Part shown: in pieces, positions 1-64,000 of the stretch | Layout of the letters: the number at the start of each line of letters is the position of its first letter | Numbering within the stretch: position 1 is the stretch's first letter | Assembly (NCBI RefSeq): GCF_058153355.1 | Contig: NZ_CM177019.1 | Length of the DNA stretch: 64,000 bases | Reading direction: 5' to 3' (one strand) | The notes under the pieces: model-generated | What the model saw: only the letters and a program-made list of their open reading frames with translations | Told to the model about the DNA's origin: nothing | Databases searched by the model: none | Translations under genes and position numbers: made by a program

Positions 1-103
1 CCCCCCACTTCACAAATGCGGAAACAACGCCAGCAATTAGCCCAATGAATGCAGCAAGACCATAACGTCTGCGGTTCGGTGGAGTTTGTTCAAATATATT
101 CAT
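1..103 (-). CDS. yagU: Inner membrane protein YagU (DUF1440), N-terminal 34 codons only; rest of gene lies beyond window start
   Basis: Reverse complement of 1-103 translates [34 protein letters not shown], matching YagU N-terminus; divergent from paoA as in E. coli. Confidence 0.6.
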
Positions 104-508
104 ATTTACCCTGTTTGTTTCATTATGTTGTACACCTCTTCAGGAGTATTCATAAAACAAGATAAATGTAAAGAACTGTATTGTTTTGTATAATGCAATG
201 GTGACTAATCGCCAATTAATATAAGCACCATCATTTCTCCCTATTTTTATGTTAGAAGTGACAACGATTTGCAGGGTGATGCAGAGCTGACAATCACAGG
301 TTTCCTTATCGGTTTTTGCATCGCACAACTAAAGCAATAAACTAGCTCCCGTCATCGGCGAATATGAATTAATTAGCCGGGCTCATAGCTGCATTCGCGT
401 TTTAAGAATAATCCTCCTGCTCTCACCGACTATGCTTAACGTTTAAAAAAGCATCAACACTCTCGCAACGCACTCTTATTTTCCCCTTTAGAATACCGGA
501 GGCCTGGT

Positions 509-1198
509 ATGAGCAACCAAGGCGAATACCCCGAAGATAATCGGGTTGGGAAGCACGAGCCGCACGATTTTAGTTTGACCCGCCGCGATCTGATTAAAGT
601 GAGCGCCGCAACGGCGGCGACCGCCGTGGTTTATCCTCATTCTACGCTTGCGGCAAGCGTTCCGGCAGCTACACCCGCGCCAGAGATAATGCCCCTGACA
701 CTTAAGGTGAACGGCAAAACCGAGCAGCTTGAGGTGGATACCCGAACCACGCTACTGGACGCTTTGCGTGAAAATCTGCATCTGATCGGTACCAAGAAAG
801 GTTGCGATCACGGACAGTGCGGAGCCTGTACCGTGCTGGTCAATGGTCGCAGGCTTAATGCCTGCCTGACGCTGGCAGTCATGCATCAGGGGGCCGAGAT
901 CACCACCATTGAAGGCCTGGGTTCACCAGAGAATCTTCACCCCATGCAGGCGGCCTTTATCAAGCATGATGGCTTCCAGTGCGGCTACTGCACCTCCGGG
1001 CAAATTTGCTCATCAGTAGCGGTGCTAAAAGAGATTCAGGACGGCATTCCCAGTCACGTCACGGTCGATTTGGTTTCCCCTCCAGAAAGAACTGCCGATG
1101 AGATCCGTGAACGTATGAGCGGCAACATCTGTCGCTGTGGTGCATACGCTAACATCCTTGCCGCCATTGAAGACGCTGCGGGGGAGATAAAATCATGA
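509..1198 (+). CDS. paoA: Periplasmic aldehyde oxidoreductase, 2Fe-2S iron-sulfur subunit (Tat-exported)
   Basis: 229 aa; twin-arginine signal ([18 protein letters not shown]); Cys clusters [10 protein letters not shown] and CGYC/CRCG; GGAGG RBS before ATG. Confidence 0.9.
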
Positions 1199-2151
1199 AG
1201 GCGTTTACCTATGAACGTGTGAACACCCCTGCCGAGGCGGCACTTAGCGCTCAGCGCGTACCCGGCGCAAAATTTATCGCTGGCGGGACCAATCTGCTGG
1301 ACCTGATGAAGCTGGAAATTGAAACGCCAACCCACCTTATCGATGTGAACGGGCTCGGGCTCGATAAGATTGAAGTGACCGACGCGGGTGGGCTGCGCAT
1401 CGGCGCACTGGTACGGAACACCGACCTGGCGGCTCACGAGCGCGTGCGTCGTGATTACGCGGTACTCTCCCGCGCTCTGCTCGCTGGCGCGTCTGGTCAG
1501 TTACGTAATCAGGCAACCACCGCAGGTAATCTGCTCCAGCGCACGCGCTGCCCCTATTTTTACGACACCAATCAGCCCTGCAATAAGCGCCTGCCCGGGA
1601 GCGGCTGCGCGGCACTTGAAGGCTTTAGCCGTCAGCACGCGGTGGTAGGCGTAAGCGAAGCCTGCATTGCCACCCATCCGAGCGATATGGCGGTCGCAAT
1701 GCGGTTGCTGGATGCGGTGGTGGAAACCATCACGCCGGAGGGAAAAACTCGCAGTATCACACTGGCTGATTTTTATCACCCACCGGGGAAAACGCCGCAC
1801 ATTGAAACCGCCCTGCTTCCCGGTGAGCTTATCGTTGCGGTGACGTTACCTCCGCCGCTCGGCGGAAAACATATCTACCGCAAGGTGCGCGATCGCGCCT
1901 CCTACGCCTTTGCCCTGGTATCGGTCGCGGCGATTATTCAGCCTGACGGCAGCGGGCGCGTCGCGCTGGGCGGAGTAGCACATAAGCCCTGGCGCATTGA
2001 GGCTGCGGATGCTCAGCTATCCCAGGGGGCGCAGGCCGTGTATGACGCGCTGTTCGCCAGCGCCCATCCCACCGCTGAAAATACCTTTAAACTCCTGTTG
2101 GCGAAGCGAACGCTTGCCTCCGTACTGGCTGAAGCGAGGGCACAGGCATGA
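1195..2151 (+). CDS. paoB: Aldehyde oxidoreductase FAD-binding subunit
   Basis: 318 aa; FAD-binding molybdopterin dehydrogenase pattern ([13 protein letters not shown]); start overlaps paoA stop by 4 nt. Confidence 0.9.
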
Positions 2152-4346
2152 AATTTGATAAACCCGCAGGGGAAAACCCGATCGATCAGCTGAAGGTTGT
2201 CGGTCGTCCCCATGACCGCATCGACGGACCGCTGAAAACTACCGGCACGGCACGCTACGCCTACGAATGGCATGAAGAAGCCCCCAACGCCGCCTATGGC
2301 TATATCGTCGGTTCCGCCATTGCCAAAGGACGCCTCACCGCCCTTGATACGGACGCCGCGCAAAAAGCGCCGGGCGTACTGGCTGTCATTACCGCCAGTA
2401 ACGCTGGGGCACTCGGCAAAGGCGACAAAAACACCGCCAGGCTGTTAGGCGGCCCCACTATTGAGCACTATCATCAGGCCATTGCGCTGGTAGTGGCCGA
2501 GGCCTTCGAACAGGCGCGAGCGGCGGCCTCGCTGGTGCAGGCGCACTATCGCCGTAATAAAGGAGCTTACTCCCTGGCGGACGAGAAACAGGCCGTCAGT
2601 CAGCCGCCGGAAGACACGCCCGATAAAAACGTTGGTGACTTTGACGGGGCTTTCACCTCCGCTGCGGTGAAAATTGATGCTACATACACGACCCCGGACC
2701 AGAGCCATATGGCGATGGAGCCGCATGCCTCGATGGCCGTCTGGGATGGAAATAAGCTTACCCTCTGGACCTCAAATCAGATGATTGACTGGTGCCGCAC
2801 CGATCTGGCAAAAACGCTGAAAGTGCCCGTGGAGAATGTGCGTATTATCTCCCCGTATATCGGCGGAGGGTTTGGCGGCAAGCTATTCCTGAGAAGCGAT
2901 GCGCTGCTGGCGGCCCTCGCCGCCCGTGCGGTGAAACGTCCGGTTAAAGTGATGCTCCCCCGCCCCACTATTCCCAATAACACCACGCACCGCCCCGCCA
3001 CCCTTCAGCACCTGCGTATCGGTGCCGACCAGAGCGGGAAAATCACCGCTATCTCACATGAAAGCTGGTCCGGAAACCTGCCCGGCGGCACGCCGGAAAC
3101 GGCGGTACAGCAAAGCGAATTACTCTACGCAGGGGCAAACCGTCATACCGGCCTGCGGCTCGCCGCGCTTGATTTGCCGGAAGGGAACGCCATGCGTGCG
3201 CCCGGCGAAGCCCCCGGTCTGATGGCGCTCGAAATCGCGATCGACGAACTGGCGGAAAAAGCGGGCATCGATCCCGTCGAGTTTCGCATCCTGAATGACA
3301 CTCAGGTTGACCCCGCCGACCCGACGCGCCGCTTCTCTCGCCGTCAGCTTATCGAGTGCTTGCGCACCGGAGCGGATAAATTTGGCTGGAAGCAGCGCAA
3401 CGCCACACCCGGACAGGTGCGCGACGGGGAGTGGCTAGTCGGCCACGGTGTTGCGGCGGGCTTTCGCAATAATCTGCTGGAAAAATCGGGTGCTCGGGTT
3501 CACCTCGAACAAAATGGCACCGTTACCGTAGAAACGGACATGACCGACATTGGCACCGGCAGCTACACCATTCTGGCCCAGACGGCAGCGGAAATGCTTG
3601 GCGTACCGCTGGAGCAGGTTGCGGTTCACCTCGGCGATTCCAGTTTCCCGATTTCTGCGGGTTCTGGTGGACAATGGGGCGCGAATACCTCCACCTCCGG
3701 CGTTTACGCCGCCTGTGTGAAACTTCGCGAAATGATTGCCTCGGCGGTCGGGTTTGATCCTGAGCAGTCGCAGTTTGCCGACGGCAAGATTACCAACGGT
3801 ACCCGAAGCGCCACGCTACATGAGGCCACCGCAGGCGGCAGACTGACAGCGGAAGAGAGCATTGAGTTCGGCACTCTCAGCAAGGAGTACCAGCAATCGA
3901 CCTTTGCCGGGCATTTTGTGGAGGTCGGCGTGCATAGCGCGACGGGAGAAGTTCGGGTCCGGCGTATGCTCGCCGTGTGCGCAGCGGGGCGCATTCTGAA
4001 TCCGAAAACTGCACGCAGCCAGGTCATTGGCGCGATGACTATGGGCATGGGCGCGGCACTGATGGAGGAGCTGGCGGTAGATGACCGTTTGGGCTACTTC
4101 GTTAATCACGATATGGCGGGGTATGAGGTGCCGGTTCATGCGGATATCCCAAAACAGGAGGTGATTTTCCTGGATGATACCGACCCCATCTCCTCCCCGA
4201 TGAAGGCCAAAGGTGTCGGTGAGCTGGGCCTGTGCGGCGTGAGCGCGGCTATCGCCAACGCGGTGTATAACGCCACCGGTATTCGGGTACGGGATTATCC
4301 CATCACTCTGGATAAGCTGCTCGATAAACTGCCGGATGTGGTTTAA
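2148..4346 (+). CDS. paoC: Aldehyde oxidoreductase molybdopterin-binding large subunit
   Basis: 732 aa xanthine dehydrogenase/aldehyde oxidase family large subunit; translationally coupled to paoB. Confidence 0.9.
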
Positions 4347-4355
4347 GGAGGAACA

Positions 4356-5312
4356 ATGTCATACTCGCTTTTTGACAAAGACGAGCACTGGCATAAGCCA
4401 GAGCAGGCGTTTCTCACCGATGACCATCGGACCATTCTGCGCTTCGCCGTAGAGGCGCTAATGTCCGGTAAAGGAGCGGTGCTGGTGACGCTGGTGGAGA
4501 TACGCGGCGGCGCGGCGCGCCCGCTCGGAGCACAGATGGTGGTGCGCGAAGATGGTCGTTACTGCGGTTTTGTCTCTGGCGGCTGCGTGGAGGCCGCTGC
4601 CGCTTTTGAAGCGCTGGAGGTGATGGGCTCAGGCTGCGATCGCGAAATTCGCTATGGCGAAGGTTCGCCGTGGTTTGACATCGTTCTGCCCTGCGGCGGT
4701 GGGATCACGCTGACGCTCCATAAACTACGCTCGGCACAGCCTCTGCTCGCCGTGCTGAACCGCCTGGAACAGAGAAAACCGGCGGGTCTGCGCTACGATC
4801 CGCAAGCTCAATCGCTGGTGTGCCTGCCCACGCAAACCCGAACGGGCTGGAATCTCAATGGCTTTGAGGTGGGGTTCAGGCCATGCGTCAGGCTGATGAT
4901 TTACGGACGTTCTCTTGAGGCGCAGGCAACCGCGAGTCTTGCAGCAGCCACAGGCTATGACAGCCATATCTTCGATCTTTTTCCGGCCTCAGCCAGCGCT
5001 CAGATCGATACCGATACGGCGGTCATTTTGCTGTGCCATGATCTCAACCGGGAGCTGCCAGTGTTGCAGGCCGCGCGAGAGGCAAAACCCTTTTATCTCG
5101 GCGCATTGGGCAGCTATCGAACCCACACGTTACGTCTGCAAAAGCTCCACGAGCTAGGATGGTCCAGGGAGGAGACAGCGCAAATCCGGGCACCCATCGG
5201 GATATTCCCCAAAGCCCGGGATGCGCATACTCTGGCACTCTCTGTGCTGGCAGAAGTCGCTTCTGTACGTCTCCATCAGGAGGAGGATTCATGCCTGCCC
5301 CCGTCGTCGTGA
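4356..5312 (+). CDS. paoD: XdhC-like molybdenum cofactor insertion chaperone
   Basis: 318 aa XdhC/CoxI-like protein immediately after paoC; operon context. Confidence 0.85.
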   Translation: MSYSLFDKDEHWHKPEQAFLTDDHRTILRFAVEALMSGKGAVLVTLVEIRGGAARPLGAQMVVREDGRYCGFVSGGCVEAAAAFEALEVMGSGCDREIRYGEGSPWFDIVLPCGGGITLTLHKLRSAQPLLAVLNRLEQRKPAGLRYDPQAQSLVCLPTQTRTGWNLNGFEVGFRPCVRLMIYGRSLEAQATASLAAATGYDSHIFDLFPASASAQIDTDTAVILLCHDLNRELPVLQAAREAKPFYLGALGSYRTHTLRLQKLHELGWSREETAQIRAPIGIFPKARDAHTLALSVLAEVASVRLHQEEDSCLPPSS

Positions 5313-5371
5313 TCCTTGCGGCCGGGCGTGGAGAGCGCTTTCTCGCCTCCGGGGGAAATACCATAAATTAA
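5291..5371 (+). pseudogene. Truncated remnant of a MocA-like molybdenum-cofactor cytidylyltransferase gene (26 codons then stop)
   Basis: Strong RBS AGGAGGAGGA then ATG; peptide MPAPVVVILAAGRGERF matches the NTP-transferase P-loop-like N-terminus (ILAAGxGxR) but terminates after 26 aa. Confidence 0.35.
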
Positions 5372-5413
5372 GAGAAAAATCTGCAGTAGCCGTTTTAGAA
5401 AATCACCTAAATC

Positions 5414-5447
5414 GTTTAAAAGAGCGCCCAACCCATAGTGGGCGCTC
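5414..5447 (-). terminator. Rho-independent terminator downstream of the MFS transporter gene
   Basis: GC-rich inverted repeat GAGCGCCCA..TGGGCGCTC followed by T-run on the minus strand just 3-prime of the 5491 stop. Confidence 0.4.
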
Positions 5448-5490
5448 ATCGCCTTGTGTAACTTATTCAGCAACGCGCGCCCTCGCCGGA

Positions 5491-6684
5491 CTAAAGCGCA
5501 CCGGCCTTCTGGCGTGCGGTAACAAAGGTCAGTACGCCAGCGCAAAGGAGCAGCACGCTACTCATAGCAAACGTGCTCTGCCAGCCAAGGCGGTCAAACA
5601 CAATGCCTCCTGCCGTTGATCCAAGGGCGATGGCGAGCTGAATCACCGCGACCATGAGCCCGCCTCCGGCTTCGGCGTTGTCAGGCAACGTACGCGCAAT
5701 CCATGTCCACCATCCGGTTGGCGCAGCGGTGGCCAGCATGCCCCAGAGCCCTAACAGCAACGAAACCGTCCAGACCAGATGCCCGGTCAGCATCAGGCCG
5801 ATGGCAATGACGGCCATAAGTCCGGGTATGGCCATCAGCGTGGGGTAGAATTTTCTGTTGAGAAATGCCGAAACAACCAGCGTGCCAATAAAACCGGCCA
5901 CGCCGATAATCAGCAAAATCAACGACAAGCCTAAGGAATTAACCCGTGTCACCGACTCCAGAAACGGGCGCACATAGGTGAATAGCGCAAACTGCCCCAT
6001 GAAAAACAGGCCACAAGCTATCATGCCGACCACAACCATGCGGCGGCTAAATAAGCGGAATACCGTGCCAAATGACGTGTGGCTTTTATTCGCATCCATA
6101 CTGGGCAGGCTGATGCACTGCCAGATAAAGGCGACCACCGCGATGGGCACCAGGCACAAGAAAGCGCCTCGCCATCCGACCGTGGCACCCAGATAGCTTC
6201 CCAGCGGCGCGGCCACGACCGTCGCCAGCGCATTACCGGCATTGAAAATCGCCAGCGCACGCGTGACCTGTTGCTGCGGCACCAGACGAATCGCCGTTGC
6301 CGCAGACATCGACCAGAATCCGCCAATCGCCACACCAATCATCGCGCGACCGATCATATACATCAGATAACTGGAAGCCAGCGCAATAATAAGCCCCGAT
6401 ACGGCCATCAGAACCGTCATCCCCAGCAGCAGGAACTTACGATTCATCTTTCCAGCTAGCGTTGAAAGCGTCAGGCTGGTCAGAACCGCCAGCGCGCCGG
6501 AGATAGCAATCCCCTGCCCTGCCAGCCCCTCCGTCACGCCTAAATCGCGGGCAATCGGCGTGAGCAGGCTGACGGGCATAAATTCAGAAGCAATCAGCAC
6601 AAACACGCACAGGGTCATGGCAAAAATACCGCCCCAGTATGCGCGCTGATGATGAGGTGATGGTGTTTGGTTTAGCGTCGACAT
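5491..6684 (-). CDS. MFS transporter (12-TM efflux/permease type)
   Basis: 397 aa highly hydrophobic protein with MFS-like repeated TM organisation and GxxxG-rich helices. Confidence 0.85.
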   Translation of the reverse strand: MSTLNQTPSPHHQRAYWGGIFAMTLCVFVLIASEFMPVSLLTPIARDLGVTEGLAGQGIAISGALAVLTSLTLSTLAGKMNRKFLLLGMTVLMAVSGLIIALASSYLMYMIGRAMIGVAIGGFWSMSAATAIRLVPQQQVTRALAIFNAGNALATVVAAPLGSYLGATVGWRGAFLCLVPIAVVAFIWQCISLPSMDANKSHTSFGTVFRLFSRRMVVVGMIACGLFFMGQFALFTYVRPFLESVTRVNSLGLSLILLIIGVAGFIGTLVVSAFLNRKFYPTLMAIPGLMAVIAIGLMLTGHLVWTVSLLLGLWGMLATAAPTGWWTWIARTLPDNAEAGGGLMVAVIQLAIALGSTAGGIVFDRLGWQSTFAMSSVLLLCAGVLTFVTARQKAGAL

Positions 6685-6759
6685 AGTGAAATTTCACGAA
6701 GGCCAGGATAAAAGCCACCAGCCTATGGCCGGTGGCTTTGCATCAATTCAGGAGAGGTT

Positions 6760-7896
6760 TTATTTCAGTTTGGTCTGGAAAAATTGTTCGAACTTCGCGA
6801 AAGGTATTTTTCCGGCAACGTTATCGTACAGATCCACGTGATTTGCCCCAGGAACCACTACCAGCTCTTTGTCTTTACTGCCGACCGCCTTATAAGCATC
6901 TTCAGCAAAATAGCGTGAATGCGCTTTCTCACCGGTCACGATAAGCGTCGGAATGGTGATTTCACTGGCGTAGCTGAGCAGCGGCATATTCATAAACGAC
7001 AGCGGCATCGTTGCCGTCCACGCCCCGGTCGAGTTCACGGATCGTGCATGAAAACCACGCGGCATACGATAGTAATCGAAGAACTCTTTCAGTACCGGAT
7101 GCGGATTTGCCGGCAGCGTTTCTGGCAGAATACGCTCGCCCGCACTGACCTTGCCGTTGCTGTCGACATTAATATCATGACCACCGTGAGCGAACGTTCC
7201 GCTCTGCGCATCCTTCCAGCGCTGTTCATTCAGATATTGCAGAACAGCACGACGGTCGGCGGTAGAATAACGGTCTTTGCCATCCCCCACACCATGGCCC
7301 ATCGCCCGGCTCATGTCATACATCACGCTGGTAGCTACCGCTTTAACGCGGGTATCCATCGCCGCGTCGTTCAGCGCCATGCCGCCCCAGCCACAAATAC
7401 CGAGCAGCCCGATACGGTTGCGATCTACCTCTTTTTGCAGCCCTAAGAAATCCACCGCCGCGCTGAAATCTTCAGTGTTGATATCCGGTGAGGCGACGTT
7501 TCGCGGATAGCCGCCGCTTTCCCCGGTGTAAGAAGGATCGAACGCCAGGGTAACAAACCCTCGTTCCGCCAGCGTCTGCGCATACAAGCCGCTGGATTGC
7601 TCTTTCACCGCGCCAAATGGCCCACTGACCGCAATCGCCGCCAGCTTGCGATCGCCACGGTCTTTAGGCAGGTAAAGATCGCCCACTAAGGTGATGCCAT
7701 ATCGGTTCGGGAACGAGACTTTACGGTGATCGACTTTCTGGCTCTCGGCGAACGTTTTATCCCATTTATCTGTCATGGACACAGGGGCATTAGGATTGGT
7801 TGAATCAGCATAACTCATTGTCGTGACTCCACTTAATGATGCGAAAAGCAGCATGGTCGGCATCGCGATTTTTAGCGTTCGGGTGAAGGCTTTCAT
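6760..7896 (-). CDS. Secreted dienelactone-hydrolase-family alpha/beta hydrolase (Cys nucleophile)
   Basis: Start moved to internal ATG (MKAFTRTLKIAMPTMLLFASLSG signal peptide); GICGWGG nucleophile elbow with Cys; paralogous to 11908-13772. Confidence 0.75.
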   Translation of the reverse strand: MKAFTRTLKIAMPTMLLFASLSGVTTMSYADSTNPNAPVSMTDKWDKTFAESQKVDHRKVSFPNRYGITLVGDLYLPKDRGDRKLAAIAVSGPFGAVKEQSSGLYAQTLAERGFVTLAFDPSYTGESGGYPRNVASPDINTEDFSAAVDFLGLQKEVDRNRIGLLGICGWGGMALNDAAMDTRVKAVATSVMYDMSRAMGHGVGDGKDRYSTADRRAVLQYLNEQRWKDAQSGTFAHGGHDINVDSNGKVSAGERILPETLPANPHPVLKEFFDYYRMPRGFHARSVNSTGAWTATMPLSFMNMPLLSYASEITIPTLIVTGEKAHSRYFAEDAYKAVGSKDKELVVVPGANHVDLYDNVAGKIPFAKFEQFFQTKLK

Positions 7897-8082
7897 AAAA
7901 ATCCCCATAAAAAACAACAGAGAGATACAGGTTTCCGACGGACAACACTGCGGTGCTTTACTTTGATGGGGTCATTATAGTGAGCAGAATTAGTGCTGAT
8001 TAGGGGGCGATTAATGCTAAGATTAATACCATATTGTTATAAATTAATGCGGAGATTGCCGGCATGAAGGGGGGATGTTTCA

Positions 8083-8967
8083 ATGGCGAAAAGGGAGAAC
8101 TACAACGAGCTGTACCTGTTTATGCAGGTGGTGCGGGAAGGCAGCTTTACCGCAGCGGCTCAGCGGCTGGGTCTTGCTCAGTCAGGAGTCAGCCGTTCTG
8201 TTCGCGAGCTTGAAGAAAGGCTCGGCGTCCAGCTGCTAGTGCGCACCACGCGTAAACTGTCGCTGACGCAAGCAGGCGAGCAGCTCTACCAGAAGACGGC
8301 ATCTGGATTTGAAATGTTAGATCTTGGGCTTGCCACACTGGCGCACTATCGAGAGACGCCCTCCGGCACGGTGCGTATCAATGCCAGCCAGCACGCGATT
8401 GATAAATGCCTGCTGCCAAAGCTGGCGGTATTTAAACAGCGATATCCTGATATCCGGCTTGAACTGATAAATGAGAGCCGGTTCGTCGATATCATCGAGG
8501 AAAGATTCGATGCTGGTGTCCGCCTGGGGCCTGAAGTCGGTCAGGGTATGGTCGCGGTACGCATCACGCCCGATATGGAGATGGCAATTGTGGGGACTCC
8601 GGAACATTTTCGTCGCTATGGTTTTCCGCAAACCCCGGCGGATTTAAAGGCGCATCCCTGTATCGCCTATCAGTTTGCCGACGGCAGCGTATACCAGTGG
8701 GAACTCAATCAGGATGATAAAAAAATCACTCATCGCCCTGAAGGGCAATGGGCCCTATCCGACAGCTATATGGAAGCAGAAGCCGCACGGCTGGGCCTCG
8801 GATTGGCCTATGTTCCTGTTGAACTGGTTGCGGATGATTTAGAACACGGTAAGCTTATCAGAGTGTTGCAGCGTTACAGCCTGCGAATGGAGGGATTGTT
8901 TCTCTATTACCCTCATCGCAACGTCTCCCCCGCTCTGCGGATGGTCATTGATACATTGAAAATCTGA
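8083..8967 (+). CDS. LysR-family transcriptional regulator
   Basis: 294 aa; N-terminal LysR HTH (FMQVVREGSFTAAAQRLGLAQSGVSRSVRELEERLGVQLL) plus substrate-binding domain. Confidence 0.85.
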   Translation: MAKRENYNELYLFMQVVREGSFTAAAQRLGLAQSGVSRSVRELEERLGVQLLVRTTRKLSLTQAGEQLYQKTASGFEMLDLGLATLAHYRETPSGTVRINASQHAIDKCLLPKLAVFKQRYPDIRLELINESRFVDIIEERFDAGVRLGPEVGQGMVAVRITPDMEMAIVGTPEHFRRYGFPQTPADLKAHPCIAYQFADGSVYQWELNQDDKKITHRPEGQWALSDSYMEAEAARLGLGLAYVPVELVADDLEHGKLIRVLQRYSLRMEGLFLYYPHRNVSPALRMVIDTLKI

Positions 8968-9177
8968 ACGTTAACAACGACCGACTCTTCACTGTGCAAT
9001 ATTGTGTCAGGTAGTCATTCTGCGTTCAATTCCAGGGGCCGCTTTGAGCGAAGAGCGGACCTTCTCGCCCTGTACGTATAGAAAGCTACAAATTGATGTT
9101 TCATCTTCCAGATAGTTACAGGCAAAACGGTATATTCCAGAATTACCTGTACTCAAGTCTGATTACTTAGGTCTTAT

Positions 9178-10305
9178 TTATGTCGGAAACCATCCGGGCG
9201 TCTTCTGAATCACTTGCCATAGTTTTTCAGGGATCGCCAATTCGTCTGAGTGTTGCGACAGGATAAGCGTGTTTTTTACCTTATCCTCATGGCCTGCCTG
9301 CACCAGCTCCATCCAGTTGGGATTCATGACAATCGTCCGGCCTATGGCAACCAGTGACAGTCCGGCCTCCAGAGACTGTTGAGCCGCTTGTGATGAAGTA
9401 ATTTTTCCCGCTGCCAGCAGAGGTAAACGCCCATTCAGCTGCTCTACAAACCGTGCCAGAATCGTATCCTTACCCTCACTACTCTGCGGCCGGTCGGTCA
9501 GTACGTCGTGGAGTGAGATATGGAGATAGTCAATGAGAGACTCTTTCTCTAACTGACCAGCCAGGGCCTGGGAGTCATTAATCCGTAATCCTCCGTCTCC
9601 TGACTCTTCCGGCGATAACCGGTAACCCAATAAAAAGGGTTTTCTGGCATGAGCTTCAATAACCCGCCGGACTTCCCGAACGACCTCCAGCGGGAAACGC
9701 ATACGGTTTGCTAATGAACCCCCCCATTCGTCAGTACGCAGGTTAAACCAGGGGGAGAAGAAGTTCTGGATAAGAAAACCATGCGCACCGTGCAATTCAA
9801 CACCATCAAAACCGGCCTCAATTGCGCGGCGAGTGGCTTCGCCGAAGTCATGGATCACACCAGAAATTTCGTCATGGTCCAAAGCCCGGCAGGCTTGTTC
9901 GCCACGATTAAAAGGGCCAGCCGGAGCGGCCAGGGCACTGGCGCTGACGATCTCCCCACCAGGGATGAGTTCGGGAACCGCTTTATTACCGGCATGAAAC
10001 AGTTGCAGAATTGCCAGCGCCCCCCCGCTTTTTGCTACATCAGCCAGTTTCCTCAGACTCGGGATAAAACGATCATCGTAGGCTGCGAATTCATTGGTGA
10101 AACCCACACCGTTTCTCTGAACATGAGCGCATCCCGTTATCACTAATCCCACACCGGTAGCGCGCGCCCGATAATAGTTTACTTCTTCATCTGAAATAGT
10201 TTCATCGTCATTAGCGGACCAGGTGGTCATCGGTGCCATAACGACGCGGTTACGCATCCTGAGACCATTTTTAAACGTGAAGGCCTGGGTTAATAAGTCA
10301 GTCAT
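9178..10305 (-). CDS. NADH:flavin oxidoreductase, Old Yellow Enzyme family
   Basis: 375 aa; OYE-like FMN-binding TIM barrel pattern (VMAPMTTW, LQLFHAG, GFDGVELHGAHGFL). Confidence 0.85.
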   Translation of the reverse strand: MTDLLTQAFTFKNGLRMRNRVVMAPMTTWSANDDETISDEEVNYYRARATGVGLVITGCAHVQRNGVGFTNEFAAYDDRFIPSLRKLADVAKSGGALAILQLFHAGNKAVPELIPGGEIVSASALAAPAGPFNRGEQACRALDHDEISGVIHDFGEATRRAIEAGFDGVELHGAHGFLIQNFFSPWFNLRTDEWGGSLANRMRFPLEVVREVRRVIEAHARKPFLLGYRLSPEESGDGGLRINDSQALAGQLEKESLIDYLHISLHDVLTDRPQSSEGKDTILARFVEQLNGRLPLLAAGKITSSQAAQQSLEAGLSLVAIGRTIVMNPNWMELVQAGHEDKVKNTLILSQHSDELAIPEKLWQVIQKTPGWFPT

Positions 10306-10344
10306 TGTACTCTCGATATTTAAAGCATCGGGTGCTTACACCCA

Positions 10345-11178
10345 TTAATCAAAATCGGTGGTATTACTCAGCGCAGCAAATTCGCGTATCTCTTTAATAC
10401 GGGCTTCCAGTGAAGGCATTACAAAACTGATAGCGTCATTTCCTATTAGGAGCTGTCGAGGTGGGTTCTTCATTTCAACCACCTGACAAACTACCAGTGC
10501 AAGTTTGGCAGGGTCCCCTTGCTGTTGACCATCTGCGGATGCCAGCAGCTCACGCACATCGCCATAATCGGCATAGTCCTCAATCTTTTTTTCGCCATAG
10601 TGTGCCGAACTATTACTGAGAAACTCTGTGCGGAAAAAACCGGGCTCAATCGCGGTGACATAAATACCAAGCGGGGCAACTTCATCGGCAAGTGCAAGCG
10701 TCATACCTTCAACGGCAAATTTCGATGCAGAATAGAATGTAGCGTTTGCGACCGCTTTAACACCCGCGATCGAGGACGTATTAATAATGCGTCCGCTACG
10801 CTGCTGGCGCATGACCGGTAAGACTGCGCGCAGCACATTGGCCATGCCGAACACGTTAGTGGCAAACTGCAGTTCTATTTGTTCAGCGGTTGCCTCTTCA
10901 AAACGCCCCAGCAGGCAGAATCCTGCGTTGTTAACCAGAACATCAATACGTCCGAAACGGCGAATAGCGGCATCCACGGCAACCCTGGCCTGCTGTTCAT
11001 CACGGACATCAAGCTCCAGCAGCTCAATATTTTCTTCAGAGGCCGTGCTGAATGTCCTGCGTAAGTTGTCCATATTACGCCCCGTTGCTACAACACGATC
11101 GCCCTGTTGCAAAGCGGCATTCACTATATCGGTCCCCATGCCGCGGGCAGCCCCGGTTACAAACCAAATACGACTCAT
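10345..11178 (-). CDS. Short-chain dehydrogenase/reductase (SDR)
   Basis: 277 aa; TGAARGMG cofactor-binding motif, NNAG, YSASK catalytic motif. Confidence 0.85.
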   Translation of the reverse strand: MSRIWFVTGAARGMGTDIVNAALQQGDRVVATGRNMDNLRRTFSTASEENIELLELDVRDEQQARVAVDAAIRRFGRIDVLVNNAGFCLLGRFEEATAEQIELQFATNVFGMANVLRAVLPVMRQQRSGRIINTSSIAGVKAVANATFYSASKFAVEGMTLALADEVAPLGIYVTAIEPGFFRTEFLSNSSAHYGEKKIEDYADYGDVRELLASADGQQQGDPAKLALVVCQVVEMKNPPRQLLIGNDAISFVMPSLEARIKEIREFAALSNTTDFD

Positions 11179-11250
11179 CTCAGTTCCCCCTGATAAGTTT
11201 ACTAACCCGTACTGCGATAAGGTCTGTACGGGTTTAATGGCATTTTTGAT

Positions 11251-11901
11251 TTACATAAAGTACGGCTTGTCGCCGTCGGTACCGGGCTGATTAACACCGA
11301 TATTTTCACCAATATGTTTTTCAGGTTTATCAATCATATCGGCGATTAATGCGGCGACGCTTTTGCGGGATACAACCGTGCCTTTGAACGGCTCATTGCG
11401 GGTAGTGAGTTCATAATCAATCGTATCTTCATCGGTCAGCCAGGCCGGACGCAGGATGGTGTAATCCAGCCCGGAGGCTTCAATCGCATCAGCCGCGCGG
11501 CGGAATGGCCTGAGCGGTTCGCCAATAATGGCGTTATTCCACTCGCCGAATTTTCCCGGGACTTCATCATAAATACCGAGCGAAAGGACGAAAATCAGAC
11601 GTCTTACGCCAGCGGCTTTCATCGCTGCAATCACCGCCTTCGCCTGAAGATCTAAATCCTCCCCGGTCAGATTGGCGTAAACCACATCCTGACCCACCAT
11701 GGCCTGTTCCAGTGCCGCATGGTTTAGCACATCGCCCATGATAATCCGGCTATTGGCCGGATGTGGTTTGTGTATTTTGACCGGCTGACGGGCAAATAAT
11801 GTCTGTGTGACGCCAGGTTTATCCGCCAGTTGATCGATAACATGGCGGGCAATCTGCCCGCTGGCACCAAGCACCAGGACTTTTTGAATGATGTTTTTCA
11901 C
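11251..11901 (-). CDS. NAD(P)H-binding (NmrA/atypical SDR-like) oxidoreductase
   Basis: 216 aa; N-terminal VLVLGASGQIARHV Rossmann motif. Confidence 0.7.
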   Translation of the reverse strand: MKNIIQKVLVLGASGQIARHVIDQLADKPGVTQTLFARQPVKIHKPHPANSRIIMGDVLNHAALEQAMVGQDVVYANLTGEDLDLQAKAVIAAMKAAGVRRLIFVLSLGIYDEVPGKFGEWNNAIIGEPLRPFRRAADAIEASGLDYTILRPAWLTDEDTIDYELTTRNEPFKGTVVSRKSVAALIADMIDKPEKHIGENIGVNQPGTDGDKPYFM

Positions 11902-11907
11902 AGGGCA

Positions 11908-12840
11908 TTACTCCAGGTGTGCGGCAAAGAACGGAAGCACTTTTGACATCGCTTCACGAACCGCTTCTGGATTGTCATACAGTTCGTAATGCGAATAATC
12001 GGCTAATGAGACCAGCTGACGGTCACGGGAAACTGCAGCCCGTCCATAGATTTCCAGACCATCACGGTAAGCTCCGAAAGCGCCCACTTTTTCGCCGACC
12101 ACCACCATCACCGGCTGAGTCAGCAATACTTCGGCAAAAGCAAAGGCATCCCAGGCCAGCGTTTTCTGCGCATGAGAGAACACCATTCGCGTTGCCCCGC
12201 CTGGCTGCTGGCCACGTGGCGTTTTGTAGTAGTCTGTTGCCTCAAATACGTCACGCTCAGTCAGTCCACTGGCCTTTGCCATTTCCGGGCTGGCGGGGAA
12301 CAGTTCATTAACCTGAACCTCTCCCCCGCGGGCTTCATTCGTACGCTGCGCCGCCATCGCACTCAGTGCACCAATAGGGTCGTAATTGCTGAAACCTTCG
12401 CGGAAAAGCCGGCCGATATTTACGCCGGTGATACTCACCACGGCTTTAATACGTTTCTCCGTCAGTGTGGCATTAATGGCATAACCACCGCCGCCGCAAA
12501 TACCCAGAACGCCAATCCGTTCAGCATCGACATACGGCAGAGTTACGGCGTAATCAATAACGCGACTGATATCTTCCACGCGCTGAGTCGGATCCTCCAC
12601 CCAGCGCGGGGAGCCGCCGGATTCCCCCTGGAAACTGGCGTCATAGGCGATCACAACATAGCCTGCTTCAGCCAGCGCTTTTCCGTAGACATTGCCGGAT
12701 GTCTGTTCCTTACAGCTGCCAAAAGGGTGGACGCTGATAATTGTCGGATACTGTTTTGTTTCATCAAACGCCGGTGGAAACTGAACGCTGGCAGCAATGT
12801 GCCAGGCCATATCGGCATTCTGAATTTGAACATGTTTCAT
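11908..12840 (-). CDS. Dienelactone hydrolase family protein (cytoplasmic paralog 1)
   Basis: 310 aa; GICGGGG Cys nucleophile elbow; start ATG overlaps stop of upstream paralog. Confidence 0.8.
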   Translation of the reverse strand: MKHVQIQNADMAWHIAASVQFPPAFDETKQYPTIISVHPFGSCKEQTSGNVYGKALAEAGYVVIAYDASFQGESGGSPRWVEDPTQRVEDISRVIDYAVTLPYVDAERIGVLGICGGGGYAINATLTEKRIKAVVSITGVNIGRLFREGFSNYDPIGALSAMAAQRTNEARGGEVQVNELFPASPEMAKASGLTERDVFEATDYYKTPRGQQPGGATRMVFSHAQKTLAWDAFAFAEVLLTQPVMVVVGEKVGAFGAYRDGLEIYGRAAVSRDRQLVSLADYSHYELYDNPEAVREAMSKVLPFFAAHLE

Positions 12841-13772
12841 TACAGTGTCTCCTCGAAGAATGGGGCTAATACGGAAACTGCTTCCGCGACGTATGCTTTA
12901 CCGTCATACAAGTCCATATGGTTGGCACCTTCAACAATGTGGTACCGCTTATCCTGGCTTGAGGCGCGATCGTACAGATCGTCGCTCATCCATTTACTTC
13001 CCGCCGCGCTACCCGCAACAATTTGCAGCGGCTGGGTCAGGTAAACCTCCGCCATTTGGTAAGCGTCATAGGTAATGATCTGATTGAGGCTTCGCAGCGT
13101 GGCGTATCCGGGGGCCGTCGGATACTGTGCCCGTGGCGTGTGGTAATACTCCCAGGCCTGACGCAACTCTTCATTTGGAGCATCAGACTCCTTCATGGGA
13201 GCCAGCGGCATGGTGGCATATTCACTGCCGCTGATATCGGTACTACGGGCATTTGAACCGGCTACAACATACGGCAGTGCATCAATGGATTTCACATTGT
13301 TTTCCCAGCCATTACGGAACATCGAGCCGATATTAACGGCACTGACCGTTCCGATGGCCTTGATGCGACGATCCTGAATCGCGGCATTGGCGGTATAGCC
13401 TGCACCGGCGCAAATTCCCATCGCGCCAATTTTCGCGCTGTCGACATAAGGCAGTGTGGTCAGGTAATCAATCACCGCACTGACATCTTCGGTACGGATG
13501 TACGGGTTTTCCAGCTGGCGCGGCTCTCCGCCACTTTCGCCCTGATAAGACGCATCATAAGCCACTGTCACAAACCCTTTTTCTGCCAGCTTTTCGGCAT
13601 AGGTTCCGGCAGTTTGTTCCTTAACGCCACCTCCCGGATGAGAGACCACAATAGCCGGGTACTTGAGGCTTTCATCAAATGCGGGTGGGAAGTAAAGCAC
13701 GGCGGACAAAGAGATTGTCGGGATATTGCTGTTGGTGAAACTGATTTTCTGGTTCATCATCCGGTTCCTCAT
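12840..13772 (-). CDS. Dienelactone hydrolase family protein (cytoplasmic paralog 2)
   Basis: 310 aa; GICAGAG Cys nucleophile elbow; tandem with 11908-12840. Confidence 0.8.
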   Translation of the reverse strand: MRNRMMNQKISFTNSNIPTISLSAVLYFPPAFDESLKYPAIVVSHPGGGVKEQTAGTYAEKLAEKGFVTVAYDASYQGESGGEPRQLENPYIRTEDVSAVIDYLTTLPYVDSAKIGAMGICAGAGYTANAAIQDRRIKAIGTVSAVNIGSMFRNGWENNVKSIDALPYVVAGSNARSTDISGSEYATMPLAPMKESDAPNEELRQAWEYYHTPRAQYPTAPGYATLRSLNQIITYDAYQMAEVYLTQPLQIVAGSAAGSKWMSDDLYDRASSQDKRYHIVEGANHMDLYDGKAYVAEAVSVLAPFFEETL

Positions 13773-13898
13773 TGGGCTGTCGGTTATCTGTCACGCTTGA
13801 TGGGATAACTATAGCCATTGATTATTAAGATGATTAGACCCAAAATAATGATTGGACTTATCATTTAAATGATTAATACATCGGGTGGGGACGCAGAA

Positions 13899-14798
13899 AT
13901 GAAACGCGATGAGATAGCAGATCTGATGGCATTCGTGGCCGTCGCTGAAGAGCGTAGTTTCACCCGGGCTGCCGCCCGTCTTGGTATGGCGCAGTCAGCG
14001 TTAAGCCAGATAGTGCGCCGTACAGAAGAGCGCCTGAATCTGCGGCTTCTGACGCGTACTACACGCAGCGTTGTTCCCACAGAAGCGGGTGAACACCTCT
14101 TGTCTGTTCTTGGCCCAATGCTGCATGACCTGGATTCCGCGCTGACTTCCCTGGGCGATCTTCGCGATCGCCCGTCCGGCACCATACGCATTACCACAGT
14201 GGAACATGCCGCAAAGACCATATTGCTTCCCGCCATGCGTACGCTGTTGAAATCCCATCCTGAAATTGATGTGCAGATCTTCATCGATTATGGCCTTACT
14301 GATGTCGTCTCAGAGCGCTTTGATGCCAGGGTTCGCCTGGGGGGAGAAATGGATAAGGATATGATTGCTGTTCGAATCGGGCCCGATATCCCGATGGCAA
14401 TTGTGGGTGCGCCGGAGTATCTCTCGCGAAGAGGTACCCCTGTGTCTGTGGCGCACCTGGTCGATCATCAGGCTATTAACCTGTACCTTCCTTCATCGGG
14501 CACCGCAAATCGCTGGAGATTAGTGCGCGGAGGGCGCGAAGTCAGGGTTCGCATGGAAGGACAACTTCTATTAAATACGATAGACCTGATCCTCGATGCC
14601 GCTATTGACGGGCACGGCCTCGCGTATCTGCCTTATGATCAGGTTCAGCAGGCTATTGTAGAAAAAAAACTGATCCGCGTTCTGGAGAAATTTACGCCAG
14701 ACTTACCAGGATATCACCTGTACTACCCACACCGCCGCCATGCGGGTTCGGCATTCTCTCTGTTAATTGATGTGCTGAAGTATAAAGGGGATGTTTAA
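13899..14798 (+). CDS. LysR-family transcriptional regulator
   Basis: Start moved to ATG at 13899 (MKRDEIADLMAFVAV..) with GGGG RBS; LysR HTH and effector domain; divergent from hydrolase operon. Confidence 0.85.
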   Translation: MKRDEIADLMAFVAVAEERSFTRAAARLGMAQSALSQIVRRTEERLNLRLLTRTTRSVVPTEAGEHLLSVLGPMLHDLDSALTSLGDLRDRPSGTIRITTVEHAAKTILLPAMRTLLKSHPEIDVQIFIDYGLTDVVSERFDARVRLGGEMDKDMIAVRIGPDIPMAIVGAPEYLSRRGTPVSVAHLVDHQAINLYLPSSGTANRWRLVRGGREVRVRMEGQLLLNTIDLILDAAIDGHGLAYLPYDQVQQAIVEKKLIRVLEKFTPDLPGYHLYYPHRRHAGSAFSLLIDVLKYKGDV

Positions 14799-14951
14799 CT
14801 ATTCTTTTTGATGGTGATTCCAGTCGTTCAGAGAGTACTAATACACCTTTGTGCAACGTCCGCTCCTGGCACAAAGCTGACCATCACCCTCCCTCCAAAT
14901 TAATGAACACATCTAATAAACCCTAGCTAATTACCCTATCTAATTGAATAA

Positions 14952-16867
<1,916 letters not shown>

Positions 16868-16891
16868 TACCCGGACGGGTCTACGGACCCG

Positions 16892-17824
<933 letters not shown>

Positions 17825-17933
17825 TCATGAAGGGTGTTCATAGACACAATCATTTTAGCCCCATTACTGACAATAATGATAATTGATATTCTGGTTGTAT
17901 CGAAAATAAGTCTGAATTATCAGAAGGTTTATC

Positions 17934-18707
17934 ATGAAAATACTCGTTGCAGGGGCGACAGGAAGCATTGGCCTTCATGTCGTGAATACCGCAATTAAAA
18001 TGGGCCATCAGCCCGTCGCGCTGGTCAGAAATAAACGCAAAGTAAAATTGCTTCCTCGTGAAACAGATGTTTTTTACGGCGATATTTCAATGCCGGAAAC
18101 ACTCACCGAATTACCGAAAGATATTGATGCCATCATCTTCACGCTCGGTTCTGATGTCCAGGGGCGTATTGGTGCCAGAGCGATCGATTACGGAGGAGTA
18201 CGTAATATTTTGCGAATATTCAAGGATACACCTGTCCATATCGCCCTGATGACCACGATTGGCGTGACTGAACGACTCAGCACCTGGAATCAACGTACTG
18301 AGGTTCATGACTGGAAAAGACGTGCCGAGCGTCTGGTCAGGGCAAGTGGTCATCCCTATACCATCGTCAGGCCCGGCTGGTTTGATTACAACAATGATAA
18401 TGAGCACAGAATCGTTATGCTTCAGGGAGACAGGCGTCATGCAGGAACACCGGAAGATGGTGTGATATCCCGGGGTCAAATCGCCCAGGTTCTGGTCAAT
18501 GCCCTGACCAACGATGAGGCAAAAAATAAAACGTTCGAGCTAGTGGCTGAGCGAGGCGAAGCACAGCAGGATCTTACCCCACTGTTTGCAGACCTGAAGA
18601 CTGATGATCCACAGAAAAATGATGGGGTTTTGGACATCGACAATATGTCTCTGCGTGAAGAACCTGAGTGCATTATCAAAGAGCTGAACCTGTATTCAAA
18701 AAATTAA
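17934..18707 (+). CDS. NAD(P)H-binding oxidoreductase (NmrA-like)
   Basis: 257 aa; MKILVAGATGSIGLHVV Rossmann motif. Confidence 0.75.
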   Translation: MKILVAGATGSIGLHVVNTAIKMGHQPVALVRNKRKVKLLPRETDVFYGDISMPETLTELPKDIDAIIFTLGSDVQGRIGARAIDYGGVRNILRIFKDTPVHIALMTTIGVTERLSTWNQRTEVHDWKRRAERLVRASGHPYTIVRPGWFDYNNDNEHRIVMLQGDRRHAGTPEDGVISRGQIAQVLVNALTNDEAKNKTFELVAERGEAQQDLTPLFADLKTDDPQKNDGVLDIDNMSLREEPECIIKELNLYSKN

Positions 18708-18848
18708 ACAATCTACAACCCTGACAATTTTGTCATATAGCAGTCAGCCTCATGACAGCTTAAGTCTGTATATTTGAATGTACAGAGGGGGATAGTTCCC
18801 CTGATACGAGCCCAGTTTCAAACACAAATTTTAAAAAAGGTATTAGAT

Positions 18849-19100
18849 ATGAAATCACTACTTATTACTTCATTGGTCATGGGATTTATTACAGTGAATA
18901 CCGCATCTGCCGCTCAGGAAATTAACCATGCAGATGGGAAAGAAAAGATCGGTGTAATATCAGCCAGCAATGCCTATACGCTTGATGATTTATCGAATGC
19001 GCTCTCTCGTAAGGCTGATGAGCAAGGAGCAACGTCGTTCAAAATTCTGTCAACCACGGGGAATAACCGGTTACACGGGGTTGCTGAAATATATAAGTAA
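18849..19100 (+). CDS. DUF1471 (YdgH/BhsA/McbA-family) small periplasmic stress protein
   Basis: Start moved to MKSLLITSLVMGFITVNTASA signal peptide; C-terminal GATSFKILSTTGNNRLHGVAEIYK matches the BhsA-type domain. Confidence 0.6.
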   Translation: MKSLLITSLVMGFITVNTASAAQEINHADGKEKIGVISASNAYTLDDLSNALSRKADEQGATSFKILSTTGNNRLHGVAEIYK

Positions 19101-19156
19101 ATCATTAGCATCCTGAGCAGGATGTGTCTCAGCCCTCTTATAGCGAGCGTCGTTCT

Positions 19157-19498
19157 ATGTTTAGAACAGAAGACATCATCGACGAGATAACTCAATGGAT
19201 TGATTCAAACTTACATAAACCGATGAAGATAGAGGATGTTGCTGCGCGGGCAGGATACTCCAAGTGGCATCTTCAGCGGATTTTTGTACAGGTAAAAGAA
19301 GTTAGTCTTGGGAAGTACATAAGAGATACGAAACTTAGACTAGCAGCAAAAGATCTTATCGAGACTAATGAGCCAGTGATGGTTATCGCCTTTAAATATG
19401 GATTCGATTCACAACAAACTTTTACTCGGGTTTTCTCTAAAAAATATAAATTGCCACCATTGAAATATAGAAACGCGGAAAAGAGAAAAAAACATTAA
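19157..19498 (+). CDS. AraC-family regulator of the MarA/SoxS/RamA type
   Basis: Start moved to ATG 19157; ~113 aa two-HTH protein (AARAGYSKWHLQRIF ... FKYGFDSQQTFTRVF). Confidence 0.7.
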   Translation: MFRTEDIIDEITQWIDSNLHKPMKIEDVAARAGYSKWHLQRIFVQVKEVSLGKYIRDTKLRLAAKDLIETNEPVMVIAFKYGFDSQQTFTRVFSKKYKLPPLKYRNAEKRKKH

Positions 19499-19878
19499 CA
19501 GTTCAAAGTTATCACCCTTACGTAACATAACCAGAATAATAATATATTCCAGCATCAAAAGTTGACGTTTTTTTGGTCTGGAAGCTTCTTGTTCGGAACA
19601 AAGCTCTGCCTGGTTTTTAACATACAATGTCTAGACCATGACCTTCAGCCATTACACATCAGCCAAAATATCGAACAGAACCAGATCGATATCCAATCAT
19701 TTCCCCCTCGTGGCAAGCCATTAACTTTTAGATATGTTATTTACTCTTGCAGTCGATTCATGGCACTCAGCAGACAAGCTACCTGAGATGAAGATCAGCT
19801 GCGAGTAAGGAGAAGACATAGACAGGAGGATGCTGATAATATTTCCCCATTGGATTACCGTTTCCAACAGGGGTATGA

Positions 19879-20436
19879 ATGGAATACCAAACTTCATTGC
19901 AGAAAATATTGTCAGATGACCCTGTGAGAATGAAGATTCTCTATGCAGTCCAAGCACTGGAACTCAATGATAGCTGGATTGGGGCGGGATTCGTACGGAA
20001 CGCTGTTTGGGATCACTTTCATGAATATGGGCTAAGCCCTGTTTCTGGTGATGTCGATGTTGTCTGGTTTGACTGCGAATACTGTAACCCAGACCATGAT
20101 CGTTACCTTGAAGACACGCTTAGGCAACAACTACCTTCGTTTGACTGGTCGGTGAAGAATCAAGCCAGAATGCATCAACGTAATGGTGATTCTCCCTATA
20201 CGTCAACGACAAATGCTTTACTGCACTGGCCTGAAACAGCTACGGCTGTAGCTGTCAGATTGGGTAAGAACGGTCTCGATATCACTGCGCCTTATGGACT
20301 TTCTGACTTATTTGAACTGCGTTTACGACCAACTCCTGCATTTGAACGTGAAAAGTTGGGTACTTTTAAACAACGGGTCACTACGAAGCAATGGTTGGAA
20401 CGTTATCCCAGGTTACAACTCACCGTTTCCTTATAA
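19879..20436 (+). CDS. Nucleotidyltransferase-family protein (DUF925-like)
   Basis: 185 aa; GAGFVRNAVWD ... GDVDVVWFD pattern typical of minimal Pol-beta-fold nucleotidyltransferases; assignment from memory. Confidence 0.5.
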   Translation: MEYQTSLQKILSDDPVRMKILYAVQALELNDSWIGAGFVRNAVWDHFHEYGLSPVSGDVDVVWFDCEYCNPDHDRYLEDTLRQQLPSFDWSVKNQARMHQRNGDSPYTSTTNALLHWPETATAVAVRLGKNGLDITAPYGLSDLFELRLRPTPAFEREKLGTFKQRVTTKQWLERYPRLQLTVSL

Positions 20437-20629
20437 TCTAGATATACAAATATCCCGGTTCTTGCGGTTCGATTGTCTGATTGACCGTTCGCACCAGACA
20501 TGAAGTGTACGGACTGACTGGCTGAGCAGTAGGTTTGCTATGAGCGTGGAGCAGACGTTAGTCTGAATACTCGATGATATACTTCACCACAGAAATATCC
20601 ATTTTATAAGAACCGATACTTTAATTACT

Positions 20630-20989
20630 TCATAAATCAGCACATTCTAGATTTCCAAGTTTCTGAATTACAGAATCTGGATTCGCACAGGCATACTCCA
20701 TGACACTTAACCAAACGATTTTTTGTTTCGGGAATCCGTTGTGGTAAAACTGATACCTCAGGCCGGGGGCACAGATGAGAAGAGCAGGATCTCGTGCCAT
20801 CAACATCTCAATGTCCGATTCAGTATCGTCAGCAAGAACACTCCAATCTAGCTGTAAACTATTCAGCTCACTTTGAAGAGCCTGAATGTATTTCTCAGTT
20901 AGAGAATATGGGAAATAGCCTCTAAGCAATGGCGAACGGCCTAGTGTAGGGCTGGGGCTATGGATAAAGTAAACGACCTTATTTGTCAT
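20630..20989 (-). CDS. Hypothetical protein, possible degenerate PTS EIIB (lactose/cellobiose type)-like fold
   Basis: 119 aa with perfect AAGGAG RBS; weak resemblance to ChbB-type EIIB but lacks the active-site Cys. Confidence 0.3.
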   Translation of the reverse strand: MTNKVVYFIHSPSPTLGRSPLLRGYFPYSLTEKYIQALQSELNSLQLDWSVLADDTESDIEMLMARDPALLICAPGLRYQFYHNGFPKQKIVWLSVMEYACANPDSVIQKLGNLECADL

Positions 20990-21292
20990 TGTTCTCCTTG
21001 TTTATGTTTATACAGCTATTAGTTGGTAACGAACTAACGGTTTGCCTCTACTTTCAGTGCTTTGGCGAACAATATTATATCTCATGTAAAAAGTATAACT
21101 TTTAGCCAATTGATATGCCAACGTCCACTCCTGGCACTAAGCAGGCTGTCAGACGAAAGTGTAACGTTTCAAAAGTAAGCGTAAATGCAAATCAGTACAA
21201 AAAAAATTACTGTGGTTGAACTCCTCCAGAACGGAGGAGCTAAGCTTTAGATTTCACGCTACCTACTGATAAGAACCAATTTAAGGTTCGTA

Positions 21293-22488
21293 TCATAAGG
21301 CCATGATTACTTTATATTTTCCAATGTTATCAATATAATCCGCATACCACTGCATCATCTCCCTACGTCCTTCCAAATACAACGCATGGTTATACGTCCC
21401 ACGAATCGCATTCTTATCAACGTGAGCCAGCTGGGTTTCAATCCACGCTGTATTGAACCCTTCCTCATGCAAAATCGTACTCATCGTGTGGCGGAAACCA
21501 TGCCCCGTGACCCTCCCCGTGTATCCAATCCGCTTAAACACCTGATTAATACTCGCTTCGCTCATTGTTTTGCGAGGGTCATTCCTCCCAGGAAACACTA
21601 GGGGATACTGTCCAGACATCACTTTGAGTTGCTGTACGATTTCCAGCGCTTGGGTAGAGAGGGGCACCAGATGAGACCGTTTCATCTTCATACGCTCTGC
21701 AGGTATTTCCCACACCGCTTTTTCAAGATCAAACTCACTCCAGAAAGCACCTCGAAGCTCGCCGGTGCGAACTCCCGTAAGGATCAGCAGCCGAGCGGCA
21801 AGAACAACTAGCGGGCTTCCTGTATAGCTGGATAGGGCTTTAAAGAAGTCTGGTAACTCTTCAACAGTCAGGAAGGGATATGTTTCGATTCATGCCCTGA
21901 CATCGCGCTGGTTATATCCGCGGCAGGATTGTATTCCGCACGACCAGTAACTATGGCGTAACGAAAGACTTCGCTGCAGCGCTGGCGAACCTTTTTGGCC
22001 TTCTCTGTCGCGCCACGGCTTTCCATTCGACGTAGCACATTAAGCAGAACCAGCGGTTTGATTTCATTCACCGGCAGTTGACCGATATAGGGGAAAATAT
22101 CTTTATTAAAGGCCTCCAGAATGTCAGAAGCATACCCTTCTGACCACCGGCTCACCTTCGTACCGTGCCATTCAAGCGCCACAGCCTGAAACGTATTATT
22201 GAGTTGCACATCGCGAACCAGCTTTTCTTCTTTCTTGGCGAAAGACGGATCGATGCCCTCGGCCAGCTTTTTCTTGGCTTCATCGCGTAGTGCCCTCGCT
22301 TGTACAAGGGACACTGCTGGATAGACACTAAAAGCCATACGCTTCTCTTTTCCATAGAAGCGATACTTCATCCGCCAGTATCTGGAACCAGGGGGAACAA
22401 CCTCAAGATACAAACCAGCACCATCCGCCAGCTTATAGGCTTTCTCTCTGGGTTTAGCAGCGTCTACCTGTCGTGCATTAAGCTTCAT
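21293..22488 (-). pseudogene. P4-type tyrosine integrase, disrupted (N-terminal and catalytic parts in different frames)
   Basis: N-terminal ORF 21868-22488 (DUF4102/SAM-like arm-binding) and C-terminal ORF 21293-21715 (HGFRHT, LAH, Y catalytic residues) separated by a frame break; adjacent to tRNA-Thr 3-prime end. Confidence 0.7.
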
Positions 22489-22650
22489 TGGGGCATCTCC
22501 CTGGACCGAACATAGAATCCCCCCACTAATGCCCCCAACTGCAACTTGATTTCGGTTGAGTCCAGTTGATAACAGGAGACAAGATACGAGCCAGAAACCA
22601 CAGTGTACGGGCTTTTAGTTGATTTCGGTAGACTTGGGAAGAGTTTGAAA

Positions 22651-22726
22651 TGGTGCCGATAATAGGAGTCGAACCTACGACCTTCGCATTACGAATGCGC
22701 TGCTCTACCAACTGAGCTATATCGGC
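22651..22726 (-). tRNA. thrW: tRNA-Thr (anticodon CGU)
   Basis: 76-nt cloverleaf GCCGATATAGCTCAGTTGGTAGAGCAGCGCATTCGTAATGCGAAGGTCGTAGGTTCGACTCCTATTATCGGCACCA read on minus strand; CCA end faces integrase. Confidence 0.9.
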
Positions 22727-22840
22727 CCTGAAAGGACATGTTCACGAGCGTGAATCACGGTGGACAAGGTTAAAACTAACCGGGCGATGCGTCAATGGCC
22801 TTGTGAATCAAATGGCTACTTTTGCATCACCCGGTTTTAT

Positions 22841-24094
22841 TTACGCACGAATGGTGTAATCACCAATGCCGATCCACTTGTAGGTGGTCAGAGCTTCCAG
22901 CCCCATTGGGCCGCGCGCGTGGAGTTTTTGTGTGCTTACCGCAACTTCCGCCCCCAGACCAAACTGGCCGCCGTCGGTAAACCGCGTAGAGGCGTTAACG
23001 TAAACAGCGGAGGAGTCCACTTCGTTGACAAAACGCTGGGCATTACGCATATCGCGGGTCAGGATCGCATCGGAGTGTTGCGTACCGTGTTCACGAATAT
23101 GGGCGATGGCATCGTCAAGATCGCTGACGATTTTGACGTTCAAGTCTAATGACAGGAACTCATCGTCATACTCTTCGGCTTTAACAGCCACCACCTTCGC
23201 TGGGCCTGCCTGCAACTGCGCCAGCGCAGTTGCGTCAGCGTGTAATGTCACGCCGCTTTCCGCCATTTGCTTGCTTAATGCGGGCAGGAAGCTATCTGCG
23301 ATGTTTTTATTTACCAGCAACGTTTCTACCGTATTACACGTGCTCGGGCGCTGAGTTTTCGCGTTGACAATCACTTTCAATGCTTCAGCGATCTCTGCAC
23401 TTTCATCAACGTAAATATGGCATACGCCTATACCACCTGTGATTACCGGAATCGTCGACTGCTCGCGGCACAGTTTATGCAACCCAGCCCCGCCGCGTGG
23501 GATCAGCATGTCGATGTATTTATCCATACGCAGCAGTTCACTGACCAGCGCACGGTCAGGATTATCAATCGCCTGCACGGTACCCGCCGGTAAACCGCAG
23601 GAATTCAGAGCATCCTGAATCACCGCTACTGTTGCAGCGTTAGTGCGACAGGTTTCTTTGCCGCCGCGCAGGATCACTGCGTTACCGGTTTTCAGGCACA
23701 GTGAAGCAACATCAACCGTCACGTTCGGGCGCGCTTCATAAATTACACCAATCACCCCCAGCGGTACGCGACGACGCTCCAGACGCAGGCCGCTGTCCAG
23801 CTCCCCGCCATCAATTACCTGCCCCACCGGATCAGCGAGGTTACACACCTGGCGCACATCATCGGCAATGCTTTTCAGCCGTGCGGGCGTCAGTGCCAGG
23901 CGGTCAAGCATCGCTTCGCTAAGGCCATTGGCACGCGCGTCAGCAACATCCTGGGCGTTAGCATTGAGGATGCTTTCGCTTTGTGCTTCCAGTTCATCGG
24001 CGATTTTTTCCAGCACGCGATTTTTTTCGCGGCTGGAGAGTTGCGCTAATTTATACGAGGCTTGCTTCGCGGAAATGCCCATTTGTTCCAGCAT
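22841..24094 (-). CDS. proA: Gamma-glutamyl phosphate reductase
   Basis: 417 aa, near-identical to E. coli ProA ([26 protein letters not shown]). Confidence 0.95.
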
Positions 24095-24104
24095 CGGCTG
24101 CTCC

Positions 24105-25208
24105 TTAACGGGTAATCATATCATCACGGTGAACGGCAACCGGGCCGTATTCATATCCCAGTATTGCATCAATTTCTTGCGAGTGGTGTCCGGCAATACG
24201 GCGTAATGCATCGCTGTTGTAACGACTGACGCCGTGGGCGATATCGCGACCTTCGAGGTTGCAAATGCGGATGACTTCACCACGCGAGAAATTGCCAGTC
24301 ACGCTTTTGATGCCTTTCGGCAACAGGGAGCTACCGCGTTCAAGAATGGCGGCGGTTGCCCCTTCATCTACCGTGATTTCACCCGCAGGCGGCGCACCGA
24401 AAATCCAACGTTTGCGGTTTTCAAGCGGAGTCGCCTGGGCATGGAACAGCGTACCGACGGAAATACCTTCCATCACATCACCAATGACACCCGGCTTACT
24501 GCCCGCGGCAATAATGGTGTCGATACCCGCGCGGCAAGCCACGTCAGCGGCCTGCAATTTGGTGCTCATGCCGCCGGTTCCAAGACCTGAAACGCTATCA
24601 CCGGCAATCGCGCGCAGTGCGTCATCAATGCCGTACACATCTTTAATCAGTTCTGCCTGCGGATTGCTACGCGGATCAGCGGTATACAAACCTTTTTGAT
24701 CGGTCAGCAACAACAGTTTATCGGCACCCGCCAGAATCGCCGCCAGCGCCGAAAGGTTATCGTTATCGCCGACTTTAATCTCTGCAGTAGCGACAGCATC
24801 GTTCTCATTGATTACCGGAACGATGTTGTTATCGAGCAGCGCACGCAAGGTGTCGCGGGCGTTCAGGAAGCGTTCACGGTCTTCCATATCAGCACGAGTT
24901 AGCAGCATCTGCCCGACGTGAATGCCATAAATCGAAAACAGCTGTTCCCACAGTTGAATCAGTCGACTCTGCCCTACCGCCGCCAGAAGTTGTTTCGAGG
25001 CGATAGTCGCTGGCAGTTCCGGGTAACCCAGGTGCTCACGTCCGGCGGCAATCGCCCCCGACGTCACAATTACAATCCGATGCCCGGCGGCATGTAGCTG
25101 CGCACACTGGCGAACAAGTTCAACGATATGGGCACGGTTCAGGCGGCGCGATCCGCCTGTTAGCACACTGGTGCCGAGTTTTACCACCAGCGTCTGGCTG
25201 TCACTCAT
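24105..25208 (-). CDS. proB: Glutamate 5-kinase
   Basis: Start moved to [16 protein letters not shown] (track start is an upstream alternative codon); 367 aa as in E. coli ProB. Confidence 0.95.
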
Positions 25209-25396
25209 GATTCTCTGCCATTCAATTTTAGGGAAAATGATATCAAACGAACGTTTTAGCAGGACTGTCGCCGGTTGCCAACCATCTGCGAGCAAAGCAT
25301 GGCGTTTTGTTGCGCGGGATCAGCAAGCGTAGCGGCAGTTGTTTACGCTTTTATTACAGATTTAATAAATTACCACATTTTAAGAATATCATTAAT

Positions 25397-25422
25397 CTGT
25401 AATATATCTTTAACAATCTCAG
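25397..25422 (+). promoter_or_regulatory. Pho box (PhoB binding site) of the phoE promoter
   Basis: CTGTAATATATCTTTAACAATCTCAG about 75-100 bp upstream of phoE, matching the known Pho box arrangement. Confidence 0.5.
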
Positions 25423-25495
25423 GTTAAAAACTTTCCTGTTTTCAACGGGGCTCTCCCGCTGAATATTCGCGCGTTAATTAAAATCAGGAATGAAA

Positions 25496-26551
25496 ATGAA
25501 AAAGAGCACTCTGGCATTAGTGGTGATGGGCATTGTGGCATCGGCATCCGTACAGGCCGCAGAAATATATAACAAAGACGGTAATAAACTGGATATCTAT
25601 GGCAAAGTTAAAGCCATGCATTATATGAGCGATAATGACAGTAAAGATGGCGACCAAAGTTATATCCGTTTTGGTTTTAAAGGCGAAACACAAATTAACG
25701 ATCAACTGACCGGTTATGGTCGCTGGGAAGCAGAGTTTGCCGGAAATAAAGCAGAGAGTGATACTGCTCAGCAAAAAACGCGTCTTGCTTTTGCCGGGTT
25801 GAAATATAAAGATTTGGGTTCTTTCGACTATGGTCGTAACCTGGGGGCGCTGTATGACGTGGAAGCCTGGACCGATATGTTCCCGGAATTCGGCGGCGAT
25901 TCCTCCGCGCAGACCGACAACTTTATGACCAAACGCGCCAGCGGTCTGGCAACGTATCGGAACACCGACTTCTTCGGCGTTATCGATGGTCTGAACTTAA
26001 CCCTGCAATATCAAGGAAAAAACGAAAACCGCGACGTTAAAAAGCAAAACGGTGATGGCTTCGGCACGTCATTGACATATGACTTTGGCGGCAGCGATTT
26101 TGCCATTAGTGGGGCCTATACCAACTCCGATCGCACCAACGAGCAGAACCTGCAAAGCCGTGGCACGGGCAAGCGTGCAGAAGCATGGGCAACAGGCCTG
26201 AAATACGATGCCAATAATATTTATCTGGCAACTTTTTATTCTGAAACGCGTAAAATGACGCCAATCTCTGGCGGCTTTGCCAATAAGACGCAGAACTTTG
26301 AAGCAGTCGCTCAATACCAATTCGACTTTGGCCTGCGTCCATCGCTGGGTTATGTCTTATCGAAAGGGAAAGATATTGAGGGCATCGGTGATGAGGATCT
26401 GGTTAATTATATCGATGTCGGTGCTACATATTATTTCAACAAAAATATGTCAGCGTTTGTTGATTATAAAATCAACCAACTGGACAGCGATAACAAATTA
26501 AATATTAATAATGATGATATTGTCGCGGTTGGGATGACCTATCAGTTTTAA
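25496..26551 (+). CDS. phoE: Outer membrane phosphoporin PhoE
   Basis: Start at [21 protein letters not shown] signal peptide; porin ending ..VAVGMTYQF; AGGA RBS. Confidence 0.95.
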
Positions 26552-26559
26552 TGGAGATT

Positions 26560-26589
26560 GCCGGATGCGGCGCATCCGGCACTTTTCAC

Positions 26590-26590
<1 letters not shown>
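26560..26590 (+). terminator. Rho-independent terminator shared by convergent phoE and crl
   Basis: Hairpin GCCGGATGCGGCGCATCCGGC followed by ACTTTTCACT. Confidence 0.6.
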
Positions 26591-27048
<458 letters not shown>

Positions 27049-28293
27049 TTAACACAATCGTTTTTCGATCCAGCTCGTGATTTCCTGAAGACCTTTGTCA
27101 AAATTCCGATACACCGGATTAAATGGAATCTCTAACAATTTACCATCAGCAGATGATGAGGTGATTAAGCGTGAGTCCTCTTCCGGGCTGAACGGATCGT
27201 TCTTCCAGTAGCCTGATAACATTGGCGTTGGGCAGCGACGGCCCAGCAATCCTTGCACTTTTAATGAATAACGATTCAGTTCCACACGCAACGCTTCATC
27301 GGAAGCATCATGCATCCCCAAACGACTCGCCAGAACGTCAAGATACATTTCCGGCACCTGTTGCTGGCACTTAAAATCACTCAACAGGGTATGAACTACC
27401 GGACCAAGACAGGCAACCGCTTTCAGACGCGGCGATTCAAGATATGCCAGACGCACAGCAACGTTAGCGCCAAAACGGAAACCAAAGGCCGCGACACGGG
27501 TGTGATCCACCCACGGGACGTTAGGCAGCGCCTTTAAGACGTGCTGATGCAACAAGCTGGAGTCCTGGGTGAGCTTCCATTTTGAAGAAAAGCCCACCGA
27601 CGGCATATCAATAGTCAGCATCGCAATGCCGCGCGGGGCAAAATAACGTTCATACAGACTGTAATAATCCGTCTGCATCGCATCCAGACCACCACACATT
27701 AATACCGTCGGGAACGGGCCATCGCCTTTCGGCATATGCAAAAAGCCGGTGATGGGCGCACCGCCTGGTACGGTAAACTCCATCTGCCGCATCGTGCCCG
27801 GCAGACGTTGGGCGGCCTCTTCATAGGCACGGTTTGACAAAGCCTGCGCTTGCTCGGCCAGGTCATCCCCTTTCAGATGAGGATAGGCGGCAATGTTGTA
27901 CAACGTGGCCGCATGCAGCCAGTGACGACCACTGAGTTGTGGATCTTCTTCCGCACAAGCTTTTTGTTGCCACACCATCGCCTGGGTGGCCCATTCATAA
28001 ATCCAGTTGCCGCCGCGGTAGCCAATCACCGTATCGTATAAATCATCGTCGGTACGTTCAGCATCGCTCATCACAATACGCGCCTGAACGTCGAGGATTT
28101 CACGTGGGTCAATGCCGCGCCAGATCCACATCAGACGGTTTATCATGCGATACCAGTGGGGGATGGTTTTACCATCAAGGGCCGACTGCACAGGCGGTTG
28201 TGCGCCGTGATTAAAGCGGCGGACTAGCGTCGAGGTTTCAGGATGTTTAAAGCGGGGTTTGAACAGGGTTTCGCTCAGGTTTGCCTGTGTCAT
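27049..28293 (-). CDS. frsA: Esterase FrsA (fermentation/respiration switch protein)
   Basis: 414 aa alpha/beta hydrolase matching E. coli FrsA. Confidence 0.95.
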
Positions 28294-28384
28294 GGATGCA
28301 GCCTCCAGAATACTTACTGGAAACTATTGTAACCTGCCTGAAGTTAAAAAGAACAACGCCCGGCAGTGCCAGGCGTTGAAAAGA

Positions 28385-28843
28385 TTAGCGACCGGAGATT
28401 GGCGGGACGAATACGACGCCCATATCCCACGGTTGTTCAATCCAGGTATCTTGTGGGATATCAACAACATAATCATCAACCAGCGGACGACCTGCCGGTT
28501 TAGCGAAGATGGTGACAAAGTGCGCTTTTGGATACATTTCACGAATCGCAACCGCAGTACCGCCGGTATCCACCAGATCATCAATAACGATGAAGCCTTC
28601 GCCATCGCCTTCTGCGCGTTTCAGCACTTTAAGCTCGCGCTGGTTGTCGTGATCGTAGCTGGAAATACAAACGGTATCGACATGACGAATACCCAGTTCA
28701 CGCGCCAGTAACGCACCCGGTACCAGACCGCCACGGCTTACGGCAATAATGCCTTTCCATTGTTCAGAAGGCATCAGTCGGCTTGCGAGTTTACGTGCAT
28801 GGATCTGCAACATGTCCCAGGTGACGATGTATTTTTCGCTCAT
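28385..28843 (-). CDS. gpt: Xanthine-guanine phosphoribosyltransferase
   Basis: 152 aa [23 protein letters not shown].. with PRPP-binding [11 protein letters not shown]. Confidence 0.95.
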
Positions 28844-29103
28844 GTGAAGTGTCCCAGCCTGTTTATCTACGGCTTAAAAAGTGTTCGAGGGGAAAATAGG
28901 TTGCGCGAGATTATAGAGATCTGACGCACTAAAAACCAGTATTTCACATGAGTCCGCGTCTTTTTACGCACAGCCTCTCCCTGACGCGGGATAAAGTGGT
29001 ATTCTCAAACATATCTCGCAAGCCTGTCTTGTGTTGACAACATTTTCTGCTAACCCTGTGACCTGCAATACTGTTTTGCGGGTGATCGACAAGGAGACTT
29101 AAC

Positions 29104-30561
29104 GTGTCTGAACTGTCTCAATTATCTCCACAGCCGCTGTGGGATATTTTTGCCAAAATCTGTTCTATTCCTCACCCGTCCTATCATGAAGAGCAACTCG
29201 CTGAATACATTGTTGGTTGGGCAAAAGAGAAAGGTTTCCATGTCGAACGCGATCAGGTGGGTAATATCCTGATTCGTAAACCTGCCACCGCAGGTATGGA
29301 AAATCGTAAACCGGTCGTCTTGCAGGCCCACCTCGATATGGTGCCGCAGAAAAATAACGACACCGTGCATGACTTCACGAAAGATCCTATCCAGCCTTAT
29401 ATTGATGGCGAATGGGTTAAAGCGCGCGGCACCACGCTGGGCGCGGATAACGGCATTGGTATGGCCTCTGCACTGGCGGTTCTGGCTGACGAAAACGTGG
29501 TTCACGGCCCGCTGGAAGTGCTGCTAACCATGACCGAAGAAGCCGGTATGGACGGGGCGTTCGGCTTACAGAGCAACTGGTTGCAGGCTGACATTCTGAT
29601 TAACACCGACTCCGAAGAAGAAGGTGAAATCTACATGGGTTGTGCTGGGGGGATCGACTTCACCTCCAACCTGCATTTAGATCGTGAAGCCGTTCCGGCT
29701 GGTTTTGAAACCTTCAAATTAACCTTAAAAGGTCTGAAAGGCGGTCACTCCGGCGGTGAAATCCACGTTGGCCTGGGTAACGCGAACAAACTGCTGGTGC
29801 GCTTCCTGGCGGGACATGCAGAAGAACTGGACCTGCGTCTTATCGATTTCAACGGCGGCACACTGCGTAACGCCATCCCGCGTGAAGCCTTTGCGACCAT
29901 TGCTGTCGCAGCTGATAAAGTCGACGCCCTGAAAACGCTGGTGAATACCTATCAGGAGATCCTGAAAAACGAGCTGGCAGAGAAAGAGAAAAATCTGGCA
30001 TTGCTGCTGGACTCTGTTGCGAACGATAAAGCTGCCCTGATTGCGAAATCTCGCGATACCTTTATTCGTCTGCTGAACGCCACCCCGAACGGTGTGATCC
30101 GCAACTCCGACGTAGCAAAAGGCGTGGTTGAAACCTCACTGAACGTCGGTGTCGTGACCATGACCGACAACAACGTAGAAATTCACTGCCTGATCCGTTC
30201 TCTGATCGACAGCGGTAAAGACTACGTGGTGAGCATGCTGGATTCGCTGGGTAAACTGGCAGGCGCGAAAACCGAAGCGAAAGGCGCATATCCTGGCTGG
30301 CAGCCGGACGCTAATTCTCCGGTGATGCATCTGGTACGTGAAACCTATCAGCGCCTGTTCAACAAGACGCCGAACATCCAGATTATTCACGCGGGCCTGG
30401 AATGTGGTCTGTTCAAAAAACCGTATCCGGAAATGGACATGGTTTCTATCGGGCCAACCATCACCGGTCCGCACTCTCCGGATGAGCAGGTTCACATCGA
30501 AAGCGTAGGTCATTACTGGACACTACTGACTGAACTGCTGAAAGAAATTCCGGCGAAGTAA
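29104..30561 (+). CDS. pepD: Cytosol non-specific dipeptidase (aminoacyl-histidine dipeptidase)
   Basis: 485 aa M20-family peptidase, GTG start as in E. coli pepD. Confidence 0.95.
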   Translation: MSELSQLSPQPLWDIFAKICSIPHPSYHEEQLAEYIVGWAKEKGFHVERDQVGNILIRKPATAGMENRKPVVLQAHLDMVPQKNNDTVHDFTKDPIQPYIDGEWVKARGTTLGADNGIGMASALAVLADENVVHGPLEVLLTMTEEAGMDGAFGLQSNWLQADILINTDSEEEGEIYMGCAGGIDFTSNLHLDREAVPAGFETFKLTLKGLKGGHSGGEIHVGLGNANKLLVRFLAGHAEELDLRLIDFNGGTLRNAIPREAFATIAVAADKVDALKTLVNTYQEILKNELAEKEKNLALLLDSVANDKAALIAKSRDTFIRLLNATPNGVIRNSDVAKGVVETSLNVGVVTMTDNNVEIHCLIRSLIDSGKDYVVSMLDSLGKLAGAKTEAKGAYPGWQPDANSPVMHLVRETYQRLFNKTPNIQIIHAGLECGLFKKPYPEMDMVSIGPTITGPHSPDEQVHIESVGHYWTLLTELLKEIPAK

Positions 30562-30571
30562 TTACAATAAT

Positions 30572-30601
30572 GTCCACGCCTGCGGGCGTGGACTACTGTT
30601 T
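30572..30601 (+). terminator. Rho-independent terminator after pepD
   Basis: Hairpin GTCCACGCC-TGC-GGGCGTGGAC followed by T-containing tail. Confidence 0.55.
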
Positions 30602-30608
30602 GAAGCCA

Positions 30609-30851
30609 ATGGCTATCTATATCGAAATAACAAAACATTATGAAACTCATGAAAAGGTCGCATATTTATATAGCTGCGACCATATTTCATGGGGAGAATT
30701 TCTGATCATCAAAGAAAGTTTTGCGCTGGAATCCGTGAAAGAACTTAAGGGTGAAAAGCAGAATTTTTATATGTTCAGAGCCTGGGGCAAAGTCAGGAAA
30801 ACATACTTAGCCACGGGAGAATTTCCCCTGGAAACATGTTACGCCGCTTAA
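30609..30851 (+). CDS. Hypothetical small protein (about 80 aa), AT-rich
   Basis: ORF after pepD terminator, start moved to first ATG beyond the hairpin; no recognised motif. Confidence 0.3.
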   Translation: MAIYIEITKHYETHEKVAYLYSCDHISWGEFLIIKESFALESVKELKGEKQNFYMFRAWGKVRKTYLATGEFPLETCYAA

Positions 30852-30859
30852 AATCAGAA

Positions 30860-31384
30860 TCATTTTTCCACGCGTTTTATATTTACCATTTTGGCATTAC
30901 GCCTGCACCACATGGCAATGGCGGCAACCACTAATACCAGTTCCAGTAAAAAAGACCAGTGTAATAAAAAATTGAGCCACCACGGATGATGTACCGCTGT
31001 AATATGAAAGAATGCAAATGGTTGGTTAACGAAAGGCATCAACCACCAGATATCACCGACCAGCGTATCGAGTAATAAATGTGCGATACTATTCAGGCAA
31101 AACACCACGCCCAACCACGCCGGAAGTTTATTCTTCGCAATTGCGGCCCAGACTAATGTCGCCGCCAGCAGAGCAAACCATAATAATGGCCAATGAGACG
31201 GGTAAAGATGATGATGTCGTTGCCCGTTATCCACCAGATAACACCAGAAGAGATCAAAATCGGGTGCAACGGCCCCGACTAAGCCAATAACCATCGCCCA
31301 CCGCGCATGACGAGAAATCAGCGGTAGGCGTTTCACTAAAGTACAAGTTATTAAATAACCAGCCGGAAGATGACCGATAAACAT
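30860..31384 (-). CDS. Membrane-bound metal-dependent hydrolase-like protein (YdjM/DUF457-like)
   Basis: Polytopic membrane protein with His-rich motifs (HHHLYPSH, DFDL); start moved to MFIGHLPAG; family assignment tentative. Confidence 0.45.
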   Translation of the reverse strand: MFIGHLPAGYLITCTLVKRLPLISRHARWAMVIGLVGAVAPDFDLFWCYLVDNGQRHHHLYPSHWPLLWFALLAATLVWAAIAKNKLPAWLGVVFCLNSIAHLLLDTLVGDIWWLMPFVNQPFAFFHITAVHHPWWLNFLLHWSFLLELVLVVAAIAMWCRRNAKMVNIKRVEK

Positions 31385-31445
31385 GACGAATCCTTTCGTT
31401 TTTCCCGCCGCTTTCATATAGAAAACGGCGGGAGACATTCCTCAA

Positions 31446-32060
31446 TTACACAGCAACAAAAGCCATCCCGGTAAATATCCGTCGCGGATTGCCACGTTCA
31501 ATTTGATGATGGAACATTCGCCGCTGCGATTTCAGCGCCGCGCTATTTTCCTGTTGCTGTTGCTCCAGCTTCCAGGCAATCAGCAATCGCGCCAGCCGTT
31601 TGTTGGCATGTTGGCTGCGCTCTGACTGAACCTTCACACTAATACCGGATGCCAGATGCGTGGCGCGCACAGCCGAGTCGGTTTTATTGACATGTTGACC
31701 GCCCGGCCCCGACGAACGCAGCGTCTCATAATGGATCGCATCGGATTGCTCCTGCTCATCTGCAGTAAAACGCCCAATGCCCAGAAACCAGTTTTTGCGC
31801 CCATGATGAGGGCGATACGGACTCGGACAAATCCACTGGATAGTGCCACACCAGCTTTCGCTTAGTGCCCATGCGTTGTCGCCATCAAGTGAAACCAGCG
31901 CCGAACGCAGCGTGTCAGAGTAGCGACCCGTTTCTGTTTCCAGCACCGTTACCGCGACGTCTTGTCGGGTAGCTTCTTTAATCAACCTGTCCAGCGCCTT
32001 TTTCACTGCGAGACAACATTCTTCCGGTCCCTGAGCTGAGGAGAGTTGCAGCAAGATCAT
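31446..32060 (-). CDS. prfH: Peptide chain release factor homolog PrfH (GGQ motif), apparently intact
   Basis: Start moved to [19 protein letters not shown]; [13 protein letters not shown] motif; start overlaps stop of rtcB-like gene. Confidence 0.85.
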
Positions 32061-33196
32061 CCTTTTTTCCCTCCACTGTTTTTGAGCGTTAGCACCGGAC
32101 GCAGTCGCGCGACAGGAATAATTAACCCAGCCTGCACCAGACATTGCACCACGCTTTCAGCCGATTTATAAGCTTGTGGCGCTTCTTCAAAGATGAGTTG
32201 TTTATCGCGACAAATTACCCGGCTGCCAAGTTCAGTACGTGAGAGTTGCGTCGCCGTGTATTTCGCTGCCAGACGCCCTTTACACTCGGTGCGCCCCCAT
32301 TTACGCCCTGCCCCATGCGCCAGTGAGTGAAGCGTTTTTTCGTTCGCAACAGGTTTAACCAGCCAGGAGTAATCACCGCGTGAACCGGGAATAATCACCA
32401 GACCGTTGTCATCCGGCGTAGCCCCTTTACGGTGTAACCATCCTTGTTGATCGCCGATTCGACATGCGCTAACAAAGTTATGCGCCACATCCAGAACCGA
32501 ATTTCCGTTGGCCTTAACTTGTTGCATTATGCGCAAAGCGATCAGCTGGCGATTAATACGCGCAAACGCCAGCGCATCATCATGTTCCGCAATATAACTT
32601 AGCGCGTCGTCACTGCCTTCCGGCAAACCATGATGCGAAAACGAGGCAATATGCCGCTGTAAAATAGACTGCCCTAAACCACGCGAGCCGCTATGGACCA
32701 GCAGTTGCAGATGCTGCGCATCCAGACCTGACAGTGCAAACAGTTCAGCGTCGATAATTTGATCAACTTGTTGCAGTTCTGCGAAGTGGTTTCCGCCACC
32801 GATAGAGCCAAGCGCGCAGCGCCACGGATGCTGTGCAAACGCTGACGGCAGGTTTTCCTCCAGCCAGCTTTCTTCAGCAACGTCATCCAGCACAGATAAT
32901 CGCTTTTCAAACTTATCGGCGTTGTATTTACGCGCGAGAATATCTGTTTGCCATAGCGCCATGCCGCAGCCGATATCATTGCCGACCAGTGCCGGGTAAA
33001 AACGGCCTACGGAGAAGAACGCTGCGCCAATCGGATAGCCGCGTCCGGGGTGTAAATCTGGCATCCCTACTACGCGTTGCATGTCGGGTAAATTTGCCGA
33101 GGTGTGTAATTGTTGGATCGCTGAACTCTCGATCCACAGGTCATCAGATGCGATGGTAAATACCGCATCGGATAAGGGACGAATATATTTGCCCAT
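32057..33196 (-). CDS. RtcB-family RNA ligase paired with PrfH (release factor H-coupled RtcB)
   Basis: 379 aa; RtcB metal-binding pattern ([36 protein letters not shown]); translationally coupled to prfH. Confidence 0.85.
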
Positions 33197-33513
33197 GTAT
33201 CATTCCATTTATACTCGTCATACTTCAAGTTGCATGTACTGCGACTGCGTTCGTTCACCCCAGTCACTTACTTTAGTAAGCTCCTGGGGATTCACTCGCT
33301 TGTCGCCTTCCTGCAACTCGAATTATTTAGAGTATATAAATATAAAAATCAGGAAATGGCAGACGAATCCAGGGCAAGAAAAAAAGAATTAATCCTGGAA
33401 AGGTCTGCAAAGAGTCATTGATAAAGGATTTTTCATGATTTACCTCCTTGCAGTTTGTGGAATAAGAAAACGCGCACATATTAGGCGGGCGTTATTTTCA
33501 TTGCAAGCTGGAT

Positions 33514-33966
33514 TTAGTGTTGCGGTTTATATCGCATATGAAAATTAGTAAACCACGCTCCCCGGCATTCAACGCGCTGCTGCTTAACTGTCTGAAAACC
33601 ATAACGTTCAAAAAAGGGTTTTGCGGTTATGCTGGCGTCCACCGTAAGTTCGGATTCAGACTTAATCAAAGGTTTTAACAAAGCGCTGGCAACCCCACGG
33701 CGAGTATATTCAGGGTCAACAAATAACATATCGATATAATGCTCAATGCAGGTAATAAAGCCGACCAGTTGTGTATTAATCACCGCAACCCGCACTTGTG
33801 ATTTCGCGAGTTTCTCTTTCCATCGATGTTCATCAATCTGCGCCCAGGCGGCAATTTGTTGTGGTGAATAATGCTGACTGGCGGTCATCGTAACCGCTCT
33901 AATAAAAATAGCGCATAGTTGCTGAAAATCGCCAGGCTGATAGTTCCTTATTTGTATATTATTCAT
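33514..33966 (-). CDS. yafP: GNAT-family acetyltransferase YafP
   Basis: 150 aa [21 protein letters not shown].. matching E. coli YafP; start overlaps dinB stop. Confidence 0.9.
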
Positions 33967-35018
33967 AATCCCAGCACCAGTTGTCTTTCCATTTGCGGAT
34001 CCAGCAACGTCACATGCAGCCCCACCAGTCGCACACCGCGCCCGCCACGGCGTTCATCCCAGGTTTTACGCGCAGTGGCGATCAAGTCAGCTTTATTCAG
34101 CCGCGGCCAGACGTGTTCCTGGGTGGTTTGCTGAAAATCGTCGAACTTTAATTTCACCCCCTGGCGGGCAATCAGTAAATCAGGTTTTACCTTTGCCAGA
34201 CGACGCTCCAGTTCAGGGTAAAGCCGCTCGATGATCGCTTCACATTCAGACCAGTGATGAATATCTTCCGCCATGGTGCGTTCTACACCGACGGATTTTC
34301 GCAACCTTTCGCTGTTAACGTCGCGCTCGTCAATGCCCTGACTACGCTCCCATAAAATGCGGCCAAATTTGCCAAAGCGTTTAAGCAGAGTTACCAGATC
34401 ACACTTTTGTACATCGCCGCAGGTCCGCAGCCCCATCGCTTCCAGTTTTGCTGCCGAGACTTTGCCGACGCCGGGAATTTTTGCCAGCGGTAAGGTTTGC
34501 AGAAATGCCGGAACTTCTGCCGGCGTAATCACAAACTGACCGTTGGGTTTATTCATGTCTGAGGCGATTTTGGCGAGAAACTTGACCGGCGCAACGCCCG
34601 CAGACGCCGTCAGTTGCAGCTCGTTGAAGATCGTCTGGCGGATTTCCTGAGCGATAAGGGTCGCAGAGCCGTGGCAATGGACACTATCGGTGACGTCGAG
34701 ATAGGCTTCATCCAGTGACAGCGGCTCAATACGCGATGTGTAGCGAGAGAAGATTTCGCGGATATGATTTGACGCTTCTTTGTAGGCGTCAAAGCGCCCT
34801 GGAAGCAAGGTGAGATGCGGACACAGTTTGAGCGCCATGCCGGTTGGCATTGCGCTACGCACGCCAAATTTACGCGCGGGATAATTGGCGGTGCTGATCA
34901 CCCCCCGGCGTTCGCGGCTGCCGCCAATAGCAATAGGGATATCGCGCAGGGCGGGATTGTCGCGCATCTCCACCGCGGCGAAAAAGCAGTCCATATCCAC
35001 ATGAATGATTTTACGCAT
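33963..35018 (-). CDS. dinB: DNA polymerase IV
   Basis: 351 aa [33 protein letters not shown].. Y-family polymerase. Confidence 0.95.
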
Positions 35019-35022
35019 TGCT

Positions 35023-35038
35023 CACCTCTCAACACTGG
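35023..35038 (-). promoter_or_regulatory. LexA (SOS) box of dinB
   Basis: CTGGTAAAGTATACAG (CTG-N10-CAG) immediately upstream of dinB start. Confidence 0.6.
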
Positions 35039-35088
35039 TAAAGTATACAGTGATTTCAGAGTTTGAGAAATGCGTAAAGATTCAGCAT

Positions 35089-36012
35089 TTAACGCGTTCG
35101 CTGCGAAAGCACCTGCTGCTTATCCAGCTTTTTCACCAGCGGCTGCACCACCTTATCCCCATGCTGACCAAAATATTGATACAACGTATCGGACGCGCTT
35201 TTGGTGAGCACCATAATCTCAATGCGCCGGTTACCCGCGCTTTGCGGATTTTTGGCGTCCAGCAGCATCTGGTCCGCCATCGCGCTTACCTGCATCACTT
35301 TATCTTCCGGCATTCCGGCGTCTTCCAGCACCCGACGGGCCGAGAGCGCGCGATCGCCCGAAAGGTTCCAGTTGTTGTAGATATTGCTTTTATAGGCCAT
35401 CGCATCGGTATGCCCGGTAATAATAATTTTGTTGTCGAGCGAGTCGAACACTGGCGCGAGCTCCACCAGCAGCGTTTTAAAGAACGGCATAATCTTCGCG
35501 CTGCCGCGTTCAAACATATTGCGGTTCTGGTCATCTTTAATCAGCACGCGTAATCCCTGCGGAACAATCTCCATCTCCAGATTGGCTTCCATATGCGCAT
35601 CGCGGGCGATGGTGTTGATACTGGTCGCCAGCTCGCCAAGCTCAGTGGCGGACTTCTTCTTCAGTAGCGCCGTTTTCTCGTTGACGTCGCGCGCTTTTTT
35701 CTCCGTCTCTTCCGGCACCGCCACGGTGGCAGGTTTCGGCGGATGCGTCGGGCTGATTTTATTTAACGGCGATAGCCCGCCGCCATTGAAAATCGACTGC
35801 CCGTGCAGCGCGGCGATAATGCTTTCACGCTCGGATTTACTGACGCTGTTGACAATCCACAGCGTCATAAACAGCGCCATCATTGCCAAAGTAAAGTCGG
35901 CGAACGCCACCTTCCACGCCCCGCCGTGATGCCCGGCATGATTCTTTTTGATCTGCCGCCGGACGATGGTCGTTTTTGCCCCTCGCTCGCGGCGGTTGCC
36001 CGTCTTCCTCAT
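35089..36012 (-). CDS. lafU: Lateral flagellar motor stator protein MotB-like
   Basis: Start moved to MRKTGNRRER; single TM then OmpA/MotB peptidoglycan-binding domain (NRRIEIMV); last gene of Flag-2 laf cluster. Confidence 0.85.
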   Translation of the reverse strand: MRKTGNRRERGAKTTIVRRQIKKNHAGHHGGAWKVAFADFTLAMMALFMTLWIVNSVSKSERESIIAALHGQSIFNGGGLSPLNKISPTHPPKPATVAVPEETEKKARDVNEKTALLKKKSATELGELATSINTIARDAHMEANLEMEIVPQGLRVLIKDDQNRNMFERGSAKIMPFFKTLLVELAPVFDSLDNKIIITGHTDAMAYKSNIYNNWNLSGDRALSARRVLEDAGMPEDKVMQVSAMADQMLLDAKNPQSAGNRRIEIMVLTKSASDTLYQYFGQHGDKVVQPLVKKLDKQQVLSQRTR

Positions 36013-36014
36013 GC

Positions 36015-36878
36015 TTATTCTTGCTCCAGCATCGCATTCACCCACGCGTCGAGGTTGGCGAAAGTCGGTTTGGACGCCAGATGCAGCAGCTTACGCCCGG
36101 CATCCACCGCCAGCAGCGTCGGTTTGCCGCCCGCCTGCGCCACCAGCACGGTACGCACGCACTCCAGCAGCGAATGTTCCGCCCGCGCCTGCTGTTCCAT
36201 GGCGTTGGCGAGCGGGTCCATCAGGCAGTAGCAGATAAAGACGCCTAAAAACGTTCCCACCAGCGCCGCCGCCACTTTCAGGCCAATCAGGGCGATAGAG
36301 CCATCAATCGACTGCATGGTGATGATGATGCCCAGCACTGCCGCGCAAATGCCAAACCCCGGCATCGCTTCGGCGGTACGTTGCAACGAGCGCGACGGTG
36401 TTAGCAGCGATTCTTCGGCGGTGTCCAGCTCCTGATCGAGAATGCCTTCCAGTTCATGGGCGTCGATTTTGCCCATCGCCATCAGGCGAAAGTTATCGGC
36501 AATAAAAGTCACCAGCCGCTTCTGGGTTAATATCAGCGGGTATTTCTGGAAAATAGTGCTCTCTTCCGGCTGCTCGATATGCTGATCCAGCATACGCAGG
36601 CCGCCGTTTTGCACCATTTCGAGCAACTCATACAGGCACATTAAAAGCTGACGCTGAAACTCCGGCCCGAGCTGTTTTTTACTGATCACGCCTTTAATTT
36701 GATGGGCAATCTCTTTCAGCACATGTTTTGGGTTACCAATAATCATTGCCCCGAAACCTGCGCCTAAAATAATGATCATTTCCGCCGGTTGCCAGATAGC
36801 GACTAATTGTCCACCCGCTTCAAAATATCCGCCAAATACGCAGCCGAGCACCACCAGTAAACCTAATATTTTTTGCAT
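36015..36878 (-). CDS. lafT: Lateral flagellar motor stator protein MotA-like
   Basis: 287 aa four-TM MotA/PomA-like protein upstream of lafU. Confidence 0.85.
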   Translation of the reverse strand: MQKILGLLVVLGCVFGGYFEAGGQLVAIWQPAEMIIILGAGFGAMIIGNPKHVLKEIAHQIKGVISKKQLGPEFQRQLLMCLYELLEMVQNGGLRMLDQHIEQPEESTIFQKYPLILTQKRLVTFIADNFRLMAMGKIDAHELEGILDQELDTAEESLLTPSRSLQRTAEAMPGFGICAAVLGIIITMQSIDGSIALIGLKVAAALVGTFLGVFICYCLMDPLANAMEQQARAEHSLLECVRTVLVAQAGGKPTLLAVDAGRKLLHLASKPTFANLDAWVNAMLEQE

Positions 36879-36890
36879 GATTTCTTCACT

Positions 36891-37607
36891 TTAATTCGGA
36901 TAGACAAAATCACGAATTTTCTGCGCGATCTGTTTATTCAGTTGACAAATTCGGGCCTCGGTTAGCCCTAATACCAGCGCAATTTCTTTGAGATTCATCT
37001 CATGTTGGTAATACATGGAGAGGATCAGTTGCTCTTTTTCACTTAATTGTGAAAGCGCCTGTTGCAGCATTTGCTGAGTAATAAACTGATCTTCCAGTTC
37101 CCTGCCAGCAAGCGGAATGCCAGGCCCTTCGCCGTTCAGCAGTTCGTCAAGGCTGGCGAGCGTTTCCGCTCCTTCCAGTTGCTGATATTCGAGATAATCT
37201 TCATGCGAGATCCCTTCCACAGCCAGTTCTGACCACTCCGGTTCGTGCCCCAGTTTCTTACGCGTTTCGCGTATCAGGTCCTTCATCTGATGATATTTCT
37301 GCCGCAGCTGGCGCGGTCGCCAGTCGAGAGCGCGCAGTTCATCCAGGATCGCACCGCGAATACGGTGCACGGCATAGCCCACAAAACCTTCGTCCGGCAG
37401 CCCGTAGCGGCGAATGGCGTTAAGCAGCCCCATTAACGCCGTTTGTTCCATATCCTGACGGTCAATAATACAGTTACATTGCGGGGCAAGTTGCCGCACC
37501 ACTTTACGCACCAATGGTAAATAGGCCTGCAAATAGTGGCTCTCCTGCTGCGCGGTTAATACCGGCGCGGCAGCAAATTCTTCTGACTCGAATACATCCT
37601 GTAGCAT
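36891..37607 (-). CDS. lafS: Lateral flagellar sigma factor (FliA/sigma-28 family)
   Basis: 238 aa; sigma-70 region 2 and region 4 HTH (LKEIALVLGLTEARICQLNKQ). Confidence 0.8.
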   Translation of the reverse strand: MLQDVFESEEFAAAPVLTAQQESHYLQAYLPLVRKVVRQLAPQCNCIIDRQDMEQTALMGLLNAIRRYGLPDEGFVGYAVHRIRGAILDELRALDWRPRQLRQKYHQMKDLIRETRKKLGHEPEWSELAVEGISHEDYLEYQQLEGAETLASLDELLNGEGPGIPLAGRELEDQFITQQMLQQALSQLSEKEQLILSMYYQHEMNLKEIALVLGLTEARICQLNKQIAQKIRDFVYPN

Positions 37608-37626
37608 GTTTATATCCGCCTGGTGA

Positions 37627-38094
37627 TTACTGGAAGACCACTTTTTTCACCAGTAAATCCTTATACGGTGCGCTCATTTTGCGACGCTGAAGATCTTGCT
37701 TTAGCGCGTCAGAAATCAGTTTGCGGATGGCAGATATTTTCATGCCGCGCAAATCTTCAAATTTCATTTCCGTCAGGCATTCAACTGCAATACTTTGATA
37801 CAGCGGCTCCTGATTTTTTATTTTTTCCGCTTCTTTATCATTGGCGACCACCATGACTAACTCCGCCGACAAATAATGATCCGCGCCATTTTTATCATGC
37901 AGCGTGACAATGGTTTCCGGTAAGGTCACAAATACGCTTTTGCTCTCATCCAGAGTTTCCACGGATTCCGTCTGCGCGGCGGCAGTCGGTTTTCCTTTTC
38001 CGGCATAGTGATGCCAGACTCCCCATCCTGCTCCGGCACCTACCACTAACGCCAGCACGGCGCTGACCACGCCCGCCACCACGATTTTCTTCAT
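37627..38094 (-). CDS. lafF: FliL-like flagellar basal body-associated protein
   Basis: 155 aa, N-terminal TM helix, FliL-like C-terminus; position between lafE and lafS. Confidence 0.7.
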   Translation of the reverse strand: MKKIVVAGVVSAVLALVVGAGAGWGVWHHYAGKGKPTAAAQTESVETLDESKSVFVTLPETIVTLHDKNGADHYLSAELVMVVANDKEAEKIKNQEPLYQSIAVECLTEMKFEDLRGMKISAIRKLISDALKQDLQRRKMSAPYKDLLVKKVVFQ

Positions 38095-38101
38095 CTTGCC
38101 T

Positions 38102-39166
38102 TTACACTTTGATTAAAACGGATTCGTTCTGTGGAAATTGAGGCGCATCGTCAAGAAGTAAGGCGGCACTCACCTCTTCCTGCTGATGGCCCGACTGTTG
38201 TTGCTGTTGCTGCGACTGCCCTTCGGAGGAAACCTGTACGTTCACCTCCATAAAATTTTGCGCCGTCAGATGCTGGCGGAGATCGTCGCTAAACTGCTGT
38301 AACGCGCGACAAACCTCGCTTTGGTTCGCGCCGATGTGCACCGTCAGTTTGCCGTTGTCGAGTTGCACGGCGATCTCGAGCTTGCCAAGCGACGGCGGAT
38401 CAAGACGTATCGTGGAGATCTGCTGTTGTTTGTTGAGCTGAAAGTGGATCTGATCTTTCAGAAGCGTCGTCAGCTTTTCGCCCAGTTCGTCCATCGAAAA
38501 CGTGGCTGGTTTGGCGACAATCTCCTGATGATCGCTGACCAGCTCCGGCGTCTTAACCTGCAACACGGCCCTCGCAATAACCGGCTCGCTGTCTGCTACT
38601 TTTTCCGTTTTACGCTCGACCTGCGGGCGCGCGGTCACGCGGTTTGGCTCAGGTTTCGGACGAGCGGGCTGTGCCGATACGCGCGGCTGCGTCGGCGCAA
38701 TGGCATGTAAATCTTCACTGGCGTAAGTCGCCAGTCTGGCCTGCTGCTCCGGTTTCGCCTGTGGCAACTGGCCGACCAGCGCCTGCAACTGCGGCGGCAA
38801 CGGCGTGGGCTCCTGCTGTTGCGTCGGGTATTGTGGCGCGTTTTGCGCCACCGCTTTCGTCAAGTGCTGGATAACCGGCGATGTTGCGACATTTCGCGGC
38901 TGCGGCGTGTCCTGATGCAGCGCGGCAGGTTGCGGAAGTAACAGTGCCAGTAGCGCCTGCATCGCCACCGGATCGTTCTCCTGCGGGCGCGTCGCCTGTT
39001 GCTGGCTGGTTTTAGCGCTATGAACGCGCTCCGCCACCGCCGCGACCGCCATTTTCGGCAGGGTAAACGCGGGCGCGTTTTCACCGCTCACCGGCGGTAA
39101 AATATCCGCTTTCAGCGACGCCGTTTCCGCAAGCGTTCCGAGCGTGGCAAGCAATGCCGGATTCAT
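38102..39166 (-). CDS. lafE: FliK-like hook-length control protein
   Basis: 354 aa Pro/Gln-rich with C-terminal FliK domain (IRLDPPSLGKLEIAVQLDNGKLTVHI). Confidence 0.7.
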   Translation of the reverse strand: MNPALLATLGTLAETASLKADILPPVSGENAPAFTLPKMAVAAVAERVHSAKTSQQQATRPQENDPVAMQALLALLLPQPAALHQDTPQPRNVATSPVIQHLTKAVAQNAPQYPTQQQEPTPLPPQLQALVGQLPQAKPEQQARLATYASEDLHAIAPTQPRVSAQPARPKPEPNRVTARPQVERKTEKVADSEPVIARAVLQVKTPELVSDHQEIVAKPATFSMDELGEKLTTLLKDQIHFQLNKQQQISTIRLDPPSLGKLEIAVQLDNGKLTVHIGANQSEVCRALQQFSDDLRQHLTAQNFMEVNVQVSSEGQSQQQQQQSGHQQEEVSAALLLDDAPQFPQNESVLIKV

Positions 39167-39474
39167 GACTTATCCGAAAGTAAATTAATAATTGAGTAGG
39201 CCAGCACGCCTTCCTGATGGCGCTGATGCTGTTCCATACGCGCCTTCAACACTTCTGCACGCTGCTCGCGCCGTTTAATCAGGGCATTAAACGCGCCGTA
39301 CAATTGTGCTTTCACCGCACACAACTGCGCCGCATCGGTTTCCGCCGCTGCGTAATCGTGAAACTGGCGCATCAACTGCTTATGCAGTGCCGGAAGGCGT
39401 CGCCAGCGTTGTTTATCCAGCGATTCATTCATCGCCTCAATCAGCGCGAAAAGTTGCCTGCATTGTTTTTCCAT
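39163..39474 (-). CDS. lafD: FliT-like flagellar chaperone (lateral system)
   Basis: 103 aa helical protein between fliS-like and fliK-like genes; assigned by position. Confidence 0.5.
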   Translation of the reverse strand: MEKQCRQLFALIEAMNESLDKQRWRRLPALHKQLMRQFHDYAAAETDAAQLCAVKAQLYGAFNALIKRREQRAEVLKARMEQHQRHQEGVLAYSIINLLSDKS

Positions 39475-39478
39475 CGTC

Positions 39479-39871
39479 TTAACCCAGCTTGCCCGAAAGC
39501 CCTTCCCAGCCTTCGCGCAGGTTGCTTAAAATCAGCATCACTTCATCGATTTTCTCCGCCGACAGCTCGCCGCTGGCCTCATACAAGCGATAAACGCAGT
39601 GGTCATAGAGGCGCGAAAGATTCACCACCAGCTCGCCGCCGGTTTCAAATTCCAGCGAACTGGTGAGTGCATTGAGAATGTCGATGCATTTATTGATGCT
39701 CTGGGCTTTCTTCTCGAAACGCCGCCCTTCAATATGACTTTTGGCGCGTTCCAGCTCGTCCATCAGGCCAGAAAACAGCACCAGCACCAGTTCCAGAGGC
39801 GAAGCCGCCGCAGTACGCGCCGCGAGATCGATCTCTTTATATTGCGAATAGCCATCCTGTACTTGGTACAT
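39479..39871 (-). CDS. lafC: FliS-like flagellin-specific chaperone
   Basis: 130 aa with FliS-family pattern. Confidence 0.8.
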   Translation of the reverse strand: MYQVQDGYSQYKEIDLAARTAAASPLELVLVLFSGLMDELERAKSHIEGRRFEKKAQSINKCIDILNALTSSLEFETGGELVVNLSRLYDHCVYRLYEASGELSAEKIDEVMLILSNLREGWEGLSGKLG

Positions 39872-39893
39872 CTTTAGGGATATTCCTTCTGAG

Positions 39894-41210
39894 TTACGCG
39901 AATGCCGCCATGCTGGCTTTCATGGTGTACACCTCAACCAGCGTGTTGGTGTACTCCTCCAGATAACGGTCGTAGTTGGCGTTATAGGTATCGGTAAGCT
40001 GATCGCCTTCGTCCTGAATTTTGCTCATCTGATCGTCAATGTTCTGCTGGCGCAGGGTGATGATGCCGTTGCTGGAGTCCGTGTAGGTGTTAATCAGGTC
40101 ATCCATCTGCGCCACCATGCTGTTGTCGCCAACGAAAATAGAGGTCAGACCGTCAGGATTTTTCGCCATTTCGTCGTTGAACTGGTCGGAGTCAATCTGT
40201 AAGTGGCCGTGAGAATCAAGCGTGATGCCATAGTCAACAATCGACACCCCGTTGTAGCTGGCATGGGCGATATCATCGAGCTGGTTCGCCAGTGAGCTGA
40301 GTCCGGCGTCACCCGCAAATACCCCGGCGCTGGTACTGTCATCACCGTGGGTGGTCAACGAATCAACCGTATCAATCAAGGTGTTATAGGCATCAACAAA
40401 GGTCTGTACTTTCTCCTGGCTGGCGCTGGAATCTTCGCTGATGTTAAAGGTAGTGAGATCGCTGTCAGAATCGCTGACTTCGGTGAAAGTCATGGTGACG
40501 CCGGGGATCACATCATCAAAGGTGTTGCTGCTATTGGTGATCTCTGGCCCCGTGGCGCTGCCGAGATGAATAATCGCGTCCTGAGCGGAGGAAACATCCG
40601 TGGCAACGGGCGCGCTGGCGCTGTCGTTGCTGGCGTCATGCCCCGTTACGCTCACCGAAAATGCGCTCTGCGCCCCGGTGCTGTCCGAGGTGAGCATAAT
40701 GGTGGTGGTGCCGTCGGTTTTCACCAGCGCCGCCGACACACCTGGATTGTCATCGGAGTCGTTAATCGCATTCACCAGCTCGCTGGCGTCGATAAAACCG
40801 TCGCCGTCACCGTTCTGATCCGCCGCCGACAGATCAATATCCATGGTGCTGTCGCCCATCGTCAGTTCAAAAGTGCCGGTAGCGGAAAAGGCGTCGTCGC
40901 CCATACTGAACGTGGTCTGCTGCCCCTGCGCCAGTTGCTCAACATAAAATGAGTAGCTTCCCGCCTGCGCCTGCGAGTTAGCGGACACGGTCGCCGAGTC
41001 ATTATTGCTGGTGGCGGCAAACGTTACCGGGCCGTCGGTATCGCTGTTCAGCGCATCGACGGCACTTTGAAAATCGCTCAACGCCGAGCTGAGCGTATCC
41101 AGGCCGCTGCTTTCGGCATCCAGCTCCGTTTGCTTTTCCTGCAAATTTGCCGCCTGAGTGGCGACATCCGCATAAGCGATTTCCTGGGCAATAGTTCTTG
41201 GGTTAATCAT
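39894..41210 (-). CDS. lafB: FliD-like filament cap protein
   Basis: 438 aa with FliD-like N- and C-terminal coiled regions. Confidence 0.8.
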   Translation of the reverse strand: MINPRTIAQEIAYADVATQAANLQEKQTELDAESSGLDTLSSALSDFQSAVDALNSDTDGPVTFAATSNNDSATVSANSQAQAGSYSFYVEQLAQGQQTTFSMGDDAFSATGTFELTMGDSTMDIDLSAADQNGDGDGFIDASELVNAINDSDDNPGVSAALVKTDGTTTIMLTSDSTGAQSAFSVSVTGHDASNDSASAPVATDVSSAQDAIIHLGSATGPEITNSSNTFDDVIPGVTMTFTEVSDSDSDLTTFNISEDSSASQEKVQTFVDAYNTLIDTVDSLTTHGDDSTSAGVFAGDAGLSSLANQLDDIAHASYNGVSIVDYGITLDSHGHLQIDSDQFNDEMAKNPDGLTSIFVGDNSMVAQMDDLINTYTDSSNGIITLRQQNIDDQMSKIQDEGDQLTDTYNANYDRYLEEYTNTLVEVYTMKASMAAFA

Positions 41211-41372
41211 TGATGACTCCGGTTAACGATATCAGGTTATTGGCAAAAGGCGTGCCAATAATTTTTATGTGAATAATCAATAGATTGAAAAATGGGCGGA
41301 AAGCGTGTTTCCGGTTCGGCGGAAAAGTGCCTGCCGCAAAAAGCACAACACCGCCCGCAGGCGGTATTGTTT

Positions 41373-42881
<1,509 letters not shown>

Positions 42882-42987
42882 CATGCCTGCAATCTGGGAA
42901 ACCGGGGTAGAAAAAAACTTGCAGGCCATAACAGTATCTACGGGTCCGCACCTGTTTTTATGCGTCTGCCCGTTTGTAGGCCCGAAC

Positions 42988-43902
42988 TTACTGCAGCAGG
43001 CTGGAAACCATGCTGGACATGCTGTTGGACTGTTTCAGCATGGTAATACCGGTCTGCATCAGCACCTGCTGTTTGGTCATGTTGGACGCTTCCGTCGCGT
43101 AATCGGTATCCATAATGTTGCCGATAGCGACTTCGGTGTTGTCCTGCATGCTGGTCAGGTTGTTTGCGGTGTCGTTCAGACGGTTGATAGACGCACCCAG
43201 CTTGGACTGGATCTGCGAAACATCATCCATCGCGGTAGAAATGCTGGTGATCATCTGGTTAGCCGAGCCAGATGCGGTCAGTTCAGTACCGCCAGAAACG
43301 CCTGCGGTGCCCGTGGTGTCAGCCTGATCCGCACTGAAGGAGTTGCTGATAGCAGAAAGATCCGTCACCAGCGTGTTCAGCTGGCTTGAAATATTCACGG
43401 TCATGGTGTCGGAAGATTCCGCTCCCACCTGGAAAGTTACTGCGCTCTGGAACAGACCGTCAGTACCGGTGTTGCTGGTACCGGAAACACCGAACAGGTT
43501 GGTGCCGCCATAAGTGGTGTTTTGCAGCATGTCAGACATCTGCTGACCCAGTTCGTCGTATTCGTCCTGCATCGCCTGCAGATCGTCGTCGCTGTAGGTG
43601 CCGTTCGCTGCCTGAGTTGACAGGTCTTTCATACGACCCAGCACATCAGACATTTCATCGAACATACTGTCGGCGGTTTGCAGCATCGCCGTTGCATCAT
43701 TAATGTTGCTCAGTGCCACACCCATACCGCTGGACTGTGCAGTCAGACGGTTAGCAATCTGTTTGCCTGCGGCGTCATCGGCAGAAGAGTTAATCCGGTT
43801 ACCTGTTGCCAGGCGTTCCATAGATGTAGACAAAGAAGAGCTGCTTTTGCTGATTGCATTAACGGCGGCCATTGAGGCGTTATTGGTGTTAATAGATAAC
43901 AT
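42988..43902 (-). CDS. lafA: Lateral flagellin
   Basis: Start moved to MLSINTNNASMAAVNAI with AAGGAG RBS (track start is an upstream alternative codon); conserved flagellin N- and C-terminal domains. Confidence 0.9.
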   Translation of the reverse strand: MLSINTNNASMAAVNAISKSSSSLSTSMERLATGNRINSSADDAAGKQIANRLTAQSSGMGVALSNINDATAMLQTADSMFDEMSDVLGRMKDLSTQAANGTYSDDDLQAMQDEYDELGQQMSDMLQNTTYGGTNLFGVSGTSNTGTDGLFQSAVTFQVGAESSDTMTVNISSQLNTLVTDLSAISNSFSADQADTTGTAGVSGGTELTASGSANQMITSISTAMDDVSQIQSKLGASINRLNDTANNLTSMQDNTEVAIGNIMDTDYATEASNMTKQQVLMQTGITMLKQSNSMSSMVSSLLQ

Positions 43903-44388
43903 GATACTGCTCCTTGGGATTAATCGTTTTCGTTTCGATACCCTGTAAAAACGACACCTCAGGAGCAAACTTAAAATCACTATGAAAAAAAATTTCGCCA
44001 CGTATTATCTGATGCCACTTTTAGCTAAAAAAAGCAGAGTTTAAATTCAGATAAAAAGATTATTAGCAATATCTGCCACATGGCCAGGTATCAAAATATG
44101 TCTTTATCAATTGCTTGATATAGTTAAGATTGTCATCAATTAACGCGTTTTCTTCACAATGTACTGATGCCAAAATTTACATTGCGTTGCAAATAGTACA
44201 CATTTGGCTATTGTACCTGTCCTGTCATTTCGTTACATTCCCACGCCATATAGTGATTAAGAATAATCCTATTACCATAAAATATTAATTATCACGCAGA
44301 AAAATCATCTTCTCAGGGACGTATAAGACTGTGCTTTATGTAAAGCACTATCAGGAACCATTTATCCCTTGCTAAGGTAAACTCAACT

Positions 44389-45231
44389 ATGAGTATTATT
44401 ATCAACAACTGGCGGATGGACCCGTCACTCAATGCCTTAATACATTGCGAAACGGGTGAAACACGTCGTCTCGGCGAATACCATTTTATTTTGCTGGAAA
44501 CATTAGCAAAAAATGCCGATGTGGTTTTATCACGATCTTATTTATGTGCCGAAGTATGGAAGAACCGCATTGTCGGCGGTAACAGCCTGCCGACGGCGAT
44601 CCACGCTCTGCGCGTTGCCATTGATGATGACGGCAAGCAACAGAACATTATTAAAACTATCCCGAAAAAAGGGTACCTGTGCAATAAAGAATATGTGTCT
44701 TTGCCGGAGTCATCGCCTGCAGAAGCGCTGATTATTACCGACCAGATACAGGATACAGCCCCAGAAGAGATATCTTCGACAACACCGCCTGTACCTGTTA
44801 GAAAAAAACATAAAGGACTGATGGGGTTAGCGTTGGCCGCAGCTGTTATATTTATTGGCTCGACCGTGGGGTATTCACACTTGAAAAGTACACCTGACGC
44901 CCCGCAACTGGTAAAAGAGTCAATTAACAGTCCAAGAATAAAAATATTTCATTTAACTTCTGCTGGAGAAAATAATTCCGTACCGTTACTGTCACAAACC
45001 CTCGCACCAGGAAAAGACAAACTCGATAATTTATTGTCAGCGCATAATATGACAATGACAACCTATTATAAATATGTTCGTAACCGACTGGAGAGTGATA
45101 TTGTTCTGCGCAACCAGTGCAATGGTAGCTGGCAATTAACCTTTAATGTGGAAGGCTGGCAGAACAGTGATATTAATAGCACGATGTATCAGAATTTAGA
45201 GAAGTTGTTAAAGACTGTGCAGAAGTGCTGA
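44389..45231 (+). CDS. lafZ: ToxR/CadC-like membrane-anchored winged-helix transcriptional regulator
   Basis: 280 aa; N-terminal OmpR/PhoB-type DNA-binding domain, one TM segment (GLMGLALAAAVIFIGSTVGY), periplasmic C-terminus; gene symbol by position in Flag-2. Confidence 0.6.
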   Translation: MSIIINNWRMDPSLNALIHCETGETRRLGEYHFILLETLAKNADVVLSRSYLCAEVWKNRIVGGNSLPTAIHALRVAIDDDGKQQNIIKTIPKKGYLCNKEYVSLPESSPAEALIITDQIQDTAPEEISSTTPPVPVRKKHKGLMGLALAAAVIFIGSTVGYSHLKSTPDAPQLVKESINSPRIKIFHLTSAGENNSVPLLSQTLAPGKDKLDNLLSAHNMTMTTYYKYVRNRLESDIVLRNQCNGSWQLTFNVEGWQNSDINSTMYQNLEKLLKTVQKC

Positions 45232-45245
45232 TGAGTGCCAATATA

Positions 45246-45283
45246 TGCCGGATGCGACGCTAAAGGCGTCTTATCCGGCCTAC
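45246..45283. repeat. REP element
   Basis: GCCGGATGCGACGCTAAAGGCGTCTTATCCGGCCTAC palindromic unit after lafZ. Confidence 0.6.
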
Positions 45284-45534
45284 GAAAATCCCGAATGAAA
45301 TCAATCGGAATTGCTGATAGTTTTAGTTATTGGTAACTCTAGCTTTTTATTAATGACAGTTTGCCGGAGTCGTTCTGCTTTTTTTATTATTCGCCTACGA
45401 CTTTCAGGGCTTTGCTTATCCATCAGTTGCTTGAGAGTAGCCATTTCATTCCTTTTTTAACCCGCAGAGTTACAGCATATTCTGCACTGAAATGATTTTT
45501 TACGACAACCTCATTTGATTGATTTTCAATAACC

Positions 45535-46512
45535 CTACCCCAATAAATTCCTCACTGTCTGGCTGGAAATTCGCGCCTGACCGTTCACCGCCTGCAATAA
45601 AACCTGATAGTTATGATTGGCGCTGTCGAGCACACCGCCGAGATTTTCCGACGCCTGTACCGCGCTTTCTGTCTGCGGAAAGCGGGACATGCCGTCGATC
45701 AACTGGCGGGCTTTTTCCTGCTGCACCGCCATCTTCGCGCGCTGCTGATTAATGTTTTCTAACGTCTGAGAAATCCCCGCCCCGCCCTGTTGCAGGCTTT
45801 GCGCTAACCGCTCGGCTTCAGAGGGTTCGGCAAAGGTTTTTAGCGGCATAAACGCTGATTTATCGCCATCGGTGCGCACGCTTAAGGTGCGCTCGATATG
45901 GGGCCATTGTTTTTCAGTGGTGGAGAAACTGATGCCATCCGCTTGCTGATGCAGCTGCACGCCTACGCGGCGCAGGGCGTTGGTCAGCCGTGTCTGGTAC
46001 TGCCCGGCGTTATCATCCTCAGACAGCATCACCGCCGAAAGCTGGGTCTGCCGCCCGTCAGAAACGCTGAACATCCGCGTTCCCGGTGTGGGGTTGTTGA
46101 CGAGATTTGCCAGATCCGGCGAGTGAAAGGTCACCCGCGCTTCGCCCTGTAACACCGGCTGCAACTGGCGGTCCACCGCGCCGCCGGAAAGTGCGGTGCG
46201 TTTATCCAGCATCTGCGTGAGCGCCGTACCCTGCGCCTGCCCGCTCTTACGCTGGCTATGACGATAATCGAGCAACTGCTGTTCCAGTTGCCCGAGATAG
46301 TGATCCGCCTGCTGCAAGGTGGTGAGCTGGTCGTTAAGCTGCACGCTGTAACGCTGCGGGCGAGTGGTAATCAGCGGTGAGACCGGATATTCACTCGCCG
46401 TCGCCGGGAGCTTTTGCCGCACCGCCTGAGTGGGCGCAATGGTTGACGACGATACCGCGGCGCTATGCGCGCCGCCGGTGGCGAGTGATGAAGATGTAAG
46501 TCCGACCTGCAT
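45535..46512 (-). CDS. lafW: Lateral flagellar protein LafW-like (putative hook-associated/secreted component)
   Basis: 325 aa Gln-rich protein between lfgL and lafZ; assigned by position. Confidence 0.5.
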   Translation of the reverse strand: MQVGLTSSSLATGGAHSAAVSSSTIAPTQAVRQKLPATASEYPVSPLITTRPQRYSVQLNDQLTTLQQADHYLGQLEQQLLDYRHSQRKSGQAQGTALTQMLDKRTALSGGAVDRQLQPVLQGEARVTFHSPDLANLVNNPTPGTRMFSVSDGRQTQLSAVMLSEDDNAGQYQTRLTNALRRVGVQLHQQADGISFSTTEKQWPHIERTLSVRTDGDKSAFMPLKTFAEPSEAERLAQSLQQGGAGISQTLENINQQRAKMAVQQEKARQLIDGMSRFPQTESAVQASENLGGVLDSANHNYQVLLQAVNGQARISSQTVRNLLG

Positions 46513-46528
46513 ACTGTTCCTGAAAGAG

Positions 46529-47458
46529 TTAGAGAACGCTGAACAAATTCAACTCACTCACCTTCGAGTAAGTCTTGAGGGTAGCTTCCATTGCCACTTC
46601 CAGTCCGGTAAAGGTGATCGACGCCGGGCCGTAATCGAGATCCTGCAATGAACCAATCAACTCATCATTAGATGTCGAGATATCGGTCTGTGCATCGCTC
46701 AACATCGACATGGTGTTTTGTGTCTCGCCGAGCGACGCAATCGAGGCGTTGAGGTCGTCCGAGGCGGTGTCCACCACATTAACGGCGTTCTGAATATCGC
46801 TTTGTACCTGCGGATCTGCCGGGTCAACGTTAGGGTCTTGCAACTCCTGAGAGAGCGAATTGAGCGTGTTGAGTACATCTAAATTGCTGCCAAAGAAATC
46901 ACTCGCCGCCACGTTGGTATCTACTTCGACGCCGTTCGACACCGTAGTCTGGCGATGGTCGCTGTTACCCTGATAGCTGTAGCTATCGGTCACGCCATCA
47001 CCGTCATCGTCCACCGCCACAATCGGCGGTTGATCGTTGATGGTGCCGCCAAAGACGTAATTCCCGTCTTCATCCTGATAGTTGAGCGCCGCCACCATCG
47101 ATTCGGTGAGCGACTCAATATCCTGCCCAAGGCTTGCCAGCGAATTGGCGGTATTGGTGCCGTTCGCTGCTTCCAGCAGGTCGTCGCGCACCGCCAGCAG
47201 GCTGTTGTTGACGCCATCGAGAATCGACTCCTGCTGGCTTAAGCCCGCCGACGCGGAGTCGATATTGCTCTGATACTGCTCAATCGCCGACTGCTGGCGG
47301 TTCAACTGGGTGATTCGTGTGGCGGCGATAGGGTCATCTGATGGCTGCAAAATTTCCTTGCCGGTTGCCATCTGCTCGACCACGTGCGCCAGTTCGCCAG
47401 AAAGATTATTAAAGCTTTGCGTCATCGAGACGTAGGTTTGTTGAGTGGTTACTCGCAT
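46529..47458 (-). CDS. lfgL: FlgL-like hook-associated protein 3
   Basis: Start moved to MRVTTQQTYVSM with GGGAG RBS; flagellin-like N-terminal domain. Confidence 0.75.
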   Translation of the reverse strand: MRVTTQQTYVSMTQSFNNLSGELAHVVEQMATGKEILQPSDDPIAATRITQLNRQQSAIEQYQSNIDSASAGLSQQESILDGVNNSLLAVRDDLLEAANGTNTANSLASLGQDIESLTESMVAALNYQDEDGNYVFGGTINDQPPIVAVDDDGDGVTDSYSYQGNSDHRQTTVSNGVEVDTNVAASDFFGSNLDVLNTLNSLSQELQDPNVDPADPQVQSDIQNAVNVVDTASDDLNASIASLGETQNTMSMLSDAQTDISTSNDELIGSLQDLDYGPASITFTGLEVAMEATLKTYSKVSELNLFSVL

Positions 47459-47472
47459 TTTCGCGCTCCCGC

Positions 47473-48849
47473 TTAGCTGCACATTTCCAGCACCGAATCA
47501 AAAATCTCGGCCCCGGCGGAAATGACTTTCAGATTGGCTTCATAAATTTGTTGATAGGTGATCAGGTTCACCGCCTCTTCGTCCATGCTGACGCCGCTGA
47601 CACTGCTCTGCTGGTTTTGCGCCTCAGAATAAACATTGGACGCGGCAGTCACTTCGGTCTGGTTTTGCTGAGTGTAAATGCCGATATTGCTGATGATTGA
47701 CGAGCACGCTTGCCCGACCGTCACGCTGCCGAGGTTGGCTATCTCCAGCGGCTCAGTGGAGATGTTGATCAGCGCCTGCAGGTTGTCACTGTTGCCGCTT
47801 TCGTCCGGCGAACTGGAGAACGCCAGTTCATCAGCGGTGATATCCGGGTTAACGGTCAGCGGGCCATCGGCATTACTGGCATCGTAAATAAACAGCGGCT
47901 CGCCGGGGTTACCGTTGAGATCGTAGCCCTGCGCCAGCTGGTTGTTGACCGCATCGGCAAACTGCGACGCCATGCTGTTGATGGTGTCGGTCAGCGGCGT
48001 CAGGACGTCGTTTTGATAATCAAAAAGTGCGCCTAATGAACCGCCGGTGTCGGTGGTCATCGTCGAGGTGGTTCCGGCGAAGGTCAGCGACATGGTCGGC
48101 GTGCCATCGGCGTTGGTTTCCAGCGCGATGGTCGAGCTTTGCTGCCCGCTCACCAGCGGCTGACCGTTTTGCAGGGTAACGTTGTAGTTGCCCTGGTCGT
48201 CGATATTGACCTGCACATCCATCATTCCGCTGAGTTCTTCCACCATCTGGTCACGGGCGTCGTACAGCGCGGAGGCGTTATCCCCGTTGGCTTCGGCCTG
48301 GGCGATTTGCTGGTTATAGCTGGCGATGCCGCTGGTGAGGGTGTTAATTTGCGACACCATCGCCTGCTGCTGGCTGATGATTTCCGTGCTTTGCGAGTCG
48401 ATGTAATCCAGCGTGTTATCGATACGCAACGACAGCGCCCCGGCTTCGCTGATCACCTGCTCGCGCAGGGCAGAATCATCGGGGCTGGTGGTCGCTTCGT
48501 TGAGGGCCGCGAAAAAGTTATCGAACCCGCCGCTCAGGCTGCTGTTATCGTCGCTCAATACCGCTTCCAGTTGCGTGAGATACCCTTGCTGGGTGTTGTA
48601 ATAGCCGTAATCGCTGGCGGCATACCACACCTGATTCACCTGATACTGGTTGGAGACGCGACGAATGCTGTCGACCTGCACACCGTTTCCGGCGCTGTTC
48701 GGCGACCCGCCGCTGGCACCGATAGTGCTGATCTCCGCCACCTGGCGGGTGTAGCCCGTGGTCATGGCGTTAGCGGTGTTTTGCGCCGTGACGTTCAGCT
48801 CCACCTGCGCGGTTGATGCGCCGCTGTAGCCGATGTTAATCATGTCCAT
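47473..48849 (-). CDS. lfgK: FlgK-like hook-associated protein 1
   Basis: 458 aa; N-terminal rod/hook motif (TAQNTANAMTTGYTRQ) and FlgK C-terminus. Confidence 0.8.
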   Translation of the reverse strand: MDMINIGYSGASTAQVELNVTAQNTANAMTTGYTRQVAEISTIGASGGSPNSAGNGVQVDSIRRVSNQYQVNQVWYAASDYGYYNTQQGYLTQLEAVLSDDNSSLSGGFDNFFAALNEATTSPDDSALREQVISEAGALSLRIDNTLDYIDSQSTEIISQQQAMVSQINTLTSGIASYNQQIAQAEANGDNASALYDARDQMVEELSGMMDVQVNIDDQGNYNVTLQNGQPLVSGQQSSTIALETNADGTPTMSLTFAGTTSTMTTDTGGSLGALFDYQNDVLTPLTDTINSMASQFADAVNNQLAQGYDLNGNPGEPLFIYDASNADGPLTVNPDITADELAFSSSPDESGNSDNLQALINISTEPLEIANLGSVTVGQACSSIISNIGIYTQQNQTEVTAASNVYSEAQNQQSSVSGVSMDEEAVNLITYQQIYEANLKVISAGAEIFDSVLEMCS

Positions 48850-49042
48850 GTTGGATCCTTACCGGTAAATCGTGCCGGTTAAAAGCGGCGTGAAGTTGGA
48901 GATTCTTAAGTTCCGTAAACCGGGCGCCAGACACCGGATGCAGCCTGCATACGGGCACAAACATAAAAATATGTGCGAACTCGTAGATACTGTTATGGCC
49001 TGCAAGTTTTTTTCTACCCCGGTTTCCCAGATTGCAGGCATG

Positions 49043-50269
<1,227 letters not shown>

Positions 50270-50307
50270 TGATAAGCGTAGCGCATCAGGCAATCTGGCA
50301 CCAGACA

Positions 50308-51021
50308 TCACGCCGCATCACTGTCGGCATCGGGTACGCCAAACTGGCTAATCATGGTGAACGGCACTTCGCCTACACCGGCAACGTTAAGCACCGGAGA
50401 GCTGCCGTCGAGCGGGATGCGCACATCTTCCACTTCGCCGGAGACTTCAATCGGTACTTCTTCTTCCCCGGTATTGGTCACCACCGAGACGTCGTAATCG
50501 CCCGGCGGGATGCCGTAATCCGCCGGGTTAATCGAGAAATCCACTTGGCCTGGCCCAACCGACGAACTCCCTTCCGGGATCAGCGAGACGGTGTAGTCAT
50601 CGCCCGCAGCATCGGTAAAGTGGAGATCGGCGGTGGTACAGGCGTCGTCCAGCGTGGCGCGACCGTTAATGGTCTGGTCACTCACCTGCAAGGCGGTGGT
50701 CTGCACCATAATGTCGTCGCCCACCAGGTTGCCGAGCGCCATCACCTGAATGTTGCTCATCAGCACCGCGTTGGTATTGGCCTGCACGCTCATCTCTTCC
50801 ATCATCGCCACCTGCGCCATCGACGAAAGCTGGTCGATATATTCGGTGGCATCGGTCGGGTCGGTCGGGTCCTGGTTTTGGATCTCAGCGACAAACAGCG
50901 TCAGGAAAGTATCGACGGGCGAGCTATCGCTGCTGCTTGTCGTGTCGCTGGCTGCCACATTATTGCTTTCCGCCGTGGCGGTCGGTTGCGGCGATTGCGC
51001 ATTCAGCGCCAGGGTATTCAT
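50308..51021 (-). CDS. lfgD: FlgD-like hook capping/assembly protein
   Basis: 237 aa; FlgD-type motif FLTLFVAEIQNQDPTDPTD. Confidence 0.8.
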   Translation of the reverse strand: MNTLALNAQSPQPTATAESNNVAASDTTSSSDSSPVDTFLTLFVAEIQNQDPTDPTDATEYIDQLSSMAQVAMMEEMSVQANTNAVLMSNIQVMALGNLVGDDIMVQTTALQVSDQTINGRATLDDACTTADLHFTDAAGDDYTVSLIPEGSSSVGPGQVDFSINPADYGIPPGDYDVSVVTNTGEEEVPIEVSGEVEDVRIPLDGSSPVLNVAGVGEVPFTMISQFGVPDADSDAA

Positions 51022-51452
51022 CAGGCTTCTCCCAGTTTCAGCAGGCTTTGCTGCATACTTTTCACGTTGTTGAGCACATCGACGTTGGTTTCAAAATCGC
51101 GCGAGGCCGACATCATGTCCGCCATCTGTTCCACCACGTTGACGTCGGGATACCAGACATCACCGTTGGCATCCGCCAGCGGCGAATGCGGTTCATAGCG
51201 TTTCACCGCCCCGCCGGTTTGCAGCACGTCCTGCACCTGCACGCTGGCGCCGTCGATCGCATGGCGATGCGTTCCCGCCAGCAGGCTGTGGTGATACATC
51301 GCCGCAAACACCGGGCTGCGCGCTTTATACGCCTGCGCCTCGCTGCCGGCGGGCGCATTGGCATTCGCCAGGTTACTGGCAACGGTATTCAGGCGAATGG
51401 TTTGCGCCGTCATCGCCGAGCCGGAAATCTGATAGATATCAGTAAATGACAT
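51021..51452 (-). CDS. lfgC: FlgC-like proximal rod protein
   Basis: 143 aa with rod N-terminal motif (ASNLANANAPAG) and C-terminal rod motif. Confidence 0.85.
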   Translation of the reverse strand: MSFTDIYQISGSAMTAQTIRLNTVASNLANANAPAGSEAQAYKARSPVFAAMYHHSLLAGTHRHAIDGASVQVQDVLQTGGAVKRYEPHSPLADANGDVWYPDVNVVEQMADMMSASRDFETNVDVLNNVKSMQQSLLKLGEA

Positions 51453-51454
51453 GC

Positions 51455-51766
51455 TTATTTCCCTTCAATGGCCTCTCTGATGCCGCTGATTTGCAGATTC
51501 AGAAAGGTCAGACTGCTTTGATAATCCATACTATTTTGTGAAAACCGCGCCTGTTCGCTGTTCAGTTCCACGGTGTTACCATCTTCCGACGGCTGCATCG
51601 GCACGCGATACTGGACATCCACCGCCGCGTTATTTGCCCGTTGCATCTCCCTGGCAAAATCAATATCTTTAGCCTTGAAATTTGGCGTATCGACATTCGC
51701 CAGATTCGCAGTCAGTAGCTCGGTCCTCTCAAGACGTAACTTCACTGCCTGCGGATGTACTCCCAA
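51455..51766 (-). CDS. lfgB: FlgB-like proximal rod protein
   Basis: 103 aa; LTANLANVDTPNFKAKDIDF rod motif; start codon is non-ATG (TTG or internal GTG), exact start uncertain. Confidence 0.7.
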   Translation of the reverse strand: MGVHPQAVKLRLERTELLTANLANVDTPNFKAKDIDFAREMQRANNAAVDVQYRVPMQPSEDGNTVELNSEQARFSQNSMDYQSSLTFLNLQISGIREAIEGK

Positions 51767-51871
51767 TGCTTATTGAAAACTGATCCCCATTTCTTGCGCC
51801 ACTCCCGCTTCAATCCGCATACGCTAAGCAATCGCTGCGCCAATTTTTAAGTAACTGATGAGAAAGGGTTT

Positions 51872-52609
51872 ATGAGTTTTCAATTTTGCAGGCGGAAGTT
51901 TTATTTCCTCCTGGCGCTGGCCTTACCGGGCTACGCCGCCGTCCATCCCGTGCAACATAGCGCGCGGGAACAAGTCAACGCCCAGGTGCTGAGCGCCGCC
52001 AGCCAGCAGATTGAATCGCTGGCACAACAGCGGCAGTGGCATGACTATCGCTACACCTTTAAGGTCTACATTCCCTCGCAGATTGCGACCGCCGCGCCCT
52101 GCGCTACGGCCCCCGGCGTCACGCTGACTTCGCCTGCGGAAATCGCTCTCAACCGGATGAACTTCACCGTCAGTTGCCCGCAAAGCTGGCAGATGAACGT
52201 TGCGGTGCGCCCGGATGTTCTGGTGCCGGTGGTGATGGCGAAGTCACTGGTTGCCCGCGATACGCCGCTCACGGCAAATGATGTGGAGCTGAAGCCCTAC
52301 AACGTCAGCGCCCAGCGGCGGGATGTGCTGATGGATCTCAATGATGCGATTGGTTTAAGCAGCAAACATGCCCTGCAACCAGGCAGGCCGCTTACCAAAG
52401 AAGAACTGGTTTCGCCAGTGCTGATCGAGCGCGATCAGCCGGTGATGATTGTTTACCAGAGCGCGGGGATCACCGCCTCGATGCCCGGCGTGGCGCTGAA
52501 AAATGGTCGCAAAGGGGAAATGGTGAAAGTACGTAACGCCAGCAGCCAGCGGGTCATTAGCGCAATAGTGGCGGAAAGCGGCGTGGTGACAACGGTAAGC
52601 GCGGAGTAA
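51872..52609 (+). CDS. lfgA: FlgA-like P-ring assembly chaperone
   Basis: 245 aa with signal peptide, divergent from lfgBCD. Confidence 0.7.
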   Translation: MSFQFCRRKFYFLLALALPGYAAVHPVQHSAREQVNAQVLSAASQQIESLAQQRQWHDYRYTFKVYIPSQIATAAPCATAPGVTLTSPAEIALNRMNFTVSCPQSWQMNVAVRPDVLVPVVMAKSLVARDTPLTANDVELKPYNVSAQRRDVLMDLNDAIGLSSKHALQPGRPLTKEELVSPVLIERDQPVMIVYQSAGITASMPGVALKNGRKGEMVKVRNASSQRVISAIVAESGVVTTVSAE

Positions 52610-52687
52610 TTTACGCAGGCGATTAAAGTTTTGCCGCCTGTTAACCGCTTTACCGGAGTAACCCCCAAATACCAAGACGAGGTTGCG

Positions 52688-52966
52688 ATGAAAATCACCC
52701 CGACGATGCCAGGCAATCGCCCGACAGCCACAACGGCAGGCTCCAGCCAGCCGCGTAAAAGTACGGCGACCACCACCACGACGCTGAGTGCCGACGACAT
52801 TACCCAGGCGGGATTGCAGTCTGCCCAGCAAACGCTGAACGACCAGCAAGAGAGCGATATCGACAGCGATAAAGTGGCGCAAATGCAGGCGATGCTGGCG
52901 TCCGGCAGCCTGCAAGTGGACACCGAACAGTTAGCCAGCGACATGCTGAGTTTTTTCCAGAACTAA
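52688..52966 (+). CDS. lfgM: FlgM-like anti-sigma-28 factor
   Basis: Start moved to MKITPTMPG with GAGG RBS; 92 aa, C-terminal helical sigma-binding region. Confidence 0.7.
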   Translation: MKITPTMPGNRPTATTAGSSQPRKSTATTTTTLSADDITQAGLQSAQQTLNDQQESDIDSDKVAQMQAMLASGSLQVDTEQLASDMLSFFQN

Positions 52967-52978
52967 GAGGCCGATGAA

Positions 52979-53407
52979 GTGAGTATCCGGTTACAACAGG
53001 TGAAGGCGTTGTTGCAGGGAATTCGTGACGACGACGCACTGTACGATTCCCTGCGCGAACTTCTCCAGCATCAGCGGATCTGCATGATTCGCCGCGCCAG
53101 CGAAGAGTTGCTGGCAGTAAACGACGAGATAACGCAGCACTATGAGCAGTTGCATGGGCATAGCCATCAGCGGCACAGCCTGCTGCAACTGCTGGGTGTC
53201 AGCGTAAATCGTGACGGTCTGGCGCAGGTTTTCGCCTGGCTTCCGGCGGTACAAAAAGCGGCAGCACAACAGTTGTGGCAACGCCTGGAGCAAAAAGCGG
53301 AACGCTGCAAAGCCTATAACGATAAAAACGGCGAGCTGTTGATTCGTCAGTATGAATTTATTCAGTCGTTTTTAGGCAGCGAAGCAGATTTTCTGTATCA
53401 GGAATAA
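52979..53407 (+). CDS. lfgN: FlgN-like export chaperone
   Basis: 142 aa helical protein after flgM; GTG start with AAGAGG RBS. Confidence 0.6.
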   Translation: MSIRLQQVKALLQGIRDDDALYDSLRELLQHQRICMIRRASEELLAVNDEITQHYEQLHGHSHQRHSLLQLLGVSVNRDGLAQVFAWLPAVQKAAAQQLWQRLEQKAERCKAYNDKNGELLIRQYEFIQSFLGSEADFLYQE

Positions 53408-53533
53408 CGCGAATACCTTCCCCATAGCGGAAACGGATTTTCCGCCTGATTTCCAATCCTTTGTTTTTGATTAAAAAAATTCCCGGCACGCTTATTGCAG
53501 ATTCCGCAAAGGAATAAAGACTGGAAGCCTCCT

Positions 53534-54463
53534 ATGAGTTTTATTGAATGTTACGAACCGGAATATGTGCGCAATTTTATGGCGCAATATCCCGATTCGC
53601 CTTTATACGTCAGCAAGGTGTGGAAGAATGAGATTCGCCAGAGCCTGGCATTGACCGATATTGCCAGTTGCAAAGCAGTGCTCAACGATGCCAGGGCCTT
53701 TGAATTACAGCTTACCTATCGCCCTGTGGAAGAAAATGCCGCAGCGCTCTCCGCGCGCGATGTGATAGTCAACCAGATAATTTTGAGCACCCTCACGCTC
53801 CCCGATTTAACCCCAGAGCTTTCACTGTATGCCGTCGGGATTTTGCTCTCCCGCGCCCGTAAAATGCCGGGCAGAGACGGCGATACTCTCGCCCGGCTGA
53901 CAGCACTGCCGCAGGCGCTGGCCGATCACGCCCAAATAGGCACGTTACAGGCACAGTTCGCCCAGCTACCGCCTGTGCCACTGCTGGCGCGCCAACTGGT
54001 GACGCTGCTCGGGAGTTTTGCATTTGACTGGTCGATACTGCCAGAAAGCCCGCGCAAAAATTCGCTGCCGTTGCAGGTAACCTTGCTAACGCTGCATGAC
54101 GCCAACAGCGAAGCCCTGATGCAGCAGCAGCTACAGACACAGTGGCAAACTACCTGGCAACAGCATTTTGCCACCGCTCCGTGGATGATGCGTAACTGGC
54201 TGATTTACCGGGTTTATCACGATGTGATTGGCCAGGCAGACGGGGCGGGTTATTTCCCGCTGGTGTGTGACTTTTACCTCATCCGCACGTTAATCAGTTT
54301 ATGGACGCTGGATGATTCACCGCTGCGGCAGGAGGATATTTTCGCCCTCTTCGCGGTGTTTGAACGCTGGCGAGTGAGTGAAAATGCCGTGCTGATTCGC
54401 CAGCAAATTCAGTCATTATGTGCCGCCGACCCGCTGCTTTCAGCGTTTTCGTTGCTGCCGTGA
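53534..54463 (+). CDS. Hypothetical protein (Flag-2 variable region)
   Basis: About 310 aa ORF from first ATG; no recognisable motif. Confidence 0.4.
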   Translation: MSFIECYEPEYVRNFMAQYPDSPLYVSKVWKNEIRQSLALTDIASCKAVLNDARAFELQLTYRPVEENAAALSARDVIVNQIILSTLTLPDLTPELSLYAVGILLSRARKMPGRDGDTLARLTALPQALADHAQIGTLQAQFAQLPPVPLLARQLVTLLGSFAFDWSILPESPRKNSLPLQVTLLTLHDANSEALMQQQLQTQWQTTWQQHFATAPWMMRNWLIYRVYHDVIGQADGAGYFPLVCDFYLIRTLISLWTLDDSPLRQEDIFALFAVFERWRVSENAVLIRQQIQSLCAADPLLSAFSLLP

Positions 54464-54482
54464 GTCGCTCTGTGCGCGCTTT

Positions 54483-54594
54483 GCCCCTCACCCTAACCCT
54501 CTCTCCAAAGGGGCGAGGGAACCGATCGAGCACGGTGTTAAAATCGGCGCTGGTTTTCTCCCTCTCCCTGTGGGAGAGGGCCGGGGTGAGGGGC
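54483..54594. repeat. GC-rich palindromic intergenic repeat pair (BoxC-like)
   Basis: GCCCCTCACCCTAACCCTCTCTCCAAAGGGGCGAGGGAACC and CTCCCTCTCCCTGTGGGAGAGGGCCGGGGTGAGGGGC forming long-range inverted repeats. Confidence 0.4.
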
Positions 54595-54651
54595 ATCAGC
54601 GCGCACATTCAGCACCTCCATCACATTCACCCACTAACTCACCCAAACACC

Positions 54652-57096
54652 ATGCCAACACCAAGCATCATCAAAACACTCGCCACTCACCGCGAAAAAC
54701 CGTTCGTCAGCGTCGTCACGCCAACCTGGAATCGTGGCGCATTTCTGCCGTACCTGCTCTATATGTACCGCTATCAGGACTACCCGGCAGACCACCGCGA
54801 ACTGGTCATCCTCGACGACTCACCGCAAAGCCATCAACACATCATCGACCGCCTGACCAATGGCACGCCGGAAGCCTTTAACATCCGCTACATCCATCAC
54901 CCGGAAAAACTGCCGCTGGGCAAAAAACGCAATATGCTCAACGAACTGGCGAGCGGCGAATACATCCTTTGCATGGACGATGACGACTATTACCCGGCAG
55001 ATAAAATCTCTTACACCATCGGCATGATGCAAAAACACCGGGCGCTGATCTCCGGTTCCGACCAGATCCCCATCTGGTACAGCCATATCAACCGCATCTT
55101 TCAAAGCCGCAGCTTTGGCCCGCATAACATCCTCAACGGCACCTTTTGCTATCACCGTAACTACCTGAAAAAGCACCACTACGATGATGATTGCAATTTA
55201 GGCGAAGAGAAAAGTTTCACCGACAATTTCAGTGTTAACCCGCTGCAACTGCCCGGCGAGCGCACGATTTTGTGTATCTCGCACAGCCACAACACCTTTG
55301 ATAAAGACTTTATTCTCGGGGCCAGCACGCCTGTAAATGCCGAACTGAGCGATATCGTCACCGATCCGCTGCTACGCAATGCTTATCTGAGTCTGCATAA
55401 CGCCACTCATCACCAGGCGATCAACCATCAGGCGATCGATCAGATAGTTGTTGTGAATCTGGATAAACGCCCGGATCGTTTACGGCAGATCCGTGAAGAG
55501 CTGGCATTGCTGCATATTCCGCCTGAAAAAATTACCCGCCTTGCCGCCTGTGAAGATGAAAACGGCCAACGGGGACGACGCCAGTCGCACTTGCAGGCGC
55601 TGCGCCTGGCGCAACAGCACGGCTGGCAAAATTACCTGCTGCTGGAAGATGACGCGGTTATTCTCAAGCAGGAGAAACATATTCAGGTACTGAACACGCT
55701 GCTGGCGAGCCTGGCGAAAATTCCCTGGGAGGTGATGAGCCTTGGTGGCGAAATTTCGCAAGGAACGATGCTGAAAAGTTTGCCGGGGCTGGTACACGCG
55801 CAGGACTGCCGCAAAGTGTGTGCTTATCTGGTGAACAGCCGCTACTACCCACAACTGGCGCAGCAGATGAGTAACGATGAGCACTCGCTGGAAGACGGCT
55901 GGCAGCCACTGCTGCGCACCGACAAATGGCTGGCCTGTTACCCGAGCCTTAGTTATCAGCGACCGGGCTTTAGTGATATCGAGAAAAAAGCGACTGATAA
56001 CATTAACCACTACTTCAATAAGTTACCCGTAGCCACCAAGCCATCCACATTACCCATCGCCGACACCATCGGCTTTTTTATGGAAACCTCCTTCCACTAC
56101 GCGCTCTATCGCCCAATCATCACCGCCCTACAGGCGCAGGGGCAGAGTTGCACGCTGGTGATCAACGATCGCGTGTTTAAACCATTTTTGGGTGAAATGC
56201 TGGAAACACTGAAAAGCATCGACGATCCACAGCTTAAAGGTATGCGCTTGTCTGAGATGCAGGAGCACAGTCAGCGGGTGAAATGCCTGGTCAGCCCCTA
56301 CCACACGCCCGCGCTCAATGGCATTTCACCCGTGAACGTTCGCGCCATGTACGGCTTAGCCAAAGAGACGTGGAACCACGCCGACTGGAACCGTTTTTAT
56401 CAGCGCATTTTGTGTTACAGCCACTACAGCCAGCAGGCACTAAAACATTTCGGTAGCGCAAAAGTGGTCGGCAACCCGCGCTTCGACGCCTGGCATAACG
56501 GCACGTTTGACCGCGCCCTGCCGGAAAATATCCAACCCGATTCCCGTAAACCTACGGTGCTCTACGCCCCCACGTTTGGCGCATTAAGCTCCCTGCCCCA
56601 CTGGGCAGAAAAATTGGGGCGCTTGAGCGGTAATGTAAACCTGATTTGCAAACTGCACCACGGCACCAGCTCGCGCCCGGAAGAAGCCGCATCGCTGACC
56701 CTGGCACGCAGGCATTTAAAACAGCGCACCGACTCCGTCCGCCACACGCTGGCGCTGCTGGCAAAGGCCGATTACGTGCTCACCGATAACAGCGGCTTTA
56801 TTTTCGATGCTATCCACGTTGATAAGCGGGTGATCCTGCTCGACTTTCCGGGCATGACGGAACTGCTCGACGGTGAGAAAAGTTATTCCACACCGGAGAG
56901 CGCCGACCAGCGAATCCGCGAAATATTACCGGTGGCTCATGATATGGCTGAGCTGCGTTACTTATTGTCAGAGGCGTTTGACTGGGGGGCGGAACAGGCG
57001 CGGCTTACGGAGATTCGCCATCACTATTGTGACGCGTTTATGGATGGCAAGGCGGGAGAACGGGCGGCGATGGCGATTGTGGAGGCATTGGGTTAA
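54652..57096 (+). CDS. Three-domain glycosyltransferase: GT2 + GT25-like + TagF-like CDP-glycerol glycerophosphotransferase domain
   Basis: Start moved past the repeat to MPTPSII; GT2 DxD (MDDDDYY), GT25-like middle domain (VVVNLDKRPDR), C-terminal VLYAPTFG motif resembling TagF YAPTWR. Confidence 0.7.
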   Translation: MPTPSIIKTLATHREKPFVSVVTPTWNRGAFLPYLLYMYRYQDYPADHRELVILDDSPQSHQHIIDRLTNGTPEAFNIRYIHHPEKLPLGKKRNMLNELASGEYILCMDDDDYYPADKISYTIGMMQKHRALISGSDQIPIWYSHINRIFQSRSFGPHNILNGTFCYHRNYLKKHHYDDDCNLGEEKSFTDNFSVNPLQLPGERTILCISHSHNTFDKDFILGASTPVNAELSDIVTDPLLRNAYLSLHNATHHQAINHQAIDQIVVVNLDKRPDRLRQIREELALLHIPPEKITRLAACEDENGQRGRRQSHLQALRLAQQHGWQNYLLLEDDAVILKQEKHIQVLNTLLASLAKIPWEVMSLGGEISQGTMLKSLPGLVHAQDCRKVCAYLVNSRYYPQLAQQMSNDEHSLEDGWQPLLRTDKWLACYPSLSYQRPGFSDIEKKATDNINHYFNKLPVATKPSTLPIADTIGFFMETSFHYALYRPIITALQAQGQSCTLVINDRVFKPFLGEMLETLKSIDDPQLKGMRLSEMQEHSQRVKCLVSPYHTPALNGISPVNVRAMYGLAKETWNHADWNRFYQRILCYSHYSQQALKHFGSAKVVGNPRFDAWHNGTFDRALPENIQPDSRKPTVLYAPTFGALSSLPHWAEKLGRLSGNVNLICKLHHGTSSRPEEAASLTLARRHLKQRTDSVRHTLALLAKADYVLTDNSGFIFDAIHVDKRVILLDFPGMTELLDGEKSYSTPESADQRIREILPVAHDMAELRYLLSEAFDWGAEQARLTEIRHHYCDAFMDGKAGERAAMAIVEALG

Positions 57097-57107
57097 ACCA
57101 CAGAAGT

Positions 57108-57204
<97 letters not shown>

Positions 57205-57422
57205 ACGAACAGCGCACTTATCTACCCTTCGATTTTAAATACATCTCTTTATGGCTGGTGAATCGGTAAAGTCGTAGATTGTGGGGGAGCGATCTTTATG
57301 AATTCTGAAAAAAACCTGAATCTTGCTAAACATATTGCTTATCATAAATATAGGTTACACACTATAAAAATTACTGCGTAATTTAACATTTTGTCTAAAA
57401 ATGATAGAGCATAAACGATAAC

Positions 57423-58244
57423 ATGACTTATAATAAAAAAGTAACTTCCGGTACAACAAGCCAGAAACAAAACAACATTGTCACTCAAAAAATATCTCGC
57501 CCAAAGGAATTGTTTCTATTATTTTGGGTTGATGAGTCCGATGATAGCCGACGTTCTATTTTTGAAGAAGCATGTCTGACGCGTTATTTCAATATCCTTT
57601 ACTCCCCCGAGTATAAAAAAGAAACACAGATAGTTTATCATTTATCAATTAACACATTTAATCAAATCAAAGAAATATTAGAAATCTTTATAAACAAGAA
57701 TGGAGGTAAAACTAAAGCAAAGGTTAAAGAAGTCAGTTTATTCTCACATGGGGGGCCAATTCATGGTCCTACAACCTCAAACTCTATAAATACACCTTCC
57801 GTGCCTAAATACCCACAACAAATGGACATATCCGGAGGATGGGATTCAATTGATTTTAACTGGTCAAACAATGCTATGTTTGTTATGTATGGTTGTCGCA
57901 CTAGTTATGCAAGTGATGATTCAGGACAAGGTTTTGCCAGTAAATTATCCCTATTAGATAATTTTAAGGACGTGAATGTCTGGGGTCAAACAGAAAGTAC
58001 TTATCCATCTTATTTCCCAGATATCAGGACAACGTCGATTATGAGGTCAATAAATATAGGTTGGTCTTTTTCACCAACATACATGGTTGCCAATTCTGAA
58101 GGTCAAGGATGGGATGCATTATTCCCGGATGATCGAAATCCATTAAAAGCTCTCCCTATGCAGTGTTATAATAATGGGACATTGATTTTAACCTGCGATC
58201 AAAGCAATTTTAATGATCACCGGAAGAATAAATCAAATGATTAG
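57423..58244 (+). CDS. Hypothetical protein, strongly AT-rich orphan
   Basis: 273 aa ORF in a low-GC segment; no recognised domain. Confidence 0.45.
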   Translation: MTYNKKVTSGTTSQKQNNIVTQKISRPKELFLLFWVDESDDSRRSIFEEACLTRYFNILYSPEYKKETQIVYHLSINTFNQIKEILEIFINKNGGKTKAKVKEVSLFSHGGPIHGPTTSNSINTPSVPKYPQQMDISGGWDSIDFNWSNNAMFVMYGCRTSYASDDSGQGFASKLSLLDNFKDVNVWGQTESTYPSYFPDIRTTSIMRSINIGWSFSPTYMVANSEGQGWDALFPDDRNPLKALPMQCYNNGTLILTCDQSNFNDHRKNKSND

Positions 58245-58791
58245 CATTGTATTGAGAAGCATTGTATTGAGAAGCTTTATTTTATTATTCATAATAATAG
58301 TGTATCCGGATTATAATAAAAACCCACCTGCCTTTGAAGTATATGGGGAAAATGACATACTTAAGGATATGGTTATTAATATGAAAACTTATAGATACCA
58401 TAGTAGGGAAAACTCTTCCCCCACAGCTATAGTGCAAACCATCCTTTTTAAAGGAAATATACAGCAAGTTTTTGAAAGCAATGACATGGGTGGTGCGAGC
58501 TTCTTTTTTTCTTATAACAATAAGGTTGAAACGCTGGTAACAGACGCTTTCTTTTTAAATAAAAAATTAGACAAACTGCATGATGCAAATATTTTTGAGG
58601 TTATAAAGCATAAGGAAAACATCGTTATTAGATATTACAAGTGCAAAATTGAATATATGCAAAGAGAAAAATTTATCGAAATAGAGATATCAACAAACAA
58701 AAATAGTTATTTTAACAAGAATGGAATAAAACAAAAAGATACAAATAAATATAACACATATTTCTTCAATTACTTTGAGTCTCAAAAATAA
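58213..58791 (+). CDS. Hypothetical membrane-anchored protein, strongly AT-rich orphan
   Basis: 192 aa, N-terminal hydrophobic helix, Lys/Asn-rich; contains a 15-bp perfect tandem duplication near the start; overlaps upstream ORF. Confidence 0.4.
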   Translation: MITGRINQMISIVLRSIVLRSFILLFIIIVYPDYNKNPPAFEVYGENDILKDMVINMKTYRYHSRENSSPTAIVQTILFKGNIQQVFESNDMGGASFFFSYNNKVETLVTDAFFLNKKLDKLHDANIFEVIKHKENIVIRYYKCKIEYMQREKFIEIEISTNKNSYFNKNGIKQKDTNKYNTYFFNYFESQK

Positions 58792-58794
58792 ATT

Positions 58795-59199
58795 TTATTT
58801 TGTCATGCGCGCCCTCCTAATCACCTCAATAATCCCCGTCGTCGACACTGACGGCGTGCGGGGGAAATAGACCACCTCACAAATATACGCGAAGCTATCA
58901 AACTTCCCCGCCCAGTCATCGCCCATCACCAAAACATCCGCACTGTAACCGCGCAGATATTCCGCTTTCAGCGCCAGCGATTCCTCGAGAAATACGCCAT
59001 CCACGCACGCCAGCCCGGCGATAATCGCCATGCGGTCATCCTGAGGGTAAACCGGTGCCCTGCCCTTTTTAGCAATGTTCAGGGCGTCAGACGATACGCC
59101 GACCAGCAGCCGTTCGCCCAGCGTGCGGGCGCGTTGTAAAAGGAGCAGATGACCGACATGAAACACATCGAAGGTGCCGAAGGTGATGACCGTTTTCAT
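58795..59199 (-). CDS. Cytidylyltransferase, TagD-like (glycerol-3-phosphate cytidylyltransferase family)
   Basis: Start moved to MKTVITFGTFDVFHVGHL (HxGH nucleotidyltransferase motif) with GGAG RBS; directly downstream of lfiJ. Confidence 0.8.
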   Translation of the reverse strand: MKTVITFGTFDVFHVGHLLLLQRARTLGERLLVGVSSDALNIAKKGRAPVYPQDDRMAIIAGLACVDGVFLEESLALKAEYLRGYSADVLVMGDDWAGKFDSFAYICEVVYFPRTPSVSTTGIIEVIRRARMTK

Positions 59200-59201
59200 G
59201 G

Positions 59202-59636
59202 CTACTCCGCTAATTTGTGCCGTAGCCAGCACTGAACGGCGATGTCATCCACCGCTTTTTGCGCTTTCGCCGTGGCACTTTCTTGCTGCTCGCGGCGTTT
59301 GTCATCCAGCGTCAGGGCCACCACTTTCTCTTCGCATGCCGCCGCCGTCAGGTTTTTCTGCATTCGCGTAGCCTTGATGTTAGCCAGCGTTTTTTCCTGC
59401 TCCTGCCAGGCGATCACTTTGCGCAAGGTGCCTTTGTAGCCGCTGACGTTTTTCAGCGATTCCACCGACGCCGCCGCGCCCGCAGATGTTTTCTCCACCA
59501 GGTAGCCTAACGCTTTGATATTGTTGTCATAGCCCGCGCAAATCTGTTTTTGCTTTGCCAGCTCGACGGTTTTGTCTTTGACCGATTTATCCCGCAGGCG
59601 CTGCAATTGCGCGAGGGTGTCGATGATTTGTCGCAT
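59202..59636 (-). CDS. lfiJ: FliJ-like flagellar export protein
   Basis: 144 aa coiled-coil protein following fliI. Confidence 0.7.
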   Translation of the reverse strand: MRQIIDTLAQLQRLRDKSVKDKTVELAKQKQICAGYDNNIKALGYLVEKTSAGAAASVESLKNVSGYKGTLRKVIAWQEQEKTLANIKATRMQKNLTAAACEEKVVALTLDDKRREQQESATAKAQKAVDDIAVQCWLRHKLAE

Positions 59637-59638
59637 AG

Positions 59639-60976
59639 TTACTGTTCTGCCTTTTTGGCACCAGGAAAGAGGATTTGCAGGCGGCTTTGTACCAGTTCGA
59701 GGGAGGCGGGTTCGCGCATCTCCTGGCGTAAAAATCGCTCGATGGCCGGGAACATTTTCACCGCTTTGTCGACGCTGGCATCCGCGCCTGCCACGTAGCC
59801 ACCGAGTGGGATCAGCGGTTTGATCTCCATATAGGCGGCGTAGTTTTGCTTTAACGCGCGAGCGGATTGCTGATGTTCCGGGCGGGTGACCTGGTTCATG
59901 CAGCGGCTGATCGACTGGCCGATATCGATGGCCGGATAGTGCCCCGCTTCCGCCAGTTTGCGGGTTAATACGATATGCCCGTCCAGCACCGCGCGGGCGC
60001 AGTCGACGATGGGATCTTGCTGGTCGTCGCCTTCCGCCAGCACGGTGTAGATGGCAGTCATCGATCCCGCGCTTTCGCTGTTGCCTGCGCTTTCGACCAG
60101 TTTGGGGATCATGCCGAATGCCGACGGCGGATAGCCTTTGGTAGCGGGCGGTTCGCCAAGAGAGAGCGCAATTTCACGCTGCGCCATCGCATAGCGGGTC
60201 AGGGAATCCACCAGCAGCAAAACGTGATGCCCGCGGTCGCGAAACCAGGCGGCGATGGAGTGGCACAGTTCGGTGGCTTTCAGGCGCATCAGCGGCGATT
60301 CATCGGCGGGCGCGACGACGACGATAGACTTCGCCAGCCCGTCCGCGCCCAGTGAATGGTCGATAAACTCTTTCACTTCGCGCCCGCGTTCGCCAATCAG
60401 CCCGACCACCACGATGTCGGCTTTGGTCTGGCGGGTGATCATCCCCAGCAGCACGCTTTTCCCGACGCCGCTGCCCGCCATTAGCCCGACGCGCTGGCCT
60501 TTGCCGATGGTCAGCAGACCGTTGATCGCTTTTACACCCACATCTAAGGGTTCGTCCACCGAACGGCGGGTTAAGGGATTGACCGAGGGCGGCAACGGCG
60601 GCAGAAGATCGTTGCCGTTCAGGCGACCTTTGCCATCCAGCGGTTCGCCGAGGCCATTCACCACGCGGCCTAACCAGCTTTCGCCAATCAAAATATCGTG
60701 GGCTTTTTCTTCCGGGAAGACACGCGCCCCCGCCATCAGGCCAACTGGCTGTTTGAATGGCATTAAATAGGTGATGTCGCGATTAAAGCCCACGGCCTGC
60801 GCGTCAATCAGCGTGTGGTTGGCACTTTCGATGCGGCACAACTGCCCGGTCATTAACGGGCAGCCGACGCTCTCCAGCAGAATGCCGTTCAGGCGCACCA
60901 GCCGTCCGGCGACGCGAGCCAGCGGGATCGACTCCAGCGAACGCAGGGCGTTATCGAAAGCAGAAAAATCACTCAC
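59639..60976 (-). CDS. lfiI: Flagellum-specific ATPase FliI
   Basis: 445 aa; Walker A GSGVGKS and Walker B, F1-ATPase-like. Confidence 0.9.
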   Translation of the reverse strand: MSDFSAFDNALRSLESIPLARVAGRLVRLNGILLESVGCPLMTGQLCRIESANHTLIDAQAVGFNRDITYLMPFKQPVGLMAGARVFPEEKAHDILIGESWLGRVVNGLGEPLDGKGRLNGNDLLPPLPPSVNPLTRRSVDEPLDVGVKAINGLLTIGKGQRVGLMAGSGVGKSVLLGMITRQTKADIVVVGLIGERGREVKEFIDHSLGADGLAKSIVVVAPADESPLMRLKATELCHSIAAWFRDRGHHVLLLVDSLTRYAMAQREIALSLGEPPATKGYPPSAFGMIPKLVESAGNSESAGSMTAIYTVLAEGDDQQDPIVDCARAVLDGHIVLTRKLAEAGHYPAIDIGQSISRCMNQVTRPEHQQSARALKQNYAAYMEIKPLIPLGGYVAGADASVDKAVKMFPAIERFLRQEMREPASLELVQSRLQILFPGAKKAEQ

Positions 60977-61679
60977 TCTGCGTCTCCGGCGTCAGCGTCT
61001 CTTGCAGCGCGGTCATGCATTGTTCAAGGCGATGCTCGCAGCCGATATCCAGTTCTGATTTATCGGTGATCACCCGGCATTCCCCCGGCGGCAAATCCGG
61101 CGAAGGCGTCAGCCCCCATTCGCTGACCTTTTCCGGCACCGCGTCGCGCAGGCGGTTAAACTCTTCCGTGCTCAACATCACTTGCAGGGTTTCCGGCATC
61201 GCCGGGAAGGCCGCCAGCGCCTCTTCCACCAGCGCCAGTAACTGCGTCGGTTGCAGCGCCAGTTCGCAGCGAATCACCTGGCGGGTGACTTTTTCCACCA
61301 GTTGCAGCAAATCTTCCCGCTGTTTACGTTCGATATGGGCGAGGAAGTCGTTCACTTTACCGCTGATGGCTTCCAGCGGCTGCGCCGCCTCAATAAATTT
61401 CTTGCGCCCTTCCTGCTGCCCGGCGAGGCTGCCTTCGGTGTAGCCCTGACGTTGCCCCTCGGCAAAACCTTGCTGATGACCTTCGCTAAAGCCCTGCTCC
61501 TGCCCCTCGGTCATGCCCTGAGCAAACCCTTTTTGCAGCCCTTCCTGAAAACCGTCCATCAACTGGCGCTGGTAATCGGCGGCGCTAATGCTGGCAGTGA
61601 GCGGTTCTCCGGTCACCGCACGCTGGCGCGGCGGGAAACGGTGCAGGCGATAGCGCCCGCGCAGTGTTTCAATGGTCAT
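60969..61679 (-). CDS. lfiH: FliH-like flagellar assembly protein
   Basis: 236 aa, between fliG and fliI. Confidence 0.75.
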   Translation of the reverse strand: MTIETLRGRYRLHRFPPRQRAVTGEPLTASISAADYQRQLMDGFQEGLQKGFAQGMTEGQEQGFSEGHQQGFAEGQRQGYTEGSLAGQQEGRKKFIEAAQPLEAISGKVNDFLAHIERKQREDLLQLVEKVTRQVIRCELALQPTQLLALVEEALAAFPAMPETLQVMLSTEEFNRLRDAVPEKVSEWGLTPSPDLPPGECRVITDKSELDIGCEHRLEQCMTALQETLTPETQSE

Positions 61680-61682
61680 GGG

Positions 61683-62693
61683 TTACTCCGCCGTCTGTTC
61701 CGCAAAGAGCTGTAGCTGAAGTTCGCCCGCCTCTTCCAGTTCACGGGCGATACCCATGATTTCGCGGCGGATCTGTTCGATACGGCTGACCGGCACCGGC
61801 CCCAGACGCGCAGTGATCGCTTCCAGTTGCTGCACCTGACGTTTTGGCATCACCGCGTAAATGGAGCGACGTAACAGAGCTTCGGTGCCTTTCAGCGCCA
61901 CCGCCCAGTCTTCCATCGGCACTTCGTCGAGCAGGCGTCGGCGCACCTCTTCGTTCTGGCGACTGAGGATAAAGAAGTCGTACATCTCATCCTGCAACTG
62001 CTCCAGTACGTCTTCGTCGCGCTCGCGCATCTGGTCGAGGATCACCTGCTGGTTGCCCTGGAAGCGGTTGACAATATCCGCCGCCTGTTTGATGCCTTTC
62101 ACCTTCGAGCCGTGCTCTGAAAGCACCGACAGGCCACGTTCGATCAGACGATCCAGTTCATCCACCACGTCGCGGTTGACGTCGTTGAGTTTCGCTACCC
62201 GGTAAAGAATTTCGTTTTGCACCGATTCGTTGAGATAAGAGAGCACCGCTGCCGAGATTTCCGGCGTCAGAAACGCGAGGAATACCGCCTGCAATTGCAG
62301 ATGCTCTTCGGAGATCAGCATCGCCAGCTGGCGCGGTTCCACCCATTGCAGGCGCGCCATCCGCGAGCGGATCTCATCGCCGTAGATGCCGTTGATCACG
62401 CTGCTGGCGATCTCGGTGCCCAACGCCTTGTTAAGAATGCCCTGCAACATGGATCGCGATGCACCGTTGATCCCGCTCTGTTCGCGGAATTCATCAAAGA
62501 AGTTATTGATCACCTTGCGCGCCATGCTGGTTTTGACGCCGGAAAGCCGCGCCATGTTTTCGCTCAGGCGCACTACTTCTTCGCGGCTGAGTTTTTGCAT
62601 CACCGTTGCCGCCGCTTCTTCGCCCAGACACAGCAGCAGGATCGCCGCCTGTTCCAGGTAGCTGTTGCTCTTATTTATTGTCAATTCGCTCAT
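61683..62693 (-). CDS. lfiG: Flagellar motor switch protein FliG
   Basis: Start moved to MSELTINKSNSYLEQAAILLL; FliG middle and C-terminal domains. Confidence 0.85.
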   Translation of the reverse strand: MSELTINKSNSYLEQAAILLLCLGEEAAATVMQKLSREEVVRLSENMARLSGVKTSMARKVINNFFDEFREQSGINGASRSMLQGILNKALGTEIASSVINGIYGDEIRSRMARLQWVEPRQLAMLISEEHLQLQAVFLAFLTPEISAAVLSYLNESVQNEILYRVAKLNDVNRDVVDELDRLIERGLSVLSEHGSKVKGIKQAADIVNRFQGNQQVILDQMRERDEDVLEQLQDEMYDFFILSRQNEEVRRRLLDEVPMEDWAVALKGTEALLRRSIYAVMPKRQVQQLEAITARLGPVPVSRIEQIRREIMGIARELEEAGELQLQLFAEQTAE

Positions 62694-64000
62694 TGCTGGT
62701 AATCCATTGTCTGAGAACTTCGGCAACGCGATCGGTATCGCTCATGGCCAATTTTTGCAGGAACTCGAGTTTCACTTCGAGGCCAGAACTCTGGGACGGC
62801 AGGCTGTCATCGCCAGGCAGCGACGGCAGGTCGACATTTTTACGCTCCTCTTCCGGCACGGCGATCCACGGTTCGCTGATGGCTTCCGGTTCTGGTGTGA
62901 TAACCGGCGCACGTACCGCCGTCAGCCGTTTCATCAGCGGGCGCACCACAAAGAACAGCAGCAACAGCGCCAGCAGGCCGCAGCCAATCAGCCGCACCCA
63001 CGCCAGTACACTGTCATCTTTCCACAGTGGAATAACCGGTTCGACAGGCACCGCCTGCGGCACAAAGTTGAGCAGTGATAAGGTGAGATTGTCACCACGC
63101 TGGGCGTCGATTCCGGCGGCATTGTTCAGCAACGCGGTCAGTTGCGTGGTTTGCTCCGGCTTCCAGTTTTTCAGCGCCGGGGCGTTTTGATTGAGCACCA
63201 CCGCCACGTTGAGGCGTTTCACCGCAAAGCCGGGATGCTGAATATGCTGGACGCTGCGGTCGTAAGAGTAGTCGCGCTTACTTTCGCTGTGTTTGGAAAG
63301 CGCTTCCGGCGAGCGGTTTTCTTCCGCACCGTTGGTCATCTGATTCGCTGCAATCGGCGGACGGTTACTGAGTGAACCGGGCACGCCCATCGCCACCTGA
63401 TTGGTGTCGCTGTCCAGCACGCTCTCTTCGCGGTTGATTTTCGGCGCGTCGCCGTAGTGTTCCTGAGTTTCGTCGATGGTGCTGAGGTCGAGATCCGGCA
63501 TCACACTGACGCGGTAATTCCCCATGCCAACCAGCGAATCCAGCACGTTCGCCACGCTGGCACGGGTTTTGTCCTGAATATCTTTGAGGATCTGATCGCG
63601 TTTACGGGTCGCGGCAGAAACCGCCTCGCCGGCGCCAATGCCGTCGGTCAGCAGATTTCCCGCCTGATCGACCACGCTGACTTTACTGGCTTGCAGCCCC
63701 GGAATACTGCCGGACACCAGATGCACAATGGCGTTCACCTGGTCCATATTCAGCTTCGCGCCGTAATGCAAGCGCACCACCACCGAGGCACTGTTTTGCG
63801 GCTCATCGCTGACCACAAACGAGCTTTCTTCGTTGATCGCCAGATGCACCCGCGCGCTCTCCACCGCGTCCAGCGACATGATGCTCTGCGCCAGCTCCCC
63901 TTCGAGACTGCGTTTATAGCGCACGTTCTGCACGAACTGACTGCTGCCGAGCACTTCGTCTTTGTCCATCAGCTCGTAGCCGCTGGGCAATATCGCCTGC
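62671..64000 (-). CDS. lfiF: Flagellar MS-ring protein FliF, partial (N-terminus beyond window end)
   Basis: C-terminal about 440 aa of FliF-like protein; ORF open to window edge. Confidence 0.85.
   Translation of the reverse strand, partial: QAILPSGYELMDKDEVLGSSQFVQNVRYKRSLEGELAQSIMSLDAVESARVHLAINEESSFVVSDEPQNSASVVVRLHYGAKLNMDQVNAIVHLVSGSIPGLQASKVSVVDQAGNLLTDGIGAGEAVSAATRKRDQILKDIQDKTRASVANVLDSLVGMGNYRVSVMPDLDLSTIDETQEHYGDAPKINREESVLDSDTNQVAMGVPGSLSNRPPIAANQMTNGAEENRSPEALSKHSESKRDYSYDRSVQHIQHPGFAVKRLNVAVVLNQNAPALKNWKPEQTTQLTALLNNAAGIDAQRGDNLTLSLLNFVPQAVPVEPVIPLWKDDSVLAWVRLIGCGLLALLLLFFVVRPLMKRLTAVRAPVITPEPEAISEPWIAVPEEERKNVDLPSLPGDDSLPSQSSGLEVKLEFLQKLAMSDTDRVAEVLRQWITSNERIDNK

Follow-up and report, generated by a model that had tools for sequence, protein, structure and literature searches.

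The genome studied here is E. coli-like, and its lineage is seldom represented among complete assemblies. In the stretch of 64 kb that was analysed (hereafter the window), the dinB operon consists of two minus-strand genes, dinB and yafP, whose exact combined extent is 33514-35018. This is the arrangement put forward in the original prediction, namely yafP directly after dinB without the yafNO toxin-antitoxin (TA) pair. The features of the locus are listed below.

33514-33966, minus strand: yafP, GNAT-family N-acetyltransferase, 150 aa
33963-33969, minus strand: single-copy ATTATGA at the dinB stop/yafP start (ATGA at 33963-33966), from the sequence and junction comparisons
33963-35018, minus strand: dinB, DNA polymerase IV, 351 aa
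35021-35030, minus strand: ribosome-binding region of dinB, GAGAGGTGAG, invariant relative to K-12 and two other Escherichia species
35035-35050, minus strand: LexA (SOS) box CTGTATACTTTACCAG, same as in K-12
35042-35069, minus strand: promoter-like site of dinB, TTCTCA, 16-nt spacer, TATACT (consensus scan, 9/12 matches)
33460-33493, minus strand: weak hairpin followed by a U-rich run 3' of yafP, a low-confidence candidate for the operon end

Both reading frames are intact. Window DinB shares 99.7% amino acid identity with K-12 DinB over 351 aa, and window YafP shares 94% with its K-12 counterpart over 150 aa (tblastn). The DinB translation contains VDMDCFF and SLDEAYLD, which form the catalytic-site context, as well as a QLVLGL motif at the C-terminus, and matches the Pfam domains IMS, IMS_HHH, IMS_HHH_1 and IMS_C above their gathering scores. 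YafP matches Acetyltransf_10, Acetyltransf_7 and Acetyltransf_1. The dinB stop had been said to overlap the yafP start, and indeed the two codons share an ATGA (33966-33963, minus strand): the yafP ATG occupies 33966-33964 and the dinB TGA 33965-33963, with nothing in between. Searching the 64-kb window by tblastn gives no match to K-12 YafN or YafO (best E-values 0.2 and 3.3). Nor do adjacent antitoxin-toxin genes of the YafN-YafO type II system occur within these 64 kb.

Upstream of dinB, 91 of 92 bases of the 5' flank are the same as in K-12. The SOS box, predicted to be intact, is the K-12 box CTGTATACTTTACCAG, and alignment finds it unchanged also in Escherichia sp. MOD1-EC7003 and E. whittamii. 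It is overlapped by the second hexamer of the promoter-like site, which resembles a -10 element. A single spacer base distinguishes the promoter-like region from that of K-12, and what is known of K-12 suggests that this site acts as the dinB promoter. In K-12, the dinB promoter has an additional, established RpoS input. No terminator is detected by the terminator scan on the coding strand from the dinB promoter to the end of yafP. The hairpin 3' of yafP is missed by the same scan; its RNA fold reaches -16.1 kcal/mol over 81 nt (z = -1.4). A promoter-like match at 33987-33958 was considered for yafP and discarded: its position across the start codon of yafP precludes a role in expressing this gene, and its score of 9/12 to the consensus is a level also reached in shuffled sequence. 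The putative yafP terminator is closely followed by a 15-codon ORF, MKNPLSMTLCRPFQD (33389-33449, minus strand), whose ATG at 33436 has a strong Shine-Dalgarno sequence, AAGGAGGT, 5 nt ahead of it.

The RefSeq annotation of K-12 MG1655 (NC_000913.3, b0231-b0234) gives the order dinB, yafN, yafO, yafP. The four-gene K-12 operon assumed in the original prediction is thereby borne out, and both yafN and yafO do stand between dinB and yafP in MG1655, a configuration that the window does not have. The two operons are alike in promoter, LexA box, dinB, yafP and a chromosomal position adjoining lafU. When they are aligned, K-12 has an extra 759 bp located exactly at the dinB/yafP junction. This segment is made up of 752 bp plus a duplicated ATTATGA and contains an AT-rich leader of 51 bp, then yafN, yafO and a short spacer. 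A copy of ATTATGA stands at either end, one with the dinB stop, the other with the yafP start. As a consequence of this layout, yafP begins 9 nt past the yafO stop in K-12, whereas it overlaps dinB in the window. The lone ATTATGA of the window is the one-copy form of the 7-mer that flanks yafNO in K-12 and thus marks the empty insertion site. Base composition was set aside as a sign of foreign origin: the yafNO cassette has 41.8% G+C against 54% for dinB, but this is weak evidence since yafP, at 43%, is as low as the cassette.

The two-gene arrangement is already known. It was described in 2011 and is a common, ordinary allele. Gutierrez et al. 2011 (PMC3105422) found only dinB and yafP in 40% of sequenced strains and in 50% of the ECOR collection, and noted that the two genes are then 'always fused' through an ATGA overlap. 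Fraikin et al. 2020 (PMC7167474) regard dinB-yafP, for example in UTI89, as an undisturbed bicistronic operon, and yafNO as having been inserted into such an operon. A population survey of the site gives comparable proportions. Of 5,426 complete E. coli genomes, 5,416 possess the dinB-yafP locus; 2,847 carry the K-12 yafNO segment and 2,569 (~47%) have an uninterrupted junction, scored as an unbroken match to a 160-bp query across the dinB-yafP junction of the window. The two classes sum to 5,416 and cover all genomes with the locus, indicating that two-gene strains essentially never have yafNO elsewhere. Because the two-gene and four-gene forms are structural alleles, a chance test is not applicable to them. 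With the CFT073/UTI89 operon, the window shares all sequence hallmarks: DinB first, YafP second, the ATGA overlap, the LexA box in the controlling promoter and the absence of yafNO. The window allele differs from the CFT073/UTI89 type in its divergent sequence, though its DinB protein is 99.7% identical to that of K-12.

This divergence is considerable. The dinB-yafP segment of the window has ~94% nucleotide identity with almost every complete E. coli genome; the nearest ones are 98.2% identical over 18.7 kb. Identity to K-12 is 97.5% across frsA-gpt-pepD and only 94.2% across dinB-lafU. Between E. coli strains, nucleotide diversity reaches ~7% in dinB and ~10% in yafP, while the DinB protein is ~99% identical, and dinB-yafP alleles are mosaic between strains (window and loci L001-L022). 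The mosaic and diverse alleles suggest that they are old and that they recombine frequently.

Several other features of the window deserve mention. Downstream of yafP, rtcB (379 aa) and prfH (~204 aa) are intact (31449-33196); at this place K-12 retains nothing but ykfJ and prfH, as pseudogene remnants. Two inverted copies of IS621, a member of the IS110 family, lie at 41626-42981 and 48943-50291 and are 98.8% identical over 1,356 bp. RefSeq names matching copies 'IS110-like element IS621 family transposase'. Their transposase genes are the following.

41852-42832, plus strand: IS621 transposase ORF, 326 aa
50072-49092, minus strand: IS621 transposase ORF, 326 aa

An intact Flag-2 cluster beside dinB was ruled out by comparison with strain MFDS1022581. 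At the place of this lateral-flagella cluster, window positions 48911-50310 hold the right-hand IS621 copy only, and MFDS1022581 has ~5.2 kb there (L007 37679-42888), encoding a rod-binding protein, FlgI, FlgH, FlgG, FlgF and FlgE. The Flag-2 gap in the window looks like an IS-associated deletion. MFDS1022581 also carries a DNA cytosine methyltransferase gene and a type II restriction endonuclease gene between flgA and flgM (L007 45376-48092); these methyltransferase and restriction genes are absent from the corresponding window position, 52612/52620. A tRNA-Thr(CGT) gene (22651-22726) adjoins a truncated integrase gene (region 21871-22726) whose 206-aa product has the arm-binding and central domains only. 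Of window positions 1-22700, only 53% is found at megablast level in any complete E. coli genome, and this part may be a variable island.

The order of events at the dinB/yafP junction has been viewed in two ways. Gutierrez et al. 2011 (PMC3105422) proposed that the four-gene operon is ancestral for Escherichia and that the two-gene form is a deletion. Since this disagrees with the insertion described by Fraikin et al. 2020, relatives of E. coli were examined. YafP orthologues occur outside Escherichia too. A scan of GTDB with YafP relied on exact peptide patterns and returned 5 loci, missing E. fergusonii, E. albertii and the E. coli representative. Locus L012, a frameshift-ridden and uninformative assembly, was left aside. 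E. marmotae resembles the window: its dinB and yafP share an ATGA, with Flag-2 and rtcB-prfH as the neighbours on either side. In Citrobacter amalonaticus, the dinB TAA and the yafP ATG are 5 nt apart, and in Kluyvera (K. sichuanensis) they are 2 nt apart, both in a pepD-gpt-frsA-crl neighbourhood. Three further, divergent Enterobacteriaceae-like contigs likewise have yafP directly after dinB, and in all these relatives the pair occupies the chromosomal position it has in the window. Across the outgroups, stop and ATG either overlap as ATGA or are separated by 1-5 nt, and the neighbourhood is pepD-gpt-frsA-crl wherever the flank is sufficient. The L014 junction, GGGTTATAAATAATATGCAA, is colinear with that of the window, GGATTATGAATAATATACAA, and differs from it by point changes only, which displace the stop and the start codon. 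A LexA box of the form CTG-N10-CAG is found 32-35 nt upstream of dinB in all four taxa in which it was sought, that is E. marmotae, C. amalonaticus, Kluyvera and the metagenome contig L016. The Citrobacter and Kluyvera loci differ from the window in having YafP proteins with 57-58% identity to window YafP and in the lack of overlap between dinB and yafP. Nevertheless, they and E. marmotae resemble it in possessing a yafP orthologue right after dinB, behind a LexA box.

The adjacency of dinB and yafP, together with the LexA box in the outgroups, indicates that the two-gene form is older than Escherichia. By outgroup comparison, dinB-yafP is the original state, and yafNO in K-12 is a self-contained module inserted at the dinB/yafP junction. 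The simplest account of the 7-bp ATTATGA repeat is that it is a target-site duplication. This outcome is in line with Fraikin et al. 2020 and goes against the four-gene ancestry of Gutierrez et al. 2011. The increment over published work consists only of a larger population count and of the outgroup evidence for two-gene ancestry.

How would the two-gene operon work? LexA would repress the dinB promoter until DNA damage lifts the repression, and one mRNA from this promoter would then span both dinB and yafP. Ribosomes ending on the dinB UGA would re-initiate in place on the yafP AUG, within the shared AUGA. In overlapping bacterial genes, such a stop/start overlap is linked to termination-reinitiation coupling. 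The yafP AUG is not preceded by a Shine-Dalgarno sequence at a suitable distance; the sole purine run (GGGA) ends 3 nt upstream, which is too close. The AUGA overlap and the want of a well-spaced Shine-Dalgarno therefore favour coupling, and YafP is most likely made by termination-reinitiation coupled to dinB translation. The term 'translational frameshifting', applied to yafP by Gutierrez et al. 2011 (PMC3105422), is rejected here because yafP has its own AUG and coupling is simpler. It had also been anticipated that yafP would be SOS-induced in this genome without intervening TA genes. Such induction is to be expected since the regulatory sequence is the same as in K-12, and this expectation draws support from the unchanged LexA box and from an experiment with CFT073. 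This strain was chosen by Gutierrez et al. 2011 (PMC3105422) for its two-gene form, and in it mitomycin C induces a YafP-YFP fusion.

It appears, with a probability of roughly 85%, that the window carries the common yafNO-free allele as a LexA-controlled, translationally coupled bicistron, and that this is the original form of which K-12 is a yafNO-bearing insertion derivative.

A possible, though clearly less probable, history is that yafNO was once present in the window lineage and was secondarily lost, recombination or slippage between the ATTATGA (ATGA) repeats having deleted it precisely and restored the overlap. The 7-bp direct repeat around the cassette could mediate such a deletion. 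The cassette is moreover not confined to E. coli proper. The four-gene form is seen in E. whittamii, in SCPM-O-B-8794 (a GTDB species representative labelled E. coli) and, according to Gutierrez et al. 2011 (PMC3105422), in E. fergusonii. In the short metagenome contig L013 (positions 1-41), a yafO-like end (AFRMRF, then the stop codon) lies 15 nt upstream of a yafP whose product is ~70% identical to K-12 YafP; the contig ends 38 bp upstream of yafP, so that the yafO-like end is visible and the dinB junction falls outside it. This end suggests that the four-gene form also exists in a quite divergent lineage. The occurrence of four genes outside E. coli proper implies that the insertion is old, and hence that the window lineage could have lost yafNO.

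In favour of an insertion, the cassette has also diverged less than its flanks. Between K-12 and E. whittamii the divergence is 2.0% in the cassette versus 6.3-7.1% in the flanks (Fisher p = 1e-6), and between K-12 and 09A19CPO009 it is 2.0% versus 4.2-5.6%. For SCPM-O-B-8794 (L004) the corresponding values, 3.7% and 4.7-6.8%, are not significantly different (p = 0.095). That the cassette has changed less could, however, be due to constraint instead of age.

Within E. coli, the cassette has evidently moved in or out of existing haplotypes. The four-gene strain 09A19CPO009 is identical to two-gene O25b:H4 at all informative sites from dinB position 786 to yafP position 273, the two-gene strains STEC388 and Ec40743 have K-12-like flanks, and trees of the flanks from seven mainstream E. 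coli loci do not separate the two forms. The matching of flank haplotypes with and without the cassette means that precise gain or loss has taken place more than once in E. coli; these haplotypes, like the unclustered trees, are what secondary loss would produce. Microhomology-mediated deletion is also known at the locus. Escherichia sp. E1V33 (L003 5676-6003) has a third operon form, dinB-yafN-yafP, in which yafO has been deleted between TTAT microhomologies. An orphan antitoxin gene remains, along with a yafO stub of 10 codons, the TGA of which overlaps the yafP ATG.

Against secondary loss in the window lineage stands the absence of the cassette from E. marmotae and from all non-Escherichia relatives examined, which indicates that four genes are not the deep ancestral state. 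The nearest relative fetched, MFDS1022581 (98.2% identical), also has two genes, and the dinB-yafP allele of the window differs by ~6% from the alleles common in E. coli, two-gene and four-gene alike. The window sequence itself fits a junction that was never interrupted and one that was precisely excised alike.

It is doubtful that yafNO is gained and lost at ATTATGA in a directed manner, with the repeat as a target-site duplication, instead of through rare slippage or ordinary homologous recombination. If this were true, the window would represent an empty attachment site in an ancient SOS bicistron. Relocation of yafNO to a part of the genome beyond the window is very improbable. Inspection covered 64 kb of the genome, and a few E. 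coli genomes do have two yafNO places (maximum 2 per genome), but there is no yafNO trace within the window, and the sum of the two classes (2,847 + 2,569 = 5,416) leaves essentially no two-gene strain with a cassette elsewhere. An assembly or reading artefact, in which a collapse or misjoin removed the cassette, can be dismissed, as 2,569 complete genomes, along with other Escherichia species, have a junction identical in every base, and both the dinB and yafP frames are intact.

If the window indeed holds the original, coupled bicistron, YafP would be expected only alongside DinB (Pol IV) in two-gene strains. YafP activity is harmful without Pol IV (Gutierrez et al. 2011, PMC3105422), and its confinement to cells making Pol IV would fit the published idea that Pol IV counteracts cytotoxic lesions that YafP helps to create. 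The two-gene-first order also bears on how chromosomal TA modules settle in existing operons. A parallel is relA-mazEF-mazG, where a TA pair lies between two cistrons and is present or absent depending on the strain (Fraikin et al. 2020, PMC7167474). As with dinB-yafNO-yafP, the operon is undisturbed when the TA pair is absent, although other genes at another locus are concerned. Finally, K-12 is not representative of the species at dinB: in nearly half of E. coli, the locus is a tight dinB-yafP SOS bicistron with no TA pair.

Follow-up and report, generated by a model that had tools for sequence, protein, structure and literature searches.

The open reading frame that precedes the glycosyltransferase gene in the 64-kb window (the whole stretch of DNA analysed here) is lafV, a known conserved gene of the second (lateral) flagellar locus of Escherichia coli, Flag-2, and it is a real gene under purifying selection. 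Its product is a relative of FliB that has kept the first β-strand and the FliB_C body of that protein while losing an insert of ~95 residues that carries the [4Fe-4S] cluster. The function recorded for LafV in the databases has probably been mis-transferred, a modest new point that is drawn from sequence comparison.

Position and conservation of lafV in the Flag-2 locus

Alignment of the window with E. coli SMS-3-5 gives the gene order dinB, lafU to lafB, lafA, lafW, lfgL, lfgK and lfgD–lfgB, followed by lfgA-M-N, lafV, the glycosyltransferase, two hypothetical genes, the cytidylyltransferase and lfiJ-I-H-G-F (Table 1). lafV thus lies between lfgN and lfiJ of Flag-2, in the interval lfiJ–lfgN that De Maayer 2020 defined as VR1 (PMC6993521), and its length is close to that of the E. 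coli and Citrobacter LafV proteins. The reading frame comprises 309 codons and a stop codon, 310 codons in total, so that the 310-aa protein of the original prediction is present where it had been placed once the stop codon is discounted; the gene order proposed there, on the same strand as lfgN, ahead of the glycosyltransferase and parted from it by a GC-rich palindrome, is likewise what the comparison displays. An alternative TTG start at 53495 would add 13 residues and is unused by RefSeq in the orthologues. The first gene of the run was named lfgA after the FlgA orthologues of E. coli SMS-3-5 and 2020CK-00188. The coordinates given for lfgM are those of the mechanical open reading frame, and RefSeq uses a later start.

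Table 1. Features of the window that surround lafV or bear on its function
Feature	Position	Strand	Remarks
Second insertion sequence copy	41648-42981	+	Between lafB and lafA; near-identical to the first copy
lafA	42988..43902	-	Lateral flagellin, presumed modification target; 100% identical to E. coli 'lateral flagellin LafA'
IS110-family insertion sequence	48943-50276	-	Replaces lfgE-lfgJ (blastn vs SMS-3-5)
lfgA	51872-52609	+	Flag-2 P-ring chaperone, first in the lfgA-M-N-lafV run; orthologue annotated FlgA
lfgM	52631-52966 (ORF)	+	Anti-sigma-28 factor; Pfam FlgM 8e-10, TIGR03824 5e-13
lfgN	52979-53407	+	Flagellar export chaperone FlgN; Pfam FlgN 2e-18
lafV	53534..54463	+	Cysteine-less short-class FliB_C-only protein; ATG start; 309 aa
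Compound G+C-rich palindromic repeat	54471..54607		Between lafV and glycosyltransferase; 137 bp
Glycosyltransferase	54652-57096	+	814 aa; putative GT2-1 of De Maayer; Glycos_transf_2 at 20-189, 5.9e-18
Two overlapping ORFs	57423..58791	+	273 aa and 192 aa, inside VR1; hypothetical in SMS-3-5
Cytidylyltransferase-like gene	58795..59190	-	Pfam CTP_transf_like 9e-19

The palindrome occupies most of the 188-nt spacer between lafV and the glycosyltransferase gene and is built of a perfect outer inverted repeat of 10 nt (54471-54480/54598-54607) and inner arms of 40 nt (54482-54521/54556-54595). The motif has no second occurrence within the 64-kb window and belongs to the repeats dispersed through the genomes of E. 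coli. A megablast search with positions 53400-54700 as query returned 9367 places in 4552 records, with the whole query covered by only 1277 of them. The entire stretch is carried by 1277 of 5426 complete E. coli genomes, approximately a quarter, in which the copies sit between flgN and the glycosyltransferase and bear the product name 'lysine-N-methylase' or 'hypothetical protein'. When 51700-54800 was scanned for promoters and terminators, no signal exceeded that of shuffled sequence, and lafV was left without a convincing promoter.

The gene is already known and has been catalogued in Flag-2 ever since the locus was first described. In the survey of De Maayer, FliB-like proteins of VR1, 'previously termed LafV' and divided into LafV1-LafV10, occur in 342 of the 592 flag-2 loci, and 341 contain glycosyltransferases; nine of the ten LafV orthogroups measure 299-318 aa and the remaining one 228 aa (PMC6993521). 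LafV6 (311 aa) is found in 219 strains from 6 genera of Enterobacteriaceae, a total nearly equal to the 222 strains that carry GT2-1, the commonest VR1 transferase with 828 aa (PMC6993521). The window protein shares the VR1 position and the length of LafV6 of the Enterobacterales Flag-2 with no difference and, judged by sequence, fits LafV6, just as the neighbouring transferase fits GT2-1. The protein had been called uncharacterised and devoid of recognisable motifs. The first description holds insofar as no published experiment on LafV was found in the literature searched, although a name and a RefSeq product name exist. The second does not, since the Pfam family PF27117 (FliB_C) is annotated on a 97%-identical homologue and on nearly all full-length LafV homologues; the local copy of Pfam-A returned no family for LafV, PF27117 being apparently newer than that copy.

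Protein searches place LafV in a well populated group, with 83 protein clusters matching at E<=1e-3; the majority measure 308-315 aa, and the sources are Escherichia, Shigella, Pseudocitrobacter, Citrobacter and Phytobacter. Scanning a single genome of each species located lafV at 24 genome loci in at least 7 genera and added Enterobacter, Leminorella and Cedecea, among others. Identity to the window protein is 86-97% for the E. coli clusters and 52-60% for Citrobacter, and the exact sequence is held at NCBI as HFG3510084.1, 'lysine-N-methylase [Escherichia coli]'. Even where identity falls to 40%, the frame is unbroken, with 307-315 aa in at least 7 genera. Pairwise dN/dS of lafV (Nei-Gojobori) ranges from 0.12 to 0.26. 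Relative to E. coli SMS-3-5 the value is 0.133, similar to those of the adjacent glycosyltransferase (0.125) and of lfgN (0.149), while the structural genes of the locus lie below lafV at 0.02-0.05. The AF2 model, computed from a 79-sequence alignment, has a mean pLDDT of 95.6 and a pTM of 0.93 and displays a small sheet of four strands, after which the body consists entirely of helices. The original prediction had allowed for a spurious open reading frame should the sequence be unconserved elsewhere; conservation in other genomes shows that it is not, and together with dN/dS rules out both a spurious frame and a recent pseudogene. The sole point in favour of a chance reading frame is the lack of a family from the local Pfam-A copy, and with conservation, selection, synteny and a confident predicted fold all opposing it, that reading deserves practically no credence. 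As a gene, lafV is ordinary.

Comparison of LafV with FliB

The profile search and the structure prediction that had been proposed as checks both proved informative, the former tying LafV to short and long relatives within the FliB family and the latter giving the confident fold described above. LafV matches the NCBIfam FliB equivalog NF038110 with 38 bits (E 1.4e-9), short of the 85-bit cutoff, and aligns through its residues 30-279 to positions 106-362 of the 373-position profile. Searching 1.84 billion representative proteins with a profile gave 139 matches in two length classes. Short relatives (297-327 aa) align from residue 1, and in long relatives (390-448 aa) residue ~110 pairs with LafV residue ~30. 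The N-terminal motif Y-x-P-x-[FY]-V-x-x-F is common to all classes. In long FliB it is followed by CX4CX3CC and a further ~85 residues with three more invariant cysteines, and alignment columns 20, 25, 29, 30, 89, 98, 116 and 139 are 100% Cys in these proteins. In the window LafV, CX4CX3CC is absent, with Ala17 in column 20 and gaps in columns 25, 29 and 30; of the further cysteine columns, 89 and 98 are gaps, 116 is Asp21 and 139, the Cys of 'SCPE', is Asp42. The cysteine-less class to which LafV belongs conserves no cysteines other than C6 and C46.

The FliB_C body, by comparison, is recognised in LafV by the profile search, by PF27117 on its homologues and by a matching AF2 topology. The model of a 401-aa FliB-like protein (pLDDT 94.3) displays the element order E2-9, [14-107], E108-112, E116-121, H126-134, E141-148 and then helices, and that of LafV E3-9, E25-29, E33-38, H43-50, E58-64 and then helices. 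The two orders match outside ~14-107, and LafV is thus best described as FliB with an insert excised rather than as an N-terminal truncation. The missing domain was sought as a separate coding unit and excluded as such by a six-frame motif scan and a check of the upstream frames: in-frame extensions stop within 25 codons at 28 of 28 LafV loci, leaving no hidden upstream exon, and the window holds no separate open reading frame with the Cys motif apart from one antisense artefact inside lafV. No structural similarity of LafV to solved members of the Rossmann (class I), SET or radical-SAM folds was detected, nor any similarity to a known transferase fold or family.

The excised segment includes the cluster ligands of FliB. 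In the Salmonella protein, C17, C22, C26 and C27 hold a single oxygen-sensitive [4Fe-4S] cluster; a quadruple Cys mutant loses the cluster, which is essential for SAM-dependent methyl transfer (Wang 2021, PMC8598068). The 401-aa representatives from our profile search carry the same C17/C22/C26/C27 numbering. LafV shares with Salmonella enterica FliB (~401 aa) the first β-strand motif and the entire FliB_C body, but lacks FliB residues ~14-107 with the [4Fe-4S] domain, its ligands and three more conserved Cys; in addition, lafV lies in Flag-2 beside a glycosyltransferase, whereas fliB lies beside fliC. The N-terminal part of full-length FliB resembles the YkgJ family (PF03692, CxxCxxCC) (PMC8598068), and one FliB relative in UniRef carries a YkgJ-type cysteine-cluster name; this CxxCxxCC part is wholly absent from LafV.

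A second short class of FliB_C proteins, exemplified by Buttiauxella noackiae WP_064555145 and by proteins of Cedecea davisae and Enterobacter sp. R1, has the length and the internal deletion of LafV and displays a C-x-C-x2-C motif. In a neighbour-joining tree the two short classes are sister clades apart from the long forms. The C-x-C-x2-C class keeps four Cys, in columns 25, 27, 30 and 139, which from their pattern could be metal or cluster ligands, whereas the class of LafV keeps none. Its genes adjoin glycosyltransferase and cytidylyltransferase genes, much as those of the LafV class adjoin the glycosyltransferase.

The most conserved motif of the FliB_C domain, N-[YW]-L-x-Y-R-x-Y-H-D (the region of N221, Y225 and H229), is retained in LafV, and the cysteine-less class conserves the polar residues W30, E33, R35, R174, K175, D189, N191, H229 and R280. 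In an Escherichia subclade the conserved F-P that follows the FliB_C motif has become I-G, beside a 4-residue deletion, which hints at further drift in Escherichia LafV.

Loss of the catalytic insert and of all conserved cysteines, together with the eroded F-P motif, could be taken to mean that LafV is a decaying, functionless fliB remnant carried along with the locus and an inert passenger at least in this genome. The state of Flag-2 in the window adds to this. Approximately 5.3 kb spanning lfgE-lfgJ are missing relative to E. coli SMS-3-5, their place being taken by an insertion sequence whose transposase matches Pfam DEDD_Tnp_IS110 and Transposase_20. Its second copy is 99.3% identical to it over 1334 bp (100% over 1290 bp in a second comparison) and lies next to REP (naRNA4) elements, with Rfam RF02564 matches at 41376-41658. 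With lfgE-lfgJ replaced by the IS110-family element, Flag-2 here cannot build a flagellum, and LafV is probably idle in this strain, whatever its role elsewhere. Shortened LafV versions of 172-281 aa are also present in databases. The deletion, however, is specific to this genome, the lfgE-lfgJ region being intact in its closest relatives (L011, L012 and L024). The unbroken frame across genera, a dN/dS that is not ~1 and the compact, very confidently predicted fold also oppose decay, and an inert remnant is improbable. An initial idea that the lfgE-J deletion is common to the Pseudocitrobacter vendiensis and Escherichia sp. loci was rejected on the coordinates, which show those loci to be intact.

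The glycosyltransferase cassette and the lateral flagellin

The glycosyltransferase that follows lafV is a multidomain protein. Beyond its N-terminal catalytic domain, the C-terminal region is CDP-glycerol glycerophosphotransferase-like, with a Glyphos_transf match at 605-728 that lies below the cutoff (E 0.0017), and the middle region, 300-560, has no Pfam match. A GT25-like assignment of this middle part was dropped as unsupported by Pfam. The two overlapping open reading frames further downstream give only a weak DUF4347 match; E. coli SMS-3-5 carries both genes, and neither protein has a tblastn match in 28 LafV loci (Citrobacter, Enterobacter and others). Of these 28 loci, 23 contain the cytidylyltransferase, which probably provides the module with a CDP-activated donor.

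The neighbourhood of lafV was surveyed by tblastn with the window proteins against these 28 loci, of which L008 was left out as uninformative, its contig ending just upstream. LafV directly adjoins the same glycosyltransferase, represented by the N-terminal and middle parts, at all 27 informative loci, which fall into two gene orders. All cysteine-less loci display lfgM-lfgN-LafV-glycosyltransferase, with the N-terminal, middle and C-terminal parts of the transferase fused; in distant genera the gaps narrow to as little as ~20-30 nt. The C-x-C-x2-C class (L009 and L032-L034) displays the order glycosyltransferase (N-terminal and middle parts), LafV, cytidylyltransferase, and the TagF-like part is encoded elsewhere; in L009 genes of this arrangement overlap by 4 nt. 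From the two gene orders it follows that the adjacency of LafV and glycosyltransferase outlasts rearrangement and divergence to 26% identity. Synteny within the cysteine-less class is largely inherited, and the independent support therefore amounts to two gene arrangements and not to 27 loci. The suggestion in the original prediction that the gene is part of a modification module is supported: within VR1 this glycosyltransferase is the constant direct neighbour of LafV, and a cytidylyltransferase is usually close by. LafV, the multidomain glycosyl/glycerophosphotransferase and the cytidylyltransferase form a conserved flagellin-modification cassette in VR1. The survey totals for LafV and for glycosyltransferases agree with this pairing. 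In flag-1, by contrast, only two strains depart from the mutual exclusion of full-length fliB and glycosylation islands (PMC4875605).

LafV is the fastest-evolving member of the cassette, as measured by tblastn identities to the window proteins. In Citrobacter LafV reaches 53-57%, the GT2 domain 77-80% and LfgN 69-76%, and across the same loci LafV is 40-57% identical against 68-80% for the catalytic domain of the transferase. A rate of this kind fits a binding partner better than a catalytic core. It also counts against the reading in which LafV is itself an enzyme of another specificity, for example one that modifies a glycan or glycerophosphate substituent and not the flagellin polypeptide. 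The strict adjacency to the glycosyltransferase, the frequent linkage to the cytidylyltransferase and the TagF-like domain, and the persistence of conserved polar residues in the cysteine-less class would suit such an enzyme. However, LafV is unlike any known transferase fold or family, and VR1 regions with proposed glycan methylation already encode ordinary class I methyltransferases (PMC6993521), which together with the identities make this reading decidedly improbable.

The presumed substrate, LafA, is intact in the window with 304 aa. It contains 6 Lys, none of them in residues 93-233, and 80 Ser+Thr, ~26% overall. Each of 100 LafA homologues contains 4-10 lysines, of which 0-5 fall in the central region. 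FliB, in contrast, methylates surface lysines in the D2/D3 domains of its flagellins, at up to 16 sites in FliC and 18 in FljB (PMC7181671), and LafA differs from both in lacking D2/D3 and exposed lysines; the flagellin with many surface lysines that is expected of a FliB substrate is thus not found here. The Ser/Thr-rich, Lys-poor exposed region of LafA, as read from its sequence, suits O-linked decoration better than lysine methylation.

These properties bear directly on the published interpretation, in which LafV is a methylase (PMC6993521). An active flagellin lysine-N-methylase would have to use SAM directly through the FliB_C site, either with no cluster at all or with one borne by a partner whose gene lies elsewhere, and its targets would be the few lysines of LafA or another flagellar protein. 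The homology to FliB extends over ~250 residues, the most conserved residues of the C-domain are kept (N221, Y225 and, in part, the F-P motif), purifying selection on lafV resembles that on its enzyme neighbours, and 1-5 central lysines are present in some LafA homologues. Radical chemistry is not a chemical necessity for lysine N-methylation. Against such an activity stand the loss of the four cluster ligands with the entire Fe-S insert, the cluster being essential in FliB, and a score far from the equivalog cutoff. The LafA of this genome offers no lysine in the exposed region, F-P has become I-G in the Escherichia subclade, neither a Rossmann nor a SET nor a radical-SAM fold is detected, and the window contains no open reading frame for a Cys cluster. 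Taken together, we consider an active lysine methylase unlikely.

Proposed function of LafV

With the Fe-S ligands absent, LafA poor in lysine and the pairing with the glycosyltransferase constant, the label 'lysine-N-methylase' is doubtful. We tentatively favour, without going so far as to call it probable, a LafV that acts as a flagellin-directed accessory of the glycosylation/glycerophosphate module and not as a methylase of the FliB type. LafV would no longer methylate lysines in the way of FliB, and would instead serve as a LafA-directed partner of the adjacent transferase, either non-catalytic or of altered function. One possibility is that it holds LafA, unfolded or partly folded, close to the export gate or presents it there, allowing the Ser/Thr-rich surface region to be decorated prior to export.

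Several considerations run counter to this accessory role. The retained N221/Y225 motif could, on sequence grounds, be a cluster-independent catalytic or SAM-binding site. In addition, the quadruple Cys mutant of FliB may merely be misfolded, in which case the cluster might have a structural or redox-sensing role and no catalytic one. The occasional central lysines of LafA homologues belong among these counterpoints as well, as does the largely inherited synteny with the glycosyltransferase.

A more specific form of the accessory role treats LafV as a 'pseudo-FliB', in which the FliB_C body, a flagellin-recognition or scaffold module freed of the Fe-S insert, has been recruited as the targeting subunit of a glycosyl/glycerophosphotransferase. 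This proposal, which takes as an assumption that FliB_C is a flagellin-binding module, is conceivable but on balance doubtful. Were it true, the label 'lysine-N-methylase' would be wrong on thousands of enterobacterial Flag-2 genes.

The value of these observations is that of an annotation warning within the field of flagellin post-translational modification, and they open no major question. The product name 'lysine-N-methylase' was transferred by homology before the dependence of FliB on [4Fe-4S] had been shown, the Flag-2 survey (PMC6993521) being older than the 2021 biochemistry of FliB (PMC8598068), and no mention of the missing Fe-S domain of LafV was found in the Flag-2 and FliB literature searched. 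For the family as a whole, the sequence of LafV suggests a testable division of FliB between a catalytic insert and a substrate-handling body, and if LafV is indeed such a targeting subunit, FliB itself would be a two-part enzyme composed of an Fe-S catalytic insert and a flagellin-binding body.

Loss of lfgE-lfgJ and the IS110-family element

Relative to E. coli SMS-3-5, the Flag-2 locus of the window lacks ~5.3 kb carrying lfgE, F, G, H, I and J, which encode the hook, rods, L/P rings and FlgJ, and an IS110-family element lies in their place. The deletion is particular to the genome of the window, as the same region is unbroken in the three closest loci with LafV relatives (L011, from Pseudocitrobacter vendiensis, L012 and L024). 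The lateral flagellum is disabled in this genome by the loss of these genes. The two copies of the element in the window share 99.3% identity across 1334 bp and flank lafA, lafZ, lafW, lfgL and lfgK in inverted orientation. REP sequences seem to be the insertion sites of the element, since the second copy directly abuts three naRNA4/REP matches.

Features of the Flag-2 locus and its insertions (window coordinates)
Feature	Position	Strand	Description
REP elements	41376-41658		three naRNA4/REP matches (RF02564)
IS110-family element, second copy	41648-42981		between lafB and lafA
lafA	42988-43902	-	lateral flagellin, 304 residues
IS110-family element, first copy	48943-50276		48987-50309 relative to SMS-3-5
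DEDD transposase of the element	49092-50072	-	326 aa
Compound G+C-rich palindrome	54471-54607		between lafV and transferase
Transferase	54652-57096		814 aa; GT2 domain, ~260-aa middle region, TagF-like region
ORF, 273 aa	57423-58244		in VR1; overlaps 192-aa ORF
ORF, 192 aa	58213-58791		in VR1; overlaps 273-aa ORF
Cytidylyltransferase-like gene	58795-59190		opposite end of VR1 from transferase

Relatives and junctions of lafV

The exact LafV protein of the window is deposited under E. coli. The Flag-2 segment at 47975-63220 displays 96.5% nucleotide identity to the P. vendiensis type-strain assembly, and its identity to most E. coli genomes is slightly lower (92-96%). The locus may have been exchanged horizontally, or this greater closeness to P. 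vendiensis may point to a taxonomic anomaly. The full-length FliB relative closest to LafV is a 405-aa protein of Limnobaculum (Budviciaceae; L010, 6001-7218) with the CX4CX3CC motif, which is encoded between an efp/radical-SAM (epmB-like) gene pair and groES-groEL, outside any flagellar locus, yet is labelled a flagellin lysine-N-methylase.

Upstream of lafV, a hairpin with a 7-bp stem and a 5-nt loop (GCGGAAA-CGGAT-TTTCCGC, 53427-53445) lies just 3' of the lfgN stop codon, with a T-rich stretch after it. The terminator scan made no call there. A gap of just ~20 nt separates lfgN from lafV in distant genera, and thus lafV is probably co-transcribed with lfgAMN in those genomes. Downstream, the palindrome is a dispersed repeat in E. 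coli and has no Rfam match. A megablast search with 53400-54700 matched 9367 places in 4552 E. coli records. Most of these places must be copies of the palindrome because the whole query is found in only 1277 records. The palindrome is missing at the tighter junctions between lafV and the glycosyltransferase gene in more distant genera.

Putative VR1 cargo and proposed flagellin modification

Within variable region 1 (VR1, lfgN to lfiJ), the 273-aa and 192-aa ORFs display a weak DUF4347 match and nothing else. Both are found in SMS-3-5, and tblastn was negative in all 28 loci searched (Citrobacter, Enterobacter and others); they look like cargo gained horizontally.

LafA of the window contains 6 Lys among its 304 residues, none of them between residues 93 and 233, together with 80 Ser/Thr residues. 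This Lys-poor, Ser/Thr-rich composition, likewise displayed by 100 LafA homologues, suggests a heavily O-modified flagellin surface. The middle region of the transferase has no Pfam match, and the protein weakly matches CDP-glycerol glycerophosphotransferase (TagF-like), a part that is a separate gene in other genera but fused here. The combination of the GT2 domain, this weak TagF-like region and the cytidylyltransferase-like gene in VR1 suggests that LafA, or its glycan, is decorated with glycerol-phosphate in a teichoic-acid-like manner.

Follow-up and report, generated by a model that had tools for sequence, protein, structure and literature searches.

Within a 64,000-nt stretch of Escherichia DNA, analyzed as a whole and hereafter called the window, a long GC-rich palindrome separates a methylase gene from a glycosyltransferase gene, and a mechanically drawn reading frame runs straight through it. 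The locus raises the question of whether this palindrome belongs to the glycosyltransferase gene, regulates it, or is a mobile or neutral repeat that happens to lie beside it, and to which of the known bacterial repeat families it should be assigned.

The palindrome and the start of the glycosyltransferase

The plus-strand order of the genes surrounding the palindrome is flgA, flgM, flgN, a FliB-like lysine-N-methylase gene, the repeat itself, and a GT2 glycosyltransferase gene. The locus is variable region 1 of the flag-2 (secondary flagellar) locus, a region in which flagellin-modifying enzymes, namely GT2 glycosyltransferases and FliB methylases, are typically encoded (De Maayer et al. 2020, PMC6993521). 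The methylase CDS occupies 53534..54463 on the plus strand (its RefSeq orthologues are annotated as lysine-N-methylase, with 930 nt), and its stop codon is found 7 nt ahead of the element, which is thus contained in the 188-bp spacer between the methylase stop at 54463 and the glycosyltransferase start at 54652. Regarding the host, the segment at 22500–26600, comprising a tRNA-Thr gene (22654–22726, minus strand), proA, proB, phoE and crl, reached a best full-length identity of 95.7% among 5426 E. coli genomes, and hence the genome probably belongs to an Escherichia lineage other than E. coli sensu stricto. The best E. coli identity of the methylase–glycosyltransferase segment was 94.7%.

Elsewhere in the same locus, between lfgD (50308–51021) and lfgK (47473–48849), an IS110-family transposase gene stands in place of lfgE to lfgJ, and for this reason the flag-2 locus appears to be decayed in this genome. 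Two ORFs of the window, at 49092–50072 (minus strand) and 41852–42832 (plus strand), had Pfam matches, to IS110-family transposases, that agree in kind and in score. REP-like sequence adjoins both copies, at 50255–50295 in the one case and, in the other, as two matches to the Rfam family naRNA4 (CssrE, a REP-derived nucleoid-associated RNA) at 41376–41453 and 41581–41658 on the plus strand, both above the gathering score.

The first-pass annotation of the window had reported a pair of GC-rich palindromic units at 54483–54594 that could pair over about 110 nt to form an extensive stem-loop. The pair is present, with a real extent slightly larger than was claimed. A repeat search identified inverted arms of 40 nt each at 54482–54521 and 54556–54595, with 73% complementarity and a gap of 34 nt. 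Beyond these arms lies a perfect 10-bp outer inverted pair, TGTGCGCGCT at 54471–54480 and AGCGCGCACA at 54598–54607, so that the element as a whole comprises a 137-nt imperfect palindrome at 54471–54607. The stem-loop was likewise borne out by folding, as the region 54465–54612 formed, as RNA, one long hairpin of −97.3 kcal/mol (z = −10.3), compared with −56.2 ± 4.0 kcal/mol in 200 dinucleotide shuffles, none of which was as stable. This long hairpin was retained when the element was folded within a 301-nt context. The minus strand of the element folded as RNA at −94.3 kcal/mol (z = −12), and the element as single-stranded DNA at −51.7 kcal/mol (z = −8.6). Additionally, the motif CCCTCTCCCNNNGGGAGAGGG, allowing up to three mismatches, was detected twice in the 64-kb window, both times inside the element, against an expectation of 0.

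The mechanical ORF at 54418–57096 (892 aa) does pass through the repeat, as had been observed in the first-pass annotation, where the start was moved to the first ATG past it, at 54652. Orthologues, distant homologues, a repeat-free allele and the domain architecture all uphold this shift. The RefSeq orthologues in three E. coli genomes encode 814, 814 and 812 aa and start at the equivalent ATG, just past the element. The product of the repeat-free E. coli allele has an N-terminus (MQTLIKTLVTHR) that aligns with the one retained in the window (MPTPSIIKTLATHR), with MQTLIKTL in the former facing MPTPSIIKTL in the latter. Homologues from Enterobacter, Pantoea, Burkholderia and metagenomes start 0–25 residues ahead of the conserved strand KPFVSVVTPTWNR (KPFVSVV), and residue 98 of the 892-aa ORF, or residue 20 when counted from M79, is the first of the Pfam Glycos_transf_2 domain. 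Together, these comparisons establish ATG 54652 (M79 of the 892-aa ORF) as the start of the GT2-family glycosyltransferase, whose CDS at 54652..57096 on the plus strand encodes 814 aa; the element is non-coding and no part of this gene.

An uninterrupted ORF from the ATG at 54418 would also be expected if the repeat were translated as a true N-terminal extension, a reading that we consider scarcely credible. The 78-residue extension was absent from the homologues examined, with the exception of a single gene-caller product whose start falls within the repeat, so that homology speaks against a start at 54418; the extended frame takes in 3′ sequence of the methylase gene; the RefSeq orthologues begin at the downstream ATG; and in the repeat-free allele just 46 nt lie between the two genes ahead of the start codon. 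With the start at 54652, the glycosyltransferase has a C/A-rich leader at 54608–54651 on the plus strand, which contains 1 G in 44 nt and is predicted to be unpaired. No Shine-Dalgarno sequence was found in these 44 nt, and no obvious one in the repeat-free E. coli allele either.

For annotation purposes, the glycosyltransferase should be taken from 54652 (814 aa) and the repeat masked, since it misleads gene callers. A spurious 104-aa ORF on the minus strand (54294–54608) also extends across it, and a public protein cluster with 72 member sequences comprises a product that begins inside its right-hand unit, the type B unit described below (MGEGRGEG...).

Membership in the BoxC repeat family

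Judged by its sequence, the element at 54471–54607 is an ordinary copy of an already known inverted pair, an identity that the first-pass annotation missed. The underlying repeat carries three historical names for one sequence, namely BoxC, PIT (for potential intrastrand triplex, the name used by Hoyne and Maher) and TMECO (Holder et al. 2015, PMC4666352). As BoxC, it was described in the 1990s as a palindromic E. coli repeat (PMC4666352) and has been given as 56 bp long with 32 copies (PMC2267715); Table 1 of PMC4666352 contains 23 K-12 copies. The published pattern reads CCCTCNCCC N3-6 GGGNGAGGG N3 GGGNGAGGG, and the intrastrand triplex formed by K-12 sequences has been demonstrated by CD and NMR (PMC4666352). 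The right unit of the window pair (54560–54592) fits this pattern exactly and is the same as K-12 copies 1 and 4 save for the final base. On the minus strand, the left unit (54485–54519) fits the pattern with one substitution and differs by one base from K-12 copies 7, 11 and 15. This extra substitution of the window left unit relative to BoxC (GGAGAGAGGG for GGGGAGAGGG) would introduce one added mismatch into the predicted intrastrand triplex.

The units had been described in the first-pass annotation as having two arms each, and this description stands in part: the inverted repeat exists, but each unit is a three-block motif with conserved flanks and not a simple two-arm hairpin. The blocks follow one another as a C-rich block (CCCTCNCCC), a loop, a G-rich block (GGGNGAGGG), a 3-nt loop and a second G-rich block (GGGTGAGGG). 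The whole BoxC doublet, delimited by its inverted repeats and its RNA and DNA folds and assigned to neither strand (54471..54607), begins with the type A outer flank TGTGCGCGCTTTG at 54471..54483 (plus strand), which holds the left arm of the 10-bp outer repeat; BoxC units elsewhere in E. coli have a similar flank. It is followed by the type A BoxC/TMECO unit, which has TTA as its second loop and reads CCCTCGCCCCTTTGGAGAGAGGGTTAGGGTGAGGGG on the minus strand (54484..54519), and by the type A inner flank AACCGATCGAGCAC (54520..54533, plus strand), common to the K-12 copies at hrpB-mrcB, ygfF-gcvP and alx-sstT. The doublet centre GGTGTTAAAATCG, at 54534..54546 on the plus strand, constitutes the tip of the long hairpin. 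On its other side, and again on the plus strand, the type B inner flank GCGCTGGTTTTCT (54547..54559), common to the K-12 type B copies (GGTTTTCT ahead of CCCTCTCCC), precedes the type B unit CCCTCTCCCTGTGGGAGAGGGCCGGGGTGAGGGG (54560..54593), whose second loop is CCG, and the type B outer flank CATCAGCGCGCACA (54594..54607), which holds the right arm of the 10-bp outer repeat. The type A and type B units are separated by a 40-nt spacer.

A comparison of the five K-12 pairs yielded a flank consensus with GTGCGCGC...(GAT)G on the outer side, GACCGATCGAGCAC on the type A inner side and GC.C.GGTTTTCT on the type B inner side. The matches of the window element to K-12 copies extend over 55–61 nt, past the core on both sides, and the 61-nt match to the K-12 hrpB-mrcB copy (96.7% identity) takes in the type B outer flank. 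These conserved flanks bring each unit to about 56 bp, the length first given for BoxC, and account for the perfect outer pair of 10 bp as well.

K-12 harbors five inverted pairs, each composed of one type A and one type B unit (Holder et al., PMC4666352). The window pair obeys the same A+B rule, with TTA on the left and CCG on the right, located on opposite strands. Its divergent arrangement is that of the minority in K-12 (one of five, at lldD-trmL), whereas the other four K-12 pairs are convergent. A core-motif and pattern scan found no BoxC units in the 64-kb window other than the doublet at 54471–54607. Nothing essential differs from BoxC in the core, the A and B variants, the inverted A+B pairing, the flanks, the intergenic chromosomal site, the multi-copy occurrence or the association with variable intergenic regions, and the family identity of the element is settled by this correspondence.

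Other classes of small bacterial repeats share some of these properties. REP/BIME elements occupy the same intergenic niche, as seen in the phnK-phnL slot discussed below, but belong to another sequence family; in the window, the naRNA4 matches are at 41376–41658 and not at the element, and neither of the REP tags GTAG and CGTC, nor their complements, occurs in 54465–54612. The 103-bp repeat designated "RU-3" by Delihas was considered and set aside, its published sequence being a REP/BIME element, different from the BoxC doublet. When Rfam was searched at gathering thresholds, no family was matched at the element; under permissive settings, eukaryotic microRNA hairpins appeared far below threshold and were taken as chance matches.

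A resemblance is also seen with the MITEs ERIC/IRU (RU-1) and YPAL (RU-2) (Delihas 2007, PMC2759123), which are likewise small, intergenic, stem-loop forming and occasionally captured by ORFs. The element also exhibits MITE-like terminal inverted repeats, composed of the perfect 10-bp outer pair and the extended imperfect arms. It differs from MITEs in having no visible target-site duplication, as the flanks GAGTCGCTC and TTCAGCACC have no direct repeat in common, and in having no known parent insertion sequence. The repeat-free allele is too diverged near the site to provide an exact insertion boundary or to reveal a target-site duplication. In the literature, no transposase or integrase remnants have been reported near TMECO motifs (PMC4666352).

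Copies and structural alleles in E. coli

Using the 148-nt element as a blastn query, we detected the family in 5408 of the 5426 complete E. coli genomes, the median number of places being 17 per genome. In total there were 82,797 places, with 82,741 on chromosomes and 56 on plasmids. These matches assign the element to a dispersed repeat family, as the first-pass annotation had suspected, and demonstrate that further copies are indeed present in related genomes. The 48-nt spacer region behaves differently from the units, being essentially single-copy per E. coli genome. Its matches elsewhere are weak (about 79–84% identity) and lead to a paralogue in the phnK-phnL spacer of E. coli 90-3040, which is full-length, includes the spacer and shares 88% identity with the window element; orthologous E. 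coli elements share 96–97%. In K-12, the phnK-phnL spacer has a REP/BIME-type repeat exactly at the position of the 90-3040 doublet, with flanks that are alike, and the K-12 BoxC unit of the phn region lies between yjdP and phnP. Hence, two repeat families occupy the same phnK-phnL intergenic slot in different strains.

The site itself is structurally polymorphic among genomes. The methylase–glycosyltransferase locus was found in 1279 E. coli genomes, 695 of which (e.g., strains 042 and SWHEFF_68) have the doublet in the window orientation and 30 of which (e.g., 2020CK-00188) have it in the opposite orientation, three-unit and truncated forms included. The doublet is absent from about 550 (e.g., Ecol_867, with a small hairpin instead). 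The three-unit form, arranged as B′, A, A, was observed in strain EC974, one of the 30 genomes with the opposite orientation. The O157:H16 strain Santai has a symmetrically truncated form, with the outer block missing from each unit, which is the form described as the "palindrome effect" (Holder et al., PMC4666352). The spacer consequently has at least five alleles in E. coli (window orientation, flipped, three-unit, truncated and repeat-free), a polymorphism that agrees with the reported association of TMECO motifs with intergenic variability (PMC4666352). Among the roles suggested in the first-pass annotation (transcriptional attenuator, mRNA stabilizer or recombination site), the last is the best fit because of these several structural alleles at the site. 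The natural allelic series available at this single site (present, flipped, triplicated, truncated and absent) could be used to address questions of expression and rearrangement.

The occurrence of both orientations at one E. coli site, in 695 and 30 genomes, respectively, raises the idea of an inverton, in which the spacer would flip between the BoxC arms and render glycosyltransferase expression, and with it flagellin glycosylation, phase-variable. The flip is genuine, and no artefact of alignment, since the 2020CK-00188 element shares 91% identity with the reverse complement of the window element, compared with the 76% that the window element shares with its own reverse complement. The same alignment, however, leaves a 9% sequence difference between the two orientations, which points to old fixed alleles, or possibly to independent insertions or gene conversions, and argues against a fast switch. 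Moreover, the element has no promoter-like site within it, no recombinase gene is adjacent (the neighbors being flagellar, methylase and glycosyltransferase genes), and perfect identity between the arms extends over just 10–11 bp. An inverton is therefore very improbable. Regarding the origin of the flipped form, the opposite-orientation element shares 91% identity with the orthologous elements and 87–88% with the phnK-phnL paralogue; sequence comparison weakly favors inversion in place over re-insertion or gene conversion.

Function and wider distribution of the doublet

We next consider what the doublet might do for its neighbors. No plus-strand sigma-70-like promoter was found around or inside the element, and a sigma-28 scan near it returned no good match. 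The stem ends at 54607 and continues directly into TTCAGCACC, with no U-tract; a terminator scan found nothing after the stem, the sole terminator-like match being weak and internal to the element (54533–54552). According to the summary of the work of Hoyne and Maher given in PMC4666352, the elements block DNA polymerase in vitro and, as far as that summary goes, neither act as promoters or terminators nor affect RNA polymerase. The negative assays, as they are outlined there, may not have covered a doublet with a hairpin of about −97 kcal/mol. In addition, BoxC motifs have been reported to have no relation to gene function or distance (Holder et al., PMC4666352). Because no U-tract follows the stem and the published assays, as summarized, detected no promoter or terminator activity, the attenuator and mRNA stabilizer roles initially suggested for the palindrome are not favored.

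The main rival reading is a cis-regulatory RNA element, in which the hairpin within the operon message would block 3′-to-5′ exonucleases or serve as a processing site and thereby set the methylase/glycosyltransferase ratio. In some operons, REP hairpins stabilize the message upstream of them and reduce expression downstream, and the doublet would likewise make the upstream message more stable and glycosyltransferase expression lower. Several features would suit such a role: on the sense strand, the hairpin has a very high stability, and it is retained in context; the five genes from flgA to the glycosyltransferase are co-oriented with short gaps; and the scans predicted no promoter in the spacer that separates the methylase from the glycosyltransferase. 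What keeps this reading alive is the small hairpin of the repeat-free allele (GGCCGGTTTTCCCGGCC), which is found at the equivalent place in the same spacer, as though an intercistronic stem-loop might be wanted there. Nevertheless, about 550 E. coli genomes do without the element, and others have it flipped, triplicated or truncated, variation that would be unexpected of a tuned regulatory element. The repeat also lies beside unrelated genes with no functional pattern, and the assays of Hoyne and Maher, in so far as they are described in PMC4666352, weigh against this role as well. Furthermore, the flag-2 locus of this genome, without lfgE to lfgJ, appears decayed, and selection on the methylase–glycosyltransferase operon is consequently doubtful here. 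Taken together, these observations make a cis-regulatory hairpin unlikely.

The doublet is, very probably, a neutral or selfish repeat that serves its neighboring genes in no dedicated way, and such effects as it has would be by-products. We infer that a copy of the family arrived in the methylase–glycosyltransferase spacer, where it codes for nothing and would exert no regulatory role. The first by-product is the stop-free frame through the doublet, by which ORF callers are misled. The second would be a very stable hairpin in the message, if the doublet is transcribed with the upstream genes. The third comes from the inverted arms, which turn the spacer into a rearrangement hot spot; variability of the site is the one effect that the element can be seen to have. 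One observation goes against a purely neutral reading: among the matches listed in the scan described below, the core is nearly invariant in very distant bacteria, which hints at some selected property.

To survey doublets beyond E. coli, one genome per bacterial species (298 Gb in total) was scanned for divergent pairs with a self-complementary pattern of 28 specified bases, CCCTCACCCNNNCCCTC N65-95 GAGGGNNNGGGTGAGGG, for which far less than one chance match is expected by a rough estimate that assumes uniform base composition. The scan revealed divergent BoxC-type doublets of 100–129 bp at at least 120 loci. Isolates among the matches listed belong to Pseudomonas, Enterobacter, Mitsuaria, Variovorax, Rhizobium, Asticcacaulis, Gemmobacter and a cyanobacterium, and metagenome-assembled genomes among them represent Verrucomicrobia, Chloroflexi, Planctomycetes, Nitrospirales, Thermodesulfobacteriota and Peregrinibacteria; the Proteobacteria listed comprise Alpha-, Beta-, Gamma- and Delta- members. 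The wide distribution of the single motif had already been reported, in a study that did not discuss its inversion (Holder et al., PMC4666352). In two genomes, the whole doublet is itself repeated: Pseudomonas sp. EaCA-3 has 18 copies with a pairwise centre identity of 0.77, compared with 0.55 in shuffled controls, and a Rhizobacter metagenome-assembled genome has 12 copies with a centre identity of 0.89, again compared with 0.55 in shuffled controls.

This organization resembles that of REPINs (Bertels and Rainey 2011, PMC3116915), in which inverted short repeats and a spacer likewise form a long hairpin, a likeness of architecture only. It extends to the repetition of the doublet with its spacer as a whole, as seen in the Pseudomonas and Rhizobacter families and in the E. 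coli paralogue. Unlike REPINs, however, BoxC doublets are not built from REP sequences, have no link to any known RAYT-type transposase and, in Enterobacter sp. Ag1, do not have conserved centres.

These comparisons suggest, tentatively and with the balance still tilted against it, that the replicating unit may be the doublet of about 115–140 bp, spacer included, and not the 36-nt triplex motif. Such doublets would then form a REPIN-like non-autonomous family present in many phyla, copied as a unit, mobilized by a putative enzyme and capable of being flipped or replaced in place. The suggestion draws on the multi-phylum matches, the conserved centres, the two orientations at one site, and a likeness of arms and flanks between the Pseudomonas and Escherichia doublets. 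Specifically, the Pseudomonas family and the window have in common the asymmetry between a TAA-arm and a CTG/CCG-arm, the inner flank GACCG.TCGG.GCA and, at the end of the outer flank, GGCAC, and the Pseudomonas inner flank GACCGTTCGGTGCA resembles the type A inner flank of the window.

Follow-up and report, generated by a model that had tools for sequence, protein, structure and literature searches.

An orphan putative effector-immunity cassette with a predicted caspase-fold toxin in variable region 1 of an E. coli Flag-2 locus

The AT-rich insert considered here is probably an orphan effector-immunity cassette of the polymorphic-toxin/T6SS kind, residing in variable region 1 (VR1) of the Flag-2 (lateral flagella) locus of E. 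coli. Within the window (i.e. the whole stretch of 64,000 nucleotides that was analysed) it comprises two plus-strand genes: ORF1 (57423..58244, 273 aa), a stand-alone putative toxin (effector) with a putative cysteine protease domain of the caspase fold (clan CD, DUF4347/Tce1-like), and ORF2 (58237..58791, 184 aa, or 192 aa if translation starts at the ATG at 58213), its putatively exported partner and candidate immunity protein. An earlier note on this DNA had recorded the overlapping reading frames (as 273 aa and 192 aa), which we confirm, and had offered as one possibility a small secreted or membrane effector with a partner protein; that suggestion, in its secreted form, comes close to the reading now indicated. 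The proposal supplies a testable function for two ‘hypothetical proteins’ encoded by over 100 complete E. coli genomes, those of NC101 and SMS-3-5 among them, and also covers approximately 350 representative proteins that have no Pfam or NCBIfam model of their own.

Composition, position and distribution of the cassette

The segment forms a sharp low-GC block (GC 0.27-0.38 across 57250-58899 in 300-bp windows, flanks 0.53-0.62), with 0.354 for ORF1 and 0.283 for ORF2 compared with 0.547 in the glycosyltransferase gene and 0.586 over positions 58795-64000; the GC depletion of 57250-58800 relative to the flagellar flanks, which the earlier note had described and had proposed to compute, is thus real. 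The REP (repetitive extragenic palindrome) units that it had placed on one side were seen at about 57100..57215 (no strand assigned), where they bound the AT-rich segment on its left, just 3' of the glycosyltransferase gene. A REP-unit motif of 34-35 nt recurs at 41373-41406 and 41578-41611, and the REP units account for the matches to 5425 of the 5426 E. coli genomes (median 22 places per genome) obtained with a query in which they were included. Between these units and ORF1 lies an AT-rich leader (57216..57422, plus strand, GC 0.33-0.40) that is conserved like the flanks (94% identity to locus L015) even where the allele of the cassette differs; its plus strand holds no consensus sigma-70 site according to the promoter scan, and a promoter/terminator scan near the start of ORF1 returned nothing exceeding shuffled sequences.

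The gene order (FliB-like lysine methylase, glycosyltransferase, ORF1, ORF2, a convergent glycerol-3-phosphate cytidylyltransferase-like gene, lfiJ and lfiI) corresponds to VR1 of the E. coli Flag-2 locus, and the pao genes of the window match E. coli chromosomes at 99.7% identity. Main-text passages of De Maayer et al. 2020 (PMC6993521) describe VR1 as a low-GC cargo hotspot between lfiJ and lfgN with many hypothetical proteins, in which most of the cargo serves flagellin glycosylation or methylation, and which in E. fergusonii holds a vgrG/Rhs/Imm26 set; these passages assign no function to the ORF1/ORF2 pair. The neighbours of the pair, a glycosyltransferase of the flagellin-glycosylation type and a cytidylyltransferase, together with the hydrophilic N-terminus of ORF1 (rich in Ser, Thr and Asn), could be read as the mark of a flagellar accessory, i.e. 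a flagellin-modification pair (as the earlier note had also entertained) or a substrate of the Flag-2 type III export apparatus. We consider such a role exceedingly improbable, as the pair is neither conserved across Flag-2 loci nor restricted to flagella: it occupies at least four non-flagellar sites (between an nfo-like gene and fruA in Superficieibacter electus, between tas and lplT on an enterobacterial metagenome contig, beside an ISAs1 transposase at the E. coli yncG locus with 46% identity, and at vgrG and T6SS-cluster sites), about 90% of lfiIJ-bearing E. coli lack it, relatives carry its toxin domain as a fusion with Rhs and with Hcp, and the window itself has no matched lfgE/F/G hook and rod genes. 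Homology of the pair to Flag-2 core genes, which the earlier note had named as an outcome that would speak against its proposal, was not found. Low-GC VR1 cargo need not be flagellar, and the slot appears to exchange warfare cassettes.

The population counts cover 5426 complete E. coli genomes, 1278 of which carry lfiIJ; any part of the cassette is present in 144 and the complete cassette in 127, so that the survey of other Flag-2-positive genomes proposed by the earlier note came out at about 10% positive. Its suggestion of a recent acquisition did not hold, since the cassette sits in the same slot in these 127 complete genomes and its divergence from SMS-3-5 equals that of the flanks (ORF1 96.7% and ORF2 93.4% identity, flanks 89-96%). 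Moreover, both genes are AT-rich in every context examined (GC 0.24-0.38), and the low GC is therefore a trait of the family and not a sign of recent arrival: the cassette is foreign in composition, but not recent.

A second allele (L015, L012) occupies the slot in very few complete genomes, with DNA identities of 74.6% for ORF1 and 68.5% for ORF2 between flanks of 88-95%. Immunity-only derivatives occur in about 15 genomes, as exemplified by 88COLEC, in which ORF1 is reduced to its last 79 nt and an intact ORF2 homologue stands beside three other small hypothetical genes. In 2020CK-00188 (the closest lfiIJ, 99.2%) the content of the slot is unrelated and includes copies of ISAs1, a peptidoglycan-binding protein with an LprI-family inhibitor, and hypothetical genes. 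The second allele, the immunity-only remnant, the unrelated content of 2020CK-00188 and the presence of the complete cassette in 127 of 1278 lfiIJ carriers make up a pattern typical of effector-immunity loci.

These same derivatives could also be taken to mean that the pair is of T6SS type by descent but undeployed here, either as an immunity island in which ORF2 only protects, or as a decayed remnant that has no role or is silenced through its AT-richness. Such a reading, which we regard as unlikely, draws support from the window copy, which has neither an adjacent T6SS gene nor a consensus promoter 5' of ORF1 (AT-rich DNA is often silenced), and from the damage seen in the surrounding Flag-2 locus of the window strain. 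Against it, ORF1 is intact with every conserved residue present, and relative to SMS-3-5 it is better conserved than its flanks, which points to purifying selection acting on this gene; furthermore, orphan effectors located far from T6SS clusters are commonly functional.

ORF1 and its predicted caspase fold

A word-indexed search with ORF1 recovered eight close clusters only, while a profile built from them retrieved, from 1.84 billion representative proteins, 356 relatives at E <= 1e-3 (95 of them at E <= 1e-30), which span Enterobacterales, Acinetobacter and Bacteroidota. AlphaFold2 gave a poor model with the 8-sequence alignment (pLDDT 58.6), and we used instead the one obtained with an alignment of 83 relatives (pLDDT 93.8, pTM 0.90). 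Among these 83, conservation is complete or nearly so for Gly157 (83), Cys158 (82), Glu103 (82), Gln133 (82) and His109 (81), and high for Arg202 (75) and Arg54 (79 of 80). The putative catalytic His109 (FSHG motif, plus-strand codon 57747..57749) and Cys158 (YGC motif, plus-strand codon 57894..57896) follow, by DSSP of the model, the beta-strands 99-107 and 147-155, respectively. The model thus has the arrangement of clan CD, namely an alpha/beta caspase fold in which a His and then a Cys each end a hydrophobic beta-strand, and it is structurally similar to the solved C-terminal domain of Tce1. On the strength of this model, residues ~27-268 of ORF1 are assigned to a clan CD domain (caspase fold) akin to Tce1 of P. 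aeruginosa, and ORF1 is predicted to be a cysteine peptidase or amidase that acts via His109 and Cys158. Two other assignments were dropped because all fold matches belonged to clan CD: a serine hydrolase (suggested by the FSHG motif) and an L,D-transpeptidase-like enzyme (suggested by an HGC-type motif), for which the 49-residue His-Cys spacing is also unlike that of YkuD.

At the level of sequence, Pfam DUF4347 (PF14252) matched ORF1 weakly (E 2.4e-4, 21.4 bits, residues 70-178) and was found in none of 38 relatives at 1e-3 and in four at 0.1; some AFDB relatives with 24-32% identity are annotated as DUF4347; HMMER searches of PDB sequences with ORF1, A1 and A4 produced chance matches only. 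Given the weak Pfam link and the empty PDB sequence searches, the relationship to Tce1 rests on predicted structure. Scans of ORF1 and ORF2 against NCBIfam and PADLOC gave no match, so that the earlier remark that the two proteins carry no recognisable motif stands for these collections and for ORF2 in Pfam (a chance-level match only), and fails in part through the weak DUF4347 match of ORF1. By these searches, the ORF1 family appears to be a divergent branch without a Pfam or NCBIfam model of its own.

The caspase domain is preceded by an N-terminal leader (residues 1-26, 57423..57500, plus strand, KKVT.GTT...NNI..QKI.RP) that is conserved in alignment A1 and modelled with a pLDDT of 60-74. 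On the ORF1 profile the alignments of fused relatives start at about 22-29 and those of stand-alone relatives at 1-8; as fused forms skip the first ~22-29 positions, the leader of ~26 residues is specific to the stand-alone (cargo) versions, and we infer that it is a loading determinant.

Tce1 (PA0256) and Tce2 of P. aeruginosa, with which this domain is best compared, are DUF4347 effectors of the H3-T6SS that are loaded by Hcp3 (PMC8262886, PMC13323088), and are regarded as putative cysteine proteases whose His/Cys dyad has been aligned to TcdB (PMC13323088). Tce1 (PDB 9qpe) has 13% identity to ORF1 (undetectable by HMMER against PDB sequences), and differs from it in carrying a 100-residue N-terminal domain and no immunity gene, whereas ORF1 has a 26-residue leader and a conserved exported partner; moreover, Tce1 is loaded by Hcp3, while relatives of ORF1 adjoin VgrG and a DUF4123 adaptor. 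A 2012 study (Zhang, Aravind et al., PMC3482391) predicted a ‘Tox-Caspase’ class among the polymorphic toxins, located at the C-terminal ends of Rhs proteins, which by its description resembles the present family (caspase-like fold, conserved H and C, Rhs C-terminal position, T6SS linkage, occurrence in Bacteroidota and gammaproteobacteria); it is, however, an in silico class paired with Imm36 or Imm57 (PMC3482391), and ORF2 matches no Pfam family. With the other clan CD peptidases (caspases C14, legumain C13, clostripain C11, gingipain C25, CHAT, and C80, the protease domain of MARTX/TcdA/TcdB) the modelled domain shares a likeness of fold with no detectable sequence homology.

The putatively exported partner, ORF2

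The likelier start of ORF2 is the in-frame ATG at 58237 (the RefSeq start in E. coli SMS-3-5), which overlaps the stop of ORF1 in ATGATTAG, and through this overlap ORF2 appears to be translationally coupled to ORF1. The hydrophobic N-terminal helix reported earlier is present (MISIVLRSIVLRSFILLFIIIVYPDY) and forms part of a predicted signal anchor or signal peptide (MISIVLRSIVLRSFILLFIIIVYPD, 58237..58311, plus strand) that lacks the lipobox Cys of relatives. A hydrophobic leader is found in all versions of the partner, and most of the ORF2 relatives carry a lipobox (LIGC, ICGC, MCGC, CTGC or LPGC) at residues of about 17-24; ORF2 of the window and of SMS-3-5 has no Cys in this region, and the lipobox Cys thus seems, from these comparisons, to have been lost in E. 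coli type A ORF2.

The signal region is further modified in the window by a perfect 15-bp tandem duplication (AGCATTGTATTGAGA x 2.2; 58243..58275, plus strand, TRF period 15, 100% match), which adds SIVLR to ORF2; the in-frame repeat that the earlier note had placed at 58244-58273 is hence real. Neither SMS-3-5 nor locus L012 has it, and the full-length E. coli matches listed all fall 15 bp short of the query, so that among the sequences compared the duplication is confined to the window. Together, the lost lipobox Cys and the five duplicated residues could have altered the export or the function of ORF2 in the window.

In every close context (alignment A2) an ORF2 homologue follows and overlaps the effector gene. 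Among the distant partners, homology to ORF2 was recognised by hhalign with a probability of 98.7% for L017 and 96.5% for L020, was marginal (44%) for L022, and was not detectable for L021. The two genes constitute an adjacent, co-varying pair that diverged together in the type B allele, and the partner persists in an immunity-only remnant. We infer that ORF2 is a periplasmic immunity protein, because it carries an export signal, co-diverges with the toxin, and survives alone where the toxin has been deleted; a periplasmic ORF2 would in turn suggest that the target of ORF1 lies in the cell envelope.

The nature of the partner also bears on two further explanations. In the first, the pair would serve in intracellular conflict, as a type II toxin-antitoxin system or as phage defence with a caspase-like (CHAT-type) protease. 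We give this almost no credence: PADLOC matched neither protein, a partner with a signal or lipoprotein leader is no cytoplasmic antitoxin, there is no sensor or nucleotide-signalling partner, and the Rhs, Hcp and VgrG associations of the family point to export. In the second, ORF1 would be a host-directed (anti-eukaryotic) caspase-fold effector like Tce2/Tce1, and ORF2 would not be an immunity protein. Tce1 (the closest solved relative) and Tce2 have indeed been proposed to be anti-eukaryotic, with Tce2 being toxic to yeast and neither of them clearly toxic to E. coli (PMC13323088), and the clan CD domains of MARTX and TcdA/B toxins work inside host cells. We nevertheless consider a host-directed role improbable, since no immunity gene adjoins Tce1 or Tce2 while the ORF1 family has a coupled, co-diverging exported partner nearly everywhere, since immunity-only remnants occur, and since in Bacteroidota the domain is found at Rhs C-termini, the usual site of antibacterial toxins.

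T6SS and Rhs contexts and the proposed mode of action

Outside the flagellar locus, the effector-immunity reading is favoured by the company that the domain keeps. At one locus (L004) a VgrG gene (TIGR03361, E 6.8e-182) is followed by a stand-alone ORF1 homologue and a 179-aa ORF, while at another (L022) a T6SS cluster displays ClpV/TssH (E 6.6e-142), a DUF4123 adaptor (E 6.1e-6), an ORF1 homologue, two small ORFs and TagH. In many of the 356 relatives the ORF1-like domain closes a long protein. In eight proteins (P0061, P0132, P0140, P0139, P0145, P0122, P0119 and P0098) the NCBIfam model TIGR03696 (RHS repeat-associated core) directly precedes the ORF1-like domain with a gap of 0-22 residues, the domain being the extreme C-terminal module, as in Rhs toxins (e.g. 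RHS core at 1223-1312 and ORF1-like domain at 1315-1547 in P0061); a Prevotellaceae Rhs-tail likewise bears the domain (L019). Pfam searches of 38 multidomain relatives revealed an N-terminal Hcp/TssD domain in two (E 1.3e-15) and LysM in one, the latter fusion lending weak support to an envelope target. Linkage to T6SS genes is thus seen for L004, L022 and the two Hcp fusions, and the window copy is an orphan in Flag-2 VR1. A search of species-representative genomes with the A1 profile yielded two loci only, and the contexts of P0006, P0007, P0012 and P0022 lie on short contigs that carry little information.

In the mechanism that we propose, ORF1 would be a cargo toxin loaded by its leader of ~26 residues onto VgrG, an adaptor or Hcp, and would be injected by a T6SS into neighbouring rival bacteria, in which its His109/Cys158 dyad may cleave a cell-envelope substrate. 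ORF2, exported by its N-terminal signal, would neutralise the toxin in the periplasm by binding to it, thus protecting kin cells. Several observations weigh against this scheme: the window copy adjoins no T6SS gene, no consensus promoter was found 5' of ORF1, ORF2 of E. coli is without the lipobox Cys, and the partner at L021 shows no detectable homology to ORF2; moreover, Tce1 and Tce2 have no immunity genes, were not clearly toxic to E. coli in the 2026 study and have been proposed to be anti-eukaryotic (PMC13323088).

As in periplasm-acting T6SS pairs such as Tse1/Tsi1, Tae/Tai and Tle/Tli, the gene for a putative toxin that is made in the cytoplasm and has no signal peptide lies here just 5' of a gene for a candidate immunity protein with a Sec or lipoprotein signal, and populations contain both orphan copies and loci reduced to the immunity gene. 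Toxins of the Tse1/Tae/Tle type are NlpC/P60-type amidases, muramidases or lipases, whereas ORF1 has a predicted caspase fold, and we know of no periplasm-acting effector from such pairs with this fold. A narrower and more speculative reading, which could well prove mistaken, is that the family represents the first antibacterial caspase-fold T6SS/Rhs toxins that act in the periplasm, together with a lipoprotein-type immunity family, and that they cleave an envelope target next to a carboxylate-bearing residue; candidate targets could be the peptidoglycan stem-peptide, the Lpp-peptidoglycan bond or an envelope protein. The carboxylate-adjacent cleavage is suggested by the near-invariant Arg54, Gln133 and Arg202 around His109/Cys158, whose arrangement recalls the S1 pocket of caspases in spacing only (the residues compared in caspase-3 being Arg64, His121, Cys163 and Arg207).

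Effector-immunity systems as a kind are well known, the toxin superfamily has a recent exemplar in Tce1, and the present proposal is accordingly of use to specialists more than a surprise. The ORF1 family, its partner and the periplasmic action proposed for them are uncharacterised in the literature searched: queries with the RefSeq accessions returned nothing, no characterised caspase-like T6SS effector acting in the periplasm turned up, and the papers searched hold no biochemical data on the family. The Tce1/DUF4347 effector class would be extended by a branch provided, in contrast to Tce1, with a putative exported immunity protein of its own, and such a branch may offer a tractable way toward the substrates of caspase-fold T6SS toxins.

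The Flag-2 locus of the window also shows rearrangements of its own. The stretch from lafA through lfgK lies between two 1334-bp copies of an IS110-family element in inverted orientation. Similarity to the SMS-3-5 locus is regained only from lfgD onward, and the window contains none of the hook and rod genes lfgE/F/G; given the missing genes and the broken homology, the Flag-2 system of the window strain is probably defective.

IS110-family elements and the state of the Flag-2 locus

Comparison with the E. coli SMS-3-5 locus revealed that homology restarts at lfgD (window 50310, corresponding to position 2419 of the SMS-3-5 locus), and that the SMS-3-5 segment carrying flgE, flgF and flgG has no counterpart in the whole 64-kb window, with the exception of a REP (repetitive extragenic palindrome) motif. 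On the basis of this comparison, the Flag-2 locus appears to be truncated (window 48850-50310), and a deletion at the second copy of an IS110-family element seems to have removed the hook and rod genes that lay between lfgD and lfgK. Since these genes seem to be missing, the lateral flagellar system of the window strain is probably non-functional. The two copies of the element (41648-42981 and 48943-50276; 1334 nt each, 99% identity) are inverted relative to each other, and each harbors a 326-aa ORF matching 'IS110 family RNA-guided transposase' (E 3.1e-75). The 5.96-kb segment between them contains lafA, a CadC-like regulator, a hypothetical gene, lfgL and lfgK. REP-like sequence was found next to the copies; we take the element to be similar to IS621, which targets REP.

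Cargo of variable region 1 and related effector-immunity pairs

In other strains, the slot occupied here by the ORF1/ORF2 cassette (i.e. variable region 1, VR1) holds small cassettes that differ from strain to strain: a peptidoglycan-binding protein and an LprI-family lysozyme inhibitor in E. coli 2020CK-00188 (L013 1-5600), an orphan ORF2 homologue accompanied by three unrelated hypothetical genes in 88COLEC (L014 2257-3985), and a Fic adenylyltransferase with a cytidylyltransferase fragment in the locus bearing the second cassette allele (L015 5324-6920). The slot behaves as a site at which conflict genes are exchanged. Near yncG in E. coli GCA_031960385.1 (L016 6940-9567), a paralogous effector-immunity pair that shows 46% identity to ORF1 was identified, with an ISAs1-family transposase located immediately upstream; the VR1 cargo of 2020CK-00188 is likewise flanked on either side by ISAs1 copies, and these two associations hint that effector-immunity cassettes and ISAs1 elements move together. 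Downstream of a distant effector-immunity pair, a 205-aa ORF (L017 2492-3109) with a faint match to YopT-type (C58) cysteine proteases is possibly a second toxin of the same islet.

Gene boundaries around the cassette

As the ends of ORF2 and of the convergent cytidylyltransferase gene are separated by only 3 bp (window 58791-58795), there is no space for terminators, and the promoter and terminator scan detected no terminator-like site between the two genes. The mechanically called 892-aa glycosyltransferase ORF starts 78 codons upstream of the RefSeq start in relatives (window 54418-54651); its additional N-terminal peptide, which contains LTLTLSPKGRGN... and SLSLWERAGVRG, has the appearance of a GC-rich intergenic repeat in translation, not of coding sequence.
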